Made by a program: the position numbers and the translations under genes. From Gaiellaceae bacterium (GTDB lineage Bacteria > Actinomycetota > Thermoleophilia > Gaiellales > Gaiellaceae), in contig DATLQV010000032.1 of the NCBI GenBank assembly GCA_035534955.1, positions 1,988 to 65,987 on the forward strand: a DNA stretch of 64,000 nucleotides. Reading direction: 5' to 3'. Below, in pieces: positions 1 to 64,000 of the stretch (the first letter of the stretch is position 1; each line of letters opens with the position of its first letter). The notes under the pieces are model-generated. The model did not search any database, had not been told where the DNA came from, and saw only the letters and a list, made by a program, of their open reading frames with translations.

Positions 1-797
1 TCGGCGACTACGGCCTGATTGTGATCGACGAGTGCCACCACCTGCCCGCCTTCTCCTTCGAGGCTGCCGTTCGGCATGCCCCCGCCCGCCACTTCCTCGG
101 CCTCACTGCCACCCCCTACCGCCGCGACGGGCTACAGGAAATTGTCACGATGCAGTGCGGACCGATCCGCCATCGGATCGCAAGCAGCGAGAGCCCAGCC
201 GGCGAGATCAGCCTCTCGCTGATTGTGCGCGAGACCGGGCTCGCATTCGCCGATGCCGCTGAACAGCCGATCCACGAAGTCTTCCGTCTGCTCGTCGAAG
301 ACGAACAGCGCACAACGCTCGTCTGCGACGACGTGCGCGCCGCGCTCGCCGGAGGCAGACGCTGCCTCGTGCTCAGCCAATGGAAACAACACTGCCATGC
401 GCTCGCCGAACGGTTACAGGACAGAGGCGTCTCGCCGCTTGTGCTCGAGGGCGGTCTGGGAAAGCGCGCACGCGCTGCCCTGCTCGCCCAGATCGAGAAC
501 ACGCCAGCTGACGAGCCGCTCGTCGTCATCGCCACTGGCCAGTATCTCGGCGAGGGCTTCGATTGCCCGCAACTCGACACCCTCTTCCTCGCCTTCCCCA
601 TCTCCTTCAAGGGCCGCCTCGTCCAGTACACCGGTCGGCTCATGCGAGCGCACGACGGGAAAGCAACCATCCACGTCTACGACTACGCCGACCTCAGAGT
701 GCCGGTACTGCGGGCCATGCACGCGCGACGCCTGACCACCTACAAGACGCTCGGCTTCGCACGCGAGCAGCAAACCCTCCCGGCGGTCGCCGCCTGA
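1..797 (+). CDS. SF2 DEAD/DEAH-box helicase (type III restriction Res-like), C-terminal part; 5' end lies outside the window
   Basis: Frame open from nt 3. 'VIDECHHL' (DExH box), 'GLTATP' (motif III), C-terminal lobe motifs 'ATGQYLGEGFDCP' and 'VQYTGRLMR'. Stop at 797. Confidence 0.85.
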   Translation, partial: GDYGLIVIDECHHLPAFSFEAAVRHAPARHFLGLTATPYRRDGLQEIVTMQCGPIRHRIASSESPAGEISLSLIVRETGLAFADAAEQPIHEVFRLLVEDEQRTTLVCDDVRAALAGGRRCLVLSQWKQHCHALAERLQDRGVSPLVLEGGLGKRARAALLAQIENTPADEPLVVIATGQYLGEGFDCPQLDTLFLAFPISFKGRLVQYTGRLMRAHDGKATIHVYDYADLRVPVLRAMHARRLTTYKTLGFAREQQTLPAVAA

Positions 798-817
798 ACG
801 CTTGCAAGCGCGAGGCA

Positions 818-1201
818 CTACCCCGAGGCCGGTCGCAGCCAGTCTGCGAGCTCACGCTCCGAGATGTTCCCGGCCGCGACACCCTCCATCGTCGTGACCG
901 TCTCGTCCACCGACGGCGGCATCCACTCGACTCCGTTCCGGGCGAGAAACTCGACCATCGCGAGGTAGGCGACGCGCTTGTTCCCATCCGGGAGCGGGTG
1001 GTTTCGAGCGAGTCGCACGCAGAGCACTGCGGCCTTGTCGATCACGTTCGGATATAGCTCGACGCTCTCGAAAGCCGCCGCTGGCGCGTGCAGCGCTGAG
1101 TCCACGAGACCGATGCCCGGCCATCGCGCGATCTCCTCGGCGGGCACGCCGAGGACTGCTTCGGCGATCAGCAGGTAGTCCGCGAGATCGAGGTACTCCA
1201 A
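818..1201 (-). CDS. doc: Fic/Doc family toxin (death-on-curing type)
   Basis: 127 aa with Fic/Doc active-site motif 'HPLPDGNKRVA'. Lies 3 nt downstream of a small RHH-type gene. Confidence 0.9.
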   Translation of the reverse strand: MEYLDLADYLLIAEAVLGVPAEEIARWPGIGLVDSALHAPAAAFESVELYPNVIDKAAVLCVRLARNHPLPDGNKRVAYLAMVEFLARNGVEWMPPSVDETVTTMEGVAAGNISERELADWLRPASG

Positions 1202-1204
1202 ACG

Positions 1205-1423
1205 TCAGCGCGCGAGCCGCTCGAGGATCTCGCGATCACGCTCCATGACGGTGCGAAGACGCGCGCGAAACACCTTGTCCTTCCGCTTGCGCGCGATGTG
1301 CTCCGCGATCGCTTCGCGCACCGCGTCTGAAACGCTAATCCCTTCGGCACGAGCGACGGCCTCAAGCTCATCCGCCTGCCCGGCAGGAAGCCTCAAGGTC
1401 ATGTTCTTGCGATCATTCATCAC
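1205..1423 (-). CDS. Ribbon-helix-helix (CopG/Phd-like) antitoxin partnered with Doc
   Basis: 72 aa. 'MTLRLPAGQADELEAVARAEGISVSDAVREAI' is a typical RHH N-terminus. GGAGG RBS, directly upstream of doc. Confidence 0.75.
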   Translation of the reverse strand: MMNDRKNMTLRLPAGQADELEAVARAEGISVSDAVREAIAEHIARKRKDKVFRARLRTVMERDREILERLAR

Positions 1424-1434
1424 GCCTCCATCTC

Positions 1435-1448
1435 GGTATCAAGATACC
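1435..1448. promoter_or_regulatory. Perfect palindrome GGTATC-AA-GATACC upstream of the antitoxin gene; candidate TA autoregulatory operator
   Basis: 6-2-6 inverted repeat read directly, 12 nt upstream of the antitoxin start. It sits in the only AT-rich patch locally, followed by a second GATA..TATC half-palindrome. Confidence 0.45.
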
Positions 1449-1463
1449 AAGATAGCACATCGT

Positions 1464-1649
1464 ATCCGCCGCGGAAGATGGAGCACTTATGGAGCCCAGC
1501 GGGCGCAATCGGTGGCAACCAGTGGCAAATCGGACACCCCCGAAAACCGCCCAACAAGCCGATCCGCAACTGGTGGCAACCCACGGCAACGGTTCGAAAA
1601 ATCATGGTAAGGAGGGGGTCGACGGTTCGAGTCCGTCAGAGGGCTTCAG
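1464..1649 (+). repeat. Copy A of a ~185-nt repeat ending in a tRNA-like T-arm/acceptor-like segment
   Basis: Aligns over its whole length with 5903..6089. The 5' ~44 nt (2 mismatches) and 3' ~47 nt (one G indel) are near identical. The 3' end is 'GACGGTTCGAGTCCGTC' + 'AGAGGGCTTCA'. Confidence 0.8.
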
Positions 1650-1920
1650 GAAGGTCCCGCCCGCATAGCGCGGCGCTTTTTCTATAGGAAGGCCGCCGAT
1701 CTTCCGCTCCTCGGCGAGGACATGGTTCTCGCGACGCGCTCGACCGAGCAGAGCCCCTCTGACTGCCTTCGGCAACGTCGAGCTGGACCGACCAATTACG
1801 CAACCACTGCGGTGAGACGCCGAGCTCCGGCGCGAGCTGCGGGACAGAACGACCACTGCTCCGGAGCAACCTCACGACCTCCGCGCGGAACTCCAGCGAG
1901 CAGCGCGGGATCCTTGGCAT
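1636..1920 (-). pseudogene. IS3-family transposase OrfA (HTH) remnant; no OrfB/DDE part present
   Basis: 'MPRIPRCSLEFRAEVVRLLRSSGRSVPQLAPELGVSPQWLRNWSVQLDV' matches the IS3 OrfA N-terminus. The rest of the ORF is junk and no catalytic ORF follows. Confidence 0.6.
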
Positions 1921-2073
1921 CAGCGGACATCCTTCCCGACCAAGCGAACTCAGTCAGAAGATGTCCACGGAAGGGGAGGGAACTCCTCTCTCTCTCTTTG
2001 TGCTGAAGAGGCGAGCCCTGCAACCCTTCGGTTGCCGGGCTCGTCTCGAGGCTGTCGTTGGAGTGTTCGCGCT

Positions 2074-3549
2074 TCACGCGGCGTCGACCACCACCGCGGG
2101 CTCGCCCAGCGGCTCGACGGCCGGTGCTTGCGGACGGCTGTTGCTTGCGCGCGAGGCGATCACGCTGGCAGCGACTAGGAAGATGCTGCAGGCGAGGAGC
2201 GCATGGTGGAAGCCGGAGGTGAGTGCGACCGACCGCGTCACATGGGCGTTGATGAGGTGCTGGGTGTGGCTTGCGGCGATCGCGGTGAAGATCGCTAGGC
2301 CGAGTGCGCTTCCGAGTTGGGCGGAGGCTGTGCCGAGTGCAGCGGCGAGGCCGGCCTTGTCGGCCGGGACGCCGGCGTTCGCGGCGGTCTGGACGCCGAC
2401 GAAGATCGCACCGAGTCCGAGCGCCATCACGACCAGGCCGGGCAGGACGTCGGCGATGTAGTTGCCGTGCACCGGGATCTGTGCGAGCCAGAAGACGCCG
2501 GCGGCCCCGATTAGGGCGCCGGCCATGATGATCGGCCGCGCGCCAACGCGAGGCAGCAGCTTGGTCGCGACGCCGGTGGAGATGCCGACGCCGACGGTGA
2601 CCGGGACGTAGGCAGCTCCGGCGGCGATCGGGGAGAAGCCGAGCACGTTCTGCATGTACAGCGTGACGAAGAAGAACATCGAGTAGAAGCCGGCCTGCGC
2701 GATCACTTGCGTAGCGTCGGCGGCGGCGATGCCCTTGATCCGGAAGATCGAGAGCGGGAACAGTGGGTTGCGATGCCGCAACTCGGTGACGACGAACAGG
2801 CCCAACACGGCGACCGCACCTGCAAGCTCGCAGATGGTGCGGGCGCTGCCCCAGCCGACCGTCGGTGCGTTGACGAGCGTGTAGACGACGCCGAGCATGC
2901 CGACGGTGGAGAGGACTGCGCCGATCGCGTCGAAGTCCTTGATCGGCGCCTGCCTTCCGTCGTTGGCGAGCAGACGGAACGCACCTGCGAGAACGAGCGC
3001 GCAGACGGGAAGGTTGACGAAGAACACCCAACGCCAGCCGATGCCCTCGGTGAGCACGCCGCCGGCAAGGACGCCGATGACGGCGCCGAGCGGGATCGTC
3101 GCGCTCCAGAGCCCGATCGCCTTGGTGCGGTCCTTCCCCTCGGCGAACGTCGTCGTCAGGATCGAGAGCGCGGCCGGGGTCATCATCGCCGCCCCGAGGC
3201 CCTGAGCGAGGCGAGCGCCGATCAGCACGCCTTCGCTGCCGGCGAGCCCGCAGGCGAGCGACGAGGCCCCGAACAGCAGCGTGCCGACGACGAATAGGCG
3301 GCGGCGGCCGAGCAGGTCGGCGGCGCGGCCGCCGAGCAGCAGGAAGCCACCGTAGGTGAGCAGGTAGCCGCTTGCGATCCACTGCAGGCTCTGCACCGTG
3401 AAGTGGATGTGCTCGCGGATCGAGGGAAGCGCGATGTTCACGATCGTCGTATCGATCACGTCGAGGAACGCCGCGAGGCAGACCAACGCCAGGATCAGCT
3501 TGCCCTGGCGGGTCGAAAGGGCCGAATTGTCCGTGGCGGTGGTGCTCAT
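2074..3549 (-). CDS. MFS transporter, DHA2 (EmrB/QacA, 14-TMS) drug:H+ antiporter family
   Basis: 'LDVIDTTIVNIALPSI', 'GGRAADLLGRRR' (motif A), many TM segments. ATG at 3549 has GGAGG 7 nt upstream, so it is preferred over the track start at 3606. Confidence 0.9.
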   Translation of the reverse strand: MSTTATDNSALSTRQGKLILALVCLAAFLDVIDTTIVNIALPSIREHIHFTVQSLQWIASGYLLTYGGFLLLGGRAADLLGRRRLFVVGTLLFGASSLACGLAGSEGVLIGARLAQGLGAAMMTPAALSILTTTFAEGKDRTKAIGLWSATIPLGAVIGVLAGGVLTEGIGWRWVFFVNLPVCALVLAGAFRLLANDGRQAPIKDFDAIGAVLSTVGMLGVVYTLVNAPTVGWGSARTICELAGAVAVLGLFVVTELRHRNPLFPLSIFRIKGIAAADATQVIAQAGFYSMFFFVTLYMQNVLGFSPIAAGAAYVPVTVGVGISTGVATKLLPRVGARPIIMAGALIGAAGVFWLAQIPVHGNYIADVLPGLVVMALGLGAIFVGVQTAANAGVPADKAGLAAALGTASAQLGSALGLAIFTAIAASHTQHLINAHVTRSVALTSGFHHALLACSIFLVAASVIASRASNSRPQAPAVEPLGEPAVVVDAA

Positions 3550-3649
3550 CGAAAGACCTCCATCAGGTCGAGAATGTGACGGTTCGTGAAGAGGACGAAC
3601 GGCCACAGCTCTGAATGGACATTTCGGCCTTCGCTCGGGTCGCCGCGGG

Positions 3650-4891
3650 TCAGATCGAGGCTTCGCCGAGCCGTTTGCGGAGGTAGCGGCGCTCGGCGTC
3701 GGTGGGAGCGAGCTCGAGCGCCTGCGCGTACGCGATGCGTGAATCCGCCGTTCGCCCGAGCCGGCGCAGGAGATCGGCGCGCGTAGCGGGGAGCAGGTAG
3801 TAGTCGGCGAGCTCGCCGCCGCGCTCGAGTTCGTCGACGAGGTCGAGTCCTGCCTGAGGCCCGAAGGCCATTGCGACCGCTACGGCCCTGTTCAGACCAA
3901 CCACGGGTGTGGCCGCCAGTTGGTTCAGCCGGTCGTAGAGGAGGACGATCTCGGCCCAGTCGGTCTCGCCAGCGCTTTCGGCTGTGGCGTGGCAGGCGGC
4001 GATCGCGGCCTGGAGCTGGTACGGGCCCGATCGGCGCAACCGCATCGCTCGGTCGAGCAGGGCGCATGCCTCCTCGATTGTTGAGCGGTCCCAAAGGCTA
4101 CGGTCCTGATCCTCGAGCGTGACGATGTCGCCCGCCTGATCGAGGCGGGCCGGCCGCCGTGCATCGTGCAAGAGCAGCAGGCTGAGCAGACCAAGCGCCT
4201 CAGGCTCGTCAGGCATCAGCTCGACAAGCAGGCGCGCGAGCCGGATCGCTTCGAGACAAAGGTTTTGACGAATGAGGTCCGCGCCTGCTGTCGCGCTGTA
4301 GCCCTCGTTGAACAGCGCGTAGAGAACGACGAGCACCGCGCGCAGCCGGTCCGGCAACTGATGATCAGGCGGCACGCGGTAAGGGATGCCGGCGTCTTGA
4401 ATCTTGTGCTTCGTTCGCACCAGCCGCTTGGCCATCGTTTCGGTTGGAATCCTGAACGCGCGCGCAATCTCGACGGTGGTCAGTCCGCACAGCGCTCGCA
4501 GCGTCACGGCAACCTGTCCCTCGATCGGCAGCGCGGGGTGGCAGCAGGTGAAGATCAGGCGCAGGCGGTCATCCTCGATGCCACCTTCGTTGTCTTCGTA
4601 TTCCTCGTTTTCGCTCATCGTCTTGCCGACCTCTTGCAGCTTGTGCTCGCCCACGCGTGTGCGTCGTAGGCGATCGAGAGCTCGGTTGCGCGCAGTCACC
4701 TTCAGCCAGCCGCCAGGGTTGTCGGGAACGCCGTCGCGAGGCCACCGCTCCAGCGCTCGCGTAAACGCATCCTGGGCGCACTCCTCGGCGAGATCCCAGT
4801 TGCCGGTGACGCGGATCAGATGCGCAACCACCCGCCCCCACTCGGTCCGGAAGGCGTCGCTGACCGCCTGCTCGGCGCTTACCCCACCCAA
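3650..4891 (-). CDS. ECF-type sigma-70 factor with long C-terminal extension (the type usually paired with YCII proteins)
   Basis: Region 2 '[18 protein letters not shown]', region 4 HTH '[31 protein letters not shown]', ~200-aa C-terminal helical domain. Start is a TTG overlapping the YCII stop, so it is uncertain. Confidence 0.85.
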
Positions 4892-5223
4892 ACGGGCCTC
4901 ACCTCGACGGTTCCAAACTCGGCAGCAGGATTCCGGGCTGCAATCTCAAGCGCCTCGTCTAGATCGTCGCATTCGAGCACGTAGAAGCCGACGATCTGCT
5001 CGCGCGTCTCCGCAAACGGACCGTCGGCCAAGACGAGCCCCCCACCCCGCTTGCTCACCTTCGTCGCCGTCGACGTCGGCTGCAACCGCTGCAGAAACAC
5101 GAGTGCGCCGCGAGCCTCCATGTCCTCCTGGAACCCCAGGAACGCCTCGTATCGCTCCTGCACCTCTCTCTCGCTTAGTTCCTGGCTCTCGTCTGCACAA
5201 ACAAACAGCGCGTAACGCATCAC
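4879..5223 (-). CDS. YCII-related domain protein
   Basis: 114 aa. '[12 protein letters not shown]...[32 protein letters not shown]' is a typical YciI-like fold signature. Directly upstream of the ECF sigma gene. Confidence 0.85.
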
Positions 5224-5324
5224 ACCCTCCTTGGTCGAATCAATCGTCTCACGCGTCGGCTCGTCGATCGCAAGAGCGGCGGCGCCGGGCCAGCGTTGCC
5301 GGCCCCGCCGCTCTCAGGCCAGCC

Positions 5325-5717
5325 CTAGCTGACAAAGAAGACGACGTGCTCGATCTTGATCTTGCCGTTCTCGTCGAACACGTACATCCGCGCCCCGGGG
5401 GCATCCATCTCCGGCGCGTCAGGGCCGAACTTGACCCTGGCGCTCACCGTCAACAGCGCCTGCCTGTCGTCACCGACAGCCTCGACGACCTCCGTGCTGT
5501 CGGGGACGACCCCGTCGGCGAACTGGATCAGCCCCTGCATGTACGCGTCGATCCCGTTCAGGTCCGTCTTCGGGAAGTTCGGATCCGCCGCGATCACCGT
5601 CACCCAGACGTCGTCGGCGAGCGCCTCACGCGCCGCCTCGTAGTCACGACTACCCCACGCCTCGACGTGAGCCCGCGCTGCAGCAACTGCTGCTGAGTTC
5701 TGCTGAAGGGACATCAC
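5325..5717 (-). CDS. SnoaL-like / NTF2-fold protein
   Basis: 130 aa. 'AARAHVEAWGSRDYEAAREALADDV...' is a typical NTF2-like N-terminus. Confidence 0.7.
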   Translation of the reverse strand: MMSLQQNSAAVAAARAHVEAWGSRDYEAAREALADDVWVTVIAADPNFPKTDLNGIDAYMQGLIQFADGVVPDSTEVVEAVGDDRQALLTVSARVKFGPDAPEMDAPGARMYVFDENGKIKIEHVVFFVS

Positions 5718-5902
5718 AACTCCTCTCGTCGTTGACCTGCACTACTCCCTGGACGAAAGGCACGACACCGAAATGGACATGTCGCCCACCAGCCGAGACT
5801 TCTTCTTCAGCAACGCAGAGGCCAGAATCGACCCTCTATACACCTGAGGCCGCATCGACACGACCTGGGCTCGGAACGTCGGAACCCTTCTCCGCGCCTC
5901 AA

Positions 5903-6089
5903 ATCCGCAACGCATGGATGGAGCACTTATGGAGCCCGGCGGGCGCAACCGGTGGCAACCGGTGCCAAATTGGGACGCGCGCGAAAACGCTCGAACAAGC
6001 CGATCCGCGCCCGGCGGCAGCCGACGGCAACCGTTTCACAGCGCATGGTAAGGAGGGGTCGACGGTTCGAGTCCGTCAGAGGGCTTCAG
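5903..6089 (+). repeat. Copy B of the ~185-nt repeat ending in a tRNA-like T-arm
   Basis: Same orientation and same conserved ends as 1464..1649. The centre is diverged but still alignable. Confidence 0.8.
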
Positions 6090-6120
6090 CGAGGCGCTGC
6101 TCAGCCACCGTTTTCGTTGT

Positions 6121-7530
6121 CTATTCGGTGAGCGCTTCGAATGTGTCAAGCGCCAGATCGTCGACCGATTGGACGTGGCGGGCGCGGACCCGGCCGAGTC
6201 CGAGCGCGGCGAGCGCGCTGCCGATGCCGCCGCCGATCATCAGCGCCCAGACGTGGTGGAAGGTGCCAATGGTCGAGCCGCCCGCGTTGAGGAGCGCGAC
6301 GAGGAGCGCGATTCCGATGACGGCGGCCAATTGGCGAAACATCGAGAAGATTCCGGAGCCGGTCGAGAAGCGGTCACGCGGCAACTCGGCGACGGCGGCC
6401 GACGCGAAGCCGCCGAACGTCAGTCCGACGCCGGCGCCGGTGAGGAGGGTCGCGGGTAGGAACGCCGATGCGTAGTGCGGCGTGGCGGCGACGCGGGTCG
6501 CGAAGAGCAGCGTCCCGAGCGCGAAGAGGAGGCCGCCGGGTGCGGCGACGACGCGCTGGCCGAAGCGATCCGCGAGTCTTCCTGCGATCGGCGAGAAGGT
6601 CGTCGCCATCAACGGCCCGGGTGTCAGCGCGACACCGGCGCGAATCGTCGAGTAATGCCACACACCGGTCAGGAAGAGCGCGTTGGAGAGGAGCAGCGCG
6701 AAGAACGAGAGCGCGAAGATGAACGCGCCAAGGGTCGCGACGGCGAACGAGCGGACGCGGAAGAGCGACAGCTCGATGAGCGGACGGCTCGAGCGCGCAG
6801 AGTGCGAGACGAACGCGGCGCCGAGAACGGCTGCGGCGGCAAACGCGCCGACGATGCGTGCGCTCTCCCAGCCCCACTGACCACCGTCGACGATCGCGAG
6901 CGAGAGCGCGCCGATCGCACCGACGAGCAGTGCGACCGCGAGCGGGCTCGGGAACGGTTGAGCGTGCTCTTCTCGCAGCTCGCGCAGGATCCGCCGCGCG
7001 GGGATGAGCGCGGGCAGGCCGATGAAGAGGTTGACGAAGAAGACTGCGCGCCAGTCGAAGGCCTCGATGAGGACGCCACCGAGCGCCGGCCCGGTCGCCG
7101 CGGCGATACCACCGGTCGCCCCCCAGAGCGCGGTCGCGGTCGCGCGCTGCTCGAGCGGAAACTCGGGGAGCAGGAGACCGAGCGAGGTGGGGACAAGTGC
7201 GGCAGCCCCCGCGGCCTGGACGACGCGCGCGGCGGTCAGCAAACCGGCGGTCGGCGCGAGCCCGCAGGCGACCGACGCGGCGAGGAAGAGGAGGACGCCG
7301 GCGAGGAAGACCCGCTTGCGACCGACGCGGTCGGCGAGGCGGCCGGCGGGAATGAGCAGCGAGGCGAAGACGATGTTGTAGGCGTTGATCACCCACGAGA
7401 GATCGCCGAGGCTTGCGCCCGGAAAGGAGGCGCGGATCGACGGAAAGGCGATGTTCACGATCGTCGCGTCCAGGAAGCTCATGAAGACGGCGACAGAGGT
7501 GACGGCGAGAACGAGCCATTTGCGTTGCAT
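6121..7530 (-). CDS. MFS transporter, DHA2 family
   Basis: 'LDATIVNIAFPSI', 'GRLADRVGRKR', 14-TMS-like profile. ATG at 7530 (alternative GTG at 7542). Confidence 0.9.
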   Translation of the reverse strand: MQRKWLVLAVTSVAVFMSFLDATIVNIAFPSIRASFPGASLGDLSWVINAYNIVFASLLIPAGRLADRVGRKRVFLAGVLLFLAASVACGLAPTAGLLTAARVVQAAGAAALVPTSLGLLLPEFPLEQRATATALWGATGGIAAATGPALGGVLIEAFDWRAVFFVNLFIGLPALIPARRILRELREEHAQPFPSPLAVALLVGAIGALSLAIVDGGQWGWESARIVGAFAAAAVLGAAFVSHSARSSRPLIELSLFRVRSFAVATLGAFIFALSFFALLLSNALFLTGVWHYSTIRAGVALTPGPLMATTFSPIAGRLADRFGQRVVAAPGGLLFALGTLLFATRVAATPHYASAFLPATLLTGAGVGLTFGGFASAAVAELPRDRFSTGSGIFSMFRQLAAVIGIALLVALLNAGGSTIGTFHHVWALMIGGGIGSALAALGLGRVRARHVQSVDDLALDTFEALTE

Positions 7531-7555
7531 GACGAAACCCACCGTACCAGATTAG

Positions 7556-7572
7556 AGTTGCGTCACGCAACT
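7556..7572. promoter_or_regulatory. Perfect palindrome AGTTGCG-TCA-CGCAACT between divergent MFS and HxlR genes; candidate HxlR operator
   Basis: 7-3-7 inverted repeat read directly, 16 nt upstream of the HxlR start codon. Confidence 0.4.
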
Positions 7573-7587
7573 TGCTATCCTGAAGCG

Positions 7588-8019
7588 ATGCTCGGACGCG
7601 ACTACGAAGGCCAAGACTGCTCGGTGGCGCGCACGCTGGAGCTCGTCGGGGAGCGCTGGACGCTGCTCGTCGTGCGGGACGCGTTCCTCGGCCGGCGACG
7701 ATTCGAGGAGTTCCAGGAAAGCCTCGGGATCGCGCGCAACGTCCTCGCCGACCGGCTGGCGAAGCTCGTCGAGCACGGCATCTTCGAACGCGTCCGCTAC
7801 CAGGAGCGCCCCGAGCGCTACGAGTACCGGCTGACGCCGAAGGGCCGCGACCTCCGGCTCGCGCTGGCCGCACTGATGCAATGGGGCGACCAGTACGTCT
7901 CGCCCACGCCGCCGCGACTCCTCCGCCGCAAGTCCGACGGAACACCGGTCCGCGTCGCCCTTATCGACGCCGACGGAACGCCGATCGAGCCCACAGAAAT
8001 CGAAAACGTCGCCGCCTAA
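7588..8019 (+). CDS. HxlR-family (winged-helix, MarR-like) transcriptional regulator
   Basis: 'CSVARTLELVGERWTLLVVRDAFLGRRRFEEFQESLGIARNVLADRLAKLVEHGIFER' is the HxlR signature. Start trimmed from the spurious 6475 ORF. Confidence 0.9.
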   Translation: MLGRDYEGQDCSVARTLELVGERWTLLVVRDAFLGRRRFEEFQESLGIARNVLADRLAKLVEHGIFERVRYQERPERYEYRLTPKGRDLRLALAALMQWGDQYVSPTPPRLLRRKSDGTPVRVALIDADGTPIEPTEIENVAA

Positions 8020-8440
8020 ACGTGCTCGAGGAGCGCAGACCGGATCGCCTCCTCGAAGCTTGTGCGTTGGACTCCGACGATGTCCCAGAGTCGATCGTCG
8101 TGTGCGACGGTCGGGACGCGCAGTCCCTCGACGAGGGGTCGCGCCACCGCGACGCTCGCAGGTGTGACGAGGTGCAGCCACAGCGACGAAAGCCGCGGCG
8201 TCAACAACGGGACCTCGATCAGGAACGGATGCTTGCCACGGACACGTGCGACTCGTTCCATCATCGTCCGGTAGGTCATCACCTCGAGGCCACCGACATC
8301 GAAGGTCTGGTCGTAGGCGAGGCGTTGCCACACACGCCGACGAGGACGGCGAGCACGTCGGCCATCGCAACCGGCTGCGTCTCGACCGACACCCACCGCG
8401 GGAGGATGGTCGACGCCACCATCGATAGAAGCGTCCGATG
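8016..8440 (-). pseudogene. C-terminal remnant of an NAD(P)H-binding (atypical SDR / DUF2867-type) oxidoreductase, frameshifted and lacking the Rossmann half
   Basis: Two frames carry consecutive pieces: 'LPRWVSVETQPVAMADVLAVLVG' (frame of 8279..8671) then 'FDVGGLEVMTYRTMMERVARVRGKHPFLIEVPLLTPRLSSLWLHLVTP'. The N-terminal half is replaced by the end of the FRD gene. Confidence 0.55.
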
Positions 8441-8448
8441 TCCCAGCC

Positions 8449-9015
8449 TTACACGGGCGCAGAGGCGGGCACAGCGGCACGCGGGAACGTCCGTGGGGCG
8501 AGCAGCCTGTAGAACGTGAGCCAGAGCACAGGCCCTGCTGCGAGCAGTGCGACCACGGGGCCGCCGAGCCCTTTTAGGTCGGTGCCGACGAAGAGCGCAT
8601 GGCCGAGTGACAGCGCAAATCCGGCGAAGGCCGCATAGTGGAGGCGACGCCAGCCTTTCTGACCGATCCACTTCCGGAGATAGAACGACGCGGCAATCGC
8701 GAGGCTCAGCCAGCCGCCGACGACGCCGGCCGCGACCGCGCCGGGCTTGTAGGGGGACGCGAACGGGACGATCGCCGTCAGTGCGGAGAAGTGCATGACG
8801 GGGTCGAGCATGAGCGCGACCACATGCAGGCCGACCGCCGCGAGCCCTGTCCAGACGAGGGTGCGGTGCAGGCCGAGCAGCGGCTTCATTCGCTTAGACC
8901 CGAGCAGCCGCGTGCTCATCGCGAGGCCGAGCCAGACTGAAAGCGTCAGCAGGCCGAACGCGACGAGTCCGGCGGCGCGGGCGATGAGCCACGCGATAGG
9001 GAGCGTCGTCGCCAT
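8449..9015 (-). CDS. Ferric-reductase-like transmembrane domain protein (bis-heme, MsrQ/NOX-type), stand-alone 188 aa (FRD-a)
   Basis: 6 predicted TMs. 'HRTLVWTGLAAVGLH' (H-x13-H) and 'HYAAFAGFALSLGH' (H-x12-H). ATG overlaps the ApbE stop (TGATG). Confidence 0.85.
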   Translation of the reverse strand: MATTLPIAWLIARAAGLVAFGLLTLSVWLGLAMSTRLLGSKRMKPLLGLHRTLVWTGLAAVGLHVVALMLDPVMHFSALTAIVPFASPYKPGAVAAGVVGGWLSLAIAASFYLRKWIGQKGWRRLHYAAFAGFALSLGHALFVGTDLKGLGGPVVALLAAGPVLWLTFYRLLAPRTFPRAAVPASAPV

Positions 9016-9968
9016 CACGCGGCCCGAAGGAGCATGCGGCGTGCGAGCGGGAGCGGGCCGAGCTCGACTGGCTCGCCGTCGACCGGGAGGTACAGCGCAG
9101 CGATGCTTGGGTGCAGCGCCACGTGCGCTGCGGCGTCCTCGGGCGTAGAGATTGCGAGCGCGGTCGCGTGCGCCTCGGCATCGGTCGCGGTCGGCGCGAC
9201 GACGGTGACCGCGAGCGGGCCGGGTTGCGCTGGCGCGCCGGTAGCCGGATCGATCAGATGGTGAAGGGACGCGTCGGGGCCGAAGCGGCGCACGTCGCGG
9301 CCCGAGGTGGCGACTCCGCCGCTCCGCAGGGCGAGGATGCCCGCAGTCGTTCCGGGGTGGCGGGCGTCTGCGATGGCGATTCGCCACGGCCCGCGCTCGG
9401 GCGTCTCTCCGGCGAGGGCGATGTCTCCGCCGAGATCGACGAGCCCGCCGGGCAGTCCGGGCCAAGCGTCCGCCATCGCCTCGAGCGCGCGCGTCGCCGC
9501 GTAGCCCTTGCCGATGCCGCCGAGATCGACCGCAGCCCCGGACTCGATTCGCACGCGGCCGGCCCCCGCGTCGACGTTGATCTCGGCGCCTGCACGCCAG
9601 CCATTGGCGCGTCGAGGAACCCGCACCGCGAGCTGTTCGAACGAGCGGTCGTAACCGGCGGCGATGAGCGCGGGTAGGACGGTCGGGTCGAAGCGGCCCC
9701 CGGTCGTCTCCCGCGCTCGGACGGCCAGGCGCAGCACCTCTACGAGGCGGCGATCGACCGGCAACCATTCTCCGCCGGCGGCGTTCAAGCGGGAGAGGTC
9801 GCTGGTTACGTCGAAGCGAGAGAGTGCCGACTCGCAGGCGGCGACTTCGGCCCGCGCCGCCGCCAGCGCACGCTTTGCCCGCCCGGAATCGCCCGGAGCA
9901 GAGGTGACCGCGGCGGCGCAAGTGGTGCCGACCGCATGGAACTCGACGCGTTCGAGCCGGCGGATCAC
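9015..9968 (-). CDS. apbE: FAD:protein FMN transferase (ApbE family), no signal peptide or lipobox (ApbE-a)
   Basis: 'SRFDVTSDLSRLN', 'GGRFDPTV', 'LGGIGKGYA', 'VDLGGDI', 'VATSG...HHLIDPATG'. GTG start at 9968 overlaps the upstream stop (GTGA). Confidence 0.9.
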   Translation of the reverse strand: MIRRLERVEFHAVGTTCAAAVTSAPGDSGRAKRALAAARAEVAACESALSRFDVTSDLSRLNAAGGEWLPVDRRLVEVLRLAVRARETTGGRFDPTVLPALIAAGYDRSFEQLAVRVPRRANGWRAGAEINVDAGAGRVRIESGAAVDLGGIGKGYAATRALEAMADAWPGLPGGLVDLGGDIALAGETPERGPWRIAIADARHPGTTAGILALRSGGVATSGRDVRRFGPDASLHHLIDPATGAPAQPGPLAVTVVAPTATDAEAHATALAISTPEDAAAHVALHPSIAALYLPVDGEPVELGPLPLARRMLLRAA

Positions 9969-10189
9969 GGCTTCACGACTCCGGACGTGGAAGTCGTCGC
10001 GTGCGTCGCGCCGATTGCGCCGGGCTGGACGACGACGAACTGCTGCTTCCCGTTGGGCCCCTTGACCACGAGCGTCTGCGCGGCGGGCGCCGGCGCTGCC
10101 GTGGAGACGGGCCGGTACGACCAGGCCAGAACGGTCACGATGGCCAGCATCGCCCAGACGGAGAGCACGACTGCCCAGACGCGTTGCAT
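9965..10189 (-). CDS. Small single-pass membrane protein (74 aa, 'sp2a')
   Basis: N-terminal TM 'VWAVVLSVWAMLAIVTVLAW'. Translationally coupled on both sides. Paralogue of 12906..13190. C-terminal 'PGAIGATHATT'. Confidence 0.6.
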   Translation of the reverse strand: MQRVWAVVLSVWAMLAIVTVLAWSYRPVSTAAPAPAAQTLVVKGPNGKQQFVVVQPGAIGATHATTSTSGVVKP

Positions 10190-10365
10190 CAGTCCCCCCC
10201 CTCCCAGGTCTGCGTGGGCGCCGGCGGCTGCTGCGCTTGCACAACTGCTGCAGGCGCCGGCTGCGCGACAGCCGCCGTGTGGCTTATGCCGAGGATCGCC
10301 GCGCCGCCCGTGAGGACAGTGGCGGCAAGCACGCCTGCGAGTGTGAGAGCGGTTCGCTTGTTCAT
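10189..10365 (-). CDS. Small signal-anchor or secreted peptide (58 aa, 'sp1a'); below the ORF-track size cut-off
   Basis: Hand translation: MNKRTALTLAGVLAATVLTGGAAILGISHTAAVAQPAPAAVVQAQQPPAPTQTWEGGD. GGAG RBS 6 nt upstream, and the TGA overlaps the next ATG. Same position as 12578..12913 in the paralogous operon. Confidence 0.5.
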   Translation of the reverse strand: MNKRTALTLAGVLAATVLTGGAAILGISHTAAVAQPAPAAVVQAQQPPAPTQTWEGGD

Positions 10366-10432
10366 CGTGGCTCCTTCACTTGGGGAACGCTCTCGTTTTA
10401 TGGCGACGCCGGCAAATGCGGGGCGAAGGTAT

Positions 10433-10452
10433 GGCGAGGGTTCGGTAAAGAC
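10433..10452 (-). promoter_or_regulatory. 20-nt box GTCTTTACCGAACCCTCGCC (minus strand), shared with 12491..12510; candidate response-regulator operator or internal promoter
   Basis: 18/20 identical to the box upstream of the paralogous operon. The first base is 87 nt from the first start codon in both cases. Confidence 0.45.
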
Positions 10453-10455
10453 AGA

Positions 10456-11799
10456 TCAGGCTCGCCGGAGGCGGACCACGGCGTCGAGGCCGCCGCCCGG
10501 CGCGTCGGCCAGCTCGACCGAGCCTCCATCCGCCTCGACGAGCCTGCGGACGATGGCGAGACCGAGCCCGGAGCCGCCGGCCCCAGAGCCCGCGCGCCAG
10601 AACCGGTCGAACGCACGCGTGCGCTGCTCGGCTGTGAGACCAGGCCCTTGGTCGCCGACGTGGATCTCGACCGCGTCCGCTTCCGACCGAACCGCGATGG
10701 TGACGGCGCTCCCCGCCGGCGCGACGGCGAGCGCGTTCGCGACGAGGTTGTCCAGAACCTGCACGAGGTGGTCCCGCGCCGCGCGCACCATCACGTCCCC
10801 TGCGGTCCGCGCGAGGATGCGAACGCCGCGTTCCTCGGCGAACGGCGCCCAGTGAGCGACGCGCTCGCGCACGACGGCGCTGGCATCGAGCGTTGCGATC
10901 GGGGCCGTGCCCGCGTCGGCGCGCGCAAGCGCGAGCAGCCCCTCGACAAGATCAGAGAGCCGCTCCGCCTCGCGCAGCCCCGCCTCGACGTCACCGTTCT
11001 CGAGCCGGAGCCGGAGGGCCGTGAGCGGGGTCCGGAGCTCGTGAGACGCATCGGCAACAAAGTCTTCCTGCGAACGGACGAGTTGGCCGAGCTTCGTGAC
11101 CGTCTCGTTGAAGACGGCCGCGAGAGACCGCACCTCGGGCGGGCCGGCATGCTCGGATGCGCGTGCGCCGAGATCGCCCTCGCCTACCGTTGCCGCCGTC
11201 CGTTCGAGGTCGCGCAGCGGACGGGTAACAAAGCGCGCGGTGAGCAGACCGAGAGCAACCGCGGCAGCGAGGACGACCAGGCCAACGGCACCGAGGATGA
11301 GCCAGTAGTGCATGATCCGGGAGTCGACGGCCGACGTCGGATACGTCACGCGCACGGCGCCATGCACGACTCCTCCGGATGCGATCGGCACTGCGACGTA
11401 CAGCAGCGTGGTGTGCAGCGTCGCCGATCGCCGCGTACCGGATGCGACATTCCCACGCAGCGCTGATCGGATCTCGGGGCGCGTGGCGAAGCTCTCGCGC
11501 CCCGTATGGCTTGCGCTCGTGTCGACGACTGCGTCGCCCTGCTTGTCGACGATCACCACCCTTGCGCCGCTGCTACCGGTGTACGCGTACGCCTTCTGCG
11601 CGATACCGCGTAGCTGCGGCTCGGAGAGCGTCTGCACGGCGTCCTCCGAGAACGACGCGAGCGTGGTCGCGTCGTGCTCGAGCCGAACGGTCAAGTCGTG
11701 CCGCTCGTTGCGCTGGTTCTGAATGCCGAGCGGAACCTCGAGCGCGAGGAGCACGAACAGCGTGATGCCCAGATACCCGAGGAGAAGGCGGCGGATCAC
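10456..11799 (-). CDS. Sensor histidine kinase (2 TM, ~150-aa extracytoplasmic domain, HAMP, HisKA, HATPase_c)
   Basis: H-box 'ASHELRTPLTAL', N/G boxes 'VLDNLVANAL', 'DQGPGL', 'GSGLGLAIV'. GTG start at 11799 overlaps the RR stop (GTGA). Confidence 0.9.
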   Translation of the reverse strand: MIRRLLLGYLGITLFVLLALEVPLGIQNQRNERHDLTVRLEHDATTLASFSEDAVQTLSEPQLRGIAQKAYAYTGSSGARVVIVDKQGDAVVDTSASHTGRESFATRPEIRSALRGNVASGTRRSATLHTTLLYVAVPIASGGVVHGAVRVTYPTSAVDSRIMHYWLILGAVGLVVLAAAVALGLLTARFVTRPLRDLERTAATVGEGDLGARASEHAGPPEVRSLAAVFNETVTKLGQLVRSQEDFVADASHELRTPLTALRLRLENGDVEAGLREAERLSDLVEGLLALARADAGTAPIATLDASAVVRERVAHWAPFAEERGVRILARTAGDVMVRAARDHLVQVLDNLVANALAVAPAGSAVTIAVRSEADAVEIHVGDQGPGLTAEQRTRAFDRFWRAGSGAGGSGLGLAIVRRLVEADGGSVELADAPGGGLDAVVRLRRA

Positions 11800-12452
11800 G
11801 CGTCGCGCAGGCGGAAACCGACGCCGCGCACGCTCTCGATCCAGCCGGGATCTCCCAGCTTGCGACGCAGGGCGGCGACGTGGACGTCGATCATCTTCGC
11901 CGATCCGTACCACGTCGTCTCCCAAACCTCCTCGAGCAGCCGCCGCCGGCTAACCGCAGCGCCCGGATCTCGTGCGAGCGCGGCGAGCAGCTCGAACTCC
12001 TTCGGAGTCAGCTTGAGATCGCGCCCGTCGAGCTCGGCGCGGCGGGATCGCTCGTCGACCTCGAGCGTTCCGACCCGCAGCGGCTCGTGCGCATGTGGAC
12101 GGTCTTGCGTTCGCCGTGTAACGGCCCGGATACGAGCGATCAGCTCGCGGAGGCCAAAAGGCTTGACCACATAGTCGTCGGCTCCAAGCTCGAGGCCGAC
12201 GACGCGGTCGCTCTCCTCGCCGCGTGCGGTCACGACGATGATCGGTACCGCCGAGGTCGAGCGAAGCTGGCGGCAGACGTCGAGCCCGTCCCCGTCGGGC
12301 AGGCGCAGGTCAAGAAGGACGACGTCCGTTGGCCCGGCGGCGAGCGCGCCTGCGGCGGTGCCGACCCGCTCAACGTCGAATCCCTCGCGCCGCAACCCTT
12401 CGGTCAGCGGCTCGGCGATCGCATCTTCGTCCTCGACGAGCAGGATCTTCAC
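11796..12452 (-). CDS. OmpR/PhoB-family response regulator
   Basis: 'MKILLVEDEDAI', 'VVLLDLRLPDGDG', winged-helix C-terminus 'LTPKEFELLAALA...RGVGFRL'. Confidence 0.95.
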   Translation of the reverse strand: MKILLVEDEDAIAEPLTEGLRREGFDVERVGTAAGALAAGPTDVVLLDLRLPDGDGLDVCRQLRSTSAVPIIVVTARGEESDRVVGLELGADDYVVKPFGLRELIARIRAVTRRTQDRPHAHEPLRVGTLEVDERSRRAELDGRDLKLTPKEFELLAALARDPGAAVSRRRLLEEVWETTWYGSAKMIDVHVAALRRKLGDPGWIESVRGVGFRLRDA

Positions 12453-12490
12453 GGCCTCAGTGTCGGATCGCCGGCGAGTCTGCGCATCCG

Positions 12491-12528
12491 GTCTTTACCG
12501 AATCCTTGCCGAGGAGTGCCCGAATCCT
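12491..12528 (+). promoter_or_regulatory. Box GTCTTTACCGAATCCTTGCC plus a second CCGAATCCT direct repeat 22 nt downstream, in the divergent RR/operon intergenic region
   Basis: CCGAATCCT occurs at 12498..12506 and 12520..12528, about two helical turns apart. The first copy is embedded in the 20-nt box shared with 10433..10452. Confidence 0.45.
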
Positions 12529-12577
12529 GGTTAGACGCGTGCCCGGCGCTAACTGCGTGCTCCCTACCGTCGGGGTC

Positions 12578-12913
12578 ATGTCCAGATCACACATCGCTCT
12601 TATCTCGGGACTGCTCGCGCTCGCCGCAGTTGTCGGCACCGTTGCGGCGACGCGGACCGTCTCCCTCAGCTCCACGAGCCGGCAATCCGTGGACGCGATC
12701 GTGGCCGCGCGTACGAAGCAGCTCGACCGCCTGCAGGCCGCCCTGCAGCGCGCGCTCGCCAAGCGCCCGCCCGCCCGCGTCGCGGCCGCAGCCGCACCGA
12801 CCCCACGGGTCGTCTACCGCCGGCCGCCCTCGATCCTCGTCGTCAAGCACGTGCATCACGGCGACGACGGTGCATTCGAGAACGCCGACGGCGGAGGCGG
12901 CGGGGATGGCTAA
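12578..12913 (+). CDS. Small signal-anchor protein (111 aa, 'sp1b') with acidic Gly-rich C-terminus
   Basis: TM 'IALISGLLALAAVVGTVAA'. C-terminus 'HVHHGDDGAFENADGGGGGDG'. Overlaps the next gene by 8 nt. Confidence 0.55.
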   Translation: MSRSHIALISGLLALAAVVGTVAATRTVSLSSTSRQSVDAIVAARTKQLDRLQAALQRALAKRPPARVAAAAAPTPRVVYRRPPSILVVKHVHHGDDGAFENADGGGGGDG

Positions 12914-13190
12914 CCACACCGTCCGCCTGTACGCGCTCGCGCTTGGCCTCGTCGTGTTCTTCCTGGCGTGGGCCGTGGTTGCAGCCAGGCCGTGGACGAC
13001 AAGGGCGGCCGACCCGCGTCTGCGCGCGCTCGCCGTACGCGCGGCGCTGCTTCGCAAGGAAGCGAAGCTCGTGAATCAGATCGTCGCCGCACGGCAGCGC
13101 GCAGCCTCCGCAGCCACTGCCCCCGCCGCAGCGTCGAGCGCCGTCAGAGTCGTCACGCTCCCGCCACTGACGATCACGAGGACGTCGTGA
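12906..13190 (+). CDS. Small single-pass membrane protein (94 aa, 'sp2b')
   Basis: TM 'LYALALGLVVFFLAWAVVAARPW' resembles sp2a 'VLAWSYRP'. Its stop overlaps the ApbE GTG (GTGA). Confidence 0.55.
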   Translation: MANHTVRLYALALGLVVFFLAWAVVAARPWTTRAADPRLRALAVRAALLRKEAKLVNQIVAARQRAASAATAPAAASSAVRVVTLPPLTITRTS

Positions 13191-14023
13191 TCGAGCGGCG
13201 CGGCTTTCGCGCGATGGGCACCGACATCGAGCTCATCGTCGAGGCCGGCGACGCCGGGCCTCAGCTAACGGCCGCCGAGCAGGAGTTCGACCGGCTCGAG
13301 GCGCTCTTATCGCGCTTCCGGGACGACTCGGAGCTCTCACGCCTCAACCGCGACGGCTCGATCGACGCGGGGCCGGATCTGCAACGGCTCGTCGCGCTCG
13401 CGCTCGAGGCGCGCGAGCGTACCGGCGGCCGATTCGATCCCACCGTCCACGACGCCCTCGTCGGAGCCGGCTACGACCGCTCCTTCGAAGACGTCCCCGG
13501 CGACTCGGCGGAGCCGCCGCGGGCCGCGCGCTGCGGCGGCGACGTCCGCATCGACGGAGGCCGCATCGTGCTCGGCGACGGCGTCCACCTCGATCTCGGA
13601 GGCATCGGCAAGGGCTACGCGGCCGAACGCGCGGCCGAGCTGCTCGGAATCGCAGGGCCGTGTCTCGTCAACGCGGGCGGCGACATCGCAACGCGAGGCG
13701 GTGCATGGCCGGTCGGCGTCGAGACCGCCGACGGGACGATGACGCTCGAACTGCACGCCGGCGGGCTCGCCACGTCCGGACGCGACCGCCGCCGGTGGCG
13801 CAAGAACGGCCGGGAGCAGCACCACATCATCGATCCCTCCACTGGCGAGCCCGCCGAGACCGATCTGCTTCGTGTCACCGTCATCGCCCGAGACGCCGTC
13901 GAGGCCGAGGTCGAGGCGAAGGTCATCTTCCTCTCCGGGTCGCGCGCCGCTGCACATACGGAGCTCTCGACGATCCTCGTCACCGACGACGGACGCACGC
14001 TGCTCACGGGAGCGCTCGCATGA
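13187..14023 (+). CDS. apbE: FAD:protein FMN transferase (ApbE family), no signal peptide (ApbE-b)
   Basis: 'FRAMGTDIELIV', 'SRFRDDSELSRLN', 'GGRFDPTV', 'LGGIGKGYA', 'NAGGDI', 'LATSG...HHIIDPSTG'. Confidence 0.9.
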   Translation: MIERRGFRAMGTDIELIVEAGDAGPQLTAAEQEFDRLEALLSRFRDDSELSRLNRDGSIDAGPDLQRLVALALEARERTGGRFDPTVHDALVGAGYDRSFEDVPGDSAEPPRAARCGGDVRIDGGRIVLGDGVHLDLGGIGKGYAAERAAELLGIAGPCLVNAGGDIATRGGAWPVGVETADGTMTLELHAGGLATSGRDRRRWRKNGREQHHIIDPSTGEPAETDLLRVTVIARDAVEAEVEAKVIFLSGSRAAAHTELSTILVTDDGRTLLTGALA

Positions 14024-14577
14024 CCCACGACCCAACCTTCTGGCTTCTCGCGCGCGCGAGCGGTCTCACGGCCTATGTGCTCATCACCGCCTCCGTGCTC
14101 GCCGGGCTCGTGGTCAAGTCGCGCCCCTTCGGCCGCGCGGTCAAGGCGGCGGACTCCGTCGATGCCCATCGAACCCTCGCACTGCTCGGTCTCGGGATGC
14201 TCGCCTTGCACGGCGTCGCGCTCACACTCGACAGCACACTGCATATGCCGACTGCGGGGCTTGCCGTGCCGGGGCTGTCGCCCTATCGGCCGGCGTCGGT
14301 CGCCCTCGGCGTCGTCGCGTGCGAGCTCGCCGCACTGCTCGTCGTCTCCTTCCCACTGCGCCGCCGGATCGGGATGCGCGCTTGGCGCAGGATCCATTGG
14401 GCCTCCTACCTCATCTTCGCCATGGCTACCGCTCACGGCATCGCCGCCGGCACCGACTCGACACAGCCGTGGGCACGCGGCCTCTACCTCGGAGCGGTGG
14501 GCGCCGTCGCGTTCGCAACCGCATGGCGTGCGCTCATCCGCCCCACCCACACCCCGGCCCCCGAAAGGAGCACGTGA
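14020..14577 (+). CDS. Ferric-reductase-like transmembrane domain protein, stand-alone 185 aa (FRD-b)
   Basis: 'HRTLALLGLGMLALH' (H-x13-H), 'HWASYLIFAMATAH' (H-x12-H), 6 TMs. ATGA overlap with ApbE-b. Confidence 0.85.
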   Translation: MTHDPTFWLLARASGLTAYVLITASVLAGLVVKSRPFGRAVKAADSVDAHRTLALLGLGMLALHGVALTLDSTLHMPTAGLAVPGLSPYRPASVALGVVACELAALLVVSFPLRRRIGMRAWRRIHWASYLIFAMATAHGIAAGTDSTQPWARGLYLGAVGAVAFATAWRALIRPTHTPAPERST

Positions 14578-14774
14578 TGTACAAGATCGTGATCGACCGT
14601 TCGCTCTGCAGCGGCTTCGGCTCCTGCGCTGAGCTCGCTCCAGAGATCTTCGAAGTCGACGCGGGCGGTCTCGCCTCCCTGCGCGTCGGCACCACCGGCG
14701 ATCCGGCCGTCCTCGAGGCGGCGAGCGCCTGCCCGATGGCGGCCATCACCGTCGTCGAGGAGGAGGCAGCATGA
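14577..14774 (+). CDS. Small ferredoxin (actinobacterial 3Fe-4S/4Fe-4S type, 65 aa)
   Basis: 'IVIDRSLCSGFGSCAELAPEIFEVD...ACPMAAI' is the classic Cys pattern. AAAGGAG RBS. The start shares its A with the FRD-b stop. Confidence 0.85.
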   Translation: MYKIVIDRSLCSGFGSCAELAPEIFEVDAGGLASLRVGTTGDPAVLEAASACPMAAITVVEEEAA

Positions 14775-15865
14775 CTCCGCGCACGGTCGTGATCGTGGGC
14801 GCCGGCCTCGCCGGCGCCCGTGCGGCCGAGGCGTTGCGCGCCGAGGGTTTCGACGGGCGCGTGGTGCTCGTTGGCGAGGAGCCGTTCGGCCCGTACGAGC
14901 GTCCCGCCCTCTCGAAGGAATTCCTCGCCGGCACGCGTGATGAGACCTCGTTGCAACTGCGCAAGCCCGGCTTCTGGAACGAGCGCGAGATCGAGCTCGT
15001 GCTCGGCACCCGCGTCGACTCCGTCGATCCGGTGTCGCGCGTAGCCAGGACGAGCCGTGGGTGGGAGCTCCCTTTCGACGCGATCGTCCTTGCCACGGGC
15101 GCTCGCCCCCGGCGTCTTCCGCTCGATCTTCCGGCGGGCGTGCATGAGCTGCGCACACTCACGGATGCACAAGCGCTCCGGGACGAGCTCGTGCCGGGAC
15201 GCCACCTGGTGGTCATCGGCGGAGGCTTCGTCGGTGCGGAGGTCGCCTCAACGGCGTCCTCCCTCGGCATGCATGTGGCTATCGTCGAAGCTGCGCCGGC
15301 GCCCGTCTCGCGCGTCCTTGGAGAAAAGGTTGGGCTCATGCTCGCAAGCCGCTGGCGCGCGCGAGGCATCGACGTCAGGCTTCGCACCGGCGTCGAGCAC
15401 ATCAGAGCGGACGTCTCCGGACGCGTCGACGCAGTCGCGCTCACCGACGGCACGACCCTCCGAGCCGATGCCGTGCTTGTCGGGGTCGGCGTCGAGCCGC
15501 GGCGCGAGCTCATGCCGAAACGTCCTTCGGCCGACGTCCATCCCGCCGGCGACGTCGTCGGACCCGGGCACTGGAACGCCGCCGCACTCGACGGAACCGC
15601 GGCCGCTCGCCGGATCCTCGGCCTCGAGGTTCCTCCGGCGCAGCCACACTACGTCTGGTCGGACCAGTTCGGCCTCCGCCTGCAGGTGGTAGGAACCCCG
15701 CGACCCGACGACCCGTTCGAGCTGAACGGCGACGACGACTCCTTTGCCGTCCGCTACTTCGATGAGCTCGGGCGCACTCGAGCGGCGCTGCTTGCGAATC
15801 GTCCTGCCGAAGCCGCGGCGATCAGGCGCACGCTGCAGGAGAGCGCGTTACCGTTCGCGGCATGA
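14771..15865 (+). CDS. NAD(P)H-dependent ferredoxin reductase (FAD pyridine nucleotide-disulfide oxidoreductase, putidaredoxin-reductase type)
   Basis: 'VVIVGAGLAGARAAEALR', 'YERPALSK', 'LVVIGGGFVGAEVAS', 'HPAGDV'. Confidence 0.9.
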   Translation: MTPRTVVIVGAGLAGARAAEALRAEGFDGRVVLVGEEPFGPYERPALSKEFLAGTRDETSLQLRKPGFWNEREIELVLGTRVDSVDPVSRVARTSRGWELPFDAIVLATGARPRRLPLDLPAGVHELRTLTDAQALRDELVPGRHLVVIGGGFVGAEVASTASSLGMHVAIVEAAPAPVSRVLGEKVGLMLASRWRARGIDVRLRTGVEHIRADVSGRVDAVALTDGTTLRADAVLVGVGVEPRRELMPKRPSADVHPAGDVVGPGHWNAAALDGTAAARRILGLEVPPAQPHYVWSDQFGLRLQVVGTPRPDDPFELNGDDDSFAVRYFDELGRTRAALLANRPAEAAAIRRTLQESALPFAA

Positions 15866-16077
15866 CACGACGCCTCTCCACAGTCGTCCTCGGGGCGCTT
15901 CTGCTCGCCGCCGCCGCCGGAGCGATCGTCGTGCTAAACGTCCTCCTGCTCGGTCGTGCCTCCGCGACGAACGACCCCGTCGGCCATCTCAGCGCACGAA
16001 CGCACCTGCCGGCGGCTCCAGCATGGACAGTGCGACCCACGCACGGAGAGGTGGAGAACGACGGCACCGACGACTAG
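15862..16077 (+). CDS. Small signal-anchor protein (71 aa, 'sp3') with acidic C-terminus
   Basis: TM 'VVLGALLLAAAAGAIVVLNVLLL'. C-terminus 'WTVRPTHGEVENDGTDD' resembles the sp1a and sp1b tails. ATGA overlap with the reductase gene. Confidence 0.5.
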   Translation: MTRRLSTVVLGALLLAAAAGAIVVLNVLLLGRASATNDPVGHLSARTHLPAAPAWTVRPTHGEVENDGTDD

Positions 16078-16466
16078 CAGGACTGCCACCGCCTCATCGG
16101 CGGTCGCACGCTTGCTCGCGAGCATCTCAGGAGCCCTGGAGTTCTGTATGAGCAAAGCGTCTGGCTGCATCGAGCACCTCCTTGGAGGACAGGTACCCGG
16201 CGACCGAGAGCGGCTGGGCATCGATTGAGCGGAACTCCTGGAGAGCGATGCGTTCGACGACGCTGGGCTGATCAGTCCTTTCGTCGTCGGTGGGGACGAC
16301 AAGAACGAGCTTCGGCGTCCACCGAGCGTCCACGCGCCGGTGAATTCTTCGCCGACGCCTCGCACTGCTGTTGCTGAGGACGTTGGCCCGCCTTCCGGTC
16401 GACGTCGCCGGCAGGCCCGAATGTATGCTATACCTCTATTTAACTGTTTAGTTGATTGGAGGATTG

Positions 16467-16808
16467 ATGGCACTTCCGCACCCTTTGCCGGACGACCTCG
16501 TTGAGCTGATCGCCCGGCGGTTCCGTGTGATCGGCGAGCCGATGCGGGTCCGCTTGCTCGACCGGCTCCGCGATGGCGAGGCGACCGTTTCCGAGCTCGC
16601 GGAGGCGCTCGCCGCCTCGCAGCAGAACATCTCGAAGCACCTCTCTGTCATGGCCGACGTCGGCATCCTGGGCCGTCGGAAGGAAGGCAACCACGTCTAC
16701 TACCGGATCGTGGACGAAGGTGTCTTTGCTCTCTGCGATCAGGTCTGCGGGGCCGTCCAGGAGCAGCTGCGCACGCTGAACGAGCTCGTGGAAAGCGTAG
16801 GACGTTGA
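16467..16808 (+). CDS. ArsR/SmtB-family metalloregulator
   Basis: 'FRVIGEPMRVRLLDRLRDGEATVSELAEALAASQQNISKHLSVMADVGILGRRKEGNHVYY'. GGAGG RBS upstream of the ATG at 16467. Confidence 0.9.
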   Translation: MALPHPLPDDLVELIARRFRVIGEPMRVRLLDRLRDGEATVSELAEALAASQQNISKHLSVMADVGILGRRKEGNHVYYRIVDEGVFALCDQVCGAVQEQLRTLNELVESVGR

Positions 16809-17023
16809 TGCACCCTTCCTGGCCGCTGGAGCGGGTCCTGTTCGCGCTCGCAGGCTCGATGACGCTTCTGAGCGTGCTCCTGGCGGTGCTGGTCAGCCCC
16901 TGGTTTCTCGTGCTGGCCGCCTTCGTCGGCGTGAATCAGTGGCTGCTCGTCGGCGTGGGCTCGTGCCCGGCGTCGCTCGTGCTCGAGCGGGGCATCGGGA
17001 TCGAACGAGGGTGCCGACGATGA
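16805..17023 (+). CDS. DUF2892-like (YgaP-type) small inner-membrane protein
   Basis: 72 aa, two TMs, 'LERVLFALAGSMTLL...GVNQWLLVGVGSCPAS'. ATGA overlaps on both sides. Confidence 0.65.
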   Translation: MMHPSWPLERVLFALAGSMTLLSVLLAVLVSPWFLVLAAFVGVNQWLLVGVGSCPASLVLERGIGIERGCRR

Positions 17024-19191
17024 GCGTCCTCGCCAAGCGCGCCGCTATCTCCCCCGTCGTTCCGCCGCCGCCCGACCACGACCCCGTCGTCGTCGGTCCG
17101 ATCGGGCGGCTCGGCCGTTGGACGGCCGACCATGTGCGGTTCGTCGCCGTGTCCTGGGTGGTCGTCGCGGTCGCGCTCGGCGTCTTTGCGCCTGCGGTCG
17201 AGACGGCGCTTTCGGGGGCGGGCTGGCAGGCGAACGGCTCCGAGTCCGTTCAGGCCCGGCAGCTGATCCAGCGGAACTTTGGCGGGCTTTCGAGCTCCTC
17301 CCTGCTCGTCGTCGTCCATTCGAGCAGCGCCACCGTCTCCGAGCCCGCGTTTCGCGCGACGGTGTCGCGCGTGGAGCATCTGTTGCGGTCGAACCGTTCG
17401 GTGGCGTCGGTCGTGCCTCCGCGTGCAGGAGCCTCGATCTCCGCCGATGGTCACACGGCACTCGTCACCGCAGGCGCAAAGGGCGACCCGACGGCAATGG
17501 TCGCCGCCGCGGACGCGCTCAAGTCGAAGCTGCATGCCGCCGGCACGAACGGCGTCGAGGTCTCGCTGACCGGGGCGTCCGGAATGTGGAGCGACTTCAA
17601 CACCGCGAACCGCACCGCGATGATGAAGTCGGAGCTCTACTCGTGGCCGGTTACCCTCGCGATCCTCACGCTCGCATTCGGCGCTCTGGCGGCGGCAGGG
17701 CTGCCGCTGATGCTGACGATTCTCGGGCTCGTCGCCTCCGCGGGATTGCTCTCCGTGCTCACCCACGGGTTCGAGATCTCGATCTGGGCGATGAACTTCG
17801 CGCTCATGTTCGCGCTCGCGCTCGGCATCGACTACGCCCTCTTCATCGTCAACCGCTTCCGCGCTGCGCTCTTCGGGTCGAAGCTTGCGGTGCGCGATGC
17901 GGTCGCGGTCACGATGGACACCGCGGGCAAGGCGGTCCTCTTCTCCGGCGCGACCGTGCTGATCTCGCTCTCTGCGGTGATGCTGGTGCCGAGCCCGGCG
18001 TTCCGCTCAATGGCGCTCGGGATCATGATCAGCGTCGTCTTCATCCTCGCCGCGACACTGACGCTCCTTCCTGCAGTGCTCGCGAAGCTCGGGCCGCGCG
18101 TCGACGCGATGCCGCTTCGCTGGGTGCACTCCGGCGAGCACCGCTCCGCTCGCTTCGCGCGGTGGGGCGAGCGGCTTTGGCGCAAACCTCATCTCTACGG
18201 CCCCGCCGCAACGCTCATTCTCGTGCTGCTGGCGCTCCCGATCTTCGGGCTGAAGACCGGCATGCCCTCGATCAAGGTCGTGCCGACGACCGACGGCTCG
18301 CGCATCGGCTACACCCAGGTGCAGCAAGCATTCGGGACGGGTGCTCCGGGTGCGCTGCAACTCGTCATGCCGCAGCACGATGCTGCGGCTTCGATAGCGA
18401 TCGCGCGTCGCGATCCCGGCATCGCCCGCGTCGCCGCCGCGCAGCGCGGCGGTCGTGGCCTCGCGCTCGTCCAGGCAATTCCAAAGACCGATCCTTCGAG
18501 CACGGCCACCGGCCGCACGATCGACCGCCTGCGTTCGACGTTGCCGCAGGCCGCACTCGTTGGCGGCGCCGCGGCGGAGAACCACGACCTCGAGCAGGCG
18601 CTCTCGGCCAAGACGCCGCTCGTGATCGGCGTAGTCCTCGCGCTCGGCTTCCTGCTCCTGCTCTTCGCGCTCCGGGCGCCGCTGATCGCCGCGCTCGGCG
18701 TCGCAACGAACCTGCTTGCAACCGGTGCCGCCTTCGGGATCGCGCGCTTGATCTTCCAGGACGGGCACGGCGCCCGGCTGCTCGGCTTCCAGCCGCAGGG
18801 CTTCCTCGATGCCTGGGGACCGGTGTTCTTCTTCGCGATGATCTTCGCGATCTCGATGGACTACACGGTCTTCCTGCTCTCCTCGGCGAAGGAGCACTAC
18901 GACCGGACCGGCGATCCGCGCGATGCGATGATCGGCGGGCTCGCCCACTCGGGCCGCGTCATCTTCGCCGCCGCAGCCGTGATGGTCGCCGTCTTCTTCA
19001 CCTTCGCGCTCTCCGGGCCGCTGCCGCCGAAGGAGATGGGCGTCATCCTGGGCGTCGCCGTGCTCCTCGACGCAATGCTCGTCCGGCTCGTCCTCATCCC
19101 AACGCTTCTCCGGGTCTTCGGCCACACAGCCTGGGCGCTCCCACACTGGCTCGACCGCATCCTCCCCGACGTCAAGTTCGGGCACTCGTGA
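17020..19191 (+). CDS. MMPL-family (RND superfamily) transporter
   Basis: 723 aa with two 6-TM bundles, each preceded by a large extracytoplasmic loop. 'GIDYALFIVNRF' and 'SMDYTVFLLS' MMPL motifs. Confidence 0.9.
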   Translation: MSVLAKRAAISPVVPPPPDHDPVVVGPIGRLGRWTADHVRFVAVSWVVVAVALGVFAPAVETALSGAGWQANGSESVQARQLIQRNFGGLSSSSLLVVVHSSSATVSEPAFRATVSRVEHLLRSNRSVASVVPPRAGASISADGHTALVTAGAKGDPTAMVAAADALKSKLHAAGTNGVEVSLTGASGMWSDFNTANRTAMMKSELYSWPVTLAILTLAFGALAAAGLPLMLTILGLVASAGLLSVLTHGFEISIWAMNFALMFALALGIDYALFIVNRFRAALFGSKLAVRDAVAVTMDTAGKAVLFSGATVLISLSAVMLVPSPAFRSMALGIMISVVFILAATLTLLPAVLAKLGPRVDAMPLRWVHSGEHRSARFARWGERLWRKPHLYGPAATLILVLLALPIFGLKTGMPSIKVVPTTDGSRIGYTQVQQAFGTGAPGALQLVMPQHDAAASIAIARRDPGIARVAAAQRGGRGLALVQAIPKTDPSSTATGRTIDRLRSTLPQAALVGGAAAENHDLEQALSAKTPLVIGVVLALGFLLLLFALRAPLIAALGVATNLLATGAAFGIARLIFQDGHGARLLGFQPQGFLDAWGPVFFFAMIFAISMDYTVFLLSSAKEHYDRTGDPRDAMIGGLAHSGRVIFAAAAVMVAVFFTFALSGPLPPKEMGVILGVAVLLDAMLVRLVLIPTLLRVFGHTAWALPHWLDRILPDVKFGHS

Positions 19192-19308
19192 TGCTCGAGC
19201 CGTGGCGGACGGAATGGTGCCCCCCCTCGCATCGCGTGCGCACTAGTCCACCGGGCGTCCACGGCGTGGCCCTCGGCGCTGATTGGGACGGGAGCGAGCA
19301 TCGAGGAG

Positions 19309-19785
19309 GTGGATCGCGTGCTCGCGTCCGTCGCGGGCGAGGAACTGAAGACACGGACGCTCGAAGGCTTCGAGCGCATGTTCAACGACGGCGATCTCGC
19401 CTCCGTCGACACGACCCTGGCACCCGGTGCGGTCGACCATCAGGAGCCAGCCGGCACCGACTTCGCGTCCCACCTCAAGAACGTCATCTCGACGCTGCGA
19501 ACGGCCTTCCCCGACCTGCATTTCGACGTCCACCAGCTCATCTGCGAAGACGACACGGTCGCCTGCCGTTCGACGATGACCGGCACCCACCAGGGGCCGC
19601 TGCGGATCGGGCCGCTGGCCGGCCTCCCCGTCAATAGCACGCCGATCGACGTTCCACACATGCACTTCTTCCGCTATGACGACGACGGCCGCGTCACCGA
19701 CCTCTGGCACGTCTGGAACACGATCGGTCTCGCCCGTCAGCTCGGCGCCCCCGCGCCCAACCTGAACATCAGCGCCCCCGCATGA
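19309..19785 (+). CDS. Ester cyclase / SnoaL-like polyketide cyclase family protein
   Basis: 'FPDLHFDVHQLICEDDTVACRSTMTGTHQGP...GLPVNSTPIDVPHMHFFRYDDDGRVTDLWHVWN'. Confidence 0.8.
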   Translation: MDRVLASVAGEELKTRTLEGFERMFNDGDLASVDTTLAPGAVDHQEPAGTDFASHLKNVISTLRTAFPDLHFDVHQLICEDDTVACRSTMTGTHQGPLRIGPLAGLPVNSTPIDVPHMHFFRYDDDGRVTDLWHVWNTIGLARQLGAPAPNLNISAPA

Positions 19786-19820
19786 AGGCCGCCGCGACCG
19801 ACGACCATGAGGAGAACTAC

Positions 19821-19922
19821 ATGGCGATCGTCGACAGCATCGAGATCGACCGCAGTCCCCTCCGGCTGCGCGGCACGGCCGAGGGGGATCGTGGAGACGA
19901 TCGCGGCGAAGCCGTCACGTAG
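19821..19922 (+). pseudogene. Possible N-terminal stub of an SRPBCC (polyketide cyclase/dehydrase-like) gene
   Basis: GGAG RBS plus 'MAIVDSIEIDRSP', a typical SRPBCC start, then a nonsense tail and a stop after 33 aa. Confidence 0.3.
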
Positions 19923-19994
19923 GCGTCTGAGGCGCTGACCGAATCGTCTCAGCCTACGGCGAGAGACCATGCAGCAGCGGAGGCCGGCTTTGAG

Positions 19995-20032
19995 CCTCCC
20001 TCTTTCCTTGTTTGTCCAAGGGAAGAGGGAGG
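19995..20032. terminator. Strong hairpin between convergent genes (bidirectional terminator candidate)
   Basis: 'CCTCCCTCTTTCCTTG-tttgtc-CAAGGGAAGAGGGAGG': 16-bp stem with one G-U position, between the 19785 (+) and 20049 (-) gene ends. Confidence 0.6.
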
Positions 20033-20048
20033 CGCGAAGGCAGAAGTG

Positions 20049-20501
20049 CTAGCTGTGCGTGGTCGTGGTCGTCGACGTGGTCGTCGTGCGGTTGTGATGG
20101 TCGTCGTTGGTGTCGCCCTGGTCGTTGGCGTCCTTCCCTGTCGTCGCTGTTTCGGTCGTGGACGTCTCGAACGCCTTCAGGTCGACCGAACGGACGGTGA
20201 GCGTCGAGGACGTCGTCGTCCCGGTTGCACCAGAGCAGGCGTTGACGTCTGCCCGCACCGTCTGGCCGGCGCCACCGATGGTGAACGTGACCGTCGAGCC
20301 CGGCGAGATCGAACCATGGCCTTCGGCGCGCGTCACCGTCAACGTGAACGTCTGCGGCGAGACCGTTCCGGAGACGCGCGACGCGCGGCAGCCGGTGCCA
20401 CTCTCACCCTGGCCGTTCCCGTTGCCATTGTCGGCGACGGCCATCGACGCCCCCACCCCAGCGGCGGCAAGCGCGACGAGGAGCAGTGCCTTCAGCTTCA
20501 T
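20049..20501 (-). CDS. Secreted protein of unknown function with Thr-rich C-terminal tail
   Basis: Signal peptide 'MKLKALLLVALAAAGVGASMAVA' (ATG at 20501). Beta-rich core with 2 Cys. Tail 'TTTTSTTTTTHS'. Confidence 0.7.
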   Translation of the reverse strand: MKLKALLLVALAAAGVGASMAVADNGNGNGQGESGTGCRASRVSGTVSPQTFTLTVTRAEGHGSISPGSTVTFTIGGAGQTVRADVNACSGATGTTTSSTLTVRSVDLKAFETSTTETATTGKDANDQGDTNDDHHNRTTTTSTTTTTHS

Positions 20502-20612
20502 GAAGTCCCCCTTGTGTGAACCATCGACCAACAAGATGCCCGGGCGGGCCGAAAACTTGCGCAGTACCCGATGGCCTACGGTGGGAGCGGCAGCCGGAGT
20601 GCGTGGACCTCC

Positions 20613-21398
20613 CTAGCCTGCCTTGATGTCGTTGCCGTTGGAGGCCGCTACCGCGATGACAGCCCGCGCGTAGCGTGAGGCGGCGGCGGGACTCAATCGC
20701 CCGGCGGGCAGCTCGACGACGAATGCGGTGCCGTTGAGGTGCTGGTGATTTGTCCAGCCGACAACGCTTCCTGGCTCGCGTGTGAGTCTGGCGAGCCGCA
20801 TACCGGTCAGCTTGGCGAACTGACGCTCGAGAGCGAGGTTGCCGCCGGACTCGTCGACCACATCGAGGTGCTGGTGGAACCAGATAGAGACCCTTGGTTC
20901 CAGGCGCCTGATTAGGCGGTAAGCGATTCGGCTCTCGGGTTCGGAAAGCGCACGCGGGCCCGAGTAGAAGATGCCGCCGAGAGCTCGCCAACGCCACGGG
21001 AAGTTGCGGTTCAAGTCGACGTGATCAGCGTTCCCCCGCGTGCCCGCGGACACCCCATCCGGGTTGAGGTCGGGAATGATCCAGAGGTCGAGCTCGCTAG
21101 GCGGTCTCGCGTGTGCGAGTCGCACCGCAACTGCGATGCCCGCAGGCTCGTTGCCGTGGATGCAGCCGACGACGAGCGCTCGCCTCGGTGCGTCGAAATC
21201 GCCGATCTCGATTGCGGTGATCGGACGTCCGTCAACCGAGTACCCGAGAGTGATACGCCTCTCTCCGAGCGGGTCGGAACGCTCCGAGGCGAAGCTGGCC
21301 GCACCGAGGCTCAGCAGTGCCACGAAGGCGACCGCGCACGAGGTGCCGAAGCGAAGCAACCGCCGACGTCTCAGTATGTATGGGCCGCGGCGCAACAT
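20613..21398 (-). CDS. M14-family zinc carboxypeptidase (murein peptide amidase/MpaA-like), secreted
   Basis: 'VVGCIHGNEPAG' (HxxE zinc site), 'DLNPDG', 'VDLNRNF', 'IWFHQH'. N-terminal signal anchor. Confidence 0.85.
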   Translation of the reverse strand: MLRRGPYILRRRRLLRFGTSCAVAFVALLSLGAASFASERSDPLGERRITLGYSVDGRPITAIEIGDFDAPRRALVVGCIHGNEPAGIAVAVRLAHARPPSELDLWIIPDLNPDGVSAGTRGNADHVDLNRNFPWRWRALGGIFYSGPRALSEPESRIAYRLIRRLEPRVSIWFHQHLDVVDESGGNLALERQFAKLTGMRLARLTREPGSVVGWTNHQHLNGTAFVVELPAGRLSPAAASRYARAVIAVAASNGNDIKAG

Positions 21399-21471
21399 TC
21401 GATGACTAGAGAGTCGATCATGCGCAACGCCCGGCTCAACAAGAGAGGATCGTCCATGGGAGGTCTCACTG

Positions 21472-22002
21472 ATGGCCGCTGATCTTCGCGCACGTGCTGG
21501 CCTCCGTCTCGGCGGCGGTCGATGGCTCGTCCCGCCGTGGAGCGCGCCGGCGCTACTGGGCTGCGCCGTTGTGCTCGTTCCATGGACAGCGTTGCTGTTT
21601 GCGACCCTGCCGCGCCACTATGTCGCTAACCACTGGGCGATCGCCTGGGGTGGATTCGACGTCGGGCTTGGCGTTGCGCTCGCCAGCACAGCCGTGATGG
21701 TCGCGCGGCGGTCGCCGTTGGCGGAAGTGACCGCCACGATCACCGGGTCGCTTCTCTGTTGCGATGCCTGGTTCGACGTCCTGACGTCGCGCGGCGTTTC
21801 AGACGTCGCTCAAGCGGCCGCCTCCGCACTCTTCATCGAGCTGCCGCTCGCTGCGCTTTGCTTCTGGATGGCGCGCAATCTCGCCCACGCGGTCGAGGTT
21901 GCTCGTCCCTTCCTGCAAGCAGCCGGATTCACGATCATCGACAACAAGCTCGTGCCACCGACCGAGGCGACGAAGTCCAGCGAGCATCGTTCTGGGTCGT
22001 AG
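21472..22002 (+). CDS. Integral membrane protein, unknown function (4 TM)
   Basis: Hydrophobic segments 'LLGCAVVLVPWTALLF', 'WGGFDVGLGVALASTAVMV', 'ITGSLLCCDAWFDV', 'ALFIELPLAALCFWM'. Confidence 0.6.
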   Translation: MAADLRARAGLRLGGGRWLVPPWSAPALLGCAVVLVPWTALLFATLPRHYVANHWAIAWGGFDVGLGVALASTAVMVARRSPLAEVTATITGSLLCCDAWFDVLTSRGVSDVAQAAASALFIELPLAALCFWMARNLAHAVEVARPFLQAAGFTIIDNKLVPPTEATKSSEHRSGS

Positions 22003-22060
22003 GTCAGGCTTCGAAACGGCTCAAACAAGCCGATCCAGCGGCTCAATCTGGCCTTGCTGT

Positions 22061-23491
22061 TCAAGAGCTGCAACTAGTCAGCATGCCGAGCTCGAGCAGG
22101 CGGCGAACGGTGCGTGCGACGTCCGCCGCATCGAGTTCTGCGGCTGCAGCGACCTCCGCCAGCGTGCGCTCCGGCGTCAGCTCGAACAGGAATGGGAGGA
22201 CGTGCGGCTCGATCTCTGCGACGAGGCCGACGGTCGCCTCCAGCGACATCGCCACACCGGCGATCTCGTAGTCGTCGCGAAACACGAGCGCCTGCTCGAG
22301 CCGGTGTCCGCGCACGAGCTCGAAATGACCGTCGAGCAGCTCCTCCTCGGACGCGAGGCGCTCCAGGCGGTCGGCGCCCGCGAAGATCCGCCGGATGTGC
22401 TCCCCGGCCGCCCCGGCCGCGGGCGTCGGCGCCGCAAACCCGCGCACCCAGCCCGGACCGTCGCGGCCGCGCAGGATGACGGCGCCGATGCCGATACCGA
22501 CGATCCCCTCCCGTTCGTAGTAGTCGAGCCAGCGACCCACCGCGCGCGCATATGCCTCCGGGGCCTTCCGGTGCGGCTCATTCCACCGCGACGCGTACCG
22601 CAGCGGCTCGATCACGCCATGCGAGAAGAGGAGCGCGTCACAGCTCAGGCCCTCGACCCACCCGGCGAGCGGCTCCCAGCGCTCGTCCGGCGATCGGCAG
22701 ATCCAGTTGCACAGGACTGTGGCGAAGCCGCCGGGACGCAGGTGCGCAGCCGCGCCTCGCACGACCTCGCGGCAGATGGCGTCACCCGGAAGGCCGCTGT
22801 CGCGGAAGACGAAGTCGGTGTCCGGGGAGACGACGAAAGGCGGGTTGGCGACGATGAGGTCGAACGTCTCGCCGACGACCGGGTCGAAGAGGCTTCCCTC
22901 GCGGATGTCGAGAGATAAGCCGTTGAGACGCGCGTTGAGCGACGCGAACTCGAGGGCTCGGGGATTGATGTCGGTCGCGACGACGGTCGTCGCATGACGC
23001 GCCGCGAGCAGCGCCTCGACGCCAGAACCGGTGCCAACGTCGAGCACCCGCTCGACGTCGTCGCGCACGGTCAGCGTCGCGAGCGTGCGCGAAGCGGCAT
23101 TGACTCCGGTGACGAATCCCTCGTCGGCGACCTCGGCCTCGTGCACGACGAGAATTCCCGCAAACGGGGTGATCCGGACCCTCGAGCTCACCCAGCCGTC
23201 GTGCGCGTCGACGAGGCCGGCTTCGGCGAGCGCCCTGACGTCCACAGGAAGCGTGTTGCATGCGACCCGCTCGCCGAGCACGAAGACCCGGGCGAGCGCG
23301 GCGCGCGGGTCACCCGCGCGGTACCGGTCGAGGACGAGCGGGATGTCGTCGCTCGTCCACGCCCGTCCGAAGAGCTCGGCGAGCGCGAACTCGTTGAGTC
23401 CAGCCAGCTGCAACGCCCGTCCAAGTTGGTGCATCTCGGTGAACATCTTGCCCCTAGACGCGCCGGCCGGAAAGTGGTTAATTCGTGTCAT
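22061..23491 (-). CDS. Class I SAM-dependent methyltransferase (PrmC/HemK-like core with N- and C-terminal extensions)
   Basis: 'VLDVGTGSGVEALLAA' (motif I), 'DLIVANPPFVVSP' (NPPF/Y catalytic motif). Confidence 0.85.
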   Translation of the reverse strand: MTRINHFPAGASRGKMFTEMHQLGRALQLAGLNEFALAELFGRAWTSDDIPLVLDRYRAGDPRAALARVFVLGERVACNTLPVDVRALAEAGLVDAHDGWVSSRVRITPFAGILVVHEAEVADEGFVTGVNAASRTLATLTVRDDVERVLDVGTGSGVEALLAARHATTVVATDINPRALEFASLNARLNGLSLDIREGSLFDPVVGETFDLIVANPPFVVSPDTDFVFRDSGLPGDAICREVVRGAAAHLRPGGFATVLCNWICRSPDERWEPLAGWVEGLSCDALLFSHGVIEPLRYASRWNEPHRKAPEAYARAVGRWLDYYEREGIVGIGIGAVILRGRDGPGWVRGFAAPTPAAGAAGEHIRRIFAGADRLERLASEEELLDGHFELVRGHRLEQALVFRDDYEIAGVAMSLEATVGLVAEIEPHVLPFLFELTPERTLAEVAAAAELDAADVARTVRRLLELGMLTSCSS

Positions 23492-23519
23492 TTACAGGTC
23501 TCTCGATTGGAGGAAGGCC

Positions 23520-24095
23520 ATGGGTAGGAAGCTCAATGCTGCGAAGGCGAGCCTCGTCGCGGCGTTCCTCGCCGCCGGGGGCGCGGCGACGGCCAGAGCG
23601 GTTCACGCGGCTCCTGCGCGGCCCGCGAACACGATCGGCGGCGTCTCGGTCAACTGGGGCGACCAGCTCGTGCGGTTCCTGAAGCTGGACGGGTTCCCGG
23701 CGTACCTGAAGGCCGACGGGTTCGAGGCGCTGACGCAGTTCTACAAGGAGGTACTCCTGTCCGACGCGTCGACGCTGTACGCGAAGTACGGCGGCACGGT
23801 GTCCGACGTGCTCTCGCTCTACCAAAAAGCAGACGGCGGCCCGCTCGCGGGCATCCTCAGCGGCCTCGAGCAGTTCTACAAAGACGACAACCTCCAGCCG
23901 CTGCTCAACGACTTGAAACAGCCCGGTGCCATGGACGCGTTCGACAAGTGGGACAAGTGGTTCACCGCGCTGCAGGCCGTCGGAGAAGCCGACCAGCAGG
24001 CCGGCGCACCGAGCGCACTCGACTACTACATCAAGCTAACCGGGATCCAGGGCGACCCGCTCCAGCAGATCACAAACAGCGGCGCACCAAGCTAG
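23520..24095 (+). CDS. Secreted protein, unknown function, with four '[FLY]Y-x-K' helical repeats
   Basis: Signal peptide 'AAKASLVAAFLAAGGAATARAVHA'. GGAGGAAGG RBS. Repeats 'TQFYKEV', 'LSLYQKA', 'EQFYKDD', 'DYYIKLT'. Confidence 0.7.
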   Translation: MGRKLNAAKASLVAAFLAAGGAATARAVHAAPARPANTIGGVSVNWGDQLVRFLKLDGFPAYLKADGFEALTQFYKEVLLSDASTLYAKYGGTVSDVLSLYQKADGGPLAGILSGLEQFYKDDNLQPLLNDLKQPGAMDAFDKWDKWFTALQAVGEADQQAGAPSALDYYIKLTGIQGDPLQQITNSGAPS

Positions 24096-24183
24096 CTGCA
24101 AGACCCGAGCGCGTTGCTTCAGTCAACCACGAGGCTGGTGGCCGAGGGCTGCGTTACGCCCGTGCTGATGACGTGCTCGAGCG

Positions 24184-25203
24184 CTAGCTGCTTTTGTGCT
24201 CGCGTATGCGGCTGATCGCCGCCTGCGCGACAGTCGGCATCGCGAACTCAGGGAATGCGAAGGTCGAGCTGACGTTGATCTCGCAGAGCACGTAGGTGTC
24301 AGCGCCCCAAGCGTCTTTTGGCCCGTAGAGGAAGTCTGCGTCCCAGATGACCGGGAGCGAGTAGGTATCGATCTCGAGAATCCTCTGCAGTTCGGGCACC
24401 CATTCGGACTCCAGTCGGGCGCGGAGGTCGCGATAGGACGGCTCCCCCGCTGGCTCGAACAGCTTGGTCGACGGTTGAGCATCTGAGTCGGCGGGCAGCA
24501 GACCGCGCGGGTACTGGTGCGTGAAGCCGACCACTCGATCGTGGGTGAGGTAGGCGCGGATCATCCCTTCGCCAAGCCGGGGCTGGTAGGGCTGCTCCAC
24601 CATCAGCCCGGCGCCTGCGAAGTACGGTTCGCACCACCCGAGAAACTCGTCGAGCGGTATCCGCTCGGAGGCTGCGGCTCCGGCGGCATGCTGGGCGATA
24701 ACGGTCGTCGCGTCGGCGAGCTCGACCTTCCAGACGCCGTGTCCGCCCATTCCGCGCCGCTGCTTGAGGACGAGTGGCCCGGCTTCGGCGAGTCGCGCGG
24801 GCAGCTGTTCGCGAAGGTCGGCTGCCGTCCGGTAGATCCGGGTGTCGGTGCCCCAGCTCATGCTCCGCGTGTCGACGAGAACGTTCTTGGTTCCCATCTT
24901 CAGGATCACGTCGGGATGGGCGCTGACGAAGACGCCGCGGCCGGCTGCCTCCCGGAGCAGCGGGTCGAGCGTCGAACGATCCCGCCCCTGCTCGATCGGG
25001 TTGACCCAGACGAGCACGCCGCCCAGCTTCAGCAACCGCTCCCGGACATCCTCCGCGGTCTCGTCCGAATAGACGATGGGCTCGGCGGCCACTCCGAGCT
25101 CTGCGAACGCGGCGAAAACACCGTGCAGCCTGCAAGTCGCTTCCGACTCGAAGGTATCCCACTCCGCACGCCACAAGAGACCGACCGTCATGTTCCCGCT
25201 CAT
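24184..25203 (-). CDS. ATP-grasp-like protein of unknown function (resembles the 'Cj0069 family')
   Basis: 'GPLVLKQRRGMGGHGVWKV', 'MIRAYLTHDRVVGF', 'YVLCEINVSS' are ATP-grasp-like elements. Start ambiguous (25203 or 25191). Confidence 0.65.
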   Translation of the reverse strand: MSGNMTVGLLWRAEWDTFESEATCRLHGVFAAFAELGVAAEPIVYSDETAEDVRERLLKLGGVLVWVNPIEQGRDRSTLDPLLREAAGRGVFVSAHPDVILKMGTKNVLVDTRSMSWGTDTRIYRTAADLREQLPARLAEAGPLVLKQRRGMGGHGVWKVELADATTVIAQHAAGAAASERIPLDEFLGWCEPYFAGAGLMVEQPYQPRLGEGMIRAYLTHDRVVGFTHQYPRGLLPADSDAQPSTKLFEPAGEPSYRDLRARLESEWVPELQRILEIDTYSLPVIWDADFLYGPKDAWGADTYVLCEINVSSTFAFPEFAMPTVAQAAISRIREHKSS

Positions 25204-25515
25204 CTGGCGACGATCGTAAGCGCCGGCAACCGGCAGCAACCGCCGCAGAAGTTGAGCGCCTCCGCGGAGAGTGTGTGGGCCGCCCTAGAGGTCTGGTTGT
25301 GGCTCATGTGCCGGGAAGACGAGGCAGCCTTCGGTCTGGAAGGTGATGCCGACGATTTCGCCACGGTGGGTGCGCTGTGGTGCGTAGCCGCCGGTAATGC
25401 GGGCGCGCGGTCGTCGAGTTCACGGACGACGACTGGCTCCCGATCGTCGCCGAGCCCGGTCGCCTCACGCGAATCATCGCCCCGACAGCGCTTCGCTAGG
25501 CCCGCCTCATCCACG

Positions 25516-25620
25516 TTCACCGTGCACCTCCTGACGCGCTACTTCAGACGAGCAAACCTCATCCCCTTCGGGATTTACTGCGTGCTGTTCGGCCTGGCGA
25601 TGATCGGCTACAACGCATAG
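25516..25620 (+). pseudogene. C-terminal fragment of undecaprenyl-diphosphatase (UppP/BacA)
   Basis: 'FTVHLLTRYFRRANLIPFGIYCVLFGLAMIGYNA*' matches the last TM region of UppP. Nothing UppP-like lies upstream in any frame. Confidence 0.4.
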
Positions 25621-25644
25621 ACGCGAGTGATCACCACACCTAGC

Positions 25645-25977
25645 TCACGTTGAGGCGAACTCCCCGACGAGAACATCCCAACGTTCGACCGATTTCGTCT
25701 CGAGTACGTCAACGGTCGTCCACGGATCGTCTTCGAGCCGCGCTGCGGCTTCGCTCTCGTCGTCGGCGTTGACGACCAACATTGCTCGATACGGATTCCC
25801 ATCGCCAACGGGTCCGGCCACGATCAGGAAGCCTTCGTCCGCAATAGCGTTGATGAATTCGACGTGTTCAGGCCACTGGTCCTGTTCGCGCATCGCCAGC
25901 GACGCGTCCCACGCCCGGCTTTGTTCTCGATTAACCACGAAGTACACGGCTCGAGTCTGACAGGCGCATCCGGGCAC
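25645..25977 (-). CDS. YCII-related domain protein
   Basis: 'VYFVVNREQSRAWD...EHVEFINAIADEGFLIVAGPVGDG...YRAMLVVNADDESEAAARLEDDPW'. The likely true start is the GTG at 25947. Confidence 0.8.
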   Translation of the reverse strand: MPGCACQTRAVYFVVNREQSRAWDASLAMREQDQWPEHVEFINAIADEGFLIVAGPVGDGNPYRAMLVVNADDESEAAARLEDDPWTTVDVLETKSVERWDVLVGEFAST

Positions 25978-26063
25978 GTGCGGTCCAGGTTTGTCGGCAT
26001 CTCGTCGATAGGTCAGGCGTAGGCCCGCTGGGCCGCCTTTCGACGAAGGAGCAATCGCGGCCC

Positions 26064-27740
26064 ATGAGAGCGCGCGCGTGGTGGATCTTCCTGCTCGTGA
26101 TGGCTCCGATCGTGGGTCTCTATCTCTTTGGTCCCCACGCGTTCAACGCCGGGCCGGTGTTCAACGGCATCGGTCTGAGCGCAGTCGTGGCCATCGTGGC
26201 CGGTGTGCGTCTGCATCGCCCGCGCGCCCGGCTCGCCTGGTATCTGTTCGCAGTCGGCCAGGCGCTCTTTGTCGGCGGCGACGTACTCGCCTACAACTAC
26301 CAGCGGATCTTCGGAAGCGCGCTTCCGTTCCCATCGATTGCCGACGCGCTCTATCTCGGCGTTGGTCCGGCGATCGCCGCCGGGCTCGTGCTGCTGATCA
26401 GAAGGCGGGATCGTGGTGGAGCCCGTGCGGCCCTCATCGACTCGCTGATCATCAGTACAGCGATCGGGCTCCTCTCCTGGATCTTCCTGATGGCGCCCTA
26501 TGCACACGACACGACTCTCTCCGTGCCGGTGAAGCTCACGTCGATCCTCTACCCGTTGATGGACGTGCTCATCTTGTCGGCAGCCGTCCGCCTGGCGTTC
26601 GGCGGCGGTCACCGCGGGAAGTCCTACTACTTGATGGTCACCTCGGTCTGCGTGCTGTTCGCCACCGACGGTGTGTACGGCTGGCTCCAGCTGCATGGCG
26701 GCTATCAGACCGGCGGCCTTTTGGACGGCGGGTGGATTCTCTTCTACCTCCTGTTCGGCGCCGCAGCCCTTCACCCGTCGATGGCGACTGAAGACGCAGC
26801 GACGGCTGCGCCGGAGCGCCTCACACCGACGCGACTTGCGGTGCTGGCCGTCGCCACCTTCGTCGCTCCGATCACCGGGCTCCTCGGACCGACGAGGACG
26901 ACCGACCGGCTCGTGATCGCCGGCTCGGCCATCGTCCTGTTCAGCCTCGTCTTGCTACGAATGGTCGGGTCGGTGCAGAAGCACGAGTCGGCGGTTGCTC
27001 GGATGCGAGCGTTGCAGGAGACAACGGATCGCATGCGCGAGCTCGATCGACTCAAGGACCACTTCGTTGCGACGGTCTCGCACGAGCTCCGCACGCCGTT
27101 GACCTCGATCCACGGCTATCTCGATCTCGTTCTCGGCGGTGACTCCGACTCGCTGGAGGACGAACAGCGCCGGTTCCTCTTGATCGCCGATCGCAACACG
27201 GACCGCCTGCAAAAGCTCGTCGAGGATCTGCTGTTCATCTCCGAGCTCGACGCCCACGGACTGACGCTCGAGCTCACCGAATGCGACCTGGGCGGCCTTG
27301 CGCGCGAGAGCCTGGAATCGGCGCGGCCGCGAGCGGAGGCGGACGGCATCAGCCTCGGATTCTCGTCGACGAGCCCGGTCCATCTCAGGGGTGACCGCAT
27401 ACGCCTCGGCCAGTTACTCGACAACGTGATCTCGAACGCGGTCAAGTTCACCCCCCGCGGAGGAAGCGTGTCGGTCCGGGTCGGGCGATCGAACGGCTCG
27501 GCCGTGCTCGAGATCGAGGACACCGGGCTGGGGATCGCCACCGACGAGCAGTCGCAGGTCTTCGATCGCTTCTTCCGCACACAGGCCGCGGGCGACCACG
27601 CCATTCAGGGGACAGGCCTCGGGCTGTCGATCTCCCAGGGCATTGCCCAGGCCCACGGCGGGCTCATCGGCGTCACGAGCGAGGAGAATGTCGGCACGAC
27701 GTTCCGCGTCGAGCTGCCGGTGCACGCGACGATCGTGTAG
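26064..27740 (+). CDS. Orphan sensor histidine kinase with ~9-10 TM N-terminal domain
   Basis: H-box 'VSHELRTPLTSI', 'NVISNAVKFTP', 'DTGLGI', 'GTGLGLSI'. No response regulator gene adjacent. Confidence 0.9.
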   Translation: MRARAWWIFLLVMAPIVGLYLFGPHAFNAGPVFNGIGLSAVVAIVAGVRLHRPRARLAWYLFAVGQALFVGGDVLAYNYQRIFGSALPFPSIADALYLGVGPAIAAGLVLLIRRRDRGGARAALIDSLIISTAIGLLSWIFLMAPYAHDTTLSVPVKLTSILYPLMDVLILSAAVRLAFGGGHRGKSYYLMVTSVCVLFATDGVYGWLQLHGGYQTGGLLDGGWILFYLLFGAAALHPSMATEDAATAAPERLTPTRLAVLAVATFVAPITGLLGPTRTTDRLVIAGSAIVLFSLVLLRMVGSVQKHESAVARMRALQETTDRMRELDRLKDHFVATVSHELRTPLTSIHGYLDLVLGGDSDSLEDEQRRFLLIADRNTDRLQKLVEDLLFISELDAHGLTLELTECDLGGLARESLESARPRAEADGISLGFSSTSPVHLRGDRIRLGQLLDNVISNAVKFTPRGGSVSVRVGRSNGSAVLEIEDTGLGIATDEQSQVFDRFFRTQAAGDHAIQGTGLGLSISQGIAQAHGGLIGVTSEENVGTTFRVELPVHATIV

Positions 27741-27988
27741 GTGGGGTCTCCCGCCGGCTGCGCGCTCACCTGACCCCCAACGACCCTCAACAAGGTTTCT
27801 GGGCCGCTCGTTCAGGGGAAAAGGAGAAGGCGCGTCGGCGGCATGCAACCGGAGCCCGACGACCTCCGCTTTAGGACTCCGCCCCAGCAAACGGTCGGAA
27901 ATCAGATATCGGCAAAGCGGCCGATCAAGACCCGGCGGTTGGAGGCGACATCGATAGGTCAGCAATCAGGGCTTCGCACGCGACACCG

Positions 27989-28903
27989 GTGGTTGCGGAT
28001 TGGAAGCAGCCGCTCAGCGGCGCCTACAAGGCGATCAACCTCGCGGGAATCGCGCTGCCACTTCTCGGGCTCGCCCTGGCAGTTGCTCTGCTCTGGGACA
28101 GGATGGTCGGAGTCACGGAGCTTGCGATCCTCACCGTCGGGTATCTCGCCACCGGCCTTGGGATCACCGTCGGCTTCCACCGTCTGTTCACGCACCGGTC
28201 ATTCCAGACATCGCGGGCGGTGCGCTACACCCTCGCGATCCTCGGACAGATGGCCGTCGAGGGCGATGTCCTGACCTGGGTCGCAGACCACCGCAAACAT
28301 CACCAGTACTCCGACCGCGCAGGAGATCCGCACAGCCCGCACGTCGACTTCGGCGACGGTCCCATCGAGAGCATCAAGGGGCTCTGGCACGCGCACACCG
28401 GCTGGCTCTTCTCCCACGTCGGGCGCGCCAACCGCGAAAAGTACGCCAAGGACCTCATGGCCGACGCGGGGCTGCGAGCGATCGCCGGGATGTTCCTTCC
28501 ACTAGTCCTGGTGTCGCTCTTGCTCCCCGCCCTCGTCGGTTGGCTCCTGCTCGGCGGCTGGTACGGCTTCCTCGCCGGCCTGGTCTGGGGCGGAGGCGTC
28601 CGGATCTTCCTGCTCCACCATGTCACCTTCTCGATCAACTCGATCTGCCACATGTGCGGCCGCCGCCGCTTCGCCTCCGGCGATGAGTCACGCAACGTCT
28701 GGTGGCTCTCCTGGCTCTCGTTCGGCGAGTCCTGGCACAACAACCACCACGCCTTCCCCTCCTCGGCCTTCCACGGGCTCCGCGGCTGGGAAGTCGACCC
28801 CGGCGGCTGGTTCATCCGAGGACTCGAATGGTCCGGCCTCGCGTGGGGTGTCATCCGGATCGACACCAAGCGCCAAAGCCGAAAGCTCTTGCAAGCGCGG
28901 TAG
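27989..28903 (+). CDS. Membrane acyl-CoA/acyl-lipid desaturase (stearoyl-CoA 9-desaturase family)
   Basis: Three His boxes 'HRLFTHRSF', 'HRKHHQYSD', 'HNNHHAFP'. GTG start. Confidence 0.9.
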   Translation: MVADWKQPLSGAYKAINLAGIALPLLGLALAVALLWDRMVGVTELAILTVGYLATGLGITVGFHRLFTHRSFQTSRAVRYTLAILGQMAVEGDVLTWVADHRKHHQYSDRAGDPHSPHVDFGDGPIESIKGLWHAHTGWLFSHVGRANREKYAKDLMADAGLRAIAGMFLPLVLVSLLLPALVGWLLLGGWYGFLAGLVWGGGVRIFLLHHVTFSINSICHMCGRRRFASGDESRNVWWLSWLSFGESWHNNHHAFPSSAFHGLRGWEVDPGGWFIRGLEWSGLAWGVIRIDTKRQSRKLLQAR

Positions 28904-28908
28904 CCTCG

Positions 28909-29985
28909 TCATTCGCCGCGCAGCCGCGCGAGCAGCACGGCGTACCCGTCGCGGTCGACAGGCAGCGGCACAGCGCGCTCCTCGTGCGTCGACAGGACGA
29001 TCGCGTTCGCGAGCTCGAGCGAGCAGAGCGCATCGCGCGCTGGGACGCGCGGTTCGCGGCCCTCGAGGACGGCTGCGGCGAAGTCCGCGTGCACGTCTCG
29101 ATGGTCGCCGCGACCGGGCGGGAGCCCGACGGCCTCGGTGACGCGCTCGGGCTGCGCGAACATCTCGGTCGCGCTCCTGAGATGCTCCGAGATCGGCGGC
29201 TCGAAGCGCTCGAAGACGATCGACTCGGCGACGATCTCGATCCGGCCGCGGTCGCCGACGAGCTCGATGCGCTGCACGCCGGGCTCGAGCGTCGAGACCG
29301 CGATCGTGCCGACAGCGCCGCCTTCGTACGACAGGAGTGCGGTCGCCGTGTCCTCCGCCTCCATCGGCTGCGCGCGCCGTTGCGCGACGCCCCACACGGT
29401 CACAGGAGGCCCCGCGAGATGGCAGAGGAGATCGAGCGTGTGCGGCGCCTGATTCATCAGGACGCCCCCGCCTTCGCCCTTCCACGTGCCGCGCCAGCCT
29501 GCTGTGCGGTAGTAGGCGTTCGGCCGGTACAGCGGATCGACGATCGACGCGCGCACGAGCGTCCCGAGCCGGCCCTCGTCGACCAGTTGCCGTGCGGCCG
29601 CGATCACCGGCCGGAAGCGCTGCTGGAAACACACGCCGAGGAGCCGGCCCGCCCGGTCGGCCGCGGCGATCATCGCGTCCGCGTCCCGCGCCTCCGGTGC
29701 GAGCGGCTTCTCGCACAGCACATGCGCGCCCGTCTCGAGTGCCGCGATCGTCAGCTCGGCGTGCGAGGGGTGCGGCGTGGCAACAACGACGACGTCGAGC
29801 TCGCACGCGAGCAGCTCGTCGCTCTCGGCAAAGGGGCGGCTGCCAGACTCCCGCGCGCGCAGGGCCGCCGATTCCGTGTCGTGCGCGGCGATGCCGACGA
29901 GCTCGACGTCGTCGAGCGCCGCGATCGCTTCGAGATGCATCCCCGCGACGACGCCTGCGCCGATCAAGCCGTAGCGCAACGTCAC
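28909..29985 (-). CDS. Gfo/Idh/MocA-family NAD(P)-dependent oxidoreductase
   Basis: 'LRYGLIGAGVVAGMHLEAI', 'VVVATPHPSHAELTIAALETGAHVLCEKPLA'. Confidence 0.9.
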   Translation of the reverse strand: MTLRYGLIGAGVVAGMHLEAIAALDDVELVGIAAHDTESAALRARESGSRPFAESDELLACELDVVVVATPHPSHAELTIAALETGAHVLCEKPLAPEARDADAMIAAADRAGRLLGVCFQQRFRPVIAAARQLVDEGRLGTLVRASIVDPLYRPNAYYRTAGWRGTWKGEGGGVLMNQAPHTLDLLCHLAGPPVTVWGVAQRRAQPMEAEDTATALLSYEGGAVGTIAVSTLEPGVQRIELVGDRGRIEIVAESIVFERFEPPISEHLRSATEMFAQPERVTEAVGLPPGRGDHRDVHADFAAAVLEGREPRVPARDALCSLELANAIVLSTHEERAVPLPVDRDGYAVLLARLRGE

Positions 29986-30773
29986 GCCAACGACCTGAGG
30001 GCGGCGATGCAGTCGCGCGTTGCGAGCTCACCGCTGCCGTCGCGCACGTAGTGCGTCTCGAAGGAGAGATACCCGTCGAAACCGGCCCGCGCGAGACAGT
30101 CGAGCTGCGCCCGAAAATCGACGATGCCGTCGCCGACTCTCGTCCACTCCCGGGACGGGCTGACGTCTTTCACGTGGACGTGCGCGATGCGCTCGACGAT
30201 CGTCTCGAGCCCGCCGAGCCCGTTCCACGCGGCCGGGTCGAGCATCGCGGCGTTGCCCGGGTCCCAGATGAGCCGCAGTTGCGGCGAGTCGGCGGCATCG
30301 AGCGCGGCGTGCGCCTCGGCGGCGGTGGCAACGTTGCACTCGTGCTCGTTCTCGAGCGCGAGCGTGAGACCCGCAGCGTGCGCGAGCGCCGTCGCGTCGT
30401 ACAGCGCGCGGCCGAGGTCGGGCAGTGCGGCAGCCGGATCGGGCTCGCGCCAGTAGCCGAACGCGCGGATGACCGGTGCGCCGAGCGCGATCGCGGCACG
30501 TAGCGTTCCCGCGAGCACGTCGTCCTGGCCCTCTCCGCGGTCGCACTTGAGGAACGGAGAAGCGACCGCACAGACGGTGAAGCCGCGCCGGTCGAGCGCG
30601 TCCCGGATCGCGGCCAGCTCCGCGTCGGAGCGCTCGACGACCTGCACGCCATCGAGCGTGCGCAGCTCGACCGCATCGATCCCGAGCGCCTCGCAGACGT
30701 CGAGGGCCGGCGTGAGGCCGGGGTCGATCTCGTCGGTGATGACGCTCAACCGCACCGACCGTGCTTGTATCAC
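29982..30773 (-). CDS. Sugar phosphate isomerase/epimerase (xylose isomerase-like TIM barrel)
   Basis: 'LALENEHECNV', 'HVHVKD', 'DGYLSFETH'. 4-nt overlap with the downstream gene. Confidence 0.85.
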   Translation of the reverse strand: MIQARSVRLSVITDEIDPGLTPALDVCEALGIDAVELRTLDGVQVVERSDAELAAIRDALDRRGFTVCAVASPFLKCDRGEGQDDVLAGTLRAAIALGAPVIRAFGYWREPDPAAALPDLGRALYDATALAHAAGLTLALENEHECNVATAAEAHAALDAADSPQLRLIWDPGNAAMLDPAAWNGLGGLETIVERIAHVHVKDVSPSREWTRVGDGIVDFRAQLDCLARAGFDGYLSFETHYVRDGSGELATRDCIAALRSLA

Positions 30774-30777
30774 CTGG

Positions 30778-31545
30778 ATGGGTTCCGATCTTCAGGGTCG
30801 CACCGCGGTTGTCACGGGCGCCTCCGGCGTGCTCGGCGGGGCGATCGCGCGCGGCCTCGCGGCGGCGGGCGCCCAGGTCGGATTGCTCGCGCGTCGCCGC
30901 GACCGGCTGGAGGCGCTCGCGACCGAGCTCGACGGCGCATTCGTGCTCGAGGCGGACGTACTCGACCGCTCCTCGCTCGAGCGTGCCCGGGCGCAGCTCG
31001 ACGAGCTCGACGTCCTCGTCAACGCCGCGGGCGGAAACGTCGCGGCGGCGGCGACCGGCGAGCAGACGTTCTTCGAGCTGCCGTCGTCGGCGATCGACGA
31101 GGTCGTGAAGCTGAACTTCAACGGCACGGTCCTGCCATGCCAGGTCTTCGGCGAGGCGATTGCGGAGGGCGGCTCGATCGTGAACGTCTCGTCCCTCTCG
31201 GCCCACCGCGCCCTGACCCGGGTCGTCGGCTACGGCGCCGCGAAGGCGGCGGTCGAGAACCTGACGCGGTGGCTCGCGGTCGAGCTCGCTCCGCGCGGCG
31301 TGCGTGTCAACGCGATCGCGCCAGGCTTCTTCGTCGGCGAGCAGAACCGCGCGCTGCTCCTCGACGAATCGGGCGGGCTGACCGAGCGCGGCGAGCGGAT
31401 CGTCGCGGCCACGCCGATGGGGCGCTTCGGCGAGCCGCACGAAGTCGCGGGAACCGTCGTCTGGCTCGCAGGCGCCGGTGCGTCGTTCGTCACCGGGATC
31501 GTCGTCCCGGTGGACGGCGGCTTCGACGCGTTCAGCGGCGTCTAG
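30778..31545 (+). CDS. Short-chain dehydrogenase/reductase (mannonate/fructuronate oxidoreductase-like)
   Basis: 'AVVTGASGVLGGAIA', 'NAAG', 'YGAAKAAVENLTRWLAVE', 'VRVNAIAPGFF'. Confidence 0.9.
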   Translation: MGSDLQGRTAVVTGASGVLGGAIARGLAAAGAQVGLLARRRDRLEALATELDGAFVLEADVLDRSSLERARAQLDELDVLVNAAGGNVAAAATGEQTFFELPSSAIDEVVKLNFNGTVLPCQVFGEAIAEGGSIVNVSSLSAHRALTRVVGYGAAKAAVENLTRWLAVELAPRGVRVNAIAPGFFVGEQNRALLLDESGGLTERGERIVAATPMGRFGEPHEVAGTVVWLAGAGASFVTGIVVPVDGGFDAFSGV

Positions 31546-32882
31546 ACCCGGTACGCGCGCTTCGCAAGGTCGTAAGCGAGCTCGCGCGCGATGCGGCGTG
31601 CCTCATCCTCGTTTGCAAAGCCGCCGGCAACCCGGCGCGCGAGCCAGCCGCACGTGCGGCGCCGCCAGAGATCGTGTCGCGCCGGAAGCGCAGTGAGCGC
31701 GCGCGCGTCGTCGACGAAGCCGGCCAGGTTGCGGACGCCGGCCGTCTCGACAATGCGATCGAGGAAGCGGTCGATGCCGAGCGGGCTGTCGTGAAACCAC
31801 CACGGACACCCGAGCAGAACAGCCGGATAGTGGCCGGCGAGCGGAGCGAGCTCGCGGCTATACGTGCTCTCGTCGAGTGTGAACAGAATCAGCGTGAAGT
31901 GCGGGTCGTTACCGCACGCCTCGAGCAGCGGCCGCAGACCGCGCGTCCAGTCGGTCGCGACCGGGATGTCGGCCCCGAGGTCTGCGCCGAAGCGCGCGGC
32001 AAGCGGCACGTTGTGGTCGCGGAGGCTACCGATGTGCAGCTGCATGACGAGGCCGTCGTCGAGGCTCATGCGCGCGAACTCGTTCAGCATGTGCGCCTCG
32101 AAGCTGCGCGCTTCTCCGTGCGATACCTCACCCGCGAGCGCAAGCGCGAAGAGGCGGGCAGCGTCGGCGTTCGCGAGCCGCGTCGTGTCGGCGCTCGTCG
32201 CCGCGTGGTCGGTCGCCGTCGCGCCGAGCGCCTTGAACGCGGCCCGCCGCTCGGCGAGGGCGTCGAGGAACGACTCGTAGTCGCCTAGCTCGCGACCGAC
32301 GGCGACGCCGAGCTCCGCGAGTGCGCCACGCCAGCCGGGAGCGTCGAGCACGACGACCGCGTCCGGGCGGAACGTCGGCCGGATCCTCGGGGCCAGACCC
32401 TGGTGGTCGTCGAGCGGCGCGCCGGCGGGATCGGTCGTCGCCAGGCATTCGACGCCGAACCGGTCGAGCAGCGCCGGCGGTGCGAACTCCTCGCTCGCAA
32501 GCTGCGCCTCGATCGCGTCGTACGCATCCACCGTGAGCTCGTGGATCCCGAACACGCCCGCGAGCGTCTCCCGCAGCCAGAGCCACGACGGCGTGAGCGC
32601 GAACAGGTCAGCGTTGTCGACGAGAAGCTGCCAGACGTCCCGGTCTTCGCCGCGCGTCGCCTCGAGCGCCACGCCTTGCGAGTAGAGCATCCGGACGACG
32701 TAGTGGTCACTCGTGACGAACAGGCGGCCGGGCGGCTCGAGCCGCGCGCCCGGCCGGGAGAAGAGCCGAACGTCGATGTGTCCGTGCGGACTGACGAGCG
32801 GCAGCCCGGCAACCTCGCGATAGAGATCGAGCCCGAGCGAGCCGCCCTCGATGTAGCGGTCCGGCGACTCGCGGATCGGCAT
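31542..32882 (-). CDS. uxaC: Glucuronate (uronate) isomerase family protein
   Basis: 446 aa. 'LPLVSPHGHIDVRLF' (HxH metal site of the amidohydrolase fold), 'LHIGSLRDHN', 'GCPWWFHDS'. Confidence 0.8.
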   Translation of the reverse strand: MPIRESPDRYIEGGSLGLDLYREVAGLPLVSPHGHIDVRLFSRPGARLEPPGRLFVTSDHYVVRMLYSQGVALEATRGEDRDVWQLLVDNADLFALTPSWLWLRETLAGVFGIHELTVDAYDAIEAQLASEEFAPPALLDRFGVECLATTDPAGAPLDDHQGLAPRIRPTFRPDAVVVLDAPGWRGALAELGVAVGRELGDYESFLDALAERRAAFKALGATATDHAATSADTTRLANADAARLFALALAGEVSHGEARSFEAHMLNEFARMSLDDGLVMQLHIGSLRDHNVPLAARFGADLGADIPVATDWTRGLRPLLEACGNDPHFTLILFTLDESTYSRELAPLAGHYPAVLLGCPWWFHDSPLGIDRFLDRIVETAGVRNLAGFVDDARALTALPARHDLWRRRTCGWLARRVAGGFANEDEARRIARELAYDLAKRAYRV

Positions 32883-32917
32883 ATAGGCCGAAGCCTATGC
32901 CCCTCGTCGCATCTCCA

Positions 32918-33475
32918 TCAGTGGTTGTGCAGCGGGAACTTGCACGCGACCGCCGCGCGCACGAACGCCGGCGACTGCGGATCGAGCGAGGACGGGAACA
33001 CGAAGATCACGCCGTCGATGTCGGACACCTCACGAACGCCTGCGCCGAGGCTCCTCGGGACCGATGTCCCAGGATCAGGGAAGTTGGGGATGCCGTGCCC
33101 GCGCATGCACTCCGCGGCCTTCACCATCTGCGCCAGCCACTGCGTCGTGGGGTGCGTCTGCGCTCCAGGCGCGAGCCCGGCTCCGATCGGTAGGAACTTT
33201 GCGCACTTCGCGTGTGCCGTCCCGAATGCGGGCGACGAGGGATCGACTCCGCTGCCCACGCGGAATTGGAAGCCGCCGGAGCTCGGGTCCGGGAAGTTGG
33301 GCTCGCCGTTGGCTCGCATGCACGCGGCGAACTTCAGCAAGCTCTCCTGCAGCTGCGTTTGGGTCGGCGCCACGGCAGAGGCGGAGGTCGTCGTCGCGCC
33401 GACGCCGGCGACCGGCGGCGGCTTCGAGCCGCCGCCGCATGCAGCAAGCCCGACGACGGCGGCTGCGGCGAGCAC
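32918..33475 (-). CDS. Lipoprotein with two 'C-M-R-x-[HN]-G-x-x-x-F-P-D-P ... A-C' repeats (LpA)
   Basis: Lipobox 'VGLAAC'. 'CMRANGEPNFPDP...AKC' and 'CMRGHGIPNFPDP...VAC'. Start uncertain: GTG at 33475 gives a short signal peptide with no upstream canonical start. Confidence 0.75.
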   Translation of the reverse strand: MLAAAAVVGLAACGGGSKPPPVAGVGATTTSASAVAPTQTQLQESLLKFAACMRANGEPNFPDPSSGGFQFRVGSGVDPSSPAFGTAHAKCAKFLPIGAGLAPGAQTHPTTQWLAQMVKAAECMRGHGIPNFPDPGTSVPRSLGAGVREVSDIDGVIFVFPSSLDPQSPAFVRAAVACKFPLHNH

Positions 33476-33497
33476 TGCGAGTGCCCCAACCCTCGCG

Positions 33498-34091
33498 TCA
33501 ATGGCCGGCGTTGTTGATCGCCTCTCTCACTTTCGCGGCGGTGAGCCAACCGTGCGACGCCGGGAGACACGCCTGCACGACGTGCAGGAACGTCGGCGCG
33601 TGCACGTCGATGCCCTGCGCCTGCACCGCCGAGACCGGCAGCTGACCCTGCGCGGTCGGATCGGGGAAGCGCGCGATACCGTGGCTGCGCATGCACTTGG
33701 CGAAGGACAGCTCGGCTGCGAGCTGCGAGCGCTGTTGCGCGGCAGTTTGCTCCGTCCCCCCGGGACCGCTCGGGAGCAGGTGATTGCAGGCGTTCAAGGC
33801 GGACTGGACCGCCGGGTTCGTCCCGAACCCGTGGATGGTCAGCTTGACGTTGCCTCCGGCGAAGCGCTGCGGATCGGGGAAGTTCGGCACGCCGTTGGAG
33901 CGCATGCACTGCGAGAAGGCGAGCAGCGCGCTCGGCTGCGGCGGCGTCCCCGTCGTCGTGGCTGCGGTCGTCGTCGAAGAAACGGTGTTCGCAACGCCGG
34001 GCGAACCTCCGCCCCCGCCGCAACCGGCGGCTAAGAGTGAGAACGCCGCAACGGCGGCGACGAAGGCGAGGATGAGCGGACGGCGAGGCAT
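33498..34091 (-). CDS. Two-repeat Cys lipoprotein of the same family (LpB)
   Basis: Lipobox 'LLAAGC'. 'CMRSNGVPNFPDP...NAC' and 'CMRSHGIARFPDP...QAC'. ATG at 34091, trimmed from the track ORF. Confidence 0.8.
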   Translation of the reverse strand: MPRRPLILAFVAAVAAFSLLAAGCGGGGGSPGVANTVSSTTTAATTTGTPPQPSALLAFSQCMRSNGVPNFPDPQRFAGGNVKLTIHGFGTNPAVQSALNACNHLLPSGPGGTEQTAAQQRSQLAAELSFAKCMRSHGIARFPDPTAQGQLPVSAVQAQGIDVHAPTFLHVVQACLPASHGWLTAAKVREAINNAGH

Positions 34092-34104
34092 ATCGGTCCT
34101 TTCG

Positions 34105-35298
34105 TCACACGGTTCGGAGGGCTTCAGTCGGTGAGAGGCGGGCGGCGCGGATGGCGGGCAGGAGCCCGGCGACCGCGCCGATGAAGACGGCGGCGACGAG
34201 GCCGCCGGCCCACGCGGTCGTCGGCACGACGGTCGTCCAGTGCTTGAGGTGCGCGTAGACCGCGGTGGAAATCGCTCCGGCGGTGACGCCGACTGCGCCG
34301 CCGATGACGGCGAGCAGGATCGCCTCCGAGAGGAACTGCGCGCGGATGTTTCTCTTCGTGGCGCCGAGCGCCCGTCGCAGCCCGATCTCGCTGCGGCGCT
34401 CGAGGACGCCGATGAGCATGATGTTGGCGACGCCGACCGCGCCGACCAGAAGTGAGACGGCGCCGAGGCCGAGGAAGAGACTGTTGAGCGCACCTTGTGC
34501 GTCGGCGCGCGCGGTCAGCGCCGCCGACGGTTGGCTGACGTTGACCTCGTTCGGCGCTTCGGGATTCGCGGTCGCGCCAAGCACGGACTGCACCGCCGCT
34601 GTCTCACTCGTCACGGAGCGGACGTAGATGGTCGTGGGGTGCCCGTCGAAGCTGAGGTAGCGCTTCGCGGCCGCGAAGCCCACGAGCACGCTCGAGTCGA
34701 TCTCGGGAGCGAGCGCGGCGGAGTTGAGGATCCCGCCGAGGTAGAACCACATTCCGCCGAGCCAGATGCGCTCGCCGGGAAAGATGCGGTCGATACCGAG
34801 ACGCTGCGCGGCGGCGTAGCCGAGCACGGCGACCGGCTGCCGCGCGGTCGCCGCGTTGAGGAAGCTGCCGGCGGCGACGGTCGCGCCGACCGTCCGCGGC
34901 AGGCCGAGGCTCGCCGCCTGGACGGAAAGCGCGTTCGTGTTGACGGACGGGATGAGCGGGCTGCGGTAGACGTTCGCGCTCGTCGACCCCGTGTACTGCA
35001 CCTGCTGCACGGGGCCGATGCGCGCGATCATCCCCGGGGCAGCGAGCGGGAGCTCCGCGGTCTGTCCGAACAATGTCTGGCCGTTCTGCACCGTGAGCAG
35101 GTTGGTGCCGAGCTTGTCGATCTGCGCGAGCAGCCCCGCCTGCGACGACGAGGAGAGCCCGAGCACCGCCACGATCGCAGCGACACCGATCGCGATCCCC
35201 AGCGCCGAGAGCGCTGCGCGCATGCGCCGCGTGCGCAACCCGACGCTCGCGACGCGTGCGAGATCGGACAGCCGAAGCTTCGGCGACTCGATCCTCAA
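34105..35298 (-). CDS. MacB-type ABC transporter permease (FtsX fold, 4 TM, large extracytoplasmic domain)
   Basis: 'LRTRRMRAALSALGIAIGVAAIVAV', C-terminal 'RSEIGLRRALGATKRNIRAQFLSEA...LPAIRAARLSPTEALR'. Confidence 0.9.
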   Translation of the reverse strand: MRIESPKLRLSDLARVASVGLRTRRMRAALSALGIAIGVAAIVAVLGLSSSSQAGLLAQIDKLGTNLLTVQNGQTLFGQTAELPLAAPGMIARIGPVQQVQYTGSTSANVYRSPLIPSVNTNALSVQAASLGLPRTVGATVAAGSFLNAATARQPVAVLGYAAAQRLGIDRIFPGERIWLGGMWFYLGGILNSAALAPEIDSSVLVGFAAAKRYLSFDGHPTTIYVRSVTSETAAVQSVLGATANPEAPNEVNVSQPSAALTARADAQGALNSLFLGLGAVSLLVGAVGVANIMLIGVLERRSEIGLRRALGATKRNIRAQFLSEAILLAVIGGAVGVTAGAISTAVYAHLKHWTTVVPTTAWAGGLVAAVFIGAVAGLLPAIRAARLSPTEALRTV

Positions 35299-36722
35299 CG
35301 CGGTATGACGATGAGCGCGAATGCGGTGCTCCTCGATGTGCCGCGGACGGTGGCGGTGACGACAAAGCCTCCGGCGGTGTCGCCGGCGGTGAACAGCGGC
35401 GCCACGGCGATGCCGTTTGCGTTCGTCGCAACGCGCGCGACGCGGGTCCGATGCTTGTGCGGACGCTTGAAGGACCCGCTGGCGCCCTTGACGGGAGCCC
35501 TGAACACGACGACGGCGCCCTTGATGGGATTGCCGTGCACGTCGGTGACGGTGACGGCGAGTGGGACGTCGAAGCGCGAGCCGACGACGGTCGACGTGCC
35601 CGATGCCGCGCCGGTGCTGATCGCATACGGCGAGGACGCGAGGTTCGTCAGCGTGAATCCGAGCGGCTCCGCGCCCGCGGTGGACGCAGTGGCGCCGAAT
35701 GCGCCTGCAGTCTTGTCGGCGACGAGTGCAGGCGAGACCGCACGCCCGTCGGTGTCGGTGAGCGCGGTCGCCTGCGCGCCCCCGCCCAGGAAGCTCGCGC
35801 CTGCGCCGTTGTCGGCGGCGGCGATCGCGAAGGTGACCGTCGCCCCCTCGACCGGTTGCCCGGTCGCGTCGACGACCAGCGCCTGCAACCGGTCGCGATA
35901 GCTCGTGTCCACTCTTGCCGTCGGATCCTTCGGCGTCGAGTTCGAGAGCGTCATCGCGGCCGCGTGGTTGTCGAGCGCGAACATCGCCACGCTCGAGAGC
36001 CCGTCCGTCGACGCGGTGGCGGCGAACTTGCCCGGCACGCCGTTGGCGAGGAACGGCGGCGAGGTCGCGACGCCGTCGGCGTTCGTGACGGCGCTCGCCG
36101 GCCCGCCGCCGAGGAACGTCGCGCCCGCGCCGGTGGCACCTGGGAGGACGGCGAAGCTCACGGTGACGCCTTGCACACCGGCGCCGTTCGCATCGGTAAT
36201 CCGCACCTGCAGTGGCTGCGCGTACTGCGTGTTCACCACCGCCTCCGCCGTGCTCGATCCTTCCGGCGCGATCGCGGCGGGCAGACCGTTCGCGGTGTTG
36301 CTCAGGTCGATGCCGACGGTCCCGTAGTCTGAATGCGCGTCGACCGTGTACCCGCCGACGGTGAAGTTGGCGGTGAACGGCGGCGCGGTCGCCACTCCCT
36401 GGGAGTCCGTGCCGACGTAGGCCTCGCGCGATCCACTGCTGGCGAAGATGCCGCTCGCCCCGCTGCCGGGAGCGTCGAAGTTGACGGTGACGCCGGCGAG
36501 GTTCCCCGTGAGCGGGCAGCCGTTGGTGTTCGCGAGCGCAACTTGCAGGTTCTGCCCGAACTGTTTGCCGAGCTGCGCCTGCTGCCCACTGCCGCCCGCG
36601 AGCACGAGCTCGTTCGGTTGGTTCGACGTCGGACAGGCGTTCCCCGCCCCGCGCGCGCTGCCGCCCGCGACGGCGAGCACGACCGCCGCCATGACTGTGC
36701 CGAGAACGAGCACGCGCCTCAT
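35295..36722 (-). CDS. Secreted protein made of ~4 Ig-like (Big_1/invasin-type) repeats
   Basis: Signal peptide '[22 protein letters not shown]'. Recurring 'G..VTF......GA.F.....T.T(D)..G.A..P...A....G.....A' units. 4-nt overlaps with both ABC genes. Confidence 0.8.
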
Positions 36723-37408
36723 GTCGTTTCCTCCTTGCGGGTGTCCGAGACGACGCGGCCGTCGAGCAGCGTGATCCGGCGCGGGAAGCGGCCGGCGATC
36801 TCGTGGTCGTGCGTGATGACGACGATCGTGGCCCCGTCGGCGTTGAGCTCGTCGATCAACGCCATGATCCCGGCGCTCGTTGCGGAGTCGAGGTTGCCGG
36901 TCGGCTCGTCTGCGAGCACGATCGCCGGCCGCCCGACGAGGGCGCGTGCGATCGCGACACGCTGTCGCTCGCCGCCGGACAGCTGCGTCGGCCGGGAGTC
37001 CAGCCGATCGCCGAGCCCGACACGCATGAGCGCCTCTGCGGCGAGCGAGCGCCGCTCGTCGACGGACGGTCCGGCGTAGAGGAGCCCGTCGGCCACATTC
37101 TCGAGTGCGCTCGAGTGCTCCGACAGGAAGAACTGCTGGAAGACGAATCCAATTCGCGTCGCGCGCACCGCGGCGAGCTCTCGGTCCGACATCTCTGCGA
37201 CGTCGAGCCCCGTGATCGCGACGCGCCCGGAGGTCGGCCGGTCGAGCGTCCCCATTAGATGCAGGAGCGTCGACTTGCCCGAGCCCGACGGCCCGACGAT
37301 CGCAACGAGCTCGCCTGCGCGGACGACGAAGCTCACGCCCTGCAGCGCGTCCACGGGCGGATCGGATCCATACGACTTCGTCACGGTGTCGAGCTCGAGC
37401 GTCGTCAT
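36719..37408 (-). CDS. ABC transporter ATP-binding protein (MacB/LolD-type)
   Basis: Walker A 'GPSGSGKST', signature '[15 protein letters not shown]', Walker B '[12 protein letters not shown]'. Confidence 0.95.
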
Positions 37409-38802
37409 GACGCCGGCACCACGACGTGCTGGCCGGCAGTAAGACCCGAGCCGCTCACCTCGACCGTCCCGGCGGCGTCGTCGAACATCCCGACGCCGAC
37501 GCCGACGAGCTGGTGGACGCCAGTCGACTCGACTTCCTCCACCGCGTAGCCGCCGCTCGCGAGCGCGACTAGCGCGTTCACCGGCACGGCGAGGACGTTG
37601 CGCACGGTCGCCGTCGTGATCGACACGTCGACCGGCGCCTGATCGAGCCGTCCCGTCGCTGCCGCGCGATCGGGGGCGACATCCACCTCGATCGTCGGCG
37701 AGCCCGAACCGCCGCCGTTCTGGTCGGACGGCGTCGTCGCGACCGTGCCGACGTACGAGACGCGTCCAGGCGTCGTCGAGTTGTCGGGAAGCGTGATGAG
37801 CACCGGGTCACCGACCTTGATGCTCGATTGCTGCGACGCGTCGAGGGCGATCGTCACGACGCGACGAGTCGAGCTGATGCCCAGGACCGGCCCGGCTTGC
37901 ACCGGCGAGCCTTCGGTCGGAGTCACGCTCGTCACCCGCACCGCACCCGGCTCGAACACGACCGACCCGAGCGGCAACTGCCCGGTGGCCGGCAGGTGAT
38001 GCTGCGATTGGAACCGCTCGACCGCGATCGTCGTCGACGCTCCGAACACGTCGCTGCTCGGCGCGCCGTACCCCCGCAGGTCGCGGTTCAACTCGGCGAC
38101 GTCCGCGCCGGCCGACATCCCCGGCATGAACGCGCGCGACGCGGGCACGCCGCCGTACAAGAGGAACGCGGGCGCCGCGTTGATCGCGTACAGCGGCTGA
38201 CCGGCGCGAACGATCGCGCCAACCTTCGGCAGCATCGTGTACACCGCGTCCTGCCCGTAGGTCGCCGCCGACTCCTCGCCCTGGCTGAGCGTCGCGGATG
38301 CCGCCGAGAGCCCGCGCTGATCGGCCTGCACCTTTCCGGTGGCGGCGGTCACGTTCTGACGGTCGGCCGTGATCGCCTGGGCATCGGTCGCGCACGGACC
38401 GGTGCCGGTTTGCGCAGCGCTTCCGCCGCGGCAGTCGACCGCCACCTTGCGCATGTCGGCGTCCAGCGATCCCTGCGCCTGCGCGAGCGCGCGCTGGTCG
38501 TCGGCGAGCGTCTGCTGGGCAGATGCCACTGACTGCTGCGACTGCTCGAGACTGGACGGCGCCGTCCCGCTCGGAACCGACACGGTCGACGTACCGGCGT
38601 AGCCGAGCGTCGCGCTCACCTGCGTCTGCTGCGACAGGTCCATCCGCTTCACGGTCGCCACCGACGTGGCGGCCCCGTTGTCGGACACCCCGCTCGCAGC
38701 GGGCGAGCTGGACGCGAAGGGATCCGCGATCGCAACAGCCACTCCGGCAACGAGCAGCACCACCGCGCCTGCGGCCACCAGTCGCTTGCGCGCACGGGTC
38801 AT
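37405..38802 (-). CDS. Membrane-fusion/periplasmic-adaptor (HlyD/MacA-like) protein with embedded peptidoglycan-binding domain
   Basis: N-terminal TM '[18 protein letters not shown]', a coiled-coil stretch, and PG_binding-like '[20 protein letters not shown]'. ATG at 38802, trimmed from the track ORF. Confidence 0.8.
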
Positions 38803-38806
38803 CGGC

Positions 38807-39412
38807 TCACCCGCCCTTGAACGGCATGTACTTCTGGCAGGCCTGCTGGGCCTTTTGGAAGGTCGGGTTGTTCGGCTCGAGATCGCTGCCGGGATGGACC
38901 GAGATCCGGAGACCGCCGTTCGAGGGGTCGGGGAAGTCTTTGAGCCCGTGCGCACGCATGCAGGCCGAGAACACGAGCAGCTTCTGCTGCTGCTGCGCGA
39001 TCTGCGCCGGTGTCGGCCGGCCACCGTTCGGAAGCAGCTTGGAACAGGTCGCCTGGGCGGACCGGAACGCCGGCGAGCCCGGGTCGAGCCCCATGCCCGA
39101 GTTGATCGTGATCACTCCCTGGCTGTTCGGATCGGGATAGTTCGGGAGGCCGTGCTTGCGCATGCAGGCAGAGAACTTCTCTCCGTCGGCCGCGTTTCCG
39201 GTCCGCATCGAGAGCGAGAACTGGCCGTGCCCGCCGCCGGGCGGGCCGAACGGCTTCCCTCCCGAGCTGGAACCGCTCTGTGTCGTCGTCGTACCGCCGG
39301 TCGTGGAGGAGTCGGCGAGGTTCGCAACCCCGGGGGCCTTCCCGCCGCCGCCGCAGCCCGCAGCGAGGAGCCCAAGGGCGCCGACCACGACGATGAGGGC
39401 GATGCAGCGCAT
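38807..39412 (-). CDS. Two-repeat Cys lipoprotein of the same family (LpC)
   Basis: Lipobox 'LLAAGC'. 'CMRKHGLPNYPDP...ATC' and 'CMRAHGLKDFPDP...QAC'. Confidence 0.8.
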   Translation of the reverse strand: MRCIALIVVVGALGLLAAGCGGGGKAPGVANLADSSTTGGTTTTQSGSSSGGKPFGPPGGGHGQFSLSMRTGNAADGEKFSACMRKHGLPNYPDPNSQGVITINSGMGLDPGSPAFRSAQATCSKLLPNGGRPTPAQIAQQQQKLLVFSACMRAHGLKDFPDPSNGGLRISVHPGSDLEPNNPTFQKAQQACQKYMPFKGG

Positions 39413-39497
39413 GCCGAAGAGATAGCCGGGCCTCGGTTACGGCGGGGGAACAGAAGCTGTTACCTGCGCGTAACCCGGGCTGGGGCATCCTTTGCTG

Positions 39498-40157
39498 ATG
39501 CGGGTTCTCGTCGTCGAAGACCACAAGGAGCTCGCCGCCACGATCGCGGTCGGGTTGCGCCGCGAGGGAATGGCCGTCGACATCGCCTTCGACGGCGAGG
39601 ACGCGCTGCGTCACGCCGCCGGGGACAGCTACGAGGTGATCCTGCTCGACCGCGACATTCCCAAGATCCACGGCGACGACGTCTGCCGTGCGCTCGTTGC
39701 GCGCGGGTCGCGGTCGCGTGTGCTCATGTTGACCGCCTCCGACGCGATCGAAGACCGGGTGGACGGGCTCGGCCTCGGCGCCGACGACTACCTGCCGAAG
39801 CCGTTCGCATTCGCCGAGCTCGTCGCGCGCATCCGTGCACTTGCCCGCCGCGGCCAGGCCGGGCGCGCACCGACCCTCGCGCGCGGCGACCTCCGCCTCG
39901 ACACCGTGCAGCGGGTCGCGACGCGCGCCGGCCGCCGGCTCGAGCTGAGCAGCAAGGAGCTCGCCGTGCTCGAGCTCCTGCTCGCTGCCGGCGGCGCTCC
40001 GGTCCCGACACGCGAGCTGCTCGCCCGCGGCTGGGACGAGTACGTCGACCCCGACGGCAGCGTCGTCAAGGTCACGATCAGCCGGCTGCGGCGCAAGCTC
40101 GGCGACCCGCCGATGATCGAGACCGTCCCCCACACCGGTTACCGGATCAATCCGTGA
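39498..40157 (+). CDS. OmpR-family response regulator (RR1)
   Basis: 'MRVLVVEDHKEL', 'VILLDRDIPKIHGDD', 'LSSKELAVLELLL', 'TVPHTGYRI'. Confidence 0.95.
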   Translation: MRVLVVEDHKELAATIAVGLRREGMAVDIAFDGEDALRHAAGDSYEVILLDRDIPKIHGDDVCRALVARGSRSRVLMLTASDAIEDRVDGLGLGADDYLPKPFAFAELVARIRALARRGQAGRAPTLARGDLRLDTVQRVATRAGRRLELSSKELAVLELLLAAGGAPVPTRELLARGWDEYVDPDGSVVKVTISRLRRKLGDPPMIETVPHTGYRINP

Positions 40158-41329
40158 CGATCAGGCTTCGGCTCACGCTCATCTACGGCGGGCTCTTCCT
40201 CTGCTCGGCGGTGGCGTTGCTCGCCATCACCTACACGCTCGTCAACCACCAGTACACGAGCACGTTCTTCGTCAGCTCGGGGCGACAGGCACTGATCGCG
40301 AAGGCGTATCCCACCAAGCGTCTGCTCGGCGCCAGCCCTACGCCGAAAGGCTTCATAGTCCCGGTCGGCCCGAAGGCGTTCGCCACCAACTCGAAACTCG
40401 TGGTCGCCGCCGCGCAAGGGCAGTCGGACGCAGCCGTGCACAAGCTGTTCGTCGACTCCGCATTCGCGCTCGCCGTCATGACGGTTATCTCGCTCTGGCT
40501 CGGCTGGGTGATCGCCGGACGCGCATTGCGCCCGCTGCGGACGATCACCGAAACCGCGCGGGAGATCTCCGCGAGCAGCCTTCACCGCCGGCTCGACCTC
40601 GCCGGCCCCGACGACGAGCTCAGGCAGCTCGGAAACACCGTCGACGGACTGCTGGGCCGGCTCGAGACATCCTTCGAGGCGCAACGACAGTTCGTCGCCA
40701 ACGCATCGCACGAGCTGCGCACACCGCTCACGCTCGAGCGCACCCTGCTCGAGCTCGCATTGAGCGACCCGAATGCCAGCATCGAGTCCTACCGGCACAC
40801 GTGCGAGCAGCTTCTCGCCGTCGGCGAGCAGCAGGAGCGCCTGATCGAAGCGCTGCTCATGCTCTCGCGCAGCCAACGGGGTGTCGACAGCCATCAACCC
40901 GTCGATCTCGCCGCGATCGCTTCGGCCGCAGCAGCGGCGGTGGATCATGACGGCCTGGCATTCGACACTTCGATCGAGCCCGCGCACACGACCGGCAATC
41001 CGCGCCTGGTCGAGCGGCTCGTCGCCAACCTCGTCGGCAACGCGATCCGGCACAACGTCGAGAACGGAACCGTCAGCCTCGCGACCGAGACGCGCGGCGG
41101 TCGCGCGCTTCTCACGATCACGAACTCCGGACCGACGATTCCGCCGGCCGAGCTCTACCGGCTCTTCCAGCCGTTCCAACGTCTCGAGGGAAGCCGCACG
41201 AACAGTCACGGGCTCGGACTCGGCCTCTCGATCGTGCGTGCGGTCGCGGATGCGCACGACGCGACCATCGCTACGGACGCGCCGGACGACGGCGGCCTCC
41301 GTATCCAGGTCAGCTTCCCCAGCTCATGA
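40154..41329 (+). CDS. Sensor histidine kinase (HK1; 2 TM, HAMP, HisKA, HATPase_c)
   Basis: GTG at 40154 overlaps the RR1 stop (GTGA). 'ASHELRTPLTL', 'LVGNAIRHN', 'NSGPTI', 'HGLGLGLSIV'. The N-terminal 496 aa of the track ORF are rejected. Confidence 0.9.
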   Translation: MTIRLRLTLIYGGLFLCSAVALLAITYTLVNHQYTSTFFVSSGRQALIAKAYPTKRLLGASPTPKGFIVPVGPKAFATNSKLVVAAAQGQSDAAVHKLFVDSAFALAVMTVISLWLGWVIAGRALRPLRTITETAREISASSLHRRLDLAGPDDELRQLGNTVDGLLGRLETSFEAQRQFVANASHELRTPLTLERTLLELALSDPNASIESYRHTCEQLLAVGEQQERLIEALLMLSRSQRGVDSHQPVDLAAIASAAAAAVDHDGLAFDTSIEPAHTTGNPRLVERLVANLVGNAIRHNVENGTVSLATETRGGRALLTITNSGPTIPPAELYRLFQPFQRLEGSRTNSHGLGLGLSIVRAVADAHDATIATDAPDDGGLRIQVSFPSS

Positions 41330-41842
41330 GCCATTCGGATGGGTCCGCGCGTAGGCGTCGTACGCGGAGTTCGACGGCATGTACGGCGGCCGGTACTTCC
41401 CGCACGCCTGGTTCGCTGCCTGGAACCTCGGCGAGCCCTGGTTGATTCCGACAGTTGCGGGATCGGGGATGCGACCGCTGCTGTCCGGGTCGGGGAAGTT
41501 CGGCACGCCGTGGGCGCGCACGCACCGGGCATAGCTCAGCCCCTGAGCTTTCTCCTGCTGGAGCTGGGCCTGGTTCGGCGGCCGTCCGCCGTTCGGGAGC
41601 AGGTGTTGGCACGCCCGCTGAGCCGACTGGAACCGCGCGCTCGTCACACCGAGCCGCTCGACGCTCTCCTTGGGGATCGCGCCGCCGCTGCCGGGGTCGG
41701 GGAAGTTCGACACGCCGTTCGAGCGCATGCACTGGGAGAACGCGAGCGGCCCGCTCCCCTGCACCGACACCGAGGGATGTGCCCCGCACGCGGAGACCAA
41801 GAGGACGGTGGCTATGACGGCGACGACGGACGAGGCTCTCAT
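41324..41842 (-). CDS. Two-repeat Cys lipoprotein of the same family (LpD)
   Basis: Lipobox 'LLVSAC'. 'CMRSNGVSNFPDP...RAC' and 'CVRAHGVPNFPDP...QAC'. Its 3' end overlaps the HK1 3' end by 6 nt (convergent). Confidence 0.8.
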   Translation of the reverse strand: MRASSVVAVIATVLLVSACGAHPSVSVQGSGPLAFSQCMRSNGVSNFPDPGSGGAIPKESVERLGVTSARFQSAQRACQHLLPNGGRPPNQAQLQQEKAQGLSYARCVRAHGVPNFPDPDSSGRIPDPATVGINQGSPRFQAANQACGKYRPPYMPSNSAYDAYARTHPNGS

Positions 41843-42321
41843 GACACGCCGAGTGCCGTCTGCGCCTGTTGCTCGCAGGCAGTCTCCACCGTCTGGAACT
41901 GCGGCGAGTTCGGATCGATCCCCGAAGGCAAGGCCTGTTGTCCGAGATGCGTCGGATCGGGAAAGTCGGGATATCCGCGTGCGCGCAAGCACTCGGCGAC
42001 CTTCACGCCAAACTCGAGCTTCAGTTGCTGCTGCGCCGGCGTGGCGGTGCCGCCGCTCGAGAGCCGGCGGCGGCAGGCCTCGTCAGCAACGCTCGACGTC
42101 TGCTTCGAAACACCGGTATCGAACGGAGGGAACTTCCCCTGCGCGTCAGGGTCGGGAAAGCTCGGCACTCCATGTGAGCGCATGCAGCGCGCGAAGGCCA
42201 GCGCAGCGTTCGGCTGCGCCGACTGAGTCGAAGCACGCGGACTCGATGAGCCACCGCATGCGGAGACGAGCAACGACAGTGCCCCAACTGCGAGGGCGAG
42301 GAGCAGCAGGCGCGGATGCAT
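41839..42321 (-). CDS. Two-repeat Cys lipoprotein of the same family (LpE)
   Basis: Lipobox 'LLVSAC'. 'CMRSHGVPSFPDP...EAC' and 'CLRARGYPDFPDP...TAC'. ATGA overlap with LpD. Confidence 0.8.
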   Translation of the reverse strand: MHPRLLLLALAVGALSLLVSACGGSSSPRASTQSAQPNAALAFARCMRSHGVPSFPDPDAQGKFPPFDTGVSKQTSSVADEACRRRLSSGGTATPAQQQLKLEFGVKVAECLRARGYPDFPDPTHLGQQALPSGIDPNSPQFQTVETACEQQAQTALGVS

Positions 42322-42365
42322 GTTGTCGATGTTCGCTTGGCCCGATGACAGCGGCACGTGCCCGC

Positions 42366-42383
42366 GATGAAAAGCTGATGAAA
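42366..42383. promoter_or_regulatory. Direct repeat GATGAAA-N4-GATGAAA (11-nt period) between divergent LpE and RR2 genes; candidate OmpR-type binding site
   Basis: Read directly: 'cGATGAAAagctGATGAAAgcg'. Two further GATG(A/T) units lie at 42328 and 42344. Confidence 0.35.
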
Positions 42384-42418
42384 GCGACTTCCCGCAGGCC
42401 TGGAAGGACCGTGTTTGC

Positions 42419-43129
42419 GTGACACTGCGTCGTGTGACCGGCGATGACCGAACGGCAGCGTCGATCCTGGTCGTCGAGGACGACGAGCAGATCGCGGAGC
42501 TGATGCGCGATTTCCTCGAGGCGGAGGGCTTCCGCGTGCGGCATGCGGCCAGCGGGCGCGAGACGACCGAGCAGTTCGAGCGGGGTCGTCCCGACCTGGT
42601 GCTGCTGGATGTCATGCTGCCCGACGAGTCCGGCTTCGAGATCTGCCGTCGCCTGCGCCGTGACTCGACCGTGCCGGTGCTGTTCCTGAGCGCACGCGAC
42701 AGCGACGCCGACAAGATCCGGGGGCTCGGTCTCGGCGGTGACGACTACATCGTCAAGTCCGCCACACCGGCGGAGGTTGTCGCCCGCGTCAAGGCGGTCC
42801 TGCGACGCACGTCTCCGTCCGGCGGTCAGAGGTTGCACTTGGGCGGGCTGGAGGTCGACCTCGCCGCGCACGAGGTCAGCTGCGAGGGGCGGCAGATGGT
42901 GCTGACGGCACGCGAGTTCGAGCTGCTGCGCGTGCTCATCGAGCATCCGCGGCAGGTGTTCAGCCGCGACCAGCTGTTCGAGCTCGTCTGGGGCTCGTTC
43001 GGCGACCGCAGCGCAGTCGCCGGTTACATCGCCCGGCTCCGTCAGAAGCTCGAGCCCGACCCGGCGAGCCCGCGCTACATCGTCACCGTCTGGGGCGCCG
43101 GCTACCGGCTCGACCCGGGCAACAAATGA
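42419..43129 (+). CDS. OmpR-family response regulator (RR2)
   Basis: 'ILVVEDDEQIAEL', 'LVLLDVMLPDESG', 'LTAREFELLRVLI', 'VWGAGYRL'. Confidence 0.95.
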   Translation: MTLRRVTGDDRTAASILVVEDDEQIAELMRDFLEAEGFRVRHAASGRETTEQFERGRPDLVLLDVMLPDESGFEICRRLRRDSTVPVLFLSARDSDADKIRGLGLGGDDYIVKSATPAEVVARVKAVLRRTSPSGGQRLHLGGLEVDLAAHEVSCEGRQMVLTAREFELLRVLIEHPRQVFSRDQLFELVWGSFGDRSAVAGYIARLRQKLEPDPASPRYIVTVWGAGYRLDPGNK

Positions 43130-44475
43130 GACGAGCGCCGGTCCGCATCCGGACGTTTCTCCTCGGCACCGTGCTCGTGTTGCTGGTGCTGCCGACGCTG
43201 GCCGGTGGCGCAGGCTGGTTGATCGAACGCGACCACCAACGGGCGAGCATCCGTGAGCGGCTGAACGCCGCCGCTGCGTACCTCACCTCCCATCGCAGCG
43301 AGATACACGCGCCGGCAACCATCCACGGATTCGCGCGGCTGGTCGACCGGTTCGATCTGCTCGGGCAGCTGGTCATCATCGGGCCTTCCGAGAAGGCGGT
43401 GCTCTACGTCAGTCCGAGCCTCGAGCAGGGATTCCAAGGCAAGACGCCGCCCGGCCGGGACGATGACCGCCGGCTCTTGGAGGTCGGAACGACCAAATCG
43501 CGGGCGACTCTGGTCACCGACCTGTATTACCGGCCGGCCTCCAGCACCACAGCGCCGCTCGTCGCGCTCCTCAGCGGACTCATCGTCTTCCTCGCCGGGC
43601 TCGCGCTCGCGGTCTGGCTCGCCGGCCGCTGGATGGTCGCGCCGCTCGCCAGGCTCAGCGCCCAGGTCGACAAGGTCGCCGGCGGCGAGCTGACGATCGA
43701 TGTCCCACGCAGCCGGATCGGCGAGGTCGCGAACATCGCGCAGGCGGTCGAGGGCATGACAGACGCGCTCGGCGAGACCGCGAAACGACGAGCCGAAGCC
43801 GACGAGGCAAGACGGTTCCTCGTCACGAGCATCGCCCACGACCTGCGCACACCGCTGTTCGCGCTCCGCGGACATCTGCAGGCGATCGGCTCTCGGCTGG
43901 GCGACCCAGGCGTCCACCTCGAGCGCGCCGAAGCACGAGCAGACGCGCTCGAACGACTGATCGGCAACCTGTTCGCCTACACGCGCGACGACTACGCCCA
44001 GCCGGCGCCCCAACTCGAAGCGGCACCGGTGGCCGGCCTGCTCGGCGAGGTCGCGGTTGGCCTCGAGCATACGACCCGCCTCCGAGACAACACGTTCGAC
44101 TTCGACGGCGACCGGACGCTCGCCGTCATCGTCGACCGCGACCGGTTCAAACGCGCTCTCACCAACGTCCTCGACAACGCGCTTCACTACAGCCCGCCGG
44201 GCGCTCCGATCCACCTCAGCTGGGCGGCCGCCGGCGAATCGGTCGTCCAGATCACCGTCCGGGATCACGGACCGGGAATCGACCCCGACGTCCTCCCGCA
44301 CGTCTTCGAGCCCGGCATTCGCGGGACACCGGCAGCCGGCAGCGCCGACAACGGAGCCGGGCTCGGCCTCACGATCGCGAAACGCCTCCTCGAACACCAA
44401 CACGCCACCCTCACCGTCGACAACCAACAGACCGGAGGCGCAGTCATCATCCTCACGCTCCAGCGCGCGCTGTAG
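43126..44475 (+). CDS. Sensor histidine kinase (HK2)
   Basis: ATGA overlap with RR2. 'IAHDLRTPLFAL', 'VLDNALHYSP', 'DHGPGI', 'GAGLGLTIA'. Confidence 0.9.
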   Translation: MRRAPVRIRTFLLGTVLVLLVLPTLAGGAGWLIERDHQRASIRERLNAAAAYLTSHRSEIHAPATIHGFARLVDRFDLLGQLVIIGPSEKAVLYVSPSLEQGFQGKTPPGRDDDRRLLEVGTTKSRATLVTDLYYRPASSTTAPLVALLSGLIVFLAGLALAVWLAGRWMVAPLARLSAQVDKVAGGELTIDVPRSRIGEVANIAQAVEGMTDALGETAKRRAEADEARRFLVTSIAHDLRTPLFALRGHLQAIGSRLGDPGVHLERAEARADALERLIGNLFAYTRDDYAQPAPQLEAAPVAGLLGEVAVGLEHTTRLRDNTFDFDGDRTLAVIVDRDRFKRALTNVLDNALHYSPPGAPIHLSWAAAGESVVQITVRDHGPGIDPDVLPHVFEPGIRGTPAAGSADNGAGLGLTIAKRLLEHQHATLTVDNQQTGGAVIILTLQRAL

Positions 44476-44503
44476 ACCGACTCGCTGCGGTTAGGGTCCC
44501 GGA

Positions 44504-46063
44504 GTGGACGCTCCCGCGAGCCCGATGTTGTCGGCATTGCAGCTGGCGACATTTGCCGAGCTCGGCGAGGAGCGGACGGCAAAGGTCGGTGACGTGCTCT
44601 ATCGCGTCGGTGATCCGACGTATCCGTTCATCGCCATCCTCGACGGCGAAGCGGCGATCCTGGACAGCGCCGGCAACGAGCTCGTCCGCCATGGGACGTC
44701 GGGCTTCCTGGGGGAGTTGAATCTGCTCTCGGGGCAGACGGTCTTCGTCACGGCAGTGGTCACACAGCCGTTGCGCTATATCGCCGTCGACCGCGAGGCG
44801 TTGCGGTCGCTGCTGTTCGAAGACGGCCCGCTGAGCGATCTCCTGCTCTCGACCTTCATCGCGCGCCGCGAGGCGTTGCAGACGGTCCAGGGCGTCGGTC
44901 TGGAGATCGTCGGCCCCCACTCGTCGGAAGCGACCATGCGGATGCTCGAGTTCGCCCGAGGCAACCGCCTTCCGTACACGTGGGAGGACGTGTCGCCACC
45001 CGCCGGAGGACCGTTGCCGCTCGTGCGCTTGCCGGGCGGCGCCGAGTTGCGCGGGCCGACCACCGGCGAGGTCTCGCGCGCACTCGGGATCGGCCGGGAG
45101 CTCGCGCCCCTGGAGGAGGCCGATCTGGTCGTGGTCGGCGCCGGACCGGCCGGTCTCGGTGCGGCGGTCTACGGGGCCTCCGAAGGCCTCGACACGCTCA
45201 TCGTCGAGAGCACTGCACTCGGCGGTCAGGCCGGCTCGTCCCGCCGCATCGAGAACTACCTCGGCTTCCCTGCCGGGATCTCGGGATCGGAGCTGACGAG
45301 CCGCGCAGTCACCCAGGCGCGGAAGTTCGGGGCGCGCATGGCGTCGCCGTACCGCGCAGTGTCGCTCGAACCGGGAACGGATCGACACCTCGTCCATCTG
45401 GAAGACGATCACGTGATCGCCGCGCGCGCCGTCTTGCTTGCGCCCGGCGCCCAGTACCGCCGGCTCCCCGTCGACGGGCTCGCCGAGTACGAGGGGCTCA
45501 CCGCCTTCTACGCGGCGGGACCGCCCGAGGCGCAGCTCTGCGTCGCGTCGCGTGTTGCAGTCGTCGGCGGCGGCAACTCGGCCGGCCAGGCCGCGGTGTG
45601 GCTCGCACGCGGCGGAGCGCTCGTGACGCTGCTGCATCGTCGCGCCGATCTGCGCGAGACGATGTCCGACTACCTCGTGCGCGAGCTCGAACGTTTCGGG
45701 GTGGTCGTGCGTGACCGCAGCGAGATCGCCGCGCTGCACGGGAAGGACGGGCACCTGAACGCCGTCACCCTGAAGAGCGGAGAGCAGCTGCCGTTCTCGT
45801 TTCTGTTCCTCTTCCTCGGCGCGAAGCCCTGCACCGAGTGGCTCGACGACGCCGTCGCACGCGACGACAAGGGCTTCATCCTCACGGGCGCCGGCGCCGC
45901 CGCTGAGAACCTGCTCGAGACCGACACTCCGGGCATCTTCGCGGCCGGCGACGTCCGCTCAGGATCGACCAAGCGCTGCGCGACCGCCGTCGGCGAAGGA
46001 GCGATGGCCGTGCAGTTCGTCCACGCCCACCTCGCGGAGGATTCGCCCAAGCAAGCGGCGTGA
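44504..46063 (+). CDS. Cyclic-nucleotide-binding domain fused to thioredoxin-reductase-like FAD/NAD(P) oxidoreductase
   Basis: cNMP domain 'GDVLYRVGD...GFLGELNLLSGQ', then 'LVVVGAGPAGLGAAVYGASEG', 'VAVVGGGNSAGQAA', 'IFAAGDVR'. Confidence 0.9.
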   Translation: MDAPASPMLSALQLATFAELGEERTAKVGDVLYRVGDPTYPFIAILDGEAAILDSAGNELVRHGTSGFLGELNLLSGQTVFVTAVVTQPLRYIAVDREALRSLLFEDGPLSDLLLSTFIARREALQTVQGVGLEIVGPHSSEATMRMLEFARGNRLPYTWEDVSPPAGGPLPLVRLPGGAELRGPTTGEVSRALGIGRELAPLEEADLVVVGAGPAGLGAAVYGASEGLDTLIVESTALGGQAGSSRRIENYLGFPAGISGSELTSRAVTQARKFGARMASPYRAVSLEPGTDRHLVHLEDDHVIAARAVLLAPGAQYRRLPVDGLAEYEGLTAFYAAGPPEAQLCVASRVAVVGGGNSAGQAAVWLARGGALVTLLHRRADLRETMSDYLVRELERFGVVVRDRSEIAALHGKDGHLNAVTLKSGEQLPFSFLFLFLGAKPCTEWLDDAVARDDKGFILTGAGAAAENLLETDTPGIFAAGDVRSGSTKRCATAVGEGAMAVQFVHAHLAEDSPKQAA

Positions 46064-46070
46064 CGGGTAC

Positions 46071-46724
46071 CTAGGAGTCGAGCAGCGGGAAGACGATCGT
46101 CTCTTCCTTCGTCATGTGCGCCGTCACGAGCGCATCGAGGCGATGGAACTCGCGCGTGAGACAGGCGCGGTCGTCGCGGTCGATGCGGGCGAGCTCGCAC
46201 GCCTCTTCTTCGATGGCGCGATGGTCGAGCAGCATCGCTTCGATCAGTGGGCCGCCGCCGTGCAGCCGTTCGACCGCTGGATAGATCTCCAATTCTTCGA
46301 CACGCGCATGGTGCAGGATCCGGCGCATCAGGTCGATCGTGACCAGTGCGAACTCGTGGCAGCGCACGTCGGTGAGCCCGGGCAGGATCTGTACGGCGGC
46401 GCGCAGCTCTCGCAACTCCTCTTCGAGGCTGCCGTGCTCGGCGCGCAGCGCACGTAGCGTCTCGACGCGCGCCGCCATCGTCTCGATGTCTGCTCCGAAG
46501 ACTCTCGCCGCCGCCGATTCGATCCGAATGGGATCGCCGGTCCTCAGCTCCAATTCGACCGCCGACGGCTGCCGTCGAACGACGGAAACGTCCGCGAGCC
46601 GAACCTCGTGCGGCTCCTCACGGCCGGCCGGCGTGAACGCGACCGCCCTGGGCGTCAGCTCGAGACGGCCGGGGACGGCCGCCCCGCCGTCTTCCTGCCA
46701 CGAAGCCGAATACGTCGTCTTCAT
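46071..46724 (-). CDS. Hemerythrin HHE cation-binding domain protein with N-terminal PH/GRAM-like domain
   Basis: C-terminal 'HHARVEELEIYPAV...DHRAIEEE...HMTKEETIVFPLL'. ATG at 46724, trimmed from the track ORF. Confidence 0.7.
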   Translation of the reverse strand: MKTTYSASWQEDGGAAVPGRLELTPRAVAFTPAGREEPHEVRLADVSVVRRQPSAVELELRTGDPIRIESAAARVFGADIETMAARVETLRALRAEHGSLEEELRELRAAVQILPGLTDVRCHEFALVTIDLMRRILHHARVEELEIYPAVERLHGGGPLIEAMLLDHRAIEEEACELARIDRDDRACLTREFHRLDALVTAHMTKEETIVFPLLDS

Positions 46725-46817
46725 TGCTTCGATTCTGCGCTCCCCAGGCGAACCCGGCATCGGGTCGCACCCTGAGCCCGTCAGCGGAGAAACGCCGATG
46801 TCGCCGGCGCCGACCGG

Positions 46818-47786
46818 ATGCAAGCTGGGAACATGCCCGAGCTGGACACGATCGCGCTGCGTTGGAACGACGCGCTCGACGCCGCCTCCCGGGCGCTGGA
46901 CGCCGAATCCGACGTCCTTCCGGCAGGTGAGCTGGGCGAGCGCCGACAGGCGCTGGCGCGCGACCGCCACGAGATTCCAGAGCTGCTCATGCGCGTGGCG
47001 AGCGCCCTCGGCGTCGACCCGAAGCCTTGGCTCCCGCCGCGGCCCGTCTCCGCACGCATGCTCGGCCTCGACTCCGCCACCAAGGCGTGCATCTTCGACC
47101 TCGACGGCGTCCTGACCGACAGCGGCATGCTGCACGCCGTCGCATGGGCGGAGGCGCTCGACCCGGTGCTGGCATCACTCGCGCACACGACGCCCTGGGC
47201 TCTTCCTCCGTTCGACCCCGCTGCCGATTACGTCCTGTACTTCGACGGACGCACGCGGCTCGATGGCATCCGCATGTTTCTCGAGGGCCGCGGCCTCCAC
47301 CTGCCGGATGCGACGGTGCGGGACATCGCCCGCCGAAAGGGCGAGCTCCTCGAGGGGCGGTTGGCGCACCGCGGTATCGCCGCCCTCGCAGACGCCCGGA
47401 GGTTCCTCCAGGCGGCCGGATACGCACACCTGGGGCGTGCGGTCGTGTCCGCGAGCACGACGACCGAGCCGATGCTCGAGGTTGCGCAGCTGGTGCAGCT
47501 CGTCGATGTTCGCGTCGACGCCGACACGATTCACGCCGAGCATCTGCACCCGCGTCCCTCACCGGACCTCCTGCTCGCCGCGTGCGCCGAGCTCGGCGTC
47601 GCACCGGGCGAGGCCGTGAGCCTCACGCACAGCGGAGCTGGGATCGTCGCCTGCCGCGCGGCCGGGATGCCCGCGATCGGCGTCGCCTCCGGCGAAGAGG
47701 CGGAGCGGCTACGCGACTACGGGGCCGAACAGGTCGTCGCTTCTCTCTCCGGCCTCCTCGCTCCCGAGCTCCGCACCGCAGCCTGA
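46818..47786 (+). CDS. HAD-superfamily hydrolase (beta-phosphoglucomutase-like) with ~95-aa N-terminal extension
   Basis: 'ACIFDLDGVLTDS' (DxD motif I), 'VVSAST', 'GVASGEE'. Confidence 0.8.
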   Translation: MQAGNMPELDTIALRWNDALDAASRALDAESDVLPAGELGERRQALARDRHEIPELLMRVASALGVDPKPWLPPRPVSARMLGLDSATKACIFDLDGVLTDSGMLHAVAWAEALDPVLASLAHTTPWALPPFDPAADYVLYFDGRTRLDGIRMFLEGRGLHLPDATVRDIARRKGELLEGRLAHRGIAALADARRFLQAAGYAHLGRAVVSASTTTEPMLEVAQLVQLVDVRVDADTIHAEHLHPRPSPDLLLAACAELGVAPGEAVSLTHSGAGIVACRAAGMPAIGVASGEEAERLRDYGAEQVVASLSGLLAPELRTAA

Positions 47787-47842
47787 GCGGCAGCGAAGGA
47801 GGCGGCGGGCGGAAACCTGCCCGCCGCCTCCGCTCTCTGTCG

Positions 47843-48937
47843 TCAGCGGGCGACCGCCGGCGCTGCCTCCGCATGCTGCGGAAGCATCGGCACCGGCTCC
47901 GCGGTCAGCACGACCTTGAGTGCGTGCGTGTCGGCCGCGGCCGCGAACACGTCGTACGCATCCTCCGTCTGCGAGAGCGCGAAGCGATGCGTCGCGAACG
48001 GGCTCGGGTCCAGCCGGCGCTCGGCGATGAGCCGCATGAGCTGCGGCGTCGTGATCGTGTCGACCAGGCCCGTCGTGATGGTGATGTCGCGAATCCACAA
48101 CGTCTCCAGATGGAGCGTCGCGGAATGGCCGTGGACGCCGACGTTGGCCACCCGGCCACCGGGGCGGACGATCGCTGTGCAGAGCTCGAACGTCTCCGGC
48201 ACGCCGACCGCCTCGACCGCGACGTCGACGCCGAGGCCGTCCGTCAACGTCTGGATCGCCTCGGCCGCGTCCTCGCGGCTGTTGTTGATCACGACGTCGG
48301 CGCCGAACTCGAGCGCCTTGTCCAGACGTGCGTCGGCGAGATCGATCGCGATCACGCGGCTCGGCGTGAAGAGCTTGGCCGTCATGATCACGGCGAGGCC
48401 GATCGGGCCTGCGCCGACGACCGCGACGGTGTCGCCGGGCTGCACGCCGCCGTTGAGGACACCGACCTCGAATGCCGTCGGCAGGATGTCGGCGAGGAAG
48501 ATGACGTCCTCGGGCGTGAGCCCTTCCGGCAGCTTGTAGACGGAGGTATCGGCGAACGGGACGCGGGCGAGCTCGGCCTGCAGGCCGTCGATCGTGTGGC
48601 CGAAGATCCAGCCACCCCCGCCGGTGCAAAGGCCGTAGTGGCCCTCTTTGCAGAACCGGCACCGGCCGCAAGACGTGATGCAGGACACGAGCACCTGGTC
48701 GCCGGGCTCGATCGTCGTAACTGCCGAGCCGACCTCGACAACGGTGCCGACGGCCTCGTGGCCGAGGATCGTGCCCGGGGTCACCTCCGGCACGTCGCCC
48801 TTCAGAATGTGCAGGTCGGTCCCGCAGATCGTCGACACGTCGATGCGGACGATGGCGTCGGTCGGATCGAGGATGACCGGGTCGGGAACCTCTTCCCAAG
48901 CCCGTTCCCCAGGACCGTGGTACACGAGCGCGTACAT
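47843..48937 (-). CDS. Zinc-dependent alcohol dehydrogenase (MDR family)
   Basis: 'CGTDLH', 'GHEAVGTVVEVG', 'CGRCRFCKEGHYGLC', 'VAVVGAGPIGL'. ATG at 48937 with a GGAGGA RBS. The upstream 567 aa of the track ORF are rejected. Confidence 0.9.
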   Translation of the reverse strand: MYALVYHGPGERAWEEVPDPVILDPTDAIVRIDVSTICGTDLHILKGDVPEVTPGTILGHEAVGTVVEVGSAVTTIEPGDQVLVSCITSCGRCRFCKEGHYGLCTGGGGWIFGHTIDGLQAELARVPFADTSVYKLPEGLTPEDVIFLADILPTAFEVGVLNGGVQPGDTVAVVGAGPIGLAVIMTAKLFTPSRVIAIDLADARLDKALEFGADVVINNSREDAAEAIQTLTDGLGVDVAVEAVGVPETFELCTAIVRPGGRVANVGVHGHSATLHLETLWIRDITITTGLVDTITTPQLMRLIAERRLDPSPFATHRFALSQTEDAYDVFAAAADTHALKVVLTAEPVPMLPQHAEAAPAVAR

Positions 48938-48963
48938 GGCTCCTCCGTTTCGTTGTTCGACAT

Positions 48964-49977
48964 TCAGACCGCGGCCGCGACGAGCACGCGCTGCGCGAGC
49001 TCGACGAGACGGGTCGAGTAGCCCCATTCGTTGTCGTACCAGGCGACGACCTTCGCCTGCGTGCCTGCGACGACGGCTGTCAGGTCGCCGTCGACGGTCG
49101 CCGAGTAGGACGACTTGATGACGTCGCTCGAGACGAGCGGCTCGTACGAGATGCTGAGAATCCCGTCGAGGCCGTTGCCCGCCGCGTCGGCGAATGCGGC
49201 GTTGAGCTCCGAGGGGGTCGTCTCCCTGGCGAGCTCCACGGTGAGATCGACAAGCGAGCCGGTCAGGACCGGCACGCGCGCGGCCATCCCGTGCAGCTTG
49301 CCTTCGAGCTCGGGAATGACGAGCCCGATCGCGCCCGCCGCGCCGGTCGACGTCGGGATGATGTTCGCGCCTGCTGCACGTGCGCGACGGAGATCCTTGT
49401 GCGGCAGGTCGACGACGCGCTGGTCGCCGGTCACCGCGTGGATCGTGGTCATCGTGCCGTAACGGATCCCGAAGGTGTCGTTCAGCACTTTCGCCACGGG
49501 TGCGAGGCAGTTCGTGGTGCACGATGCGTTCGAGATGACGTGGTGGATGTCCGGGTCGTACGCGTCGTCGTTCACGCCGCGCACGATCGTGGCATCGACG
49601 CCTTTGCCCGGCGCCGAAATGATCACCTTGGCTGCGCCGGCGTCGAGGTGCTTCGCTGCGTCGGCGCGCGCGCGGAACCTCCCGCTGCACTCCAGCACCA
49701 CGTCGACCCCCGTGGTCGCCCAGGGTAGGTCCGCCGGGTCCGCGATCGCCGTCACCGGGATCTCGACTCCGTCGACGACGAGCGCTCCGTCGTCGATTTC
49801 GACTGTTCCGGGAAACGGACCGTAGACGGTGTCGTGCCGGAGAAGATGCGCGAGCGTCTCGAGGTCGGCGACGTCGTTGATGCCGGCCCACTCGATCGGC
49901 GCGTCCGTCTCGAATGCGGAGCGGAGCGCACACCTTCCGACACGGCCGAAGCCGTTGATGGCAACCCGAACGGACAT
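48964..49977 (-). CDS. gap: Type I glyceraldehyde-3-phosphate dehydrogenase
   Basis: 'VAINGFGRVGR', active site 'SNASCTTNCLAP', 'WYDNEWGYS'. Confidence 0.95.
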   Translation of the reverse strand: MSVRVAINGFGRVGRCALRSAFETDAPIEWAGINDVADLETLAHLLRHDTVYGPFPGTVEIDDGALVVDGVEIPVTAIADPADLPWATTGVDVVLECSGRFRARADAAKHLDAGAAKVIISAPGKGVDATIVRGVNDDAYDPDIHHVISNASCTTNCLAPVAKVLNDTFGIRYGTMTTIHAVTGDQRVVDLPHKDLRRARAAGANIIPTSTGAAGAIGLVIPELEGKLHGMAARVPVLTGSLVDLTVELARETTPSELNAAFADAAGNGLDGILSISYEPLVSSDVIKSSYSATVDGDLTAVVAGTQAKVVAWYDNEWGYSTRLVELAQRVLVAAAV

Positions 49978-49992
49978 GACAGGCTCCTTTCG

Positions 49993-52587
49993 TCAGCCGC
50001 CTGCGGGGACGTAGGCGGTCTCGTGGTCGTGGGCGAGCGCGGCTTGCGCGGCGGCGAGTCGCGCGACCGGCAGGCGGAACGGCGAGCAGGACACGTAGTC
50101 GAGCCCCACCTCTTCGCAGAATGCGATCGATGCGGGGTCGCCACCGTGCTCGCCGCAGATGCCCACGTGGAGCTCGGGGTTGGACGCGCGGCCGCGCTCG
50201 ACAGCAAGCCGGATGAGCTCGCCGACGCCGGCGACGTCGAGCGTCGCAAACGGATCCTTGTCGAGAATGCCGTGCTCGAGGTAGTAGGTGAGGAACCGTC
50301 CCTCTGCGTCGTCGCGCGAGAAGCCGAGCGCCGTCTGCGTCAGATCGTTCGTCCCGAACGAGAAGAAGTCGGCGTGACGCGCGAGCTCGCCCGCGCGCAA
50401 GGCAGCGCGCGGCAGCTCGATCATCGTCCCGCAGCTGTAGTCGAGGCCCCCCTCCTCCGCGACGGCTCGCGCCGTCAGCTCGCGCAGTCGGATGAGCTCG
50501 GTGTCGAACGCGACCAGCGGATGCATGATCTCCACCGTCGGCGCGACGCCGGTGCGCTCCTGCACCGCGTGGGCGGCCCGGACGATGGCGCGGATCTGCA
50601 TCTCGTAGATCTCGGGCCACTCGAGGCCGAGCCGGCATCCGCGCGTGCCGAGCATCGGGTTCGCTTCGTGGAGCGCGAGCACGCGCTCGCGCGTCTTCTC
50701 GTCATGGACCTCTTCGAGCGGCGGTAGGAACTCGTGCAACGGCGGGTCGAGTAGCCGGATCGTGACCGGCAGGCGCCCCATTGCCTCGAAGAGCCCCTCA
50801 AAGTCTCCCTGCTGCAGCGGGAGAAGACGCGCCAGAGCTGCAGCGCGCTCGTCATCGGTCGCAGCGAGGATCATGGCGCGCACGATCGGCAGCCGGTCGT
50901 CCGCCATGAACATGTGCTCCGTGCGGCAGAGCCCGATGCCCTCGGCGCCGTTCTCTCGTGCCCGCCGCGCATCGACAGGCGTGTCGGCGTTGGCGTGCAC
51001 ACCGAGCCTGCGCAGGTGGTCGGCCCAGTCGAGGACGAGTGCGAGATGGGCGTTCGGCTCCGGCTCGACGAGCTCGACGGGGCCGAGAATGATGTCCCCG
51101 GAGGTGCCGTCGATGGTGATGACGTCGCCCTCGCGGATGGCATGACCCGCCAGGTCGGCGGCCCGCGCTCCGAGGTCGACGTGGAGTGCGGAGCACCCGG
51201 CGACGCACGGCTTGCCCATCCCGCGCGCGACGACGGCTGCATGCGAGGTCATCCCGCCGCGCGCCGTGAGGACGCCGCGTGCGCCGATCAGCCCGTGGAT
51301 GTCGTCGGGTGTCGTCTCGGGCCGTACGAGGATGACGTCTCCACCGGCGGCCGCCTGCTCGGCGGCGCGGTCGGCGTCGAAGACAGCGCACCCGCACGCC
51401 GCGCCGGGCGAGGCTGCGAGACCCACGGCGACGACGTCGACGGCGCTGTCCGGGTCGATCGTCGGGTGCAGCAGCTGGTCGAGCGACGACGGCTCGATGC
51501 GCCGTACCGCCTCGGCCCTGTCGATCAGCCCTTCGTCGACGAGAGCGACCGCACACGCGAGCGCGGCAGCGGCGGTGCGCTTTGCTCCGCGTGTCTGCAG
51601 AAGATGGAGCCGTCCGCGCTCGATCGTGAACTCGACGTCCTGCATGTCGCGGTAGTGGCGCTCGAGCTCGGCGACGAAGCGTTCGAGCTCGCCATACGCC
51701 TCGGGGAACTGCTGACGCATGCGGGCGATCGGCTCCGGCGTGCGCGCACCGGAGACGATGTCCTCTCCCTGCGCATCGGCGAGGTACTCGCCGAAGAGGC
51801 CGGGACGGCCCGTCGCAGGATCGCGGCTGAAGCAGACGCCGGTGGCGGAGTGCTCGTCGCGGTTGCCGAACACCATCTCCATGACGTTCACGGCCGTACC
51901 GAGGTCGTCCGAGATGCCGTACTCGTGCCGATACACCTGCGCGCGCGGAGCATTCCACGACTCGAACACCGCCTGGATCGCCAGCCCCAGCTGGACGTGC
52001 GGCTGGTCGGGGAACGCCTCCGACGTCTCGGTGAGGTAGATCTCCTCGAAGCGCTGCGCGATCTCGGCGAGATCGTCGGCGGAGAGGCTCCACTCGAGGT
52101 CGACGCCGCGGCGCGCCTTCACGTCCGCGAGGACCGACTCGAACGCGTCCACGTCGATGCCGGCGACGACGGTTCCGTACATCTGGAGCAGCCGGCGGTA
52201 GGCGTCGAAGGCAAAGCGCCGGTCGGCGCCGAAGCCGTCGCTCTCGACGACGCGGCGGTTGAGGCCGAGGTTGAGGACGGTCTCCATCATCCCGGGCATC
52301 GAGATCGGACCGCCCGAGCGGACGGACAACAGCAACGGCTTGCGCACATCGCCGAAGCGTTTGCCGGTCGCGCGCTCGAGCCGGGCGAGGTGCTCCGCCA
52401 CCTCGGTGGAGAGCACCGGAGGCTCGTGTCCCGTGCGCATCGTCACGCGACACGCTTCCGTCGTGATCGTGAATCCGCGCGGAACTGGCAGGCCGAGCTG
52501 CGTCATCTCCGCCAGCCCGAGACCCTTCCCGCCGAGCAGCGCACGTCCCTCGTCGCATGGTTCGTCGAAGTCGTAGACGTAGGTCAT
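49993..52587 (-). CDS. ppdK: Pyruvate, phosphate dikinase
   Basis: 'LLGGKGLGLAEM', phospho-His loop 'GGMTSHAAVVARGMGKPCV', 'GICGEHGGDP'. ATG at 52587, trimmed from the 1257-aa track ORF. Confidence 0.95.
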   Translation of the reverse strand: MTYVYDFDEPCDEGRALLGGKGLGLAEMTQLGLPVPRGFTITTEACRVTMRTGHEPPVLSTEVAEHLARLERATGKRFGDVRKPLLLSVRSGGPISMPGMMETVLNLGLNRRVVESDGFGADRRFAFDAYRRLLQMYGTVVAGIDVDAFESVLADVKARRGVDLEWSLSADDLAEIAQRFEEIYLTETSEAFPDQPHVQLGLAIQAVFESWNAPRAQVYRHEYGISDDLGTAVNVMEMVFGNRDEHSATGVCFSRDPATGRPGLFGEYLADAQGEDIVSGARTPEPIARMRQQFPEAYGELERFVAELERHYRDMQDVEFTIERGRLHLLQTRGAKRTAAAALACAVALVDEGLIDRAEAVRRIEPSSLDQLLHPTIDPDSAVDVVAVGLAASPGAACGCAVFDADRAAEQAAAGGDVILVRPETTPDDIHGLIGARGVLTARGGMTSHAAVVARGMGKPCVAGCSALHVDLGARAADLAGHAIREGDVITIDGTSGDIILGPVELVEPEPNAHLALVLDWADHLRRLGVHANADTPVDARRARENGAEGIGLCRTEHMFMADDRLPIVRAMILAATDDERAAALARLLPLQQGDFEGLFEAMGRLPVTIRLLDPPLHEFLPPLEEVHDEKTRERVLALHEANPMLGTRGCRLGLEWPEIYEMQIRAIVRAAHAVQERTGVAPTVEIMHPLVAFDTELIRLRELTARAVAEEGGLDYSCGTMIELPRAALRAGELARHADFFSFGTNDLTQTALGFSRDDAEGRFLTYYLEHGILDKDPFATLDVAGVGELIRLAVERGRASNPELHVGICGEHGGDPASIAFCEEVGLDYVSCSPFRLPVARLAAAQAALAHDHETAYVPAGG

Positions 52588-53534
52588 GATCGTGCTCCCT
52601 TCTCGTCGCAACGCTCGCGCAGCGCCGCCCACTCGCGGTCGACGCGTTCCTGGATCGCTTCCACCAGCTGCGCGCTCTCCGGGCGAAGGAGGTGTGCGAA
52701 TCGCTTCTGTCCCTCGAGCCAGCGCTCGATCGGCTGCAGGCTCTCGGGCTCGTAGGTGATCCGGTAGGCGCCGTCGACGACCTCGTACAGCGGCCAGAAC
52801 CCGGTCTCGACGGCGGCCGCGACGACGTGCGGCGCGGTGCGGGGCTCGTGCCCCCAGCCCAGTGGGCAATCGGTGAGCACGTTGAGGAACGCAGGCCCGT
52901 CGACGGCTGCGGCGCGCTCGACCTTGACGCTCAGGTCGTGCCAGTACGTGGACGCCGCCTGTGCGACGTACGGCACATGGTGGGCGACGGCGATCGCCGT
53001 CATGTCCTTGCGCTGCTGTGCCTTGCCGAAGCTCTCGAGGCCGACCGGGCTCGTCGTCGTCGACGCGGCGAACGGCGTCGCGCCGGAGCGCTGCACGCCC
53101 GTGTTCATGTACGCCTCGTTGTCGTAGCAGACGAAGAGGAAGCGATGGCCGCGCTCGAGCGCGCCCGAGAGCGCCTGCATCCCGATGTCGTAGGTGCCGC
53201 CGTCTCCGGCGAAGACGACGACCGCGACGTCCTCGTCGGCGGGAAGCGCATGACGGCGGCGGAGCGCTCGCTGGGCCGCCTCCACGCCGCCCGCGACCGC
53301 GGCGGCGTTCTCGAAGGCGACGTGCATCCACGGCACCGTCCAGGCAGTGGTCGGGAACCGGGTCGTCGCGACTTCGAGGCAGCCGGTCGCGTTGATGACG
53401 ACGGCGGGACGGTCGATCGTCGAGAGCACGGTCCTGACGACCATCGGGATGCCGCAGCCCTGGCAGAGCGCGTGACCTCCCCGAAGCGGCTGAACGCCAT
53501 GCTGGTTCGCGACGAGGGTCTTCAGGCGGGACAT
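52584..53534 (-). CDS. porB: 2-oxoacid (pyruvate):ferredoxin oxidoreductase, beta (TPP-binding) subunit
   Basis: 'CQGCGIPMVVR', 'GDGGTYDIGMQALSGA', 'YDNEAYMNTG'. Confidence 0.9.
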   Translation of the reverse strand: MSRLKTLVANQHGVQPLRGGHALCQGCGIPMVVRTVLSTIDRPAVVINATGCLEVATTRFPTTAWTVPWMHVAFENAAAVAGGVEAAQRALRRRHALPADEDVAVVVFAGDGGTYDIGMQALSGALERGHRFLFVCYDNEAYMNTGVQRSGATPFAASTTTSPVGLESFGKAQQRKDMTAIAVAHHVPYVAQAASTYWHDLSVKVERAAAVDGPAFLNVLTDCPLGWGHEPRTAPHVVAAAVETGFWPLYEVVDGAYRITYEPESLQPIERWLEGQKRFAHLLRPESAQLVEAIQERVDREWAALRERCDEKGARS

Positions 53535-54682
53535 TCGTCACCTCGCACACCGACGTAGTGCGGCGCCCGTTGGAGGAAGACGTCCCGTACCGCCTCCGGG
53601 TGCAGGTCGCGTCCGCCCAGGCCGTAGACGTGGCTGTGCAGGCACGAGGCCTCGCCCGCAAGCGCGAACGCGACGTCCGCCGCGAGCGGTGGGGCGCCTC
53701 CGGGCGAATCGGCGCGGTCGAGCACGAACACGTCGGCGGCGTCGGAGAGCAGGCAGCGCAGTTCACGCAACGGCAGCGGCCGGAATGCGCGGATCTTCAA
53801 CAGGCCGACGTGCCTCTGCGCTGCGCGTAGCTCGTCGACGACGTCCTTGATCGTGCCCGCGGACGAACCGAGCGCGACGATCACCTCGTCGGCTCCGCCG
53901 ACTTGGTACTGCTCGAGCGCGCCGTTGCGCCGGCCGGTGAGGCTCTCGAACTCGTCGGCCACTTCGTCGATGACGCGGCCGGCCGCAGTGATCGCGTCGG
54001 CCTGGGCCCGGCGGAACTCGAAGTAGTAGTCGGGCATCGCAAACGGGCCGTGCGTCCCGGGGTGGGAGACGTCAAGGAGCGCATCGGCGCGGCGATACGG
54101 CCCGACGAAGTCGCGCACGAGCTCATCGGCGAGCAGCTCGACCGGCTCCGCCGCGTGGGTGATCGTGAAACCGTCCTGGCACACGAGCACCGGCAGCAGC
54201 ACATCGGGGTGCTCGGCGATGCGCGGCGCCATCACCATCAGGTCGTATGCCTCCTGCGCGTTCTCCGCGAAGAGCTGCACGACGCCCGAGTCGCGCACGA
54301 GCATCGAGTCCGAGTGATCGCAGTGGATGTTGATCGGCCCGGACAGCGCGCGGTTGCCGACGGCCATGACGATCGGCGCGCGCATCGACGCGGCGATGTA
54401 GACCACCTCGGCCATGAGCGCGAGCCCCTGCGACGACGTCGCCGTCGCCGTGCGTGCGCCGGCGAGAGCCGCTCCGATGGCAGCGCTCATCGCCGAGTGC
54501 TCGGACTCGACGTTCACGATCTCGGTGTGCGCGGCGCCGTCGGCGACAAGCGTCGCGAATGTCTGGATGATCGGCGTCTGCGGCGTGATCGGGTACACCG
54601 GCACGACATCCGGCTCGATCTGGCACAGCGCGTGCGCGACCGCCTCGCCGCCGGTCAGGAGCTGCGGCTCGGCGGCGATCAT
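53522..54682 (-). CDS. porA: 2-oxoacid:ferredoxin oxidoreductase, alpha subunit
   Basis: 'LTGGEAVAHA...VYPITPQTPI', 'ESEHSAMSAAIGA', 'TSSQGLALM'. Confidence 0.9.
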   Translation of the reverse strand: MIAAEPQLLTGGEAVAHALCQIEPDVVPVYPITPQTPIIQTFATLVADGAAHTEIVNVESEHSAMSAAIGAALAGARTATATSSQGLALMAEVVYIAASMRAPIVMAVGNRALSGPINIHCDHSDSMLVRDSGVVQLFAENAQEAYDLMVMAPRIAEHPDVLLPVLVCQDGFTITHAAEPVELLADELVRDFVGPYRRADALLDVSHPGTHGPFAMPDYYFEFRRAQADAITAAGRVIDEVADEFESLTGRRNGALEQYQVGGADEVIVALGSSAGTIKDVVDELRAAQRHVGLLKIRAFRPLPLRELRCLLSDAADVFVLDRADSPGGAPPLAADVAFALAGEASCLHSHVYGLGGRDLHPEAVRDVFLQRAPHYVGVRGDECPA

Positions 54683-54966
54683 GTGTCAGCCTCCGGCGCC
54701 ATCTCGAGCGCGGCGGCGGGGCACACCTCGACGCACAGCTCGCAGCCCTTGCAGACGTCGTAGTCGATTCCGACCAGCGTCGTGCCCTCGAGCTTGAACG
54801 CAGAGTCGGGGCAATAGAGCCAGCAGAGCAGGCAGCTGACGCAGCGGTCGAGCCGCAGCTCGGGTCTGCCGTTCGTCCGCCAGTCTCCCGTCTTCGGCCG
54901 CGGGCTCTCCGTCGGCGTGACGACGCCACCCGGTCCGAGCTCGTCCCAGCGCATCAGTTCAGACAT
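54679..54966 (-). CDS. porD: 2-oxoacid:ferredoxin oxidoreductase, delta (2x[4Fe-4S] ferredoxin) subunit
   Basis: 'CVSCLLCWLYCP' and 'CKGCELCVEVCP'. ATG at 54966. Confidence 0.85.
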   Translation of the reverse strand: MSELMRWDELGPGGVVTPTESPRPKTGDWRTNGRPELRLDRCVSCLLCWLYCPDSAFKLEGTTLVGIDYDVCKGCELCVEVCPAAALEMAPEADT

Positions 54967-55490
54967 GCGAATCCCTCCGCGGCCGCCGCACGCAGCGCGT
55001 CCGGGGACGCCTTTGCACCGAGTGCCTCGACAATCGCGTCCTGCAGCGTCTCGAGCGGCGGCTCGCCGAGCGCGGCGGCGACGGCGCCGAGCATCGCGAC
55101 GTTGGCGAAGCTCCCGCCACCGGCACCGGCAAAGCGCGCCGTAGGCACGGCGTGAACCGCTGCACCCGCGAGCGTCGGCATGGCGCGATCCGCGTTGACC
55201 AGGACCATCGTCGTCGCCGAGACGCCATCGCACACCGCCTGCTCCCCGAGAAGCGACTCGTCGAGAACGACCACGAAATCGGGCTCCTCGATCGAGTCAT
55301 GGCGGCGCACGCGGTGGTCGCTGTAGCGCGTGTACGCCCGCAGCGGGGCGCCGCGCCGCTCCGGCCCGTATTCCGGGAACGACTGCACGCTCTTCCCGGT
55401 GCGGAGCAGCGCGAGCGCCAGGATGTTCGAGGCGGTCTTCGCGCCCTGGCCTGCACGTGCGTGCCAGCGAATCTCGGTCAGGTCGCGCAC
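54954..55490 (-). CDS. porG: 2-oxoacid:ferredoxin oxidoreductase, gamma subunit
   Basis: 'IRWHARAGQGAKTASNILA...FPEYGPERRGAP'. Confidence 0.85.
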   Translation of the reverse strand: MRDLTEIRWHARAGQGAKTASNILALALLRTGKSVQSFPEYGPERRGAPLRAYTRYSDHRVRRHDSIEEPDFVVVLDESLLGEQAVCDGVSATTMVLVNADRAMPTLAGAAVHAVPTARFAGAGGGSFANVAMLGAVAAALGEPPLETLQDAIVEALGAKASPDALRAAAAEGFACLN

Positions 55491-56839
55491 AGCGCCTCCT
55501 CGATGGCGCGCGCGGCGCGCTTGCCGTCGGCGACGGCCTGCACGACGCTCGCGCCGCCGTTGATCGCGTCACCGCCGGCGTAGACGTAGGGGGCCGAGGT
55601 GCATCCGGTCTCGGCGTCCGTGGTGAGCACTCCCTGAGCCTGGTCGAGACCGCCGAACCAGCTCGAGATCTCGGTGCGGGGCTCCTGGCCGATCGCGGCG
55701 ATCACGCTGTCGGCCGACAGCGCGAATTGCGCGCCGGGAACGACGTCGAGGACGCGCCCTTCTCCGAGGCGCAGCCGGTCGAAGACAACGCGTTGCACGT
55801 GGCCGTCTCCCTCCAGCGCCGCCGGCGCGGCGAGCCATTCGAAGGCGACCCCTTCCGCTTCGGCGTCCGCGACCTCGAATGCGTATGCCGGCATCTGCTC
55901 AAGCGTGCGCCGATACGCGATCGTCACCTGTGGTGCGCCGAGCCGAATGGCCTCTCGCGCGACGTCGATCGCGGTGTTGCCGCCGCCGAGGACGACGACG
56001 TGCTCGCCGAGCTCGGGTGCGCGCCCCTGCTTGACCGCTGCGATGAACTCGAGAGACGGCCAGACGCCCACGAGATCGGTGCCGGGGCACTCGAGCCGGC
56101 GGTCGGCGCCCAGGCCGACGCCGAGGAATATGGCGTCTGCGTCGCCGAGCAGGTCGGCCAGATCGCCGTCCGAGTCGATCCGAACGCCGAGGCGGAAACG
56201 GACACCGAGCTCCTCGAGCGCGATCCGCTCCTCCGGGAGTGGATCGACGAGCTGCCGGTACGGCGCGATCGCGGTCCGGACGACGCCACCGACCTCGTCG
56301 TGCTCGTCCACGACGACGACGTCGAATCCGTCCGCGGCGAGCTCTCCGGCGCAGCTCAATCCGGCCGGCCCCGCGCCGACCACGAGGACGCGGCAGCCGG
56401 TGGGGGCCAAACGGCGGCGCAGGGGTACGTCCTCGTCGCGCCCGGCATCGGTCGCGAATCGCTGGAGCGCGGCGATCGCGATCGGCTTCTGGCCGATGTG
56501 CGACAGGACGCAGGCGCCTTCGCAGAGCACTTCGACCGGGCACACGCGCGAGCACGTGCCCCCGAGCAGGTTTTCGCGATAGATCGTTCTCGCGGCGTCG
56601 AGCGCTGCACCGGCTGCGAGCTCGCGGATGAAGCGCGGCACGTCCACGCCCGCAGGGCACGCGGCCGTGCACGGCGCCTGCGCGTACGGCCCGGAGCAGT
56701 CGAGACAGCGGTCGGCCTCGATCAGCGCGGCCTCCGCAGCAAGCGCCGGCCGAAGCTCTGGGAACCGGTCGAGAACAGCCACAGAATGAGCTTGGCCGCA
56801 CCAGGCCTGCGGAACCTCCGCATGTTCCCTGATCGGCAC
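55478..56839 (-). CDS. Glutamate-synthase-small-subunit-like NAD(P)H:acceptor (ferredoxin) oxidoreductase
   Basis: N-terminal Fe-S Cys clusters 'CLDCSGPYAQAPCTAACP', 'CSRVCPVEVLCEGAC'. 'VLVVGAGPAGLSCA', 'VVVLGGGNTAIDVA', 'VYAGGDA'. Confidence 0.85.
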   Translation of the reverse strand: MPIREHAEVPQAWCGQAHSVAVLDRFPELRPALAAEAALIEADRCLDCSGPYAQAPCTAACPAGVDVPRFIRELAAGAALDAARTIYRENLLGGTCSRVCPVEVLCEGACVLSHIGQKPIAIAALQRFATDAGRDEDVPLRRRLAPTGCRVLVVGAGPAGLSCAGELAADGFDVVVVDEHDEVGGVVRTAIAPYRQLVDPLPEERIALEELGVRFRLGVRIDSDGDLADLLGDADAIFLGVGLGADRRLECPGTDLVGVWPSLEFIAAVKQGRAPELGEHVVVLGGGNTAIDVAREAIRLGAPQVTIAYRRTLEQMPAYAFEVADAEAEGVAFEWLAAPAALEGDGHVQRVVFDRLRLGEGRVLDVVPGAQFALSADSVIAAIGQEPRTEISSWFGGLDQAQGVLTTDAETGCTSAPYVYAGGDAINGGASVVQAVADGKRAARAIEEALCAT

Positions 56840-56912
56840 TCAGCGAGTGACCCGATTCGACGCCGCCGCGGAGCGCCAACACTAGAGGTCCACGAGTGAA
56901 GTGGAGGACAGG

Positions 56913-57401
56913 ATGAAACCGATCATGTTGGCAACCGACGGGTCGCCCTCGGCGGAGGACGCGACGCGAGAGGCGATCGAGCTCGCGAGCGAGCTCCATG
57001 CTCCGCTCACGGTCGTGGCCGTCGCACATGCACACCTGCCGTTCGTCGGCTATTACGGCTACGCGTACACCGACGTGATCGCCGAGCTGCAGAAGATGCA
57101 GCGCGAGCACGTCGAGCAGGTGCTCGAGACCGTTGGCGAGCGGGTCACCGCCGCCGGCGTCGCCGGCGAGACACTCGCGCTCGAGGGCATGCCGGGCGAG
57201 GAGATCTGCAAGGCCGCGCAGGAGCGCGACGTTCGCCTGATCGTCGTCGGCGCGCACGGCTGGGGCCGAGTCGGCAGGGTGGTCCACGGCAGCGTCTCGG
57301 AGTACGTCCTGCACCACGCCGATGCGCCGGTGCTCGTCGTGGCAGGGGAGCCTGCAACGCCCACGGACGCGGAGACCGAGAAGAACGCGGTCGCGGCATG
57401 A
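56913..57401 (+). CDS. Universal stress protein (UspA family)
   Basis: 'IMLATDGSPSAEDA', 'IVVGAHGWGRVGRVVHGSVSEYVLHHADAPVLVV'. The ATG at 56913 follows a GGAGGA RBS. Confidence 0.9.
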   Translation: MKPIMLATDGSPSAEDATREAIELASELHAPLTVVAVAHAHLPFVGYYGYAYTDVIAELQKMQREHVEQVLETVGERVTAAGVAGETLALEGMPGEEICKAAQERDVRLIVVGAHGWGRVGRVVHGSVSEYVLHHADAPVLVVAGEPATPTDAETEKNAVAA

Positions 57402-57562
57402 GCTTCCACGCCGCGAATCCCCTGGCAGCCGCGGCGATCGCAGTCATGTCCGGCTACCTCATGGTGTCTGCCGGGATCGCGAAGAAGCGTCTCACGGTGC
57501 GCGGGAAGGCCTGCCCGACGTGTCACAACCCGCGCACCGGGTGTACGTGCCGGTGGCTCTGA
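57398..57562 (+). CDS. 54-aa membrane micro-protein with C-terminal CPTCHNPRTGCTC motif (below the ORF-track cut-off)
   Basis: Hand translation: MSFHAANPLAAAAIAVMSGYLMVSAGIAKKRLTVRGKACPTCHNPRTGCTCRWL. ATGA overlap with the USP stop. High GC3. Confidence 0.45.
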   Translation: MSFHAANPLAAAAIAVMSGYLMVSAGIAKKRLTVRGKACPTCHNPRTGCTCRWL

Positions 57563-57564
57563 GC

Positions 57565-57999
57565 TCACCCGTCGAGCGCTAGCCGCTGCAGCACCGCGTC
57601 CACGCGCAGGAAGCCGCCCTTCGCTCCCTCCTCGACGCCGTACTGCATCGTCGTGTCGCGCTCCTCGGTCGTCGCGAAGTGCATCGTCTGCGTCAGCTTC
57701 GTCCGCTCGCCGAGATCCTCGAACTCGAGCGTCTGCAGATGGTTCATGAATGTCTGCACGAGCCGCTCGGGCGCGTCGACCTCGCGGTATTCGCCCTCGA
57801 CGACGCCGAATGCGGTCCGGAAGCGGTACGTGCCACCGGCACGGACATCCATCTCCTCGACGACCGTGCCGTCGCCCCACCACTCCGGGATCAGCTTCGG
57901 GTCGGTCCAGACGGAATAGACGTGGGCGCGCGGCGCGTCGAAGATCCGCTCGACGCGAATCTCGAGCTCGTTCGGCATGGTGACTGTGGTCTCGTTCAT
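57565..57999 (-). CDS. SRPBCC-superfamily protein (AHSA1/Aha1-like)
   Basis: 'LEIRVERIFDAPRAHVYSVWTDPKLIPEWWG'. Confidence 0.85.
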   Translation of the reverse strand: MNETTVTMPNELEIRVERIFDAPRAHVYSVWTDPKLIPEWWGDGTVVEEMDVRAGGTYRFRTAFGVVEGEYREVDAPERLVQTFMNHLQTLEFEDLGERTKLTQTMHFATTEERDTTMQYGVEEGAKGGFLRVDAVLQRLALDG

Positions 58000-58415
58000 C
58001 AGCTTGCCGCTTTCTTCACGAGCGCCCGAATCTTCGTTTCATCGGCTGCTGTCAGCTTCGTCAGCGCGAAGGCGATCGGCCACATCGAGCCTTGGTCGAG
58101 CTTGGCACTGTCGTTGAAGCCGAGCATCGCGTATCGCTCCTTGAATTTCGCCGCGTCGCGGAAGAAGACGACGACTTTCCCCTCTCGGGCGTACGCGGGC
58201 ATGCCGTACCAGGTCTTCGGCACGAGGTCGGGTGCAGCCTCGGTGACGATCGCGTGAATGCGCTTCCCGAGCGCGCGATCGGCGGGCGTCATCTTCGCGA
58301 GCGCGTCGAGCACGGCAGTCTCCCCCTCGGCGGCCGCCTTCAGCTCTTTGGCCCGCGCCCGCATCGCCGCCTTTTCCTCGGCGCTGAATCCTTCTTTCTT
58401 CTTCGTGGTACTCAT
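57999..58415 (-). CDS. DUF1801 (YdhG-like) domain protein
   Basis: 'WYGMPAYAREGKVVVFFRDAAKFKERYAMLGF'. ATG at 58415 with an AAGGAGA RBS. Confidence 0.7.
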   Translation of the reverse strand: MSTTKKKEGFSAEEKAAMRARAKELKAAAEGETAVLDALAKMTPADRALGKRIHAIVTEAAPDLVPKTWYGMPAYAREGKVVVFFRDAAKFKERYAMLGFNDSAKLDQGSMWPIAFALTKLTAADETKIRALVKKAAS

Positions 58416-58732
58416 CGTTCTCCTTTTGTCCGTTCGACAACATGTGCAAAACGGTCGAGCCGTTGCAGCCACGTGCTGATGCCTTCGAAGGCGTAGGGCG
58501 CGAGCGTGCACCTGCGGACGCGGCCGACCTTCTCCGTCGTCACGAGCTCCGCCGCCTCGAGCAGCCGGATGTGCTTCTGCATTCCTGTCAAGGACATGCC
58601 GAAGGGCTCGGCAAGCTCGCTGATCGTCGCCCTGCCGGAACCGAGCCGTTCGAGGACAGCCCGGCGGGTCGGGTCGGCCAGGGCCGCGAACGCTCGATCG
58701 ACCGCCGCTGAATGCTGAACCATTCGGTTCAC
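58412..58732 (-). CDS. ArsR/SmtB-family transcriptional regulator
   Basis: 'FAALADPTRRAVLERLGSGRATISELAEPFGMSLTGMQKHIRLLEAAELV'. Heads the ArsR-DUF1801-SRPBCC operon. Confidence 0.9.
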   Translation of the reverse strand: MNRMVQHSAAVDRAFAALADPTRRAVLERLGSGRATISELAEPFGMSLTGMQKHIRLLEAAELVTTEKVGRVRRCTLAPYAFEGISTWLQRLDRFAHVVERTKGER

Positions 58733-58763
58733 TGTAGCAGCGCGGCCGCGAACGGTGGTTCGG

Positions 58764-60299
58764 CTACGCGTCGAGCGTCTCGCGCACCTTGCGCGCGAGG
58801 TCGTTCGGGAGATAGGGCTTCTCGATGAACGCTGTCTGCGCCTCCGCGATTCCGTGGCGCAGGACGGTGTCGGAGGGATAGCCGGACGTGAAGAGCACCT
58901 TCAGGCCGTGACAACTGGCTATCAGTCGCTCTGCAAGCTCTCGTCCGTTCATCCGTGGCATCACGACGTCGGTCATCACCAGGTCGATCCGGGTGTCCGT
59001 CTGTTCGGCGATGCGCAGTGCATCCCGGCCGCCGGCGGCGGCGAGCACGGCGTACCCGTACGACTCGAGCGTATTCGTGACGAGCGCGCGGACCACCTCC
59101 GTGTCCTCGACGAGCAAGATCGTTTCATTGCCTCTGAGCGACGGCAGATCGCGCGAGATGGTCCTGGGCTCCACGTACGCGTTCGTGGTCGGGAAATAGA
59201 GCTTGAAGGTCGTCCCCATCCCCGCCTCGCTGTAGAACCAGATGTGGCCGCCGCTCTGCTTCACCAGGCCGTAGACCGTCGCCAACCCGAGGCCGGTGCC
59301 TTCGTCCTTCGTCGTGAAGAAGGGATCGAACACACGACTCTGCGTCTCCTTGTCCATCCCTGTGCCGGAGTCGGTGATCTGCAAGAGGACATACGAGCCC
59401 GGAGCGACTTCCCCATGGGTATGCAGCAAGTCCTCATCGAGTTCGACGCCGACGGTGCTGATCCTGAGCGTGCCGCCGCTTTCGCTCATCGCGTCCCGGG
59501 CGTTGAGGGCGAGGTTCATGACCGCCTGTGCAATCTGGCCGCGATCGACGAGGACCGTCCCGATGCCCGGTTCGAGCTCCGATTCGATCTGGACACTTGC
59601 ACCGATCGAGCGTTGCAGCAGCGTCAGCGTCTCCGCGACGACCGCGTTGAGGTCGGTGACCTCCGGCCGAAGGACCTGCTGCCGGCTGAACGCGAGTAGC
59701 TGACGTGTGAACTCTCCCGCTCGTTCTGCGGCGCTGTCGATCTGCTGCGCGCTATCGCGTTGGTCCTCGTCGCTCAACTCGTTGAGCAGGATGGCGCTGT
59801 AGCCGCGAATCACGAGCAACAGGTTGTTGAAGTCGTGTGCGATGCCGCCGGCCAGCCGACCGATCGCCTCCATCTTCTGACCCTGCCGTAACTGTTCTTC
59901 CAGCTCGCGCTGAGCGGTCATGTCCTGGGCGAGGACCAGACCCGCCTGGCGTCCCTCGAACGGGATCGAATCCGACGACACGAGAACCTCCACGAAGGTG
60001 CCGTTCTTCCGCCGGTGGCGCACGATGCTGGCCTCTCGTCCCTCACCGAGTGCCGCCTCGTCCTCCGGCGCGAGGATCTTCTTGATCGTCATCGAGAGAA
60101 ACTCATCGCGCGAGTAGCCATACGAAGCGATGGCGGCTTCGTTGACGCGCAGAAAGCGAAGCGTCGCCAGGTCGTAGAGCCACATCGGCGCCGGATGGCG
60201 CTCGAACAGGGCGCGGTAACTGTCCTCCGATCGATGAAGTGCCTCCTGGAGCTCCCGCTCGGTCAGGTCGGGTCTCATCGACGCTACGGCATCGGTCAT
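58764..60299 (-). CDS. Hybrid sensor kinase: PAS - HisKA - HATPase_c - receiver, cytoplasmic
   Basis: PAS 'YRALFERHPAPMWLYD', H-box 'IAHDFNNLL', 'NLALNARDAM', 'DSGTGM', 'GLGLATV', receiver 'ILLVEDTEVV...DLVMTDVVMPRMNG'. ATG at 60299. Confidence 0.9.
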   Translation of the reverse strand: MTDAVASMRPDLTERELQEALHRSEDSYRALFERHPAPMWLYDLATLRFLRVNEAAIASYGYSRDEFLSMTIKKILAPEDEAALGEGREASIVRHRRKNGTFVEVLVSSDSIPFEGRQAGLVLAQDMTAQRELEEQLRQGQKMEAIGRLAGGIAHDFNNLLLVIRGYSAILLNELSDEDQRDSAQQIDSAAERAGEFTRQLLAFSRQQVLRPEVTDLNAVVAETLTLLQRSIGASVQIESELEPGIGTVLVDRGQIAQAVMNLALNARDAMSESGGTLRISTVGVELDEDLLHTHGEVAPGSYVLLQITDSGTGMDKETQSRVFDPFFTTKDEGTGLGLATVYGLVKQSGGHIWFYSEAGMGTTFKLYFPTTNAYVEPRTISRDLPSLRGNETILLVEDTEVVRALVTNTLESYGYAVLAAAGGRDALRIAEQTDTRIDLVMTDVVMPRMNGRELAERLIASCHGLKVLFTSGYPSDTVLRHGIAEAQTAFIEKPYLPNDLARKVRETLDA

Positions 60300-60444
60300 G
60301 TCGCCGCCCCTTCCACACCAGAGACTTCCGTGTCCACAGGATCCACGCGGGCCGAATCGCGAGCGGCACCGGCAGGTGGTCTGATTCCACCCTACTCCCG
60401 GTAGTCCAAACGTCAACACACATTTGGGTCTATAGCGTGTTGAG

Positions 60445-61494
60445 GTGCCCGAGCCCAGGCTCCGGCGGCCCGCCCGCAGCTACGACCTCCATCAGCACCT
60501 GACGGTGCTGTTCGTCTGCGCCGTTGCGACCGTGATCTTCACGCGCGCCTTTCTCGCTGCGACCGGCTACCCGCAGGTCGGCGGCTCGAAGTTGCACATC
60601 GCGCACGTGCTCTGGGGCGGTCTGCTGCTCTTGACGGCGCTGATCACGACGCTCGCATTCCTGAGCCCGGCTGCAAAGCCGATCGCCTCGGTGTTGGGCG
60701 GCGTCGGCTTCGGCCTCTTTATCGACGAGGTCGGCAAGTTCGTCACGAAGGACGTGAACTACTTCTACCGGCCGGCTATCGCGATCATCTATGTCTGCTT
60801 CGTCGTCCTGTTCGGTGTGATCCGCTGGTTGTCGCGCCGCCGCTTCAGCGCGCAAGAGGCAACGCTGAGTGGGCTCGACGCGCTGCAGCGAGCGGCCGTC
60901 GGGGCTCTCAGCGCAGAGCGGCGCACGCACATCCTCAATCTGATGGCAAGCACGGGAGCCGACACTCCGCTCGCGCAGAGCGTGCGCGAGCTGCTCGCGC
61001 AGAGCGCGAGCGAGCCGGTGCTCCACTCACCGGTGACGCACCGTCTCTCGAAGTGGCTGGAACGGCGCTGGGTTCCGCTCACCGAGCACCGCCTCTTCCG
61101 CCAGGGACTGTTCGCCATCCTGTGCGTCGCGGCGGCGATCTCCGCAGCAGAGGCCGGCTGGCTGCTGCGCCACGGGGTCGGGCACCTTTCCTTCAGCCAA
61201 CGCGCGTTCACGCTGACGACGGTCGTCGCCGATCTCGCGCTCCTGATCGGCGCCATCAGGCTCTCGCGGTCACTGCTCTCTGCACTGCACTGGTACGACC
61301 ACGCCGTCCTGCTCGAGATCACCGTCGGCCAGATCTTCCTCTACACCTCCGAGCAGCTCGCAGCGACGCTCAACCTCGTCGCCCTCTTGATCGTCTGGAG
61401 CCTGATCCGCTGGGCGCTCCAGTTCGAGACCGCGAAACAGTCCACGCACCCCGCGGTGGCCGCGCGAGGAGCTGGTTCGGGCAAGGAGAACTGA
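60445..61494 (+). CDS. Integral membrane protein, unknown function (~8 TM)
   Basis: Repeated hydrophobic helices. 'GLFIDEVGKFVTKDVNYFYRP'. GTG start. Confidence 0.6.
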   Translation: MPEPRLRRPARSYDLHQHLTVLFVCAVATVIFTRAFLAATGYPQVGGSKLHIAHVLWGGLLLLTALITTLAFLSPAAKPIASVLGGVGFGLFIDEVGKFVTKDVNYFYRPAIAIIYVCFVVLFGVIRWLSRRRFSAQEATLSGLDALQRAAVGALSAERRTHILNLMASTGADTPLAQSVRELLAQSASEPVLHSPVTHRLSKWLERRWVPLTEHRLFRQGLFAILCVAAAISAAEAGWLLRHGVGHLSFSQRAFTLTTVVADLALLIGAIRLSRSLLSALHWYDHAVLLEITVGQIFLYTSEQLAATLNLVALLIVWSLIRWALQFETAKQSTHPAVAARGAGSGKEN

Positions 61495-61531
61495 GAGGGG
61501 CGAGCAGGCAGCGTCGCCGAAGGAGTAGACC

Positions 61532-61945
61532 GTGCCCAAGAAGAAGGTGTCGGCGTCCAAGAAGCGCAGCAGGCCCGAGCACTGGAAGGACGAGCCAGAC
61601 GAGCACGACTTCCCGGCGGCCGCGGACTATCTGACGCTGGTCGTGTCGGAACCGGCAGCGGCAGTGCTCGTCGACGGGCTGAAGCGTGCCGAGAAGGTCG
61701 CCCGCCAGGCGAAGGATCTGCTGCGCGCCAGCCGGCTGACGCTGCTTCCGCGCAACAACGCCCATGTCGCCGCGGATCTGAAGAAGGTGTCCGGCGGCGA
61801 GCGGCTTTCGCCCGTCCTGCTCGTCCGCGGCCAAGCGGAGAAAGGCCTCCCGCTTCTGGTCGCCGACGGCTACCACCGCATCTGCGCGAGTTACCACCTC
61901 GACGAGGACGCGGACATCCCCTGTCGCATGGTCGAGTTGCCGTGA
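61532..61945 (+). CDS. Small ParB/sulfiredoxin-fold-like protein
   Basis: 'PVLLVRG...LPLLVADGYHRICASY' resembles the ParB N-terminal domain 'DG.HR' motif. Basic N-terminal tail. Confidence 0.5.
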   Translation: MPKKKVSASKKRSRPEHWKDEPDEHDFPAAADYLTLVVSEPAAAVLVDGLKRAEKVARQAKDLLRASRLTLLPRNNAHVAADLKKVSGGERLSPVLLVRGQAEKGLPLLVADGYHRICASYHLDEDADIPCRMVELP

Positions 61946-62769
61946 CCGAGCTCCCCGCATCGCCGCGGGACGATCAACACGTCCGGCGGGCGCTGCTTGC
62001 GCTCGAGTTTCCCGGCCTGGGCGACTTCGACGACCCGAAGCTCGCATGGCGGCGGCTGTTCGGGGAGCTCTTCGGGACGTTTCTGCTCGTCCTCGTGGGC
62101 GCAGGCGGCGCCGTCGTCGGCGCGCTCAGCCACGGCGCGGTCAGCCGGACGGCTGCCGTCGCGGCGCCGGGGCTGATGGTGATGGCGATCATCCTCTTCA
62201 TGGGCGCCGTGTCGGGCGCGCACCTGAACCCCGCGGTCACGCTCGCATTCAGCCTGCGCCGCGACTTTCCCTGGCGGCGCGTCCCCGGGTACCTGCTTGC
62301 ACAACTCGCCGGCGCGACGCTCGCGTGCCTGTTCCTCTGGGGGGTCTACGGCAAAGTGGGCGCGCTCGGGGCAACCGAGCCCGGGGCGGGCATCTCCGAC
62401 TGGAAGGTGATGCTGACCGAGCTCGTACTCACGGGCGGGCTTGTCAGCACGATCCTCGGCACGGCCTCACGTGCCCAGAACGTCGGCCCGTTCTCCGCCC
62501 TCGCCGTCGGCGGCTACATCATCCTCGCCGGCCTCTGGTCGAGCCCGATCAGCGGCGCGTCCATGAATCCCGCGCGCTCGTTCGCGCCCGATCTCGTCCT
62601 CGGCCGCTTCGACCACTTCTGGGCCTATGTCGTCGGACCCGCCATCGGCGGCACGATCGCGGTCGGCATCGCCTGGCTCCTCCGCGGGCCTGGAGGCGAC
62701 CCCGGCGGCCTCGCCGCCGCGCGTGGCACGCTCGAGGATCCGAGCGCAACGGCCGGCCCGCCCGGCTGA
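61942..62769 (+). CDS. MIP-family channel (aquaporin/glycerol facilitator)
   Basis: Two NPA boxes 'HLNPAVTLA' and 'SMNPARSFA'. GTG start overlaps the upstream stop (GTGA). Confidence 0.9.
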   Translation: MTELPASPRDDQHVRRALLALEFPGLGDFDDPKLAWRRLFGELFGTFLLVLVGAGGAVVGALSHGAVSRTAAVAAPGLMVMAIILFMGAVSGAHLNPAVTLAFSLRRDFPWRRVPGYLLAQLAGATLACLFLWGVYGKVGALGATEPGAGISDWKVMLTELVLTGGLVSTILGTASRAQNVGPFSALAVGGYIILAGLWSSPISGASMNPARSFAPDLVLGRFDHFWAYVVGPAIGGTIAVGIAWLLRGPGGDPGGLAAARGTLEDPSATAGPPG

Positions 62770-62820
62770 CAAAGAGGCTTCCTCGCGATGAGTTACCCGC
62801 CCCGCGCTCGTCTGGGTTAG

Positions 62821-63006
62821 ACCGCGGGCGGGAGCCAGACGGGGATCTGCATCGACACCTCCGACGTCGACGCCGACCACGCCGCGCTGAAGGCCGCCGG
62901 CGCCGACGTCGACGACGAGGTCACCCGCTGGGGCGGCCCGATCCCGCCGATGTTCTGGCTGCGCGACCCGGACGGAAACGCGCTCATCATCGTCCAGCCG
63001 CTCTAG
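62821..63006 (+). pseudogene. C-terminal fragment of a VOC/glyoxalase-family gene
   Basis: Open frame without any start codon: '...GICIDTSDVDADHAALKAAGADVDDEVTRWGGPIPPMFWLRDPDGNALIIVQPL*'. Confidence 0.45.
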
Positions 63007-63121
63007 CCCCTGCCGTGCTACCGTCGAATCAAGGTGTGAGGCCAAGGCTCGCCTCTTCTCGAGTACTCGAGCTGAAAGGCGGAAGTCGTGGCATCGAATC
63101 TCTCCAACGGCCCCACGTAGC

Positions 63122-64000
63122 GTGCCGGCCTACGATGCAATCGTCGTCGGCGGCGGACCTGCCGGGTCGACCTGTGCGTACAGACTCGCGACCGCGGGCA
63201 AGTCGGTCCTGCTGCTCGACCGGGCGCGGTTCCCGCGCGACAAGGCGTGCGGGGGTGCGGTCACCGCTCGTGCGCTGCGGGAGATGCCCGTAGGGATCGA
63301 GCAAGTCGTGGAGAGGACCGTGAGCCGGTTCGAGCTTCGGGCGCGCCATCGGCACGGATTCTCCCGCGTCGCCGCGAGCCCGCTCGCGTACATGACCCAG
63401 CGCCACCGCCTCGACGCGTATCTCCTCGGGCGCGCCGTCGAGGCAGGCGTCGAGCTTCGAGAAGGGACGGCTGCGTCGGAGATCCGGCAAGACGGCGTCG
63501 ACGACGACGACGCTCGCGTCGTCATCGGCGCGGACGGCGCAAACGGCGTCTCCCGCCGCCTGTTCGACACGAAGCGCAGGAACGCGGTCGCGCTCGAAGG
63601 GAACCTCCCACACAGAGAAGCGCCCTATGAGCGCTATGCGGAGCGCCTCGTCCTCGAGTTCGGAACCGTCCCCGGCGGCTACGGCTGGATCTTCCCGAAG
63701 GCCGATCACCTCAACGTCGGCGTCGGCGGATGGACATCGGAGGGGCCGCATCTGCGCGATCACCTCGCGCGCCTCTGCGAGGCCCACGGCTTCGACCGCG
63801 ACGCCCTGACAGACGTCCGCGGCCATCTGCTTCCGTTCCGCAAGCGCGGCGCCGTCATGGCGACCGGGCGAGTCGCGCTCGTCGGAGACGCTGCCGGTCT
63901 CGCCGACCCTCTCTCGGGCGACGGCATGTACGAGGCTGCACTGTCGGCAAGGCTCGCCGCGGAGCACGCACTGCGGATCCTCGCAGGCGAGCTCGACTGC
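63122..64000 (+). CDS. Geranylgeranyl reductase-family FAD-dependent oxidoreductase; 3' end outside the window
   Basis: 'YDAIVVGGGPAGSTCAYRLA', 'KACGG', 'VIGADGANG', 'VALVGDAAGLADPLSGDGM'. Probable GTG start at 63122. Confidence 0.85.
   Translation, partial: MPAYDAIVVGGGPAGSTCAYRLATAGKSVLLLDRARFPRDKACGGAVTARALREMPVGIEQVVERTVSRFELRARHRHGFSRVAASPLAYMTQRHRLDAYLLGRAVEAGVELREGTAASEIRQDGVDDDDARVVIGADGANGVSRRLFDTKRRNAVALEGNLPHREAPYERYAERLVLEFGTVPGGYGWIFPKADHLNVGVGGWTSEGPHLRDHLARLCEAHGFDRDALTDVRGHLLPFRKRGAVMATGRVALVGDAAGLADPLSGDGMYEAALSARLAAEHALRILAGELDC

What the first reader, a model, noticed from the sequence alone, without database searches (positions are those of the whole stretch)
32918..44475. 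Five-fold expansion of an uncharacterised two-repeat Cys lipoprotein family around a MacAB-like exporter and two two-component systems
Seen in sequence:
- Five lipoproteins (LpA-LpE, 160-201 aa) each have a lipobox (L-[AVS]-[AG]-C).
- Each contains two copies of a ~55-aa repeat: C-[MVL]-R-x-[HNR]-G-x-x-x-[FY]-P-D-P, then 20-45 variable residues, then [FV]-x-x-[AV]-x-x-[AT]-C.
- That gives ten repeats with two Cys apiece, presumably one disulfide per repeat.
- Three of the genes (LpC, LpB, LpA) bracket a single tightly packed minus-strand operon: LpC, PG-binding membrane-fusion protein, ABC ATPase, Ig-repeat secreted protein, MacB/FtsX permease, LpB, LpA.
- The other two (LpE, LpD, ATGA-coupled) sit between the two OmpR/HK pairs, each divergent from one RR gene.
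- The HK1 and LpD 3' ends overlap by 6 nt.
- The conserved motif is strong enough to generate recurring antisense pseudo-ORFs in the track ('GKFGTP.ERMH').

Inference: I do not recognise this repeat as a named domain. MacB-type ABC systems include both peptide or toxin exporters and LolCDE, which extracts lipoproteins. So the locus could be an envelope-stress or antimicrobial-peptide module that uses the lipoproteins as sensors or binders. It could also be a dedicated lipoprotein-handling system.
Basis: partly seen in the sequence, partly recalled or inferred. Interest (0 to 1): 0.8.

Follow-up and report, generated by a model that had tools for sequence, protein, structure and literature searches.

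The report
Unnamed lipoprotein family beside antibiotic-pump cassette
Five copies of an unnamed, probably new-fold lipoprotein sit in a sensor-plus-export-pump gene cassette that is widespread in soil Actinomycetota and also lies inside Streptomyces gene clusters for cell-wall-binding "type V" glycopeptide antibiotics, so it is a testable candidate for the unknown resistance system to those drugs.

Summary
Five genes (LpA-LpE) carry ten copies of C-x-R-x-x-G-x3-[FY]-P-D-P...C. None occurs elsewhere in the window, and none in 200 random sequences.

The family has no Pfam, NCBIfam or PDB sequence match. A confident AlphaFold model (pLDDT 85, all-helical) has no Foldseek match. The family is large: 9,393 clusters at 50% identity, almost all with two repeats.

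Related loci share one self-contained block: HK<-RR | Lp->PG-binding adaptor->ABC ATPase->MacB permease. A conserved palindromic operator lies in the divergent promoter. Several Lp copies per locus is common (46 of 77 loci), so the five-fold expansion is typical of the family.

New lead: in eight Streptomyces loci the same Lp-adaptor-ATPase-permease module abuts glycopeptide-type biosynthetic genes. In the corbomycin producer the Lp is crbV ("Unknown") and crbW is "peptidoglycan binding protein, resistance (proposed)". The window has no NRPS, so its cassette is an orphan copy.

Best reading (about 0.5): an inducible MacB-type module against a wall-acting antibiotic, with the lipoproteins as fast-evolving capture, immunity or co-sensor proteins. 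Substrate and lipoprotein role are inferred. A lipoprotein-trafficking role is poorly supported.

The parts
32918..33475 (-). LpA, two-repeat Cys protein (185 aa from the GTG start). The signal peptide is atypically short.
   Evidence: Possible ATT start at 33499-33497. Orthologue in L023 is 70% identical.
33498..34091 (-). LpB, two-repeat lipoprotein (197 aa, lipobox LAAGC).
34105..35298 (-). MacB-type permease (397 aa) with 4 TM segments and a periplasmic core domain.
   Evidence: Pfam MacB_PCD 2.8e-17 and FtsX 3.2e-20. TM pattern.
35295..36722 (-). Secreted Ig-like (Big_1) repeat protein (475 aa) inserted between the ATPase and permease genes. It is clade-specific.
   Evidence: Pfam Big_1 1.2e-13. 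Present in only 9 of 77 related loci.
36719..37408 (-). ABC ATPase (229 aa) of the MacB/LolD/FtsE type.
   Evidence: Pfam ABC_tran 1.5e-33. NCBIfam LolD, MacB and FtsE models all score below cut-off.
37405..38802 (-). Membrane-anchored HlyD-type adaptor (465 aa) with an inserted PG_binding_1 domain. A Cys pair (C124/C137) lies in the coiled-coil region, presumed to be the hairpin tip.
   Evidence: Pfam PG_binding_1 1.2e-07 and HlyD_3 6.5e-06. Cys pair conserved in 11 of 11 clade members.
38807..39412 (-). LpC, two-repeat lipoprotein (201 aa). It is the first gene of the pump operon, which is the canonical position for the family.
39435..39475 (.). 41-bp imperfect palindrome in the LpC|RR1 divergent promoter region. 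It is the putative RR1 operator.
   Evidence: Unique in the window, with 0 matches in shuffles. Conserved in L015, L023 and L062. A related palindrome lies upstream of Lp genes in 36 of 77 loci.
39492..40157 (+). RR1, OmpR-family response regulator.
   Evidence: Pfam. Best NCBIfam models are VanR-O and the heavy-metal RR subfamily, both below cut-off.
40154..41329 (+). HK1, HAMP-HisKA-HATPase sensor kinase with an extracytoplasmic loop of about 64 aa.
41324..41842 (-). LpD, two-repeat lipoprotein (172 aa).
   Evidence: AlphaFold model pLDDT 85.
41839..42321 (-). LpE, two-repeat lipoprotein (160 aa), joined to LpD by an ATGA overlap.
42344..42383 (.). Three direct repeats, GATGA[CA]A, starting at 42344, 42366 and 42377 (spacings 22 and 11 bp) in the LpE|RR2 intergenic region. 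They are the putative RR2 boxes.
   Evidence: Conserved as TTTCATCG repeats in the relatives whose RR2 is 80% identical or more (9 of the 10 loci listed), while the flanks vary.
42419..43129 (+). RR2, OmpR-family response regulator.
43126..44475 (+). HK2, HAMP-HisKA-HATPase sensor kinase with an extracytoplasmic loop of about 103 aa.

Best explanation
The region is an orphan (non-producer) copy of a conserved actinobacterial envelope cassette. The cassette pairs an OmpR/HK two-component system, transcribed divergently, with an operon of Lp, PG-binding HlyD-type adaptor, ABC ATPase and MacB-type permease. Here it is enlarged by four more Lp paralogues, a second two-component system and an Ig-repeat protein.

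Proposed working.
1. A wall-acting compound is sensed outside the membrane by the kinase, possibly with an Lp as co-receptor.
2. The regulator binds the conserved operator and switches on the Lp genes and the pump.
3. The MacB permease cannot carry substrates across the membrane. It uses ATP-driven movement of its periplasmic domain to expel compound captured at the outer face, through the adaptor anchored in peptidoglycan.
4. The Lps, held at the membrane surface, bind the compound through their variable inter-helix loops. They then shield the wall, hand the compound to the pump, or report it to the kinase.

The most likely substrate class is a peptidoglycan-binding cross-linked peptide of the type V glycopeptide kind.

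Shown: gene content, homology, synteny, conserved operators, purifying selection, and the link to biosynthetic clusters in Streptomyces.
Inferred: substrate, regulation, the disulfide, and which of the three roles the Lps play.
For: - The conserved block across unrelated flanks is exactly HK-RR|Lp-adaptor-ATPase-permease, about 6.5 kb.
- Of 59 loci with enough flank, 29 have two-component system plus pump, 15 have the two-component system only, 2 have the pump only and 13 have neither.
- An operator-like palindrome lies upstream of Lp genes in 36 of 77 loci. Four of these loci have no matched TCS or pump gene within the sequence held (L043, L045, L072, L073), though L043 and L073 are contig-limited. 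Window-specific operators.
- The homologous four-gene module abuts NRPS, Oxy-type P450 or Hpg-biosynthesis genes in all 8 Streptomyces loci examined.
- In Streptomyces sp. WAC01529 the module is crbV (Unknown), crbW (peptidoglycan binding protein, proposed resistance), crbX and crbY of the corbomycin cluster. The GP6738 cluster has kinase, regulator, permease, ATPase, PG-binding protein and a 543-bp 'Unknown' gene in one run (PMC7567792 supplementary tables 2 and 4).
- Window proteins against crbV-Y: Lp 31-38%, adaptor 33%, ATPase 58%, permease 52% identity.
- Type V glycopeptide clusters lack canonical van resistance genes and carry unassigned genes.
- The Lp genes and the Ig gene evolve faster (dN/dS 0.26-0.43) than the pump and two-component genes (0.10-0.24), yet remain under purifying selection.
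- 122 of 149 diverse family members have a lipobox. Of those, 111 have exactly four further Cys.
Against: - No experiment on any member was found.
- The biosynthetic-cluster link was seen only in Streptomyces. It was absent from all 77 loci from other genomes, from the window and from Nonomuraea. Those Streptomyces modules are the most divergent from the window, so substrate transfer by homology is weak.
- The Lp family is tied more tightly to two-component systems (44 of 59 loci) than to pumps (31 of 59), which fits a sensory role as well as a pump role.
- The 77 loci are the best matches to one peptide pattern, so the percentages are biased.
- 'Resistance' for crbW is the authors' proposal, not a result.
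Confidence: 0.5

Rival explanations
1. The Lps are mainly co-sensors. They act as membrane-anchored ligand-presenting partners of the histidine kinases, in the manner of LpqB-MtrB, CseA-CseC or HbpS-SenS. The pump is only one of several outputs of the regulon.
For: - 15 of 59 loci have an Lp with a two-component system and no pump. LpE and LpD sit with RR2/HK2 without a pump of their own.
- Operator sites precede Lp genes even in loci where no two-component system matched within the sequence held.
- Both kinases have only short extracytoplasmic loops of about 64 and 103 aa.
Against: - Streptomyces biosynthetic clusters keep Lp, adaptor, ATPase and permease together without an adjacent two-component system.
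- Lp is the first gene of the pump operon in about 47 of 77 loci.
- The two roles are not mutually exclusive.
Confidence: 0.2
2. The cassette is a soft-metal (Cu/Ag/Zn-type) homeostasis module analogous to cusRS-cusCFBA. The Lps would be metallochaperones that use the conserved Cys, Met and His.
For: - The motif C-M-R-x-H-G has Cys 99%, Met 97% and His 84% across 303 repeats.
- RR1 and HK1 score well against the heavy-metal RR and HK subfamily models (173 and 180 bits).
- The architecture of sensor, small periplasmic protein, adaptor and pump parallels Cus.
Against: - Both heavy-metal models are below cut-off (279 and 292 bits), and VanR-O/VanS-O score equally or higher.
- His is replaced by Asn in 14% of repeats, and in the window by Asn or Arg in 4 of 10.
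- Exactly four Cys per mature protein, one pair per repeat, fits disulfides.
- From my own knowledge, MacB-type pumps are not known metal exporters.
- The Streptomyces link to biosynthetic clusters is unexplained by this reading.
Confidence: 0.07
3. The ABC complex is an FtsEX-like regulator of cell-wall hydrolases rather than an exporter. The Lps would be adaptors or inhibitors of autolysins. This would protect wall remodelling, which is the process that type V glycopeptides block.
For: - The adaptor has a PG-binding domain.
- The MacB/FtsX superfamily works by mechanotransmission.
- Complestatin and corbomycin act by binding peptidoglycan and blocking autolysins (abstract of PMC10581084; PMC10350919).
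Against: - The permease matches MacB_PCD and MacB models far better than FtsX models (112 against 26-29 bits).
- A HlyD-type adaptor is present.
- No hydrolase gene lies in the conserved block.
Confidence: 0.08
4. The system handles lipoproteins in a Lol-like or Aat-like way, and the Lps are its cargo.
For: - The Lp genes are always co-oriented with the pump genes and often multiple.
- The ATPase's best NCBIfam model is LolD (228 bits).
- The Aat system is a precedent for a MacB-like machine that moves a lipoprotein (bioRxiv 10.1101/2020.09.23.310854, listed).
Against: - The LolD score is below its cut-off of 308, and LolCE scores 33.5 against 362.
- There is a single permease gene, an adaptor is present, and no LolA/LolB-like gene or acyltransferase lies in the block.
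- The hosts are Actinomycetota, presumed from general knowledge to lack an outer membrane that would receive cargo.
- Lps occur without pumps in many loci.
Confidence: 0.05

Closest known systems
crbV-crbW-crbX-crbY of the corbomycin cluster (Streptomyces sp. WAC01529) and orf2-7 of the GP6738 cluster (PMC7567792, supplementary tables 2 and 4)
   Same: The four gene families are the same and in the same order: two-repeat Lp, PG-binding adaptor, ABC ATPase, MacB permease. GP6738 also has the kinase and regulator. Identity to the window proteins is 31-38%, 33%, 58% and 52%.
   Different: Those copies lie inside glycopeptide biosynthetic clusters and have one Lp. The window copy is orphan, with no NRPS in 64 kb. 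It has five Lps, two two-component systems and an extra Ig-repeat gene. The published tables give the Lp as 'Unknown' and offer no functional data.
MacAB-TolC tripartite efflux pump (type VII ABC, mechanotransmission)
   Same: Both have a permease with 4 TM segments plus a periplasmic core domain, a cognate ABC ATPase and a HlyD-family adaptor.
   Different: Here the ATPase is a separate polypeptide. No TolC-like duct is present. The adaptor carries a PG_binding_1 insert and a Cys-bridged coiled-coil region. An extra lipoprotein partner has no equivalent in MacAB.
Lantibiotic immunity modules LanI + LanFEG + LanRK (for example NisI/NisFEG/NisRK)
   Same: The logic matches: a membrane-anchored immunity lipoprotein (two-domain in NisI, from my own knowledge), an ABC exporter and a two-component system. 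These modules are found both in producers' clusters and as orphan resistance cassettes.
   Different: There is no sequence or fold relationship. The Lps are all-helical with no PDB match. The transporter is MacB-type with an adaptor, not ABC-2 type.
VanRS-vanHAX glycopeptide resistance cassette
   Same: Both are inducible cassettes found in producer clusters and in non-producers. RR1 and HK1 have VanR-O/VanS-O as their top NCBIfam models. Published annotations call the cluster kinases 'VanS'.
   Different: Scores are far below the VanR-O/VanS-O cut-offs. There are no vanH, vanA or vanX genes. The output is a pump plus lipoproteins rather than cell-wall precursor remodelling.
BceRS-BceAB peptide-antibiotic detoxification modules of Firmicutes
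   Same: Both pair a two-component system with a MacB-superfamily ABC transporter that acts on wall-targeting peptides.
   Different: BceB has 10 TM segments, and BceS lacks an extracellular loop and HAMP domain. Here the permease has 4 TM segments and the kinases have loops and HAMP domains. Bce modules have no adaptor or lipoprotein.

Membership tests
MacB-type (type VII) ABC exporter with adaptor | Permease with MacB periplasmic core domain plus a C-terminal FtsX 4-TM module | tested here: met
   Pfam MacB_PCD 64 bits (cut-off 27) and FtsX 73 bits (cut-off 25.5). Four hydrophobic segments.
MacB-type (type VII) ABC exporter with adaptor | HlyD-family membrane-fusion/adaptor protein encoded alongside | tested here: met
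   HlyD_3 27.3 bits (cut-off 22.2), with an N-terminal TM anchor.
MacB-type (type VII) ABC exporter with adaptor | TolC-like outer-membrane exit duct | tested here: not met
   No such gene lies in the operon or in the conserved block. The hosts are Actinomycetota.
MacB equivalog (NCBIfam NF007826, fused ATPase-permease) | Whole-protein score above the curated cut-off | tested here: not met
   112 bits (permease) and 225 bits (ATPase) against a cut-off of 966. The ATPase and permease are separate genes.
LolCDE lipoprotein-release system | LolC/LolE-type permeases above the curated cut-off, and no adaptor | tested here: not met
   lolCE 33.5 bits against 362. LolD 228 bits against 308. There is one permease gene, and an adaptor is present.
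crbVWXY-type module of type V glycopeptide clusters | Homologous Lp, PG-binding adaptor, ABC ATPase and MacB permease in that order | tested here: met
   tblastn of window proteins against L087 (CP029617.1): all four match, at E 1e-14 to 1e-97, in the same order and strand.
crbVWXY-type module of type V glycopeptide clusters | Location inside or beside a glycopeptide-type NRPS/Oxy-P450/Hpg cluster | tested here: not met
   The window has no ORF over 800 aa and no Oxy, Hpg or NRPS match.
VanRS (VanR-O/VanS-O) | Score above the curated cut-off, with adjacent vanHAX | tested here: not met
   199.7 against 505 bits and 180 against 720 bits. No van genes are in the region.
Heavy-metal two-component systems (TIGR01387/TIGR01386) | Score above the curated cut-off | tested here: not met
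   173 against 279 bits and 180 against 292.6 bits.
Bacterial lipoprotein (Lgt/Lsp substrate) | Signal peptide with a positive n-region, a hydrophobic core and a lipobox ending in Cys | tested here: inconclusive
   Met by sequence for LpB-LpE. LpA lacks a charged n-region unless it starts at a rare ATT. 122 of 149 family members have a lipobox-like site. Lipidation itself cannot be tested here.
Any named protein domain or solved fold for the repeat | Significant profile or structure match | tested here: not met
   Pfam and NCBIfam: none. PDB profile search: 0 hits at E<=10. Foldseek best E was 1.4 and 3.4, with TM below 0.3.

The most novel reading that the evidence does not exclude
The two-repeat Cys lipoproteins are a new-fold family of antibiotic-binding immunity or sensor proteins. 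The Lp/PG-binding adaptor/MacB cassette with its two-component system would then be the missing self-resistance and environmental resistance determinant for peptidoglycan-binding type V glycopeptides (complestatin and corbomycin class). Multiple fast-evolving Lp paralogues would set the range of compounds recognised.
Probability: 0.25. Interest if true: 0.85.

Novelty: new variant of a known kind. Interest (0 to 1): 0.62.

Why it matters
Type V glycopeptides (complestatin, corbomycin, rimomycin) are drug leads. One reason is that no dedicated resistance mechanism is known for them. Their biosynthetic clusters lack van genes and carry unassigned genes.

This analysis ties one of those 'Unknown' genes (crbV) and its neighbours to a very large, unnamed and structurally unmatched lipoprotein family. 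It also ties them to a self-contained sensor-pump cassette spread through soil Actinomycetota. If the cassette confers resistance, that resistance reservoir already exists in soil.

Either way, the work defines a protein family of about 9,400 clusters that merits a name. It also gives a concrete six-gene unit, with predicted operators, that can be cloned and tested.

Tried and rejected
- Pfam and NCBIfam scans of the five Lps, of 124 aligned homologues and of the longest family members found no domain and no fusion partner. Weak NUC153, CX9C, COX17 and DUF732 hits were sub-threshold and treated as noise.
- A PDB profile search and two Foldseek searches (models of pLDDT 71 and 85) found nothing.
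It was rerun with a tighter alignment.
- Single-linkage clustering of six-frame ORFs merged overlapping frames and was abandoned in favour of tblastx coverage.
- A plasmid-collection search gave loci but no annotation.
- The vanO and Rhodococcus lead from the VanR-O hit was not pursued beyond one search.
- Neighbours in loci with only a two-component system showed no common theme.
- Promoter and terminator consensus scans were at chance level.
- Several literature searches for the cassette, for crbV-Y and for type V self-resistance found no functional study. The original complestatin cluster paper was not available.

Full report
**Observation.** The window is about 70% G+C. Between 32918 and 44475 it encodes thirteen genes.
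- Minus strand: LpA, LpB, a MacB-type permease, an Ig-repeat secreted protein, an ABC ATPase, a HlyD-type adaptor with a PG_binding_1 domain, and LpC.
- Plus strand: RR1 and HK1.
- Minus strand: LpD and LpE.
- Plus strand: RR2 and HK2.

Pfam confirms the transporter, adaptor, Ig and two-component assignments. A six-frame search finds ten C-x-R-x-x-G-x3-[FY]-P-D-P motifs, two in each Lp gene and none elsewhere. None appeared in 200 random sequences of matched dinucleotide content. Each motif is followed by a single Cys 37-55 residues later. The antisense 'GSGKFGTP.ERMH' ORFs are the mirror image of the motif.

The LpB and LpC lipobox reads LAAGC. LpA has a 12-residue signal peptide without a charged n-region, unless it starts at an ATT that overlaps the LpB stop codon.

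**The family.** None of the five proteins matches a Pfam or NCBIfam model, nor do 124 aligned homologues. A profile of the ten repeats finds 9,393 cluster representatives at 50% identity with E<=1e-3, and 5,116 with E<=1e-10. Almost all have two repeats and 140-250 residues. Every source name is 'hypothetical protein' or 'lipoprotein'.

In 303 repeats from 149 diverse members, conservation is: first Cys 99%, Met 97%, Arg 99%, His 84% (Asn 14%), Gly 99%, Phe 94%, P-D-P 96-100%, last Cys 100%. A lipobox is present in 122 of 149 members, and 111 of those have exactly four more Cys. The longest members show no domain fusions.

AlphaFold models of LpC (pLDDT 71) and LpD (pLDDT 85, pTM 0.62) are all-helical. 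Each repeat is built as helix, long loop, helix. Neither model matches a PDB fold, and a PDB sequence profile search finds nothing. The family is therefore real, large, unnamed and structurally unmatched. The intra-repeat disulfide is plausible from the Cys count but was not tested.

**Genomic context.** A scan of one genome per species returned 77 loci. Nearly all are from uncultured Actinomycetota: Thermoleophilia/Gaiellales/Solirubrobacterales, Acidimicrobiia, Streptosporangiaceae, Nocardioides and Galbitalea.
- In about 47 loci the Lp gene is followed on the same strand by orthologues of the adaptor, ATPase and permease (permease mostly 62-89% identical). It is preceded divergently by an RR1-like regulator and a kinase.
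- tblastx coverage shows that the conserved block is exactly these six genes, about 6.5 kb, with unrelated flanks.
- Among 59 loci with enough flank, 29 have two-component system plus pump, 15 have the two-component system only, 2 have the pump only and 13 have neither.
- Two or more Lp genes occur in 46 of 77 loci, and up to nine Lp-matching ORFs (some of them overlapping calls) were counted in one locus.
- The five-gene set itself is conserved in the closest relative, L023. The Ig-repeat gene occurs in only 9 of 77 loci.

The sample is biased towards relatives of one repeat pattern, so these fractions are indicative only.

**Regulation (inferred).** The LpC|RR1 intergenic region holds a 41-bp imperfect palindrome at 39435-39475. 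It is unique in the window and conserved in L015, L023 and L062. Other clades carry a related palindrome at the same place: ATGACA-N6-TAACA-N5-TGTT-N~8-TGTCAT. A loose pattern for it hits 36 of 77 loci, nearly always just upstream of Lp genes. These include extra Lp genes and loci in which no matched two-component system lies within the sequence held.

The LpE|RR2 region has three direct repeats with 22-bp and 11-bp spacing. They are conserved as TTTCATCG repeats in the nine relatives whose RR2 is at least 80% identical, while the flanking sequence varies. This fits OmpR-family regulators controlling the divergent promoters, with the Lp genes as core regulon members. Binding itself is not shown.

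**Evolution.** Against L023, the Lp genes (dN/dS 0.26-0.43) and the Ig gene (0.35) evolve faster than the pump and two-component genes (0.10-0.24). All are under purifying selection. This is the pattern expected of surface proteins that face a variable ligand.

**Link to glycopeptide clusters.** The family also occurs in Streptomyces. In S. formicae, S. spectabilis, S. xinghaiensis, S. alboniger, Streptomyces sp. NPDC002018, an S. chartreusis plasmid and Streptomyces sp. WAC01529, the Lp/PG-binding adaptor/ATPase/permease module lies directly beside genes typical of a glycopeptide-type cluster. These include NRPS genes, two or three Oxy-type P450s, ferredoxin, in S. formicae a halogenase, and Hpg-biosynthesis genes.

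WAC01529 is the corbomycin producer. In the published cluster table the Lp is crbV ('-', Unknown), crbW is 'Peptidoglycan binding protein / Resistance', and crbX and crbY are the ABC ATPase and permease. The GP6738 cluster lists kinase, regulator, permease, ATPase, PG-binding protein and a 543-bp 'Unknown' gene in one run, plus a second two-component system (PMC7567792 supplementary tables 2 and 4). I could not check the GP6738 'Unknown' gene by sequence.

Window proteins are 31-38% (Lp), 33% (adaptor), 58% (ATPase) and 52% (permease) identical to crbV-Y. None of the 77 loci from other genomes, nor the window, nor a Nonomuraea locus, has such biosynthetic genes within 10 kb. The window has no ORF over 800 aa.

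The literature held here states that type V glycopeptide clusters lack canonical resistance genes and contain unassigned genes. I found no functional work on crbV-Y.

**Interpretation.** The best-supported reading is an inducible envelope module directed at a wall-acting compound. It is built on a MacB-type mechanotransmission pump, with an adaptor anchored in peptidoglycan and membrane-tethered Lps that capture, shield against or report the compound. The orphan and in-cluster distribution resembles that of vanRS-vanHAX. The logic resembles LanI/LanFEG/LanRK immunity, without homology to either.

Which role the Lps play remains open.
- The tighter Lp link to two-component systems favours a sensory part.
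- The Streptomyces modules that lack an adjacent two-component system favour a pump or immunity part.
- A metal-chaperone reading draws on the Cys/Met/His motif and the heavy-metal-like scores of RR1 and HK1. It is weakened by His variability, by the four-Cys pattern and by the transporter type.
- A Lol-like reading fails the LolCE test and ignores the adaptor.
- An FtsEX-like hydrolase-control reading cannot be excluded, but it lacks a hydrolase gene and fits the Pfam and NCBIfam matches less well.

**Verdict.** The pump and sensors are known kinds. The lipoprotein family, and its constant partnership with them, is new as a described entity. The connection to type V glycopeptide clusters turns an open question, what protects against these drugs, into a direct experiment.

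Noticed in passing
window 33476-33529 (minus strand): LpA's only canonical start (GTG at 33475) gives a 12-residue signal peptide without Lys or Arg. An in-frame ATT at 33499-33497, overlapping the LpB stop codon, would give MDARVGALAVLAAAAVVGLAAC. The L023 orthologue has no ATT there and also starts with a short signal peptide.
   Followed up: partly
window 37405-38802 (adaptor residues 124 and 137): The adaptor's coiled-coil region, presumed to be the hairpin tip, carries a Cys pair enclosing a Gly/Ser-rich loop of very variable length. The pair is conserved in 11 of 11 clade members where the alignment spans it. It sits where MacA would contact TolC and could be a docking site.
   Followed up: partly
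window 35295-36722: A secreted protein with Big_1 (Ig-like) repeats is wedged between the ATPase and permease genes with 4-nt overlaps on both sides. It occurs only in the window's own clade (9 of 77 loci) and evolves fast (dN/dS 0.35). Its role is unknown.
   Followed up: partly
L007 and L022 (about 8.6-18.3 kb in each locus): In these relatives the second two-component system sits co-directionally between the Lp genes and the pump operon, instead of divergently. The GP6738 cluster also has two two-component systems. The double-sensor layout may therefore be a recurring variant.
   Followed up: no
L043, L045, L072, L073: Lp genes in these loci have no matched two-component or pump gene within the sequence held, yet still carry the operator-like palindrome upstream. 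This suggests control in trans by a cassette elsewhere in the genome. L043 and L073 are limited by contig ends.
   Followed up: partly
window 44504-46063 (+) and 46071-47135 (-): Directly downstream of HK2 lies a 519-aa ORF. By eye it looks like a cyclic-nucleotide-binding domain fused to a thioredoxin-reductase-like flavoprotein. It is followed by an ORF with hemerythrin-like HHE motifs. Neither was scanned against any library.
   Followed up: no
window 1-2000, 4001-6000, 20001-28000, 58001-62000: G+C drops to 0.64-0.66 in these stretches against about 0.70 elsewhere. They could be islands or a different kind of gene content.
   Followed up: no
L019, L074 and L039: A few family members come from records labelled Terriglobales or Acidobacteriota, and one from a 254-bp contig in a Ciceribacter assembly. 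These could reflect real transfer outside Actinomycetota, or binning or contamination errors.
   Followed up: no
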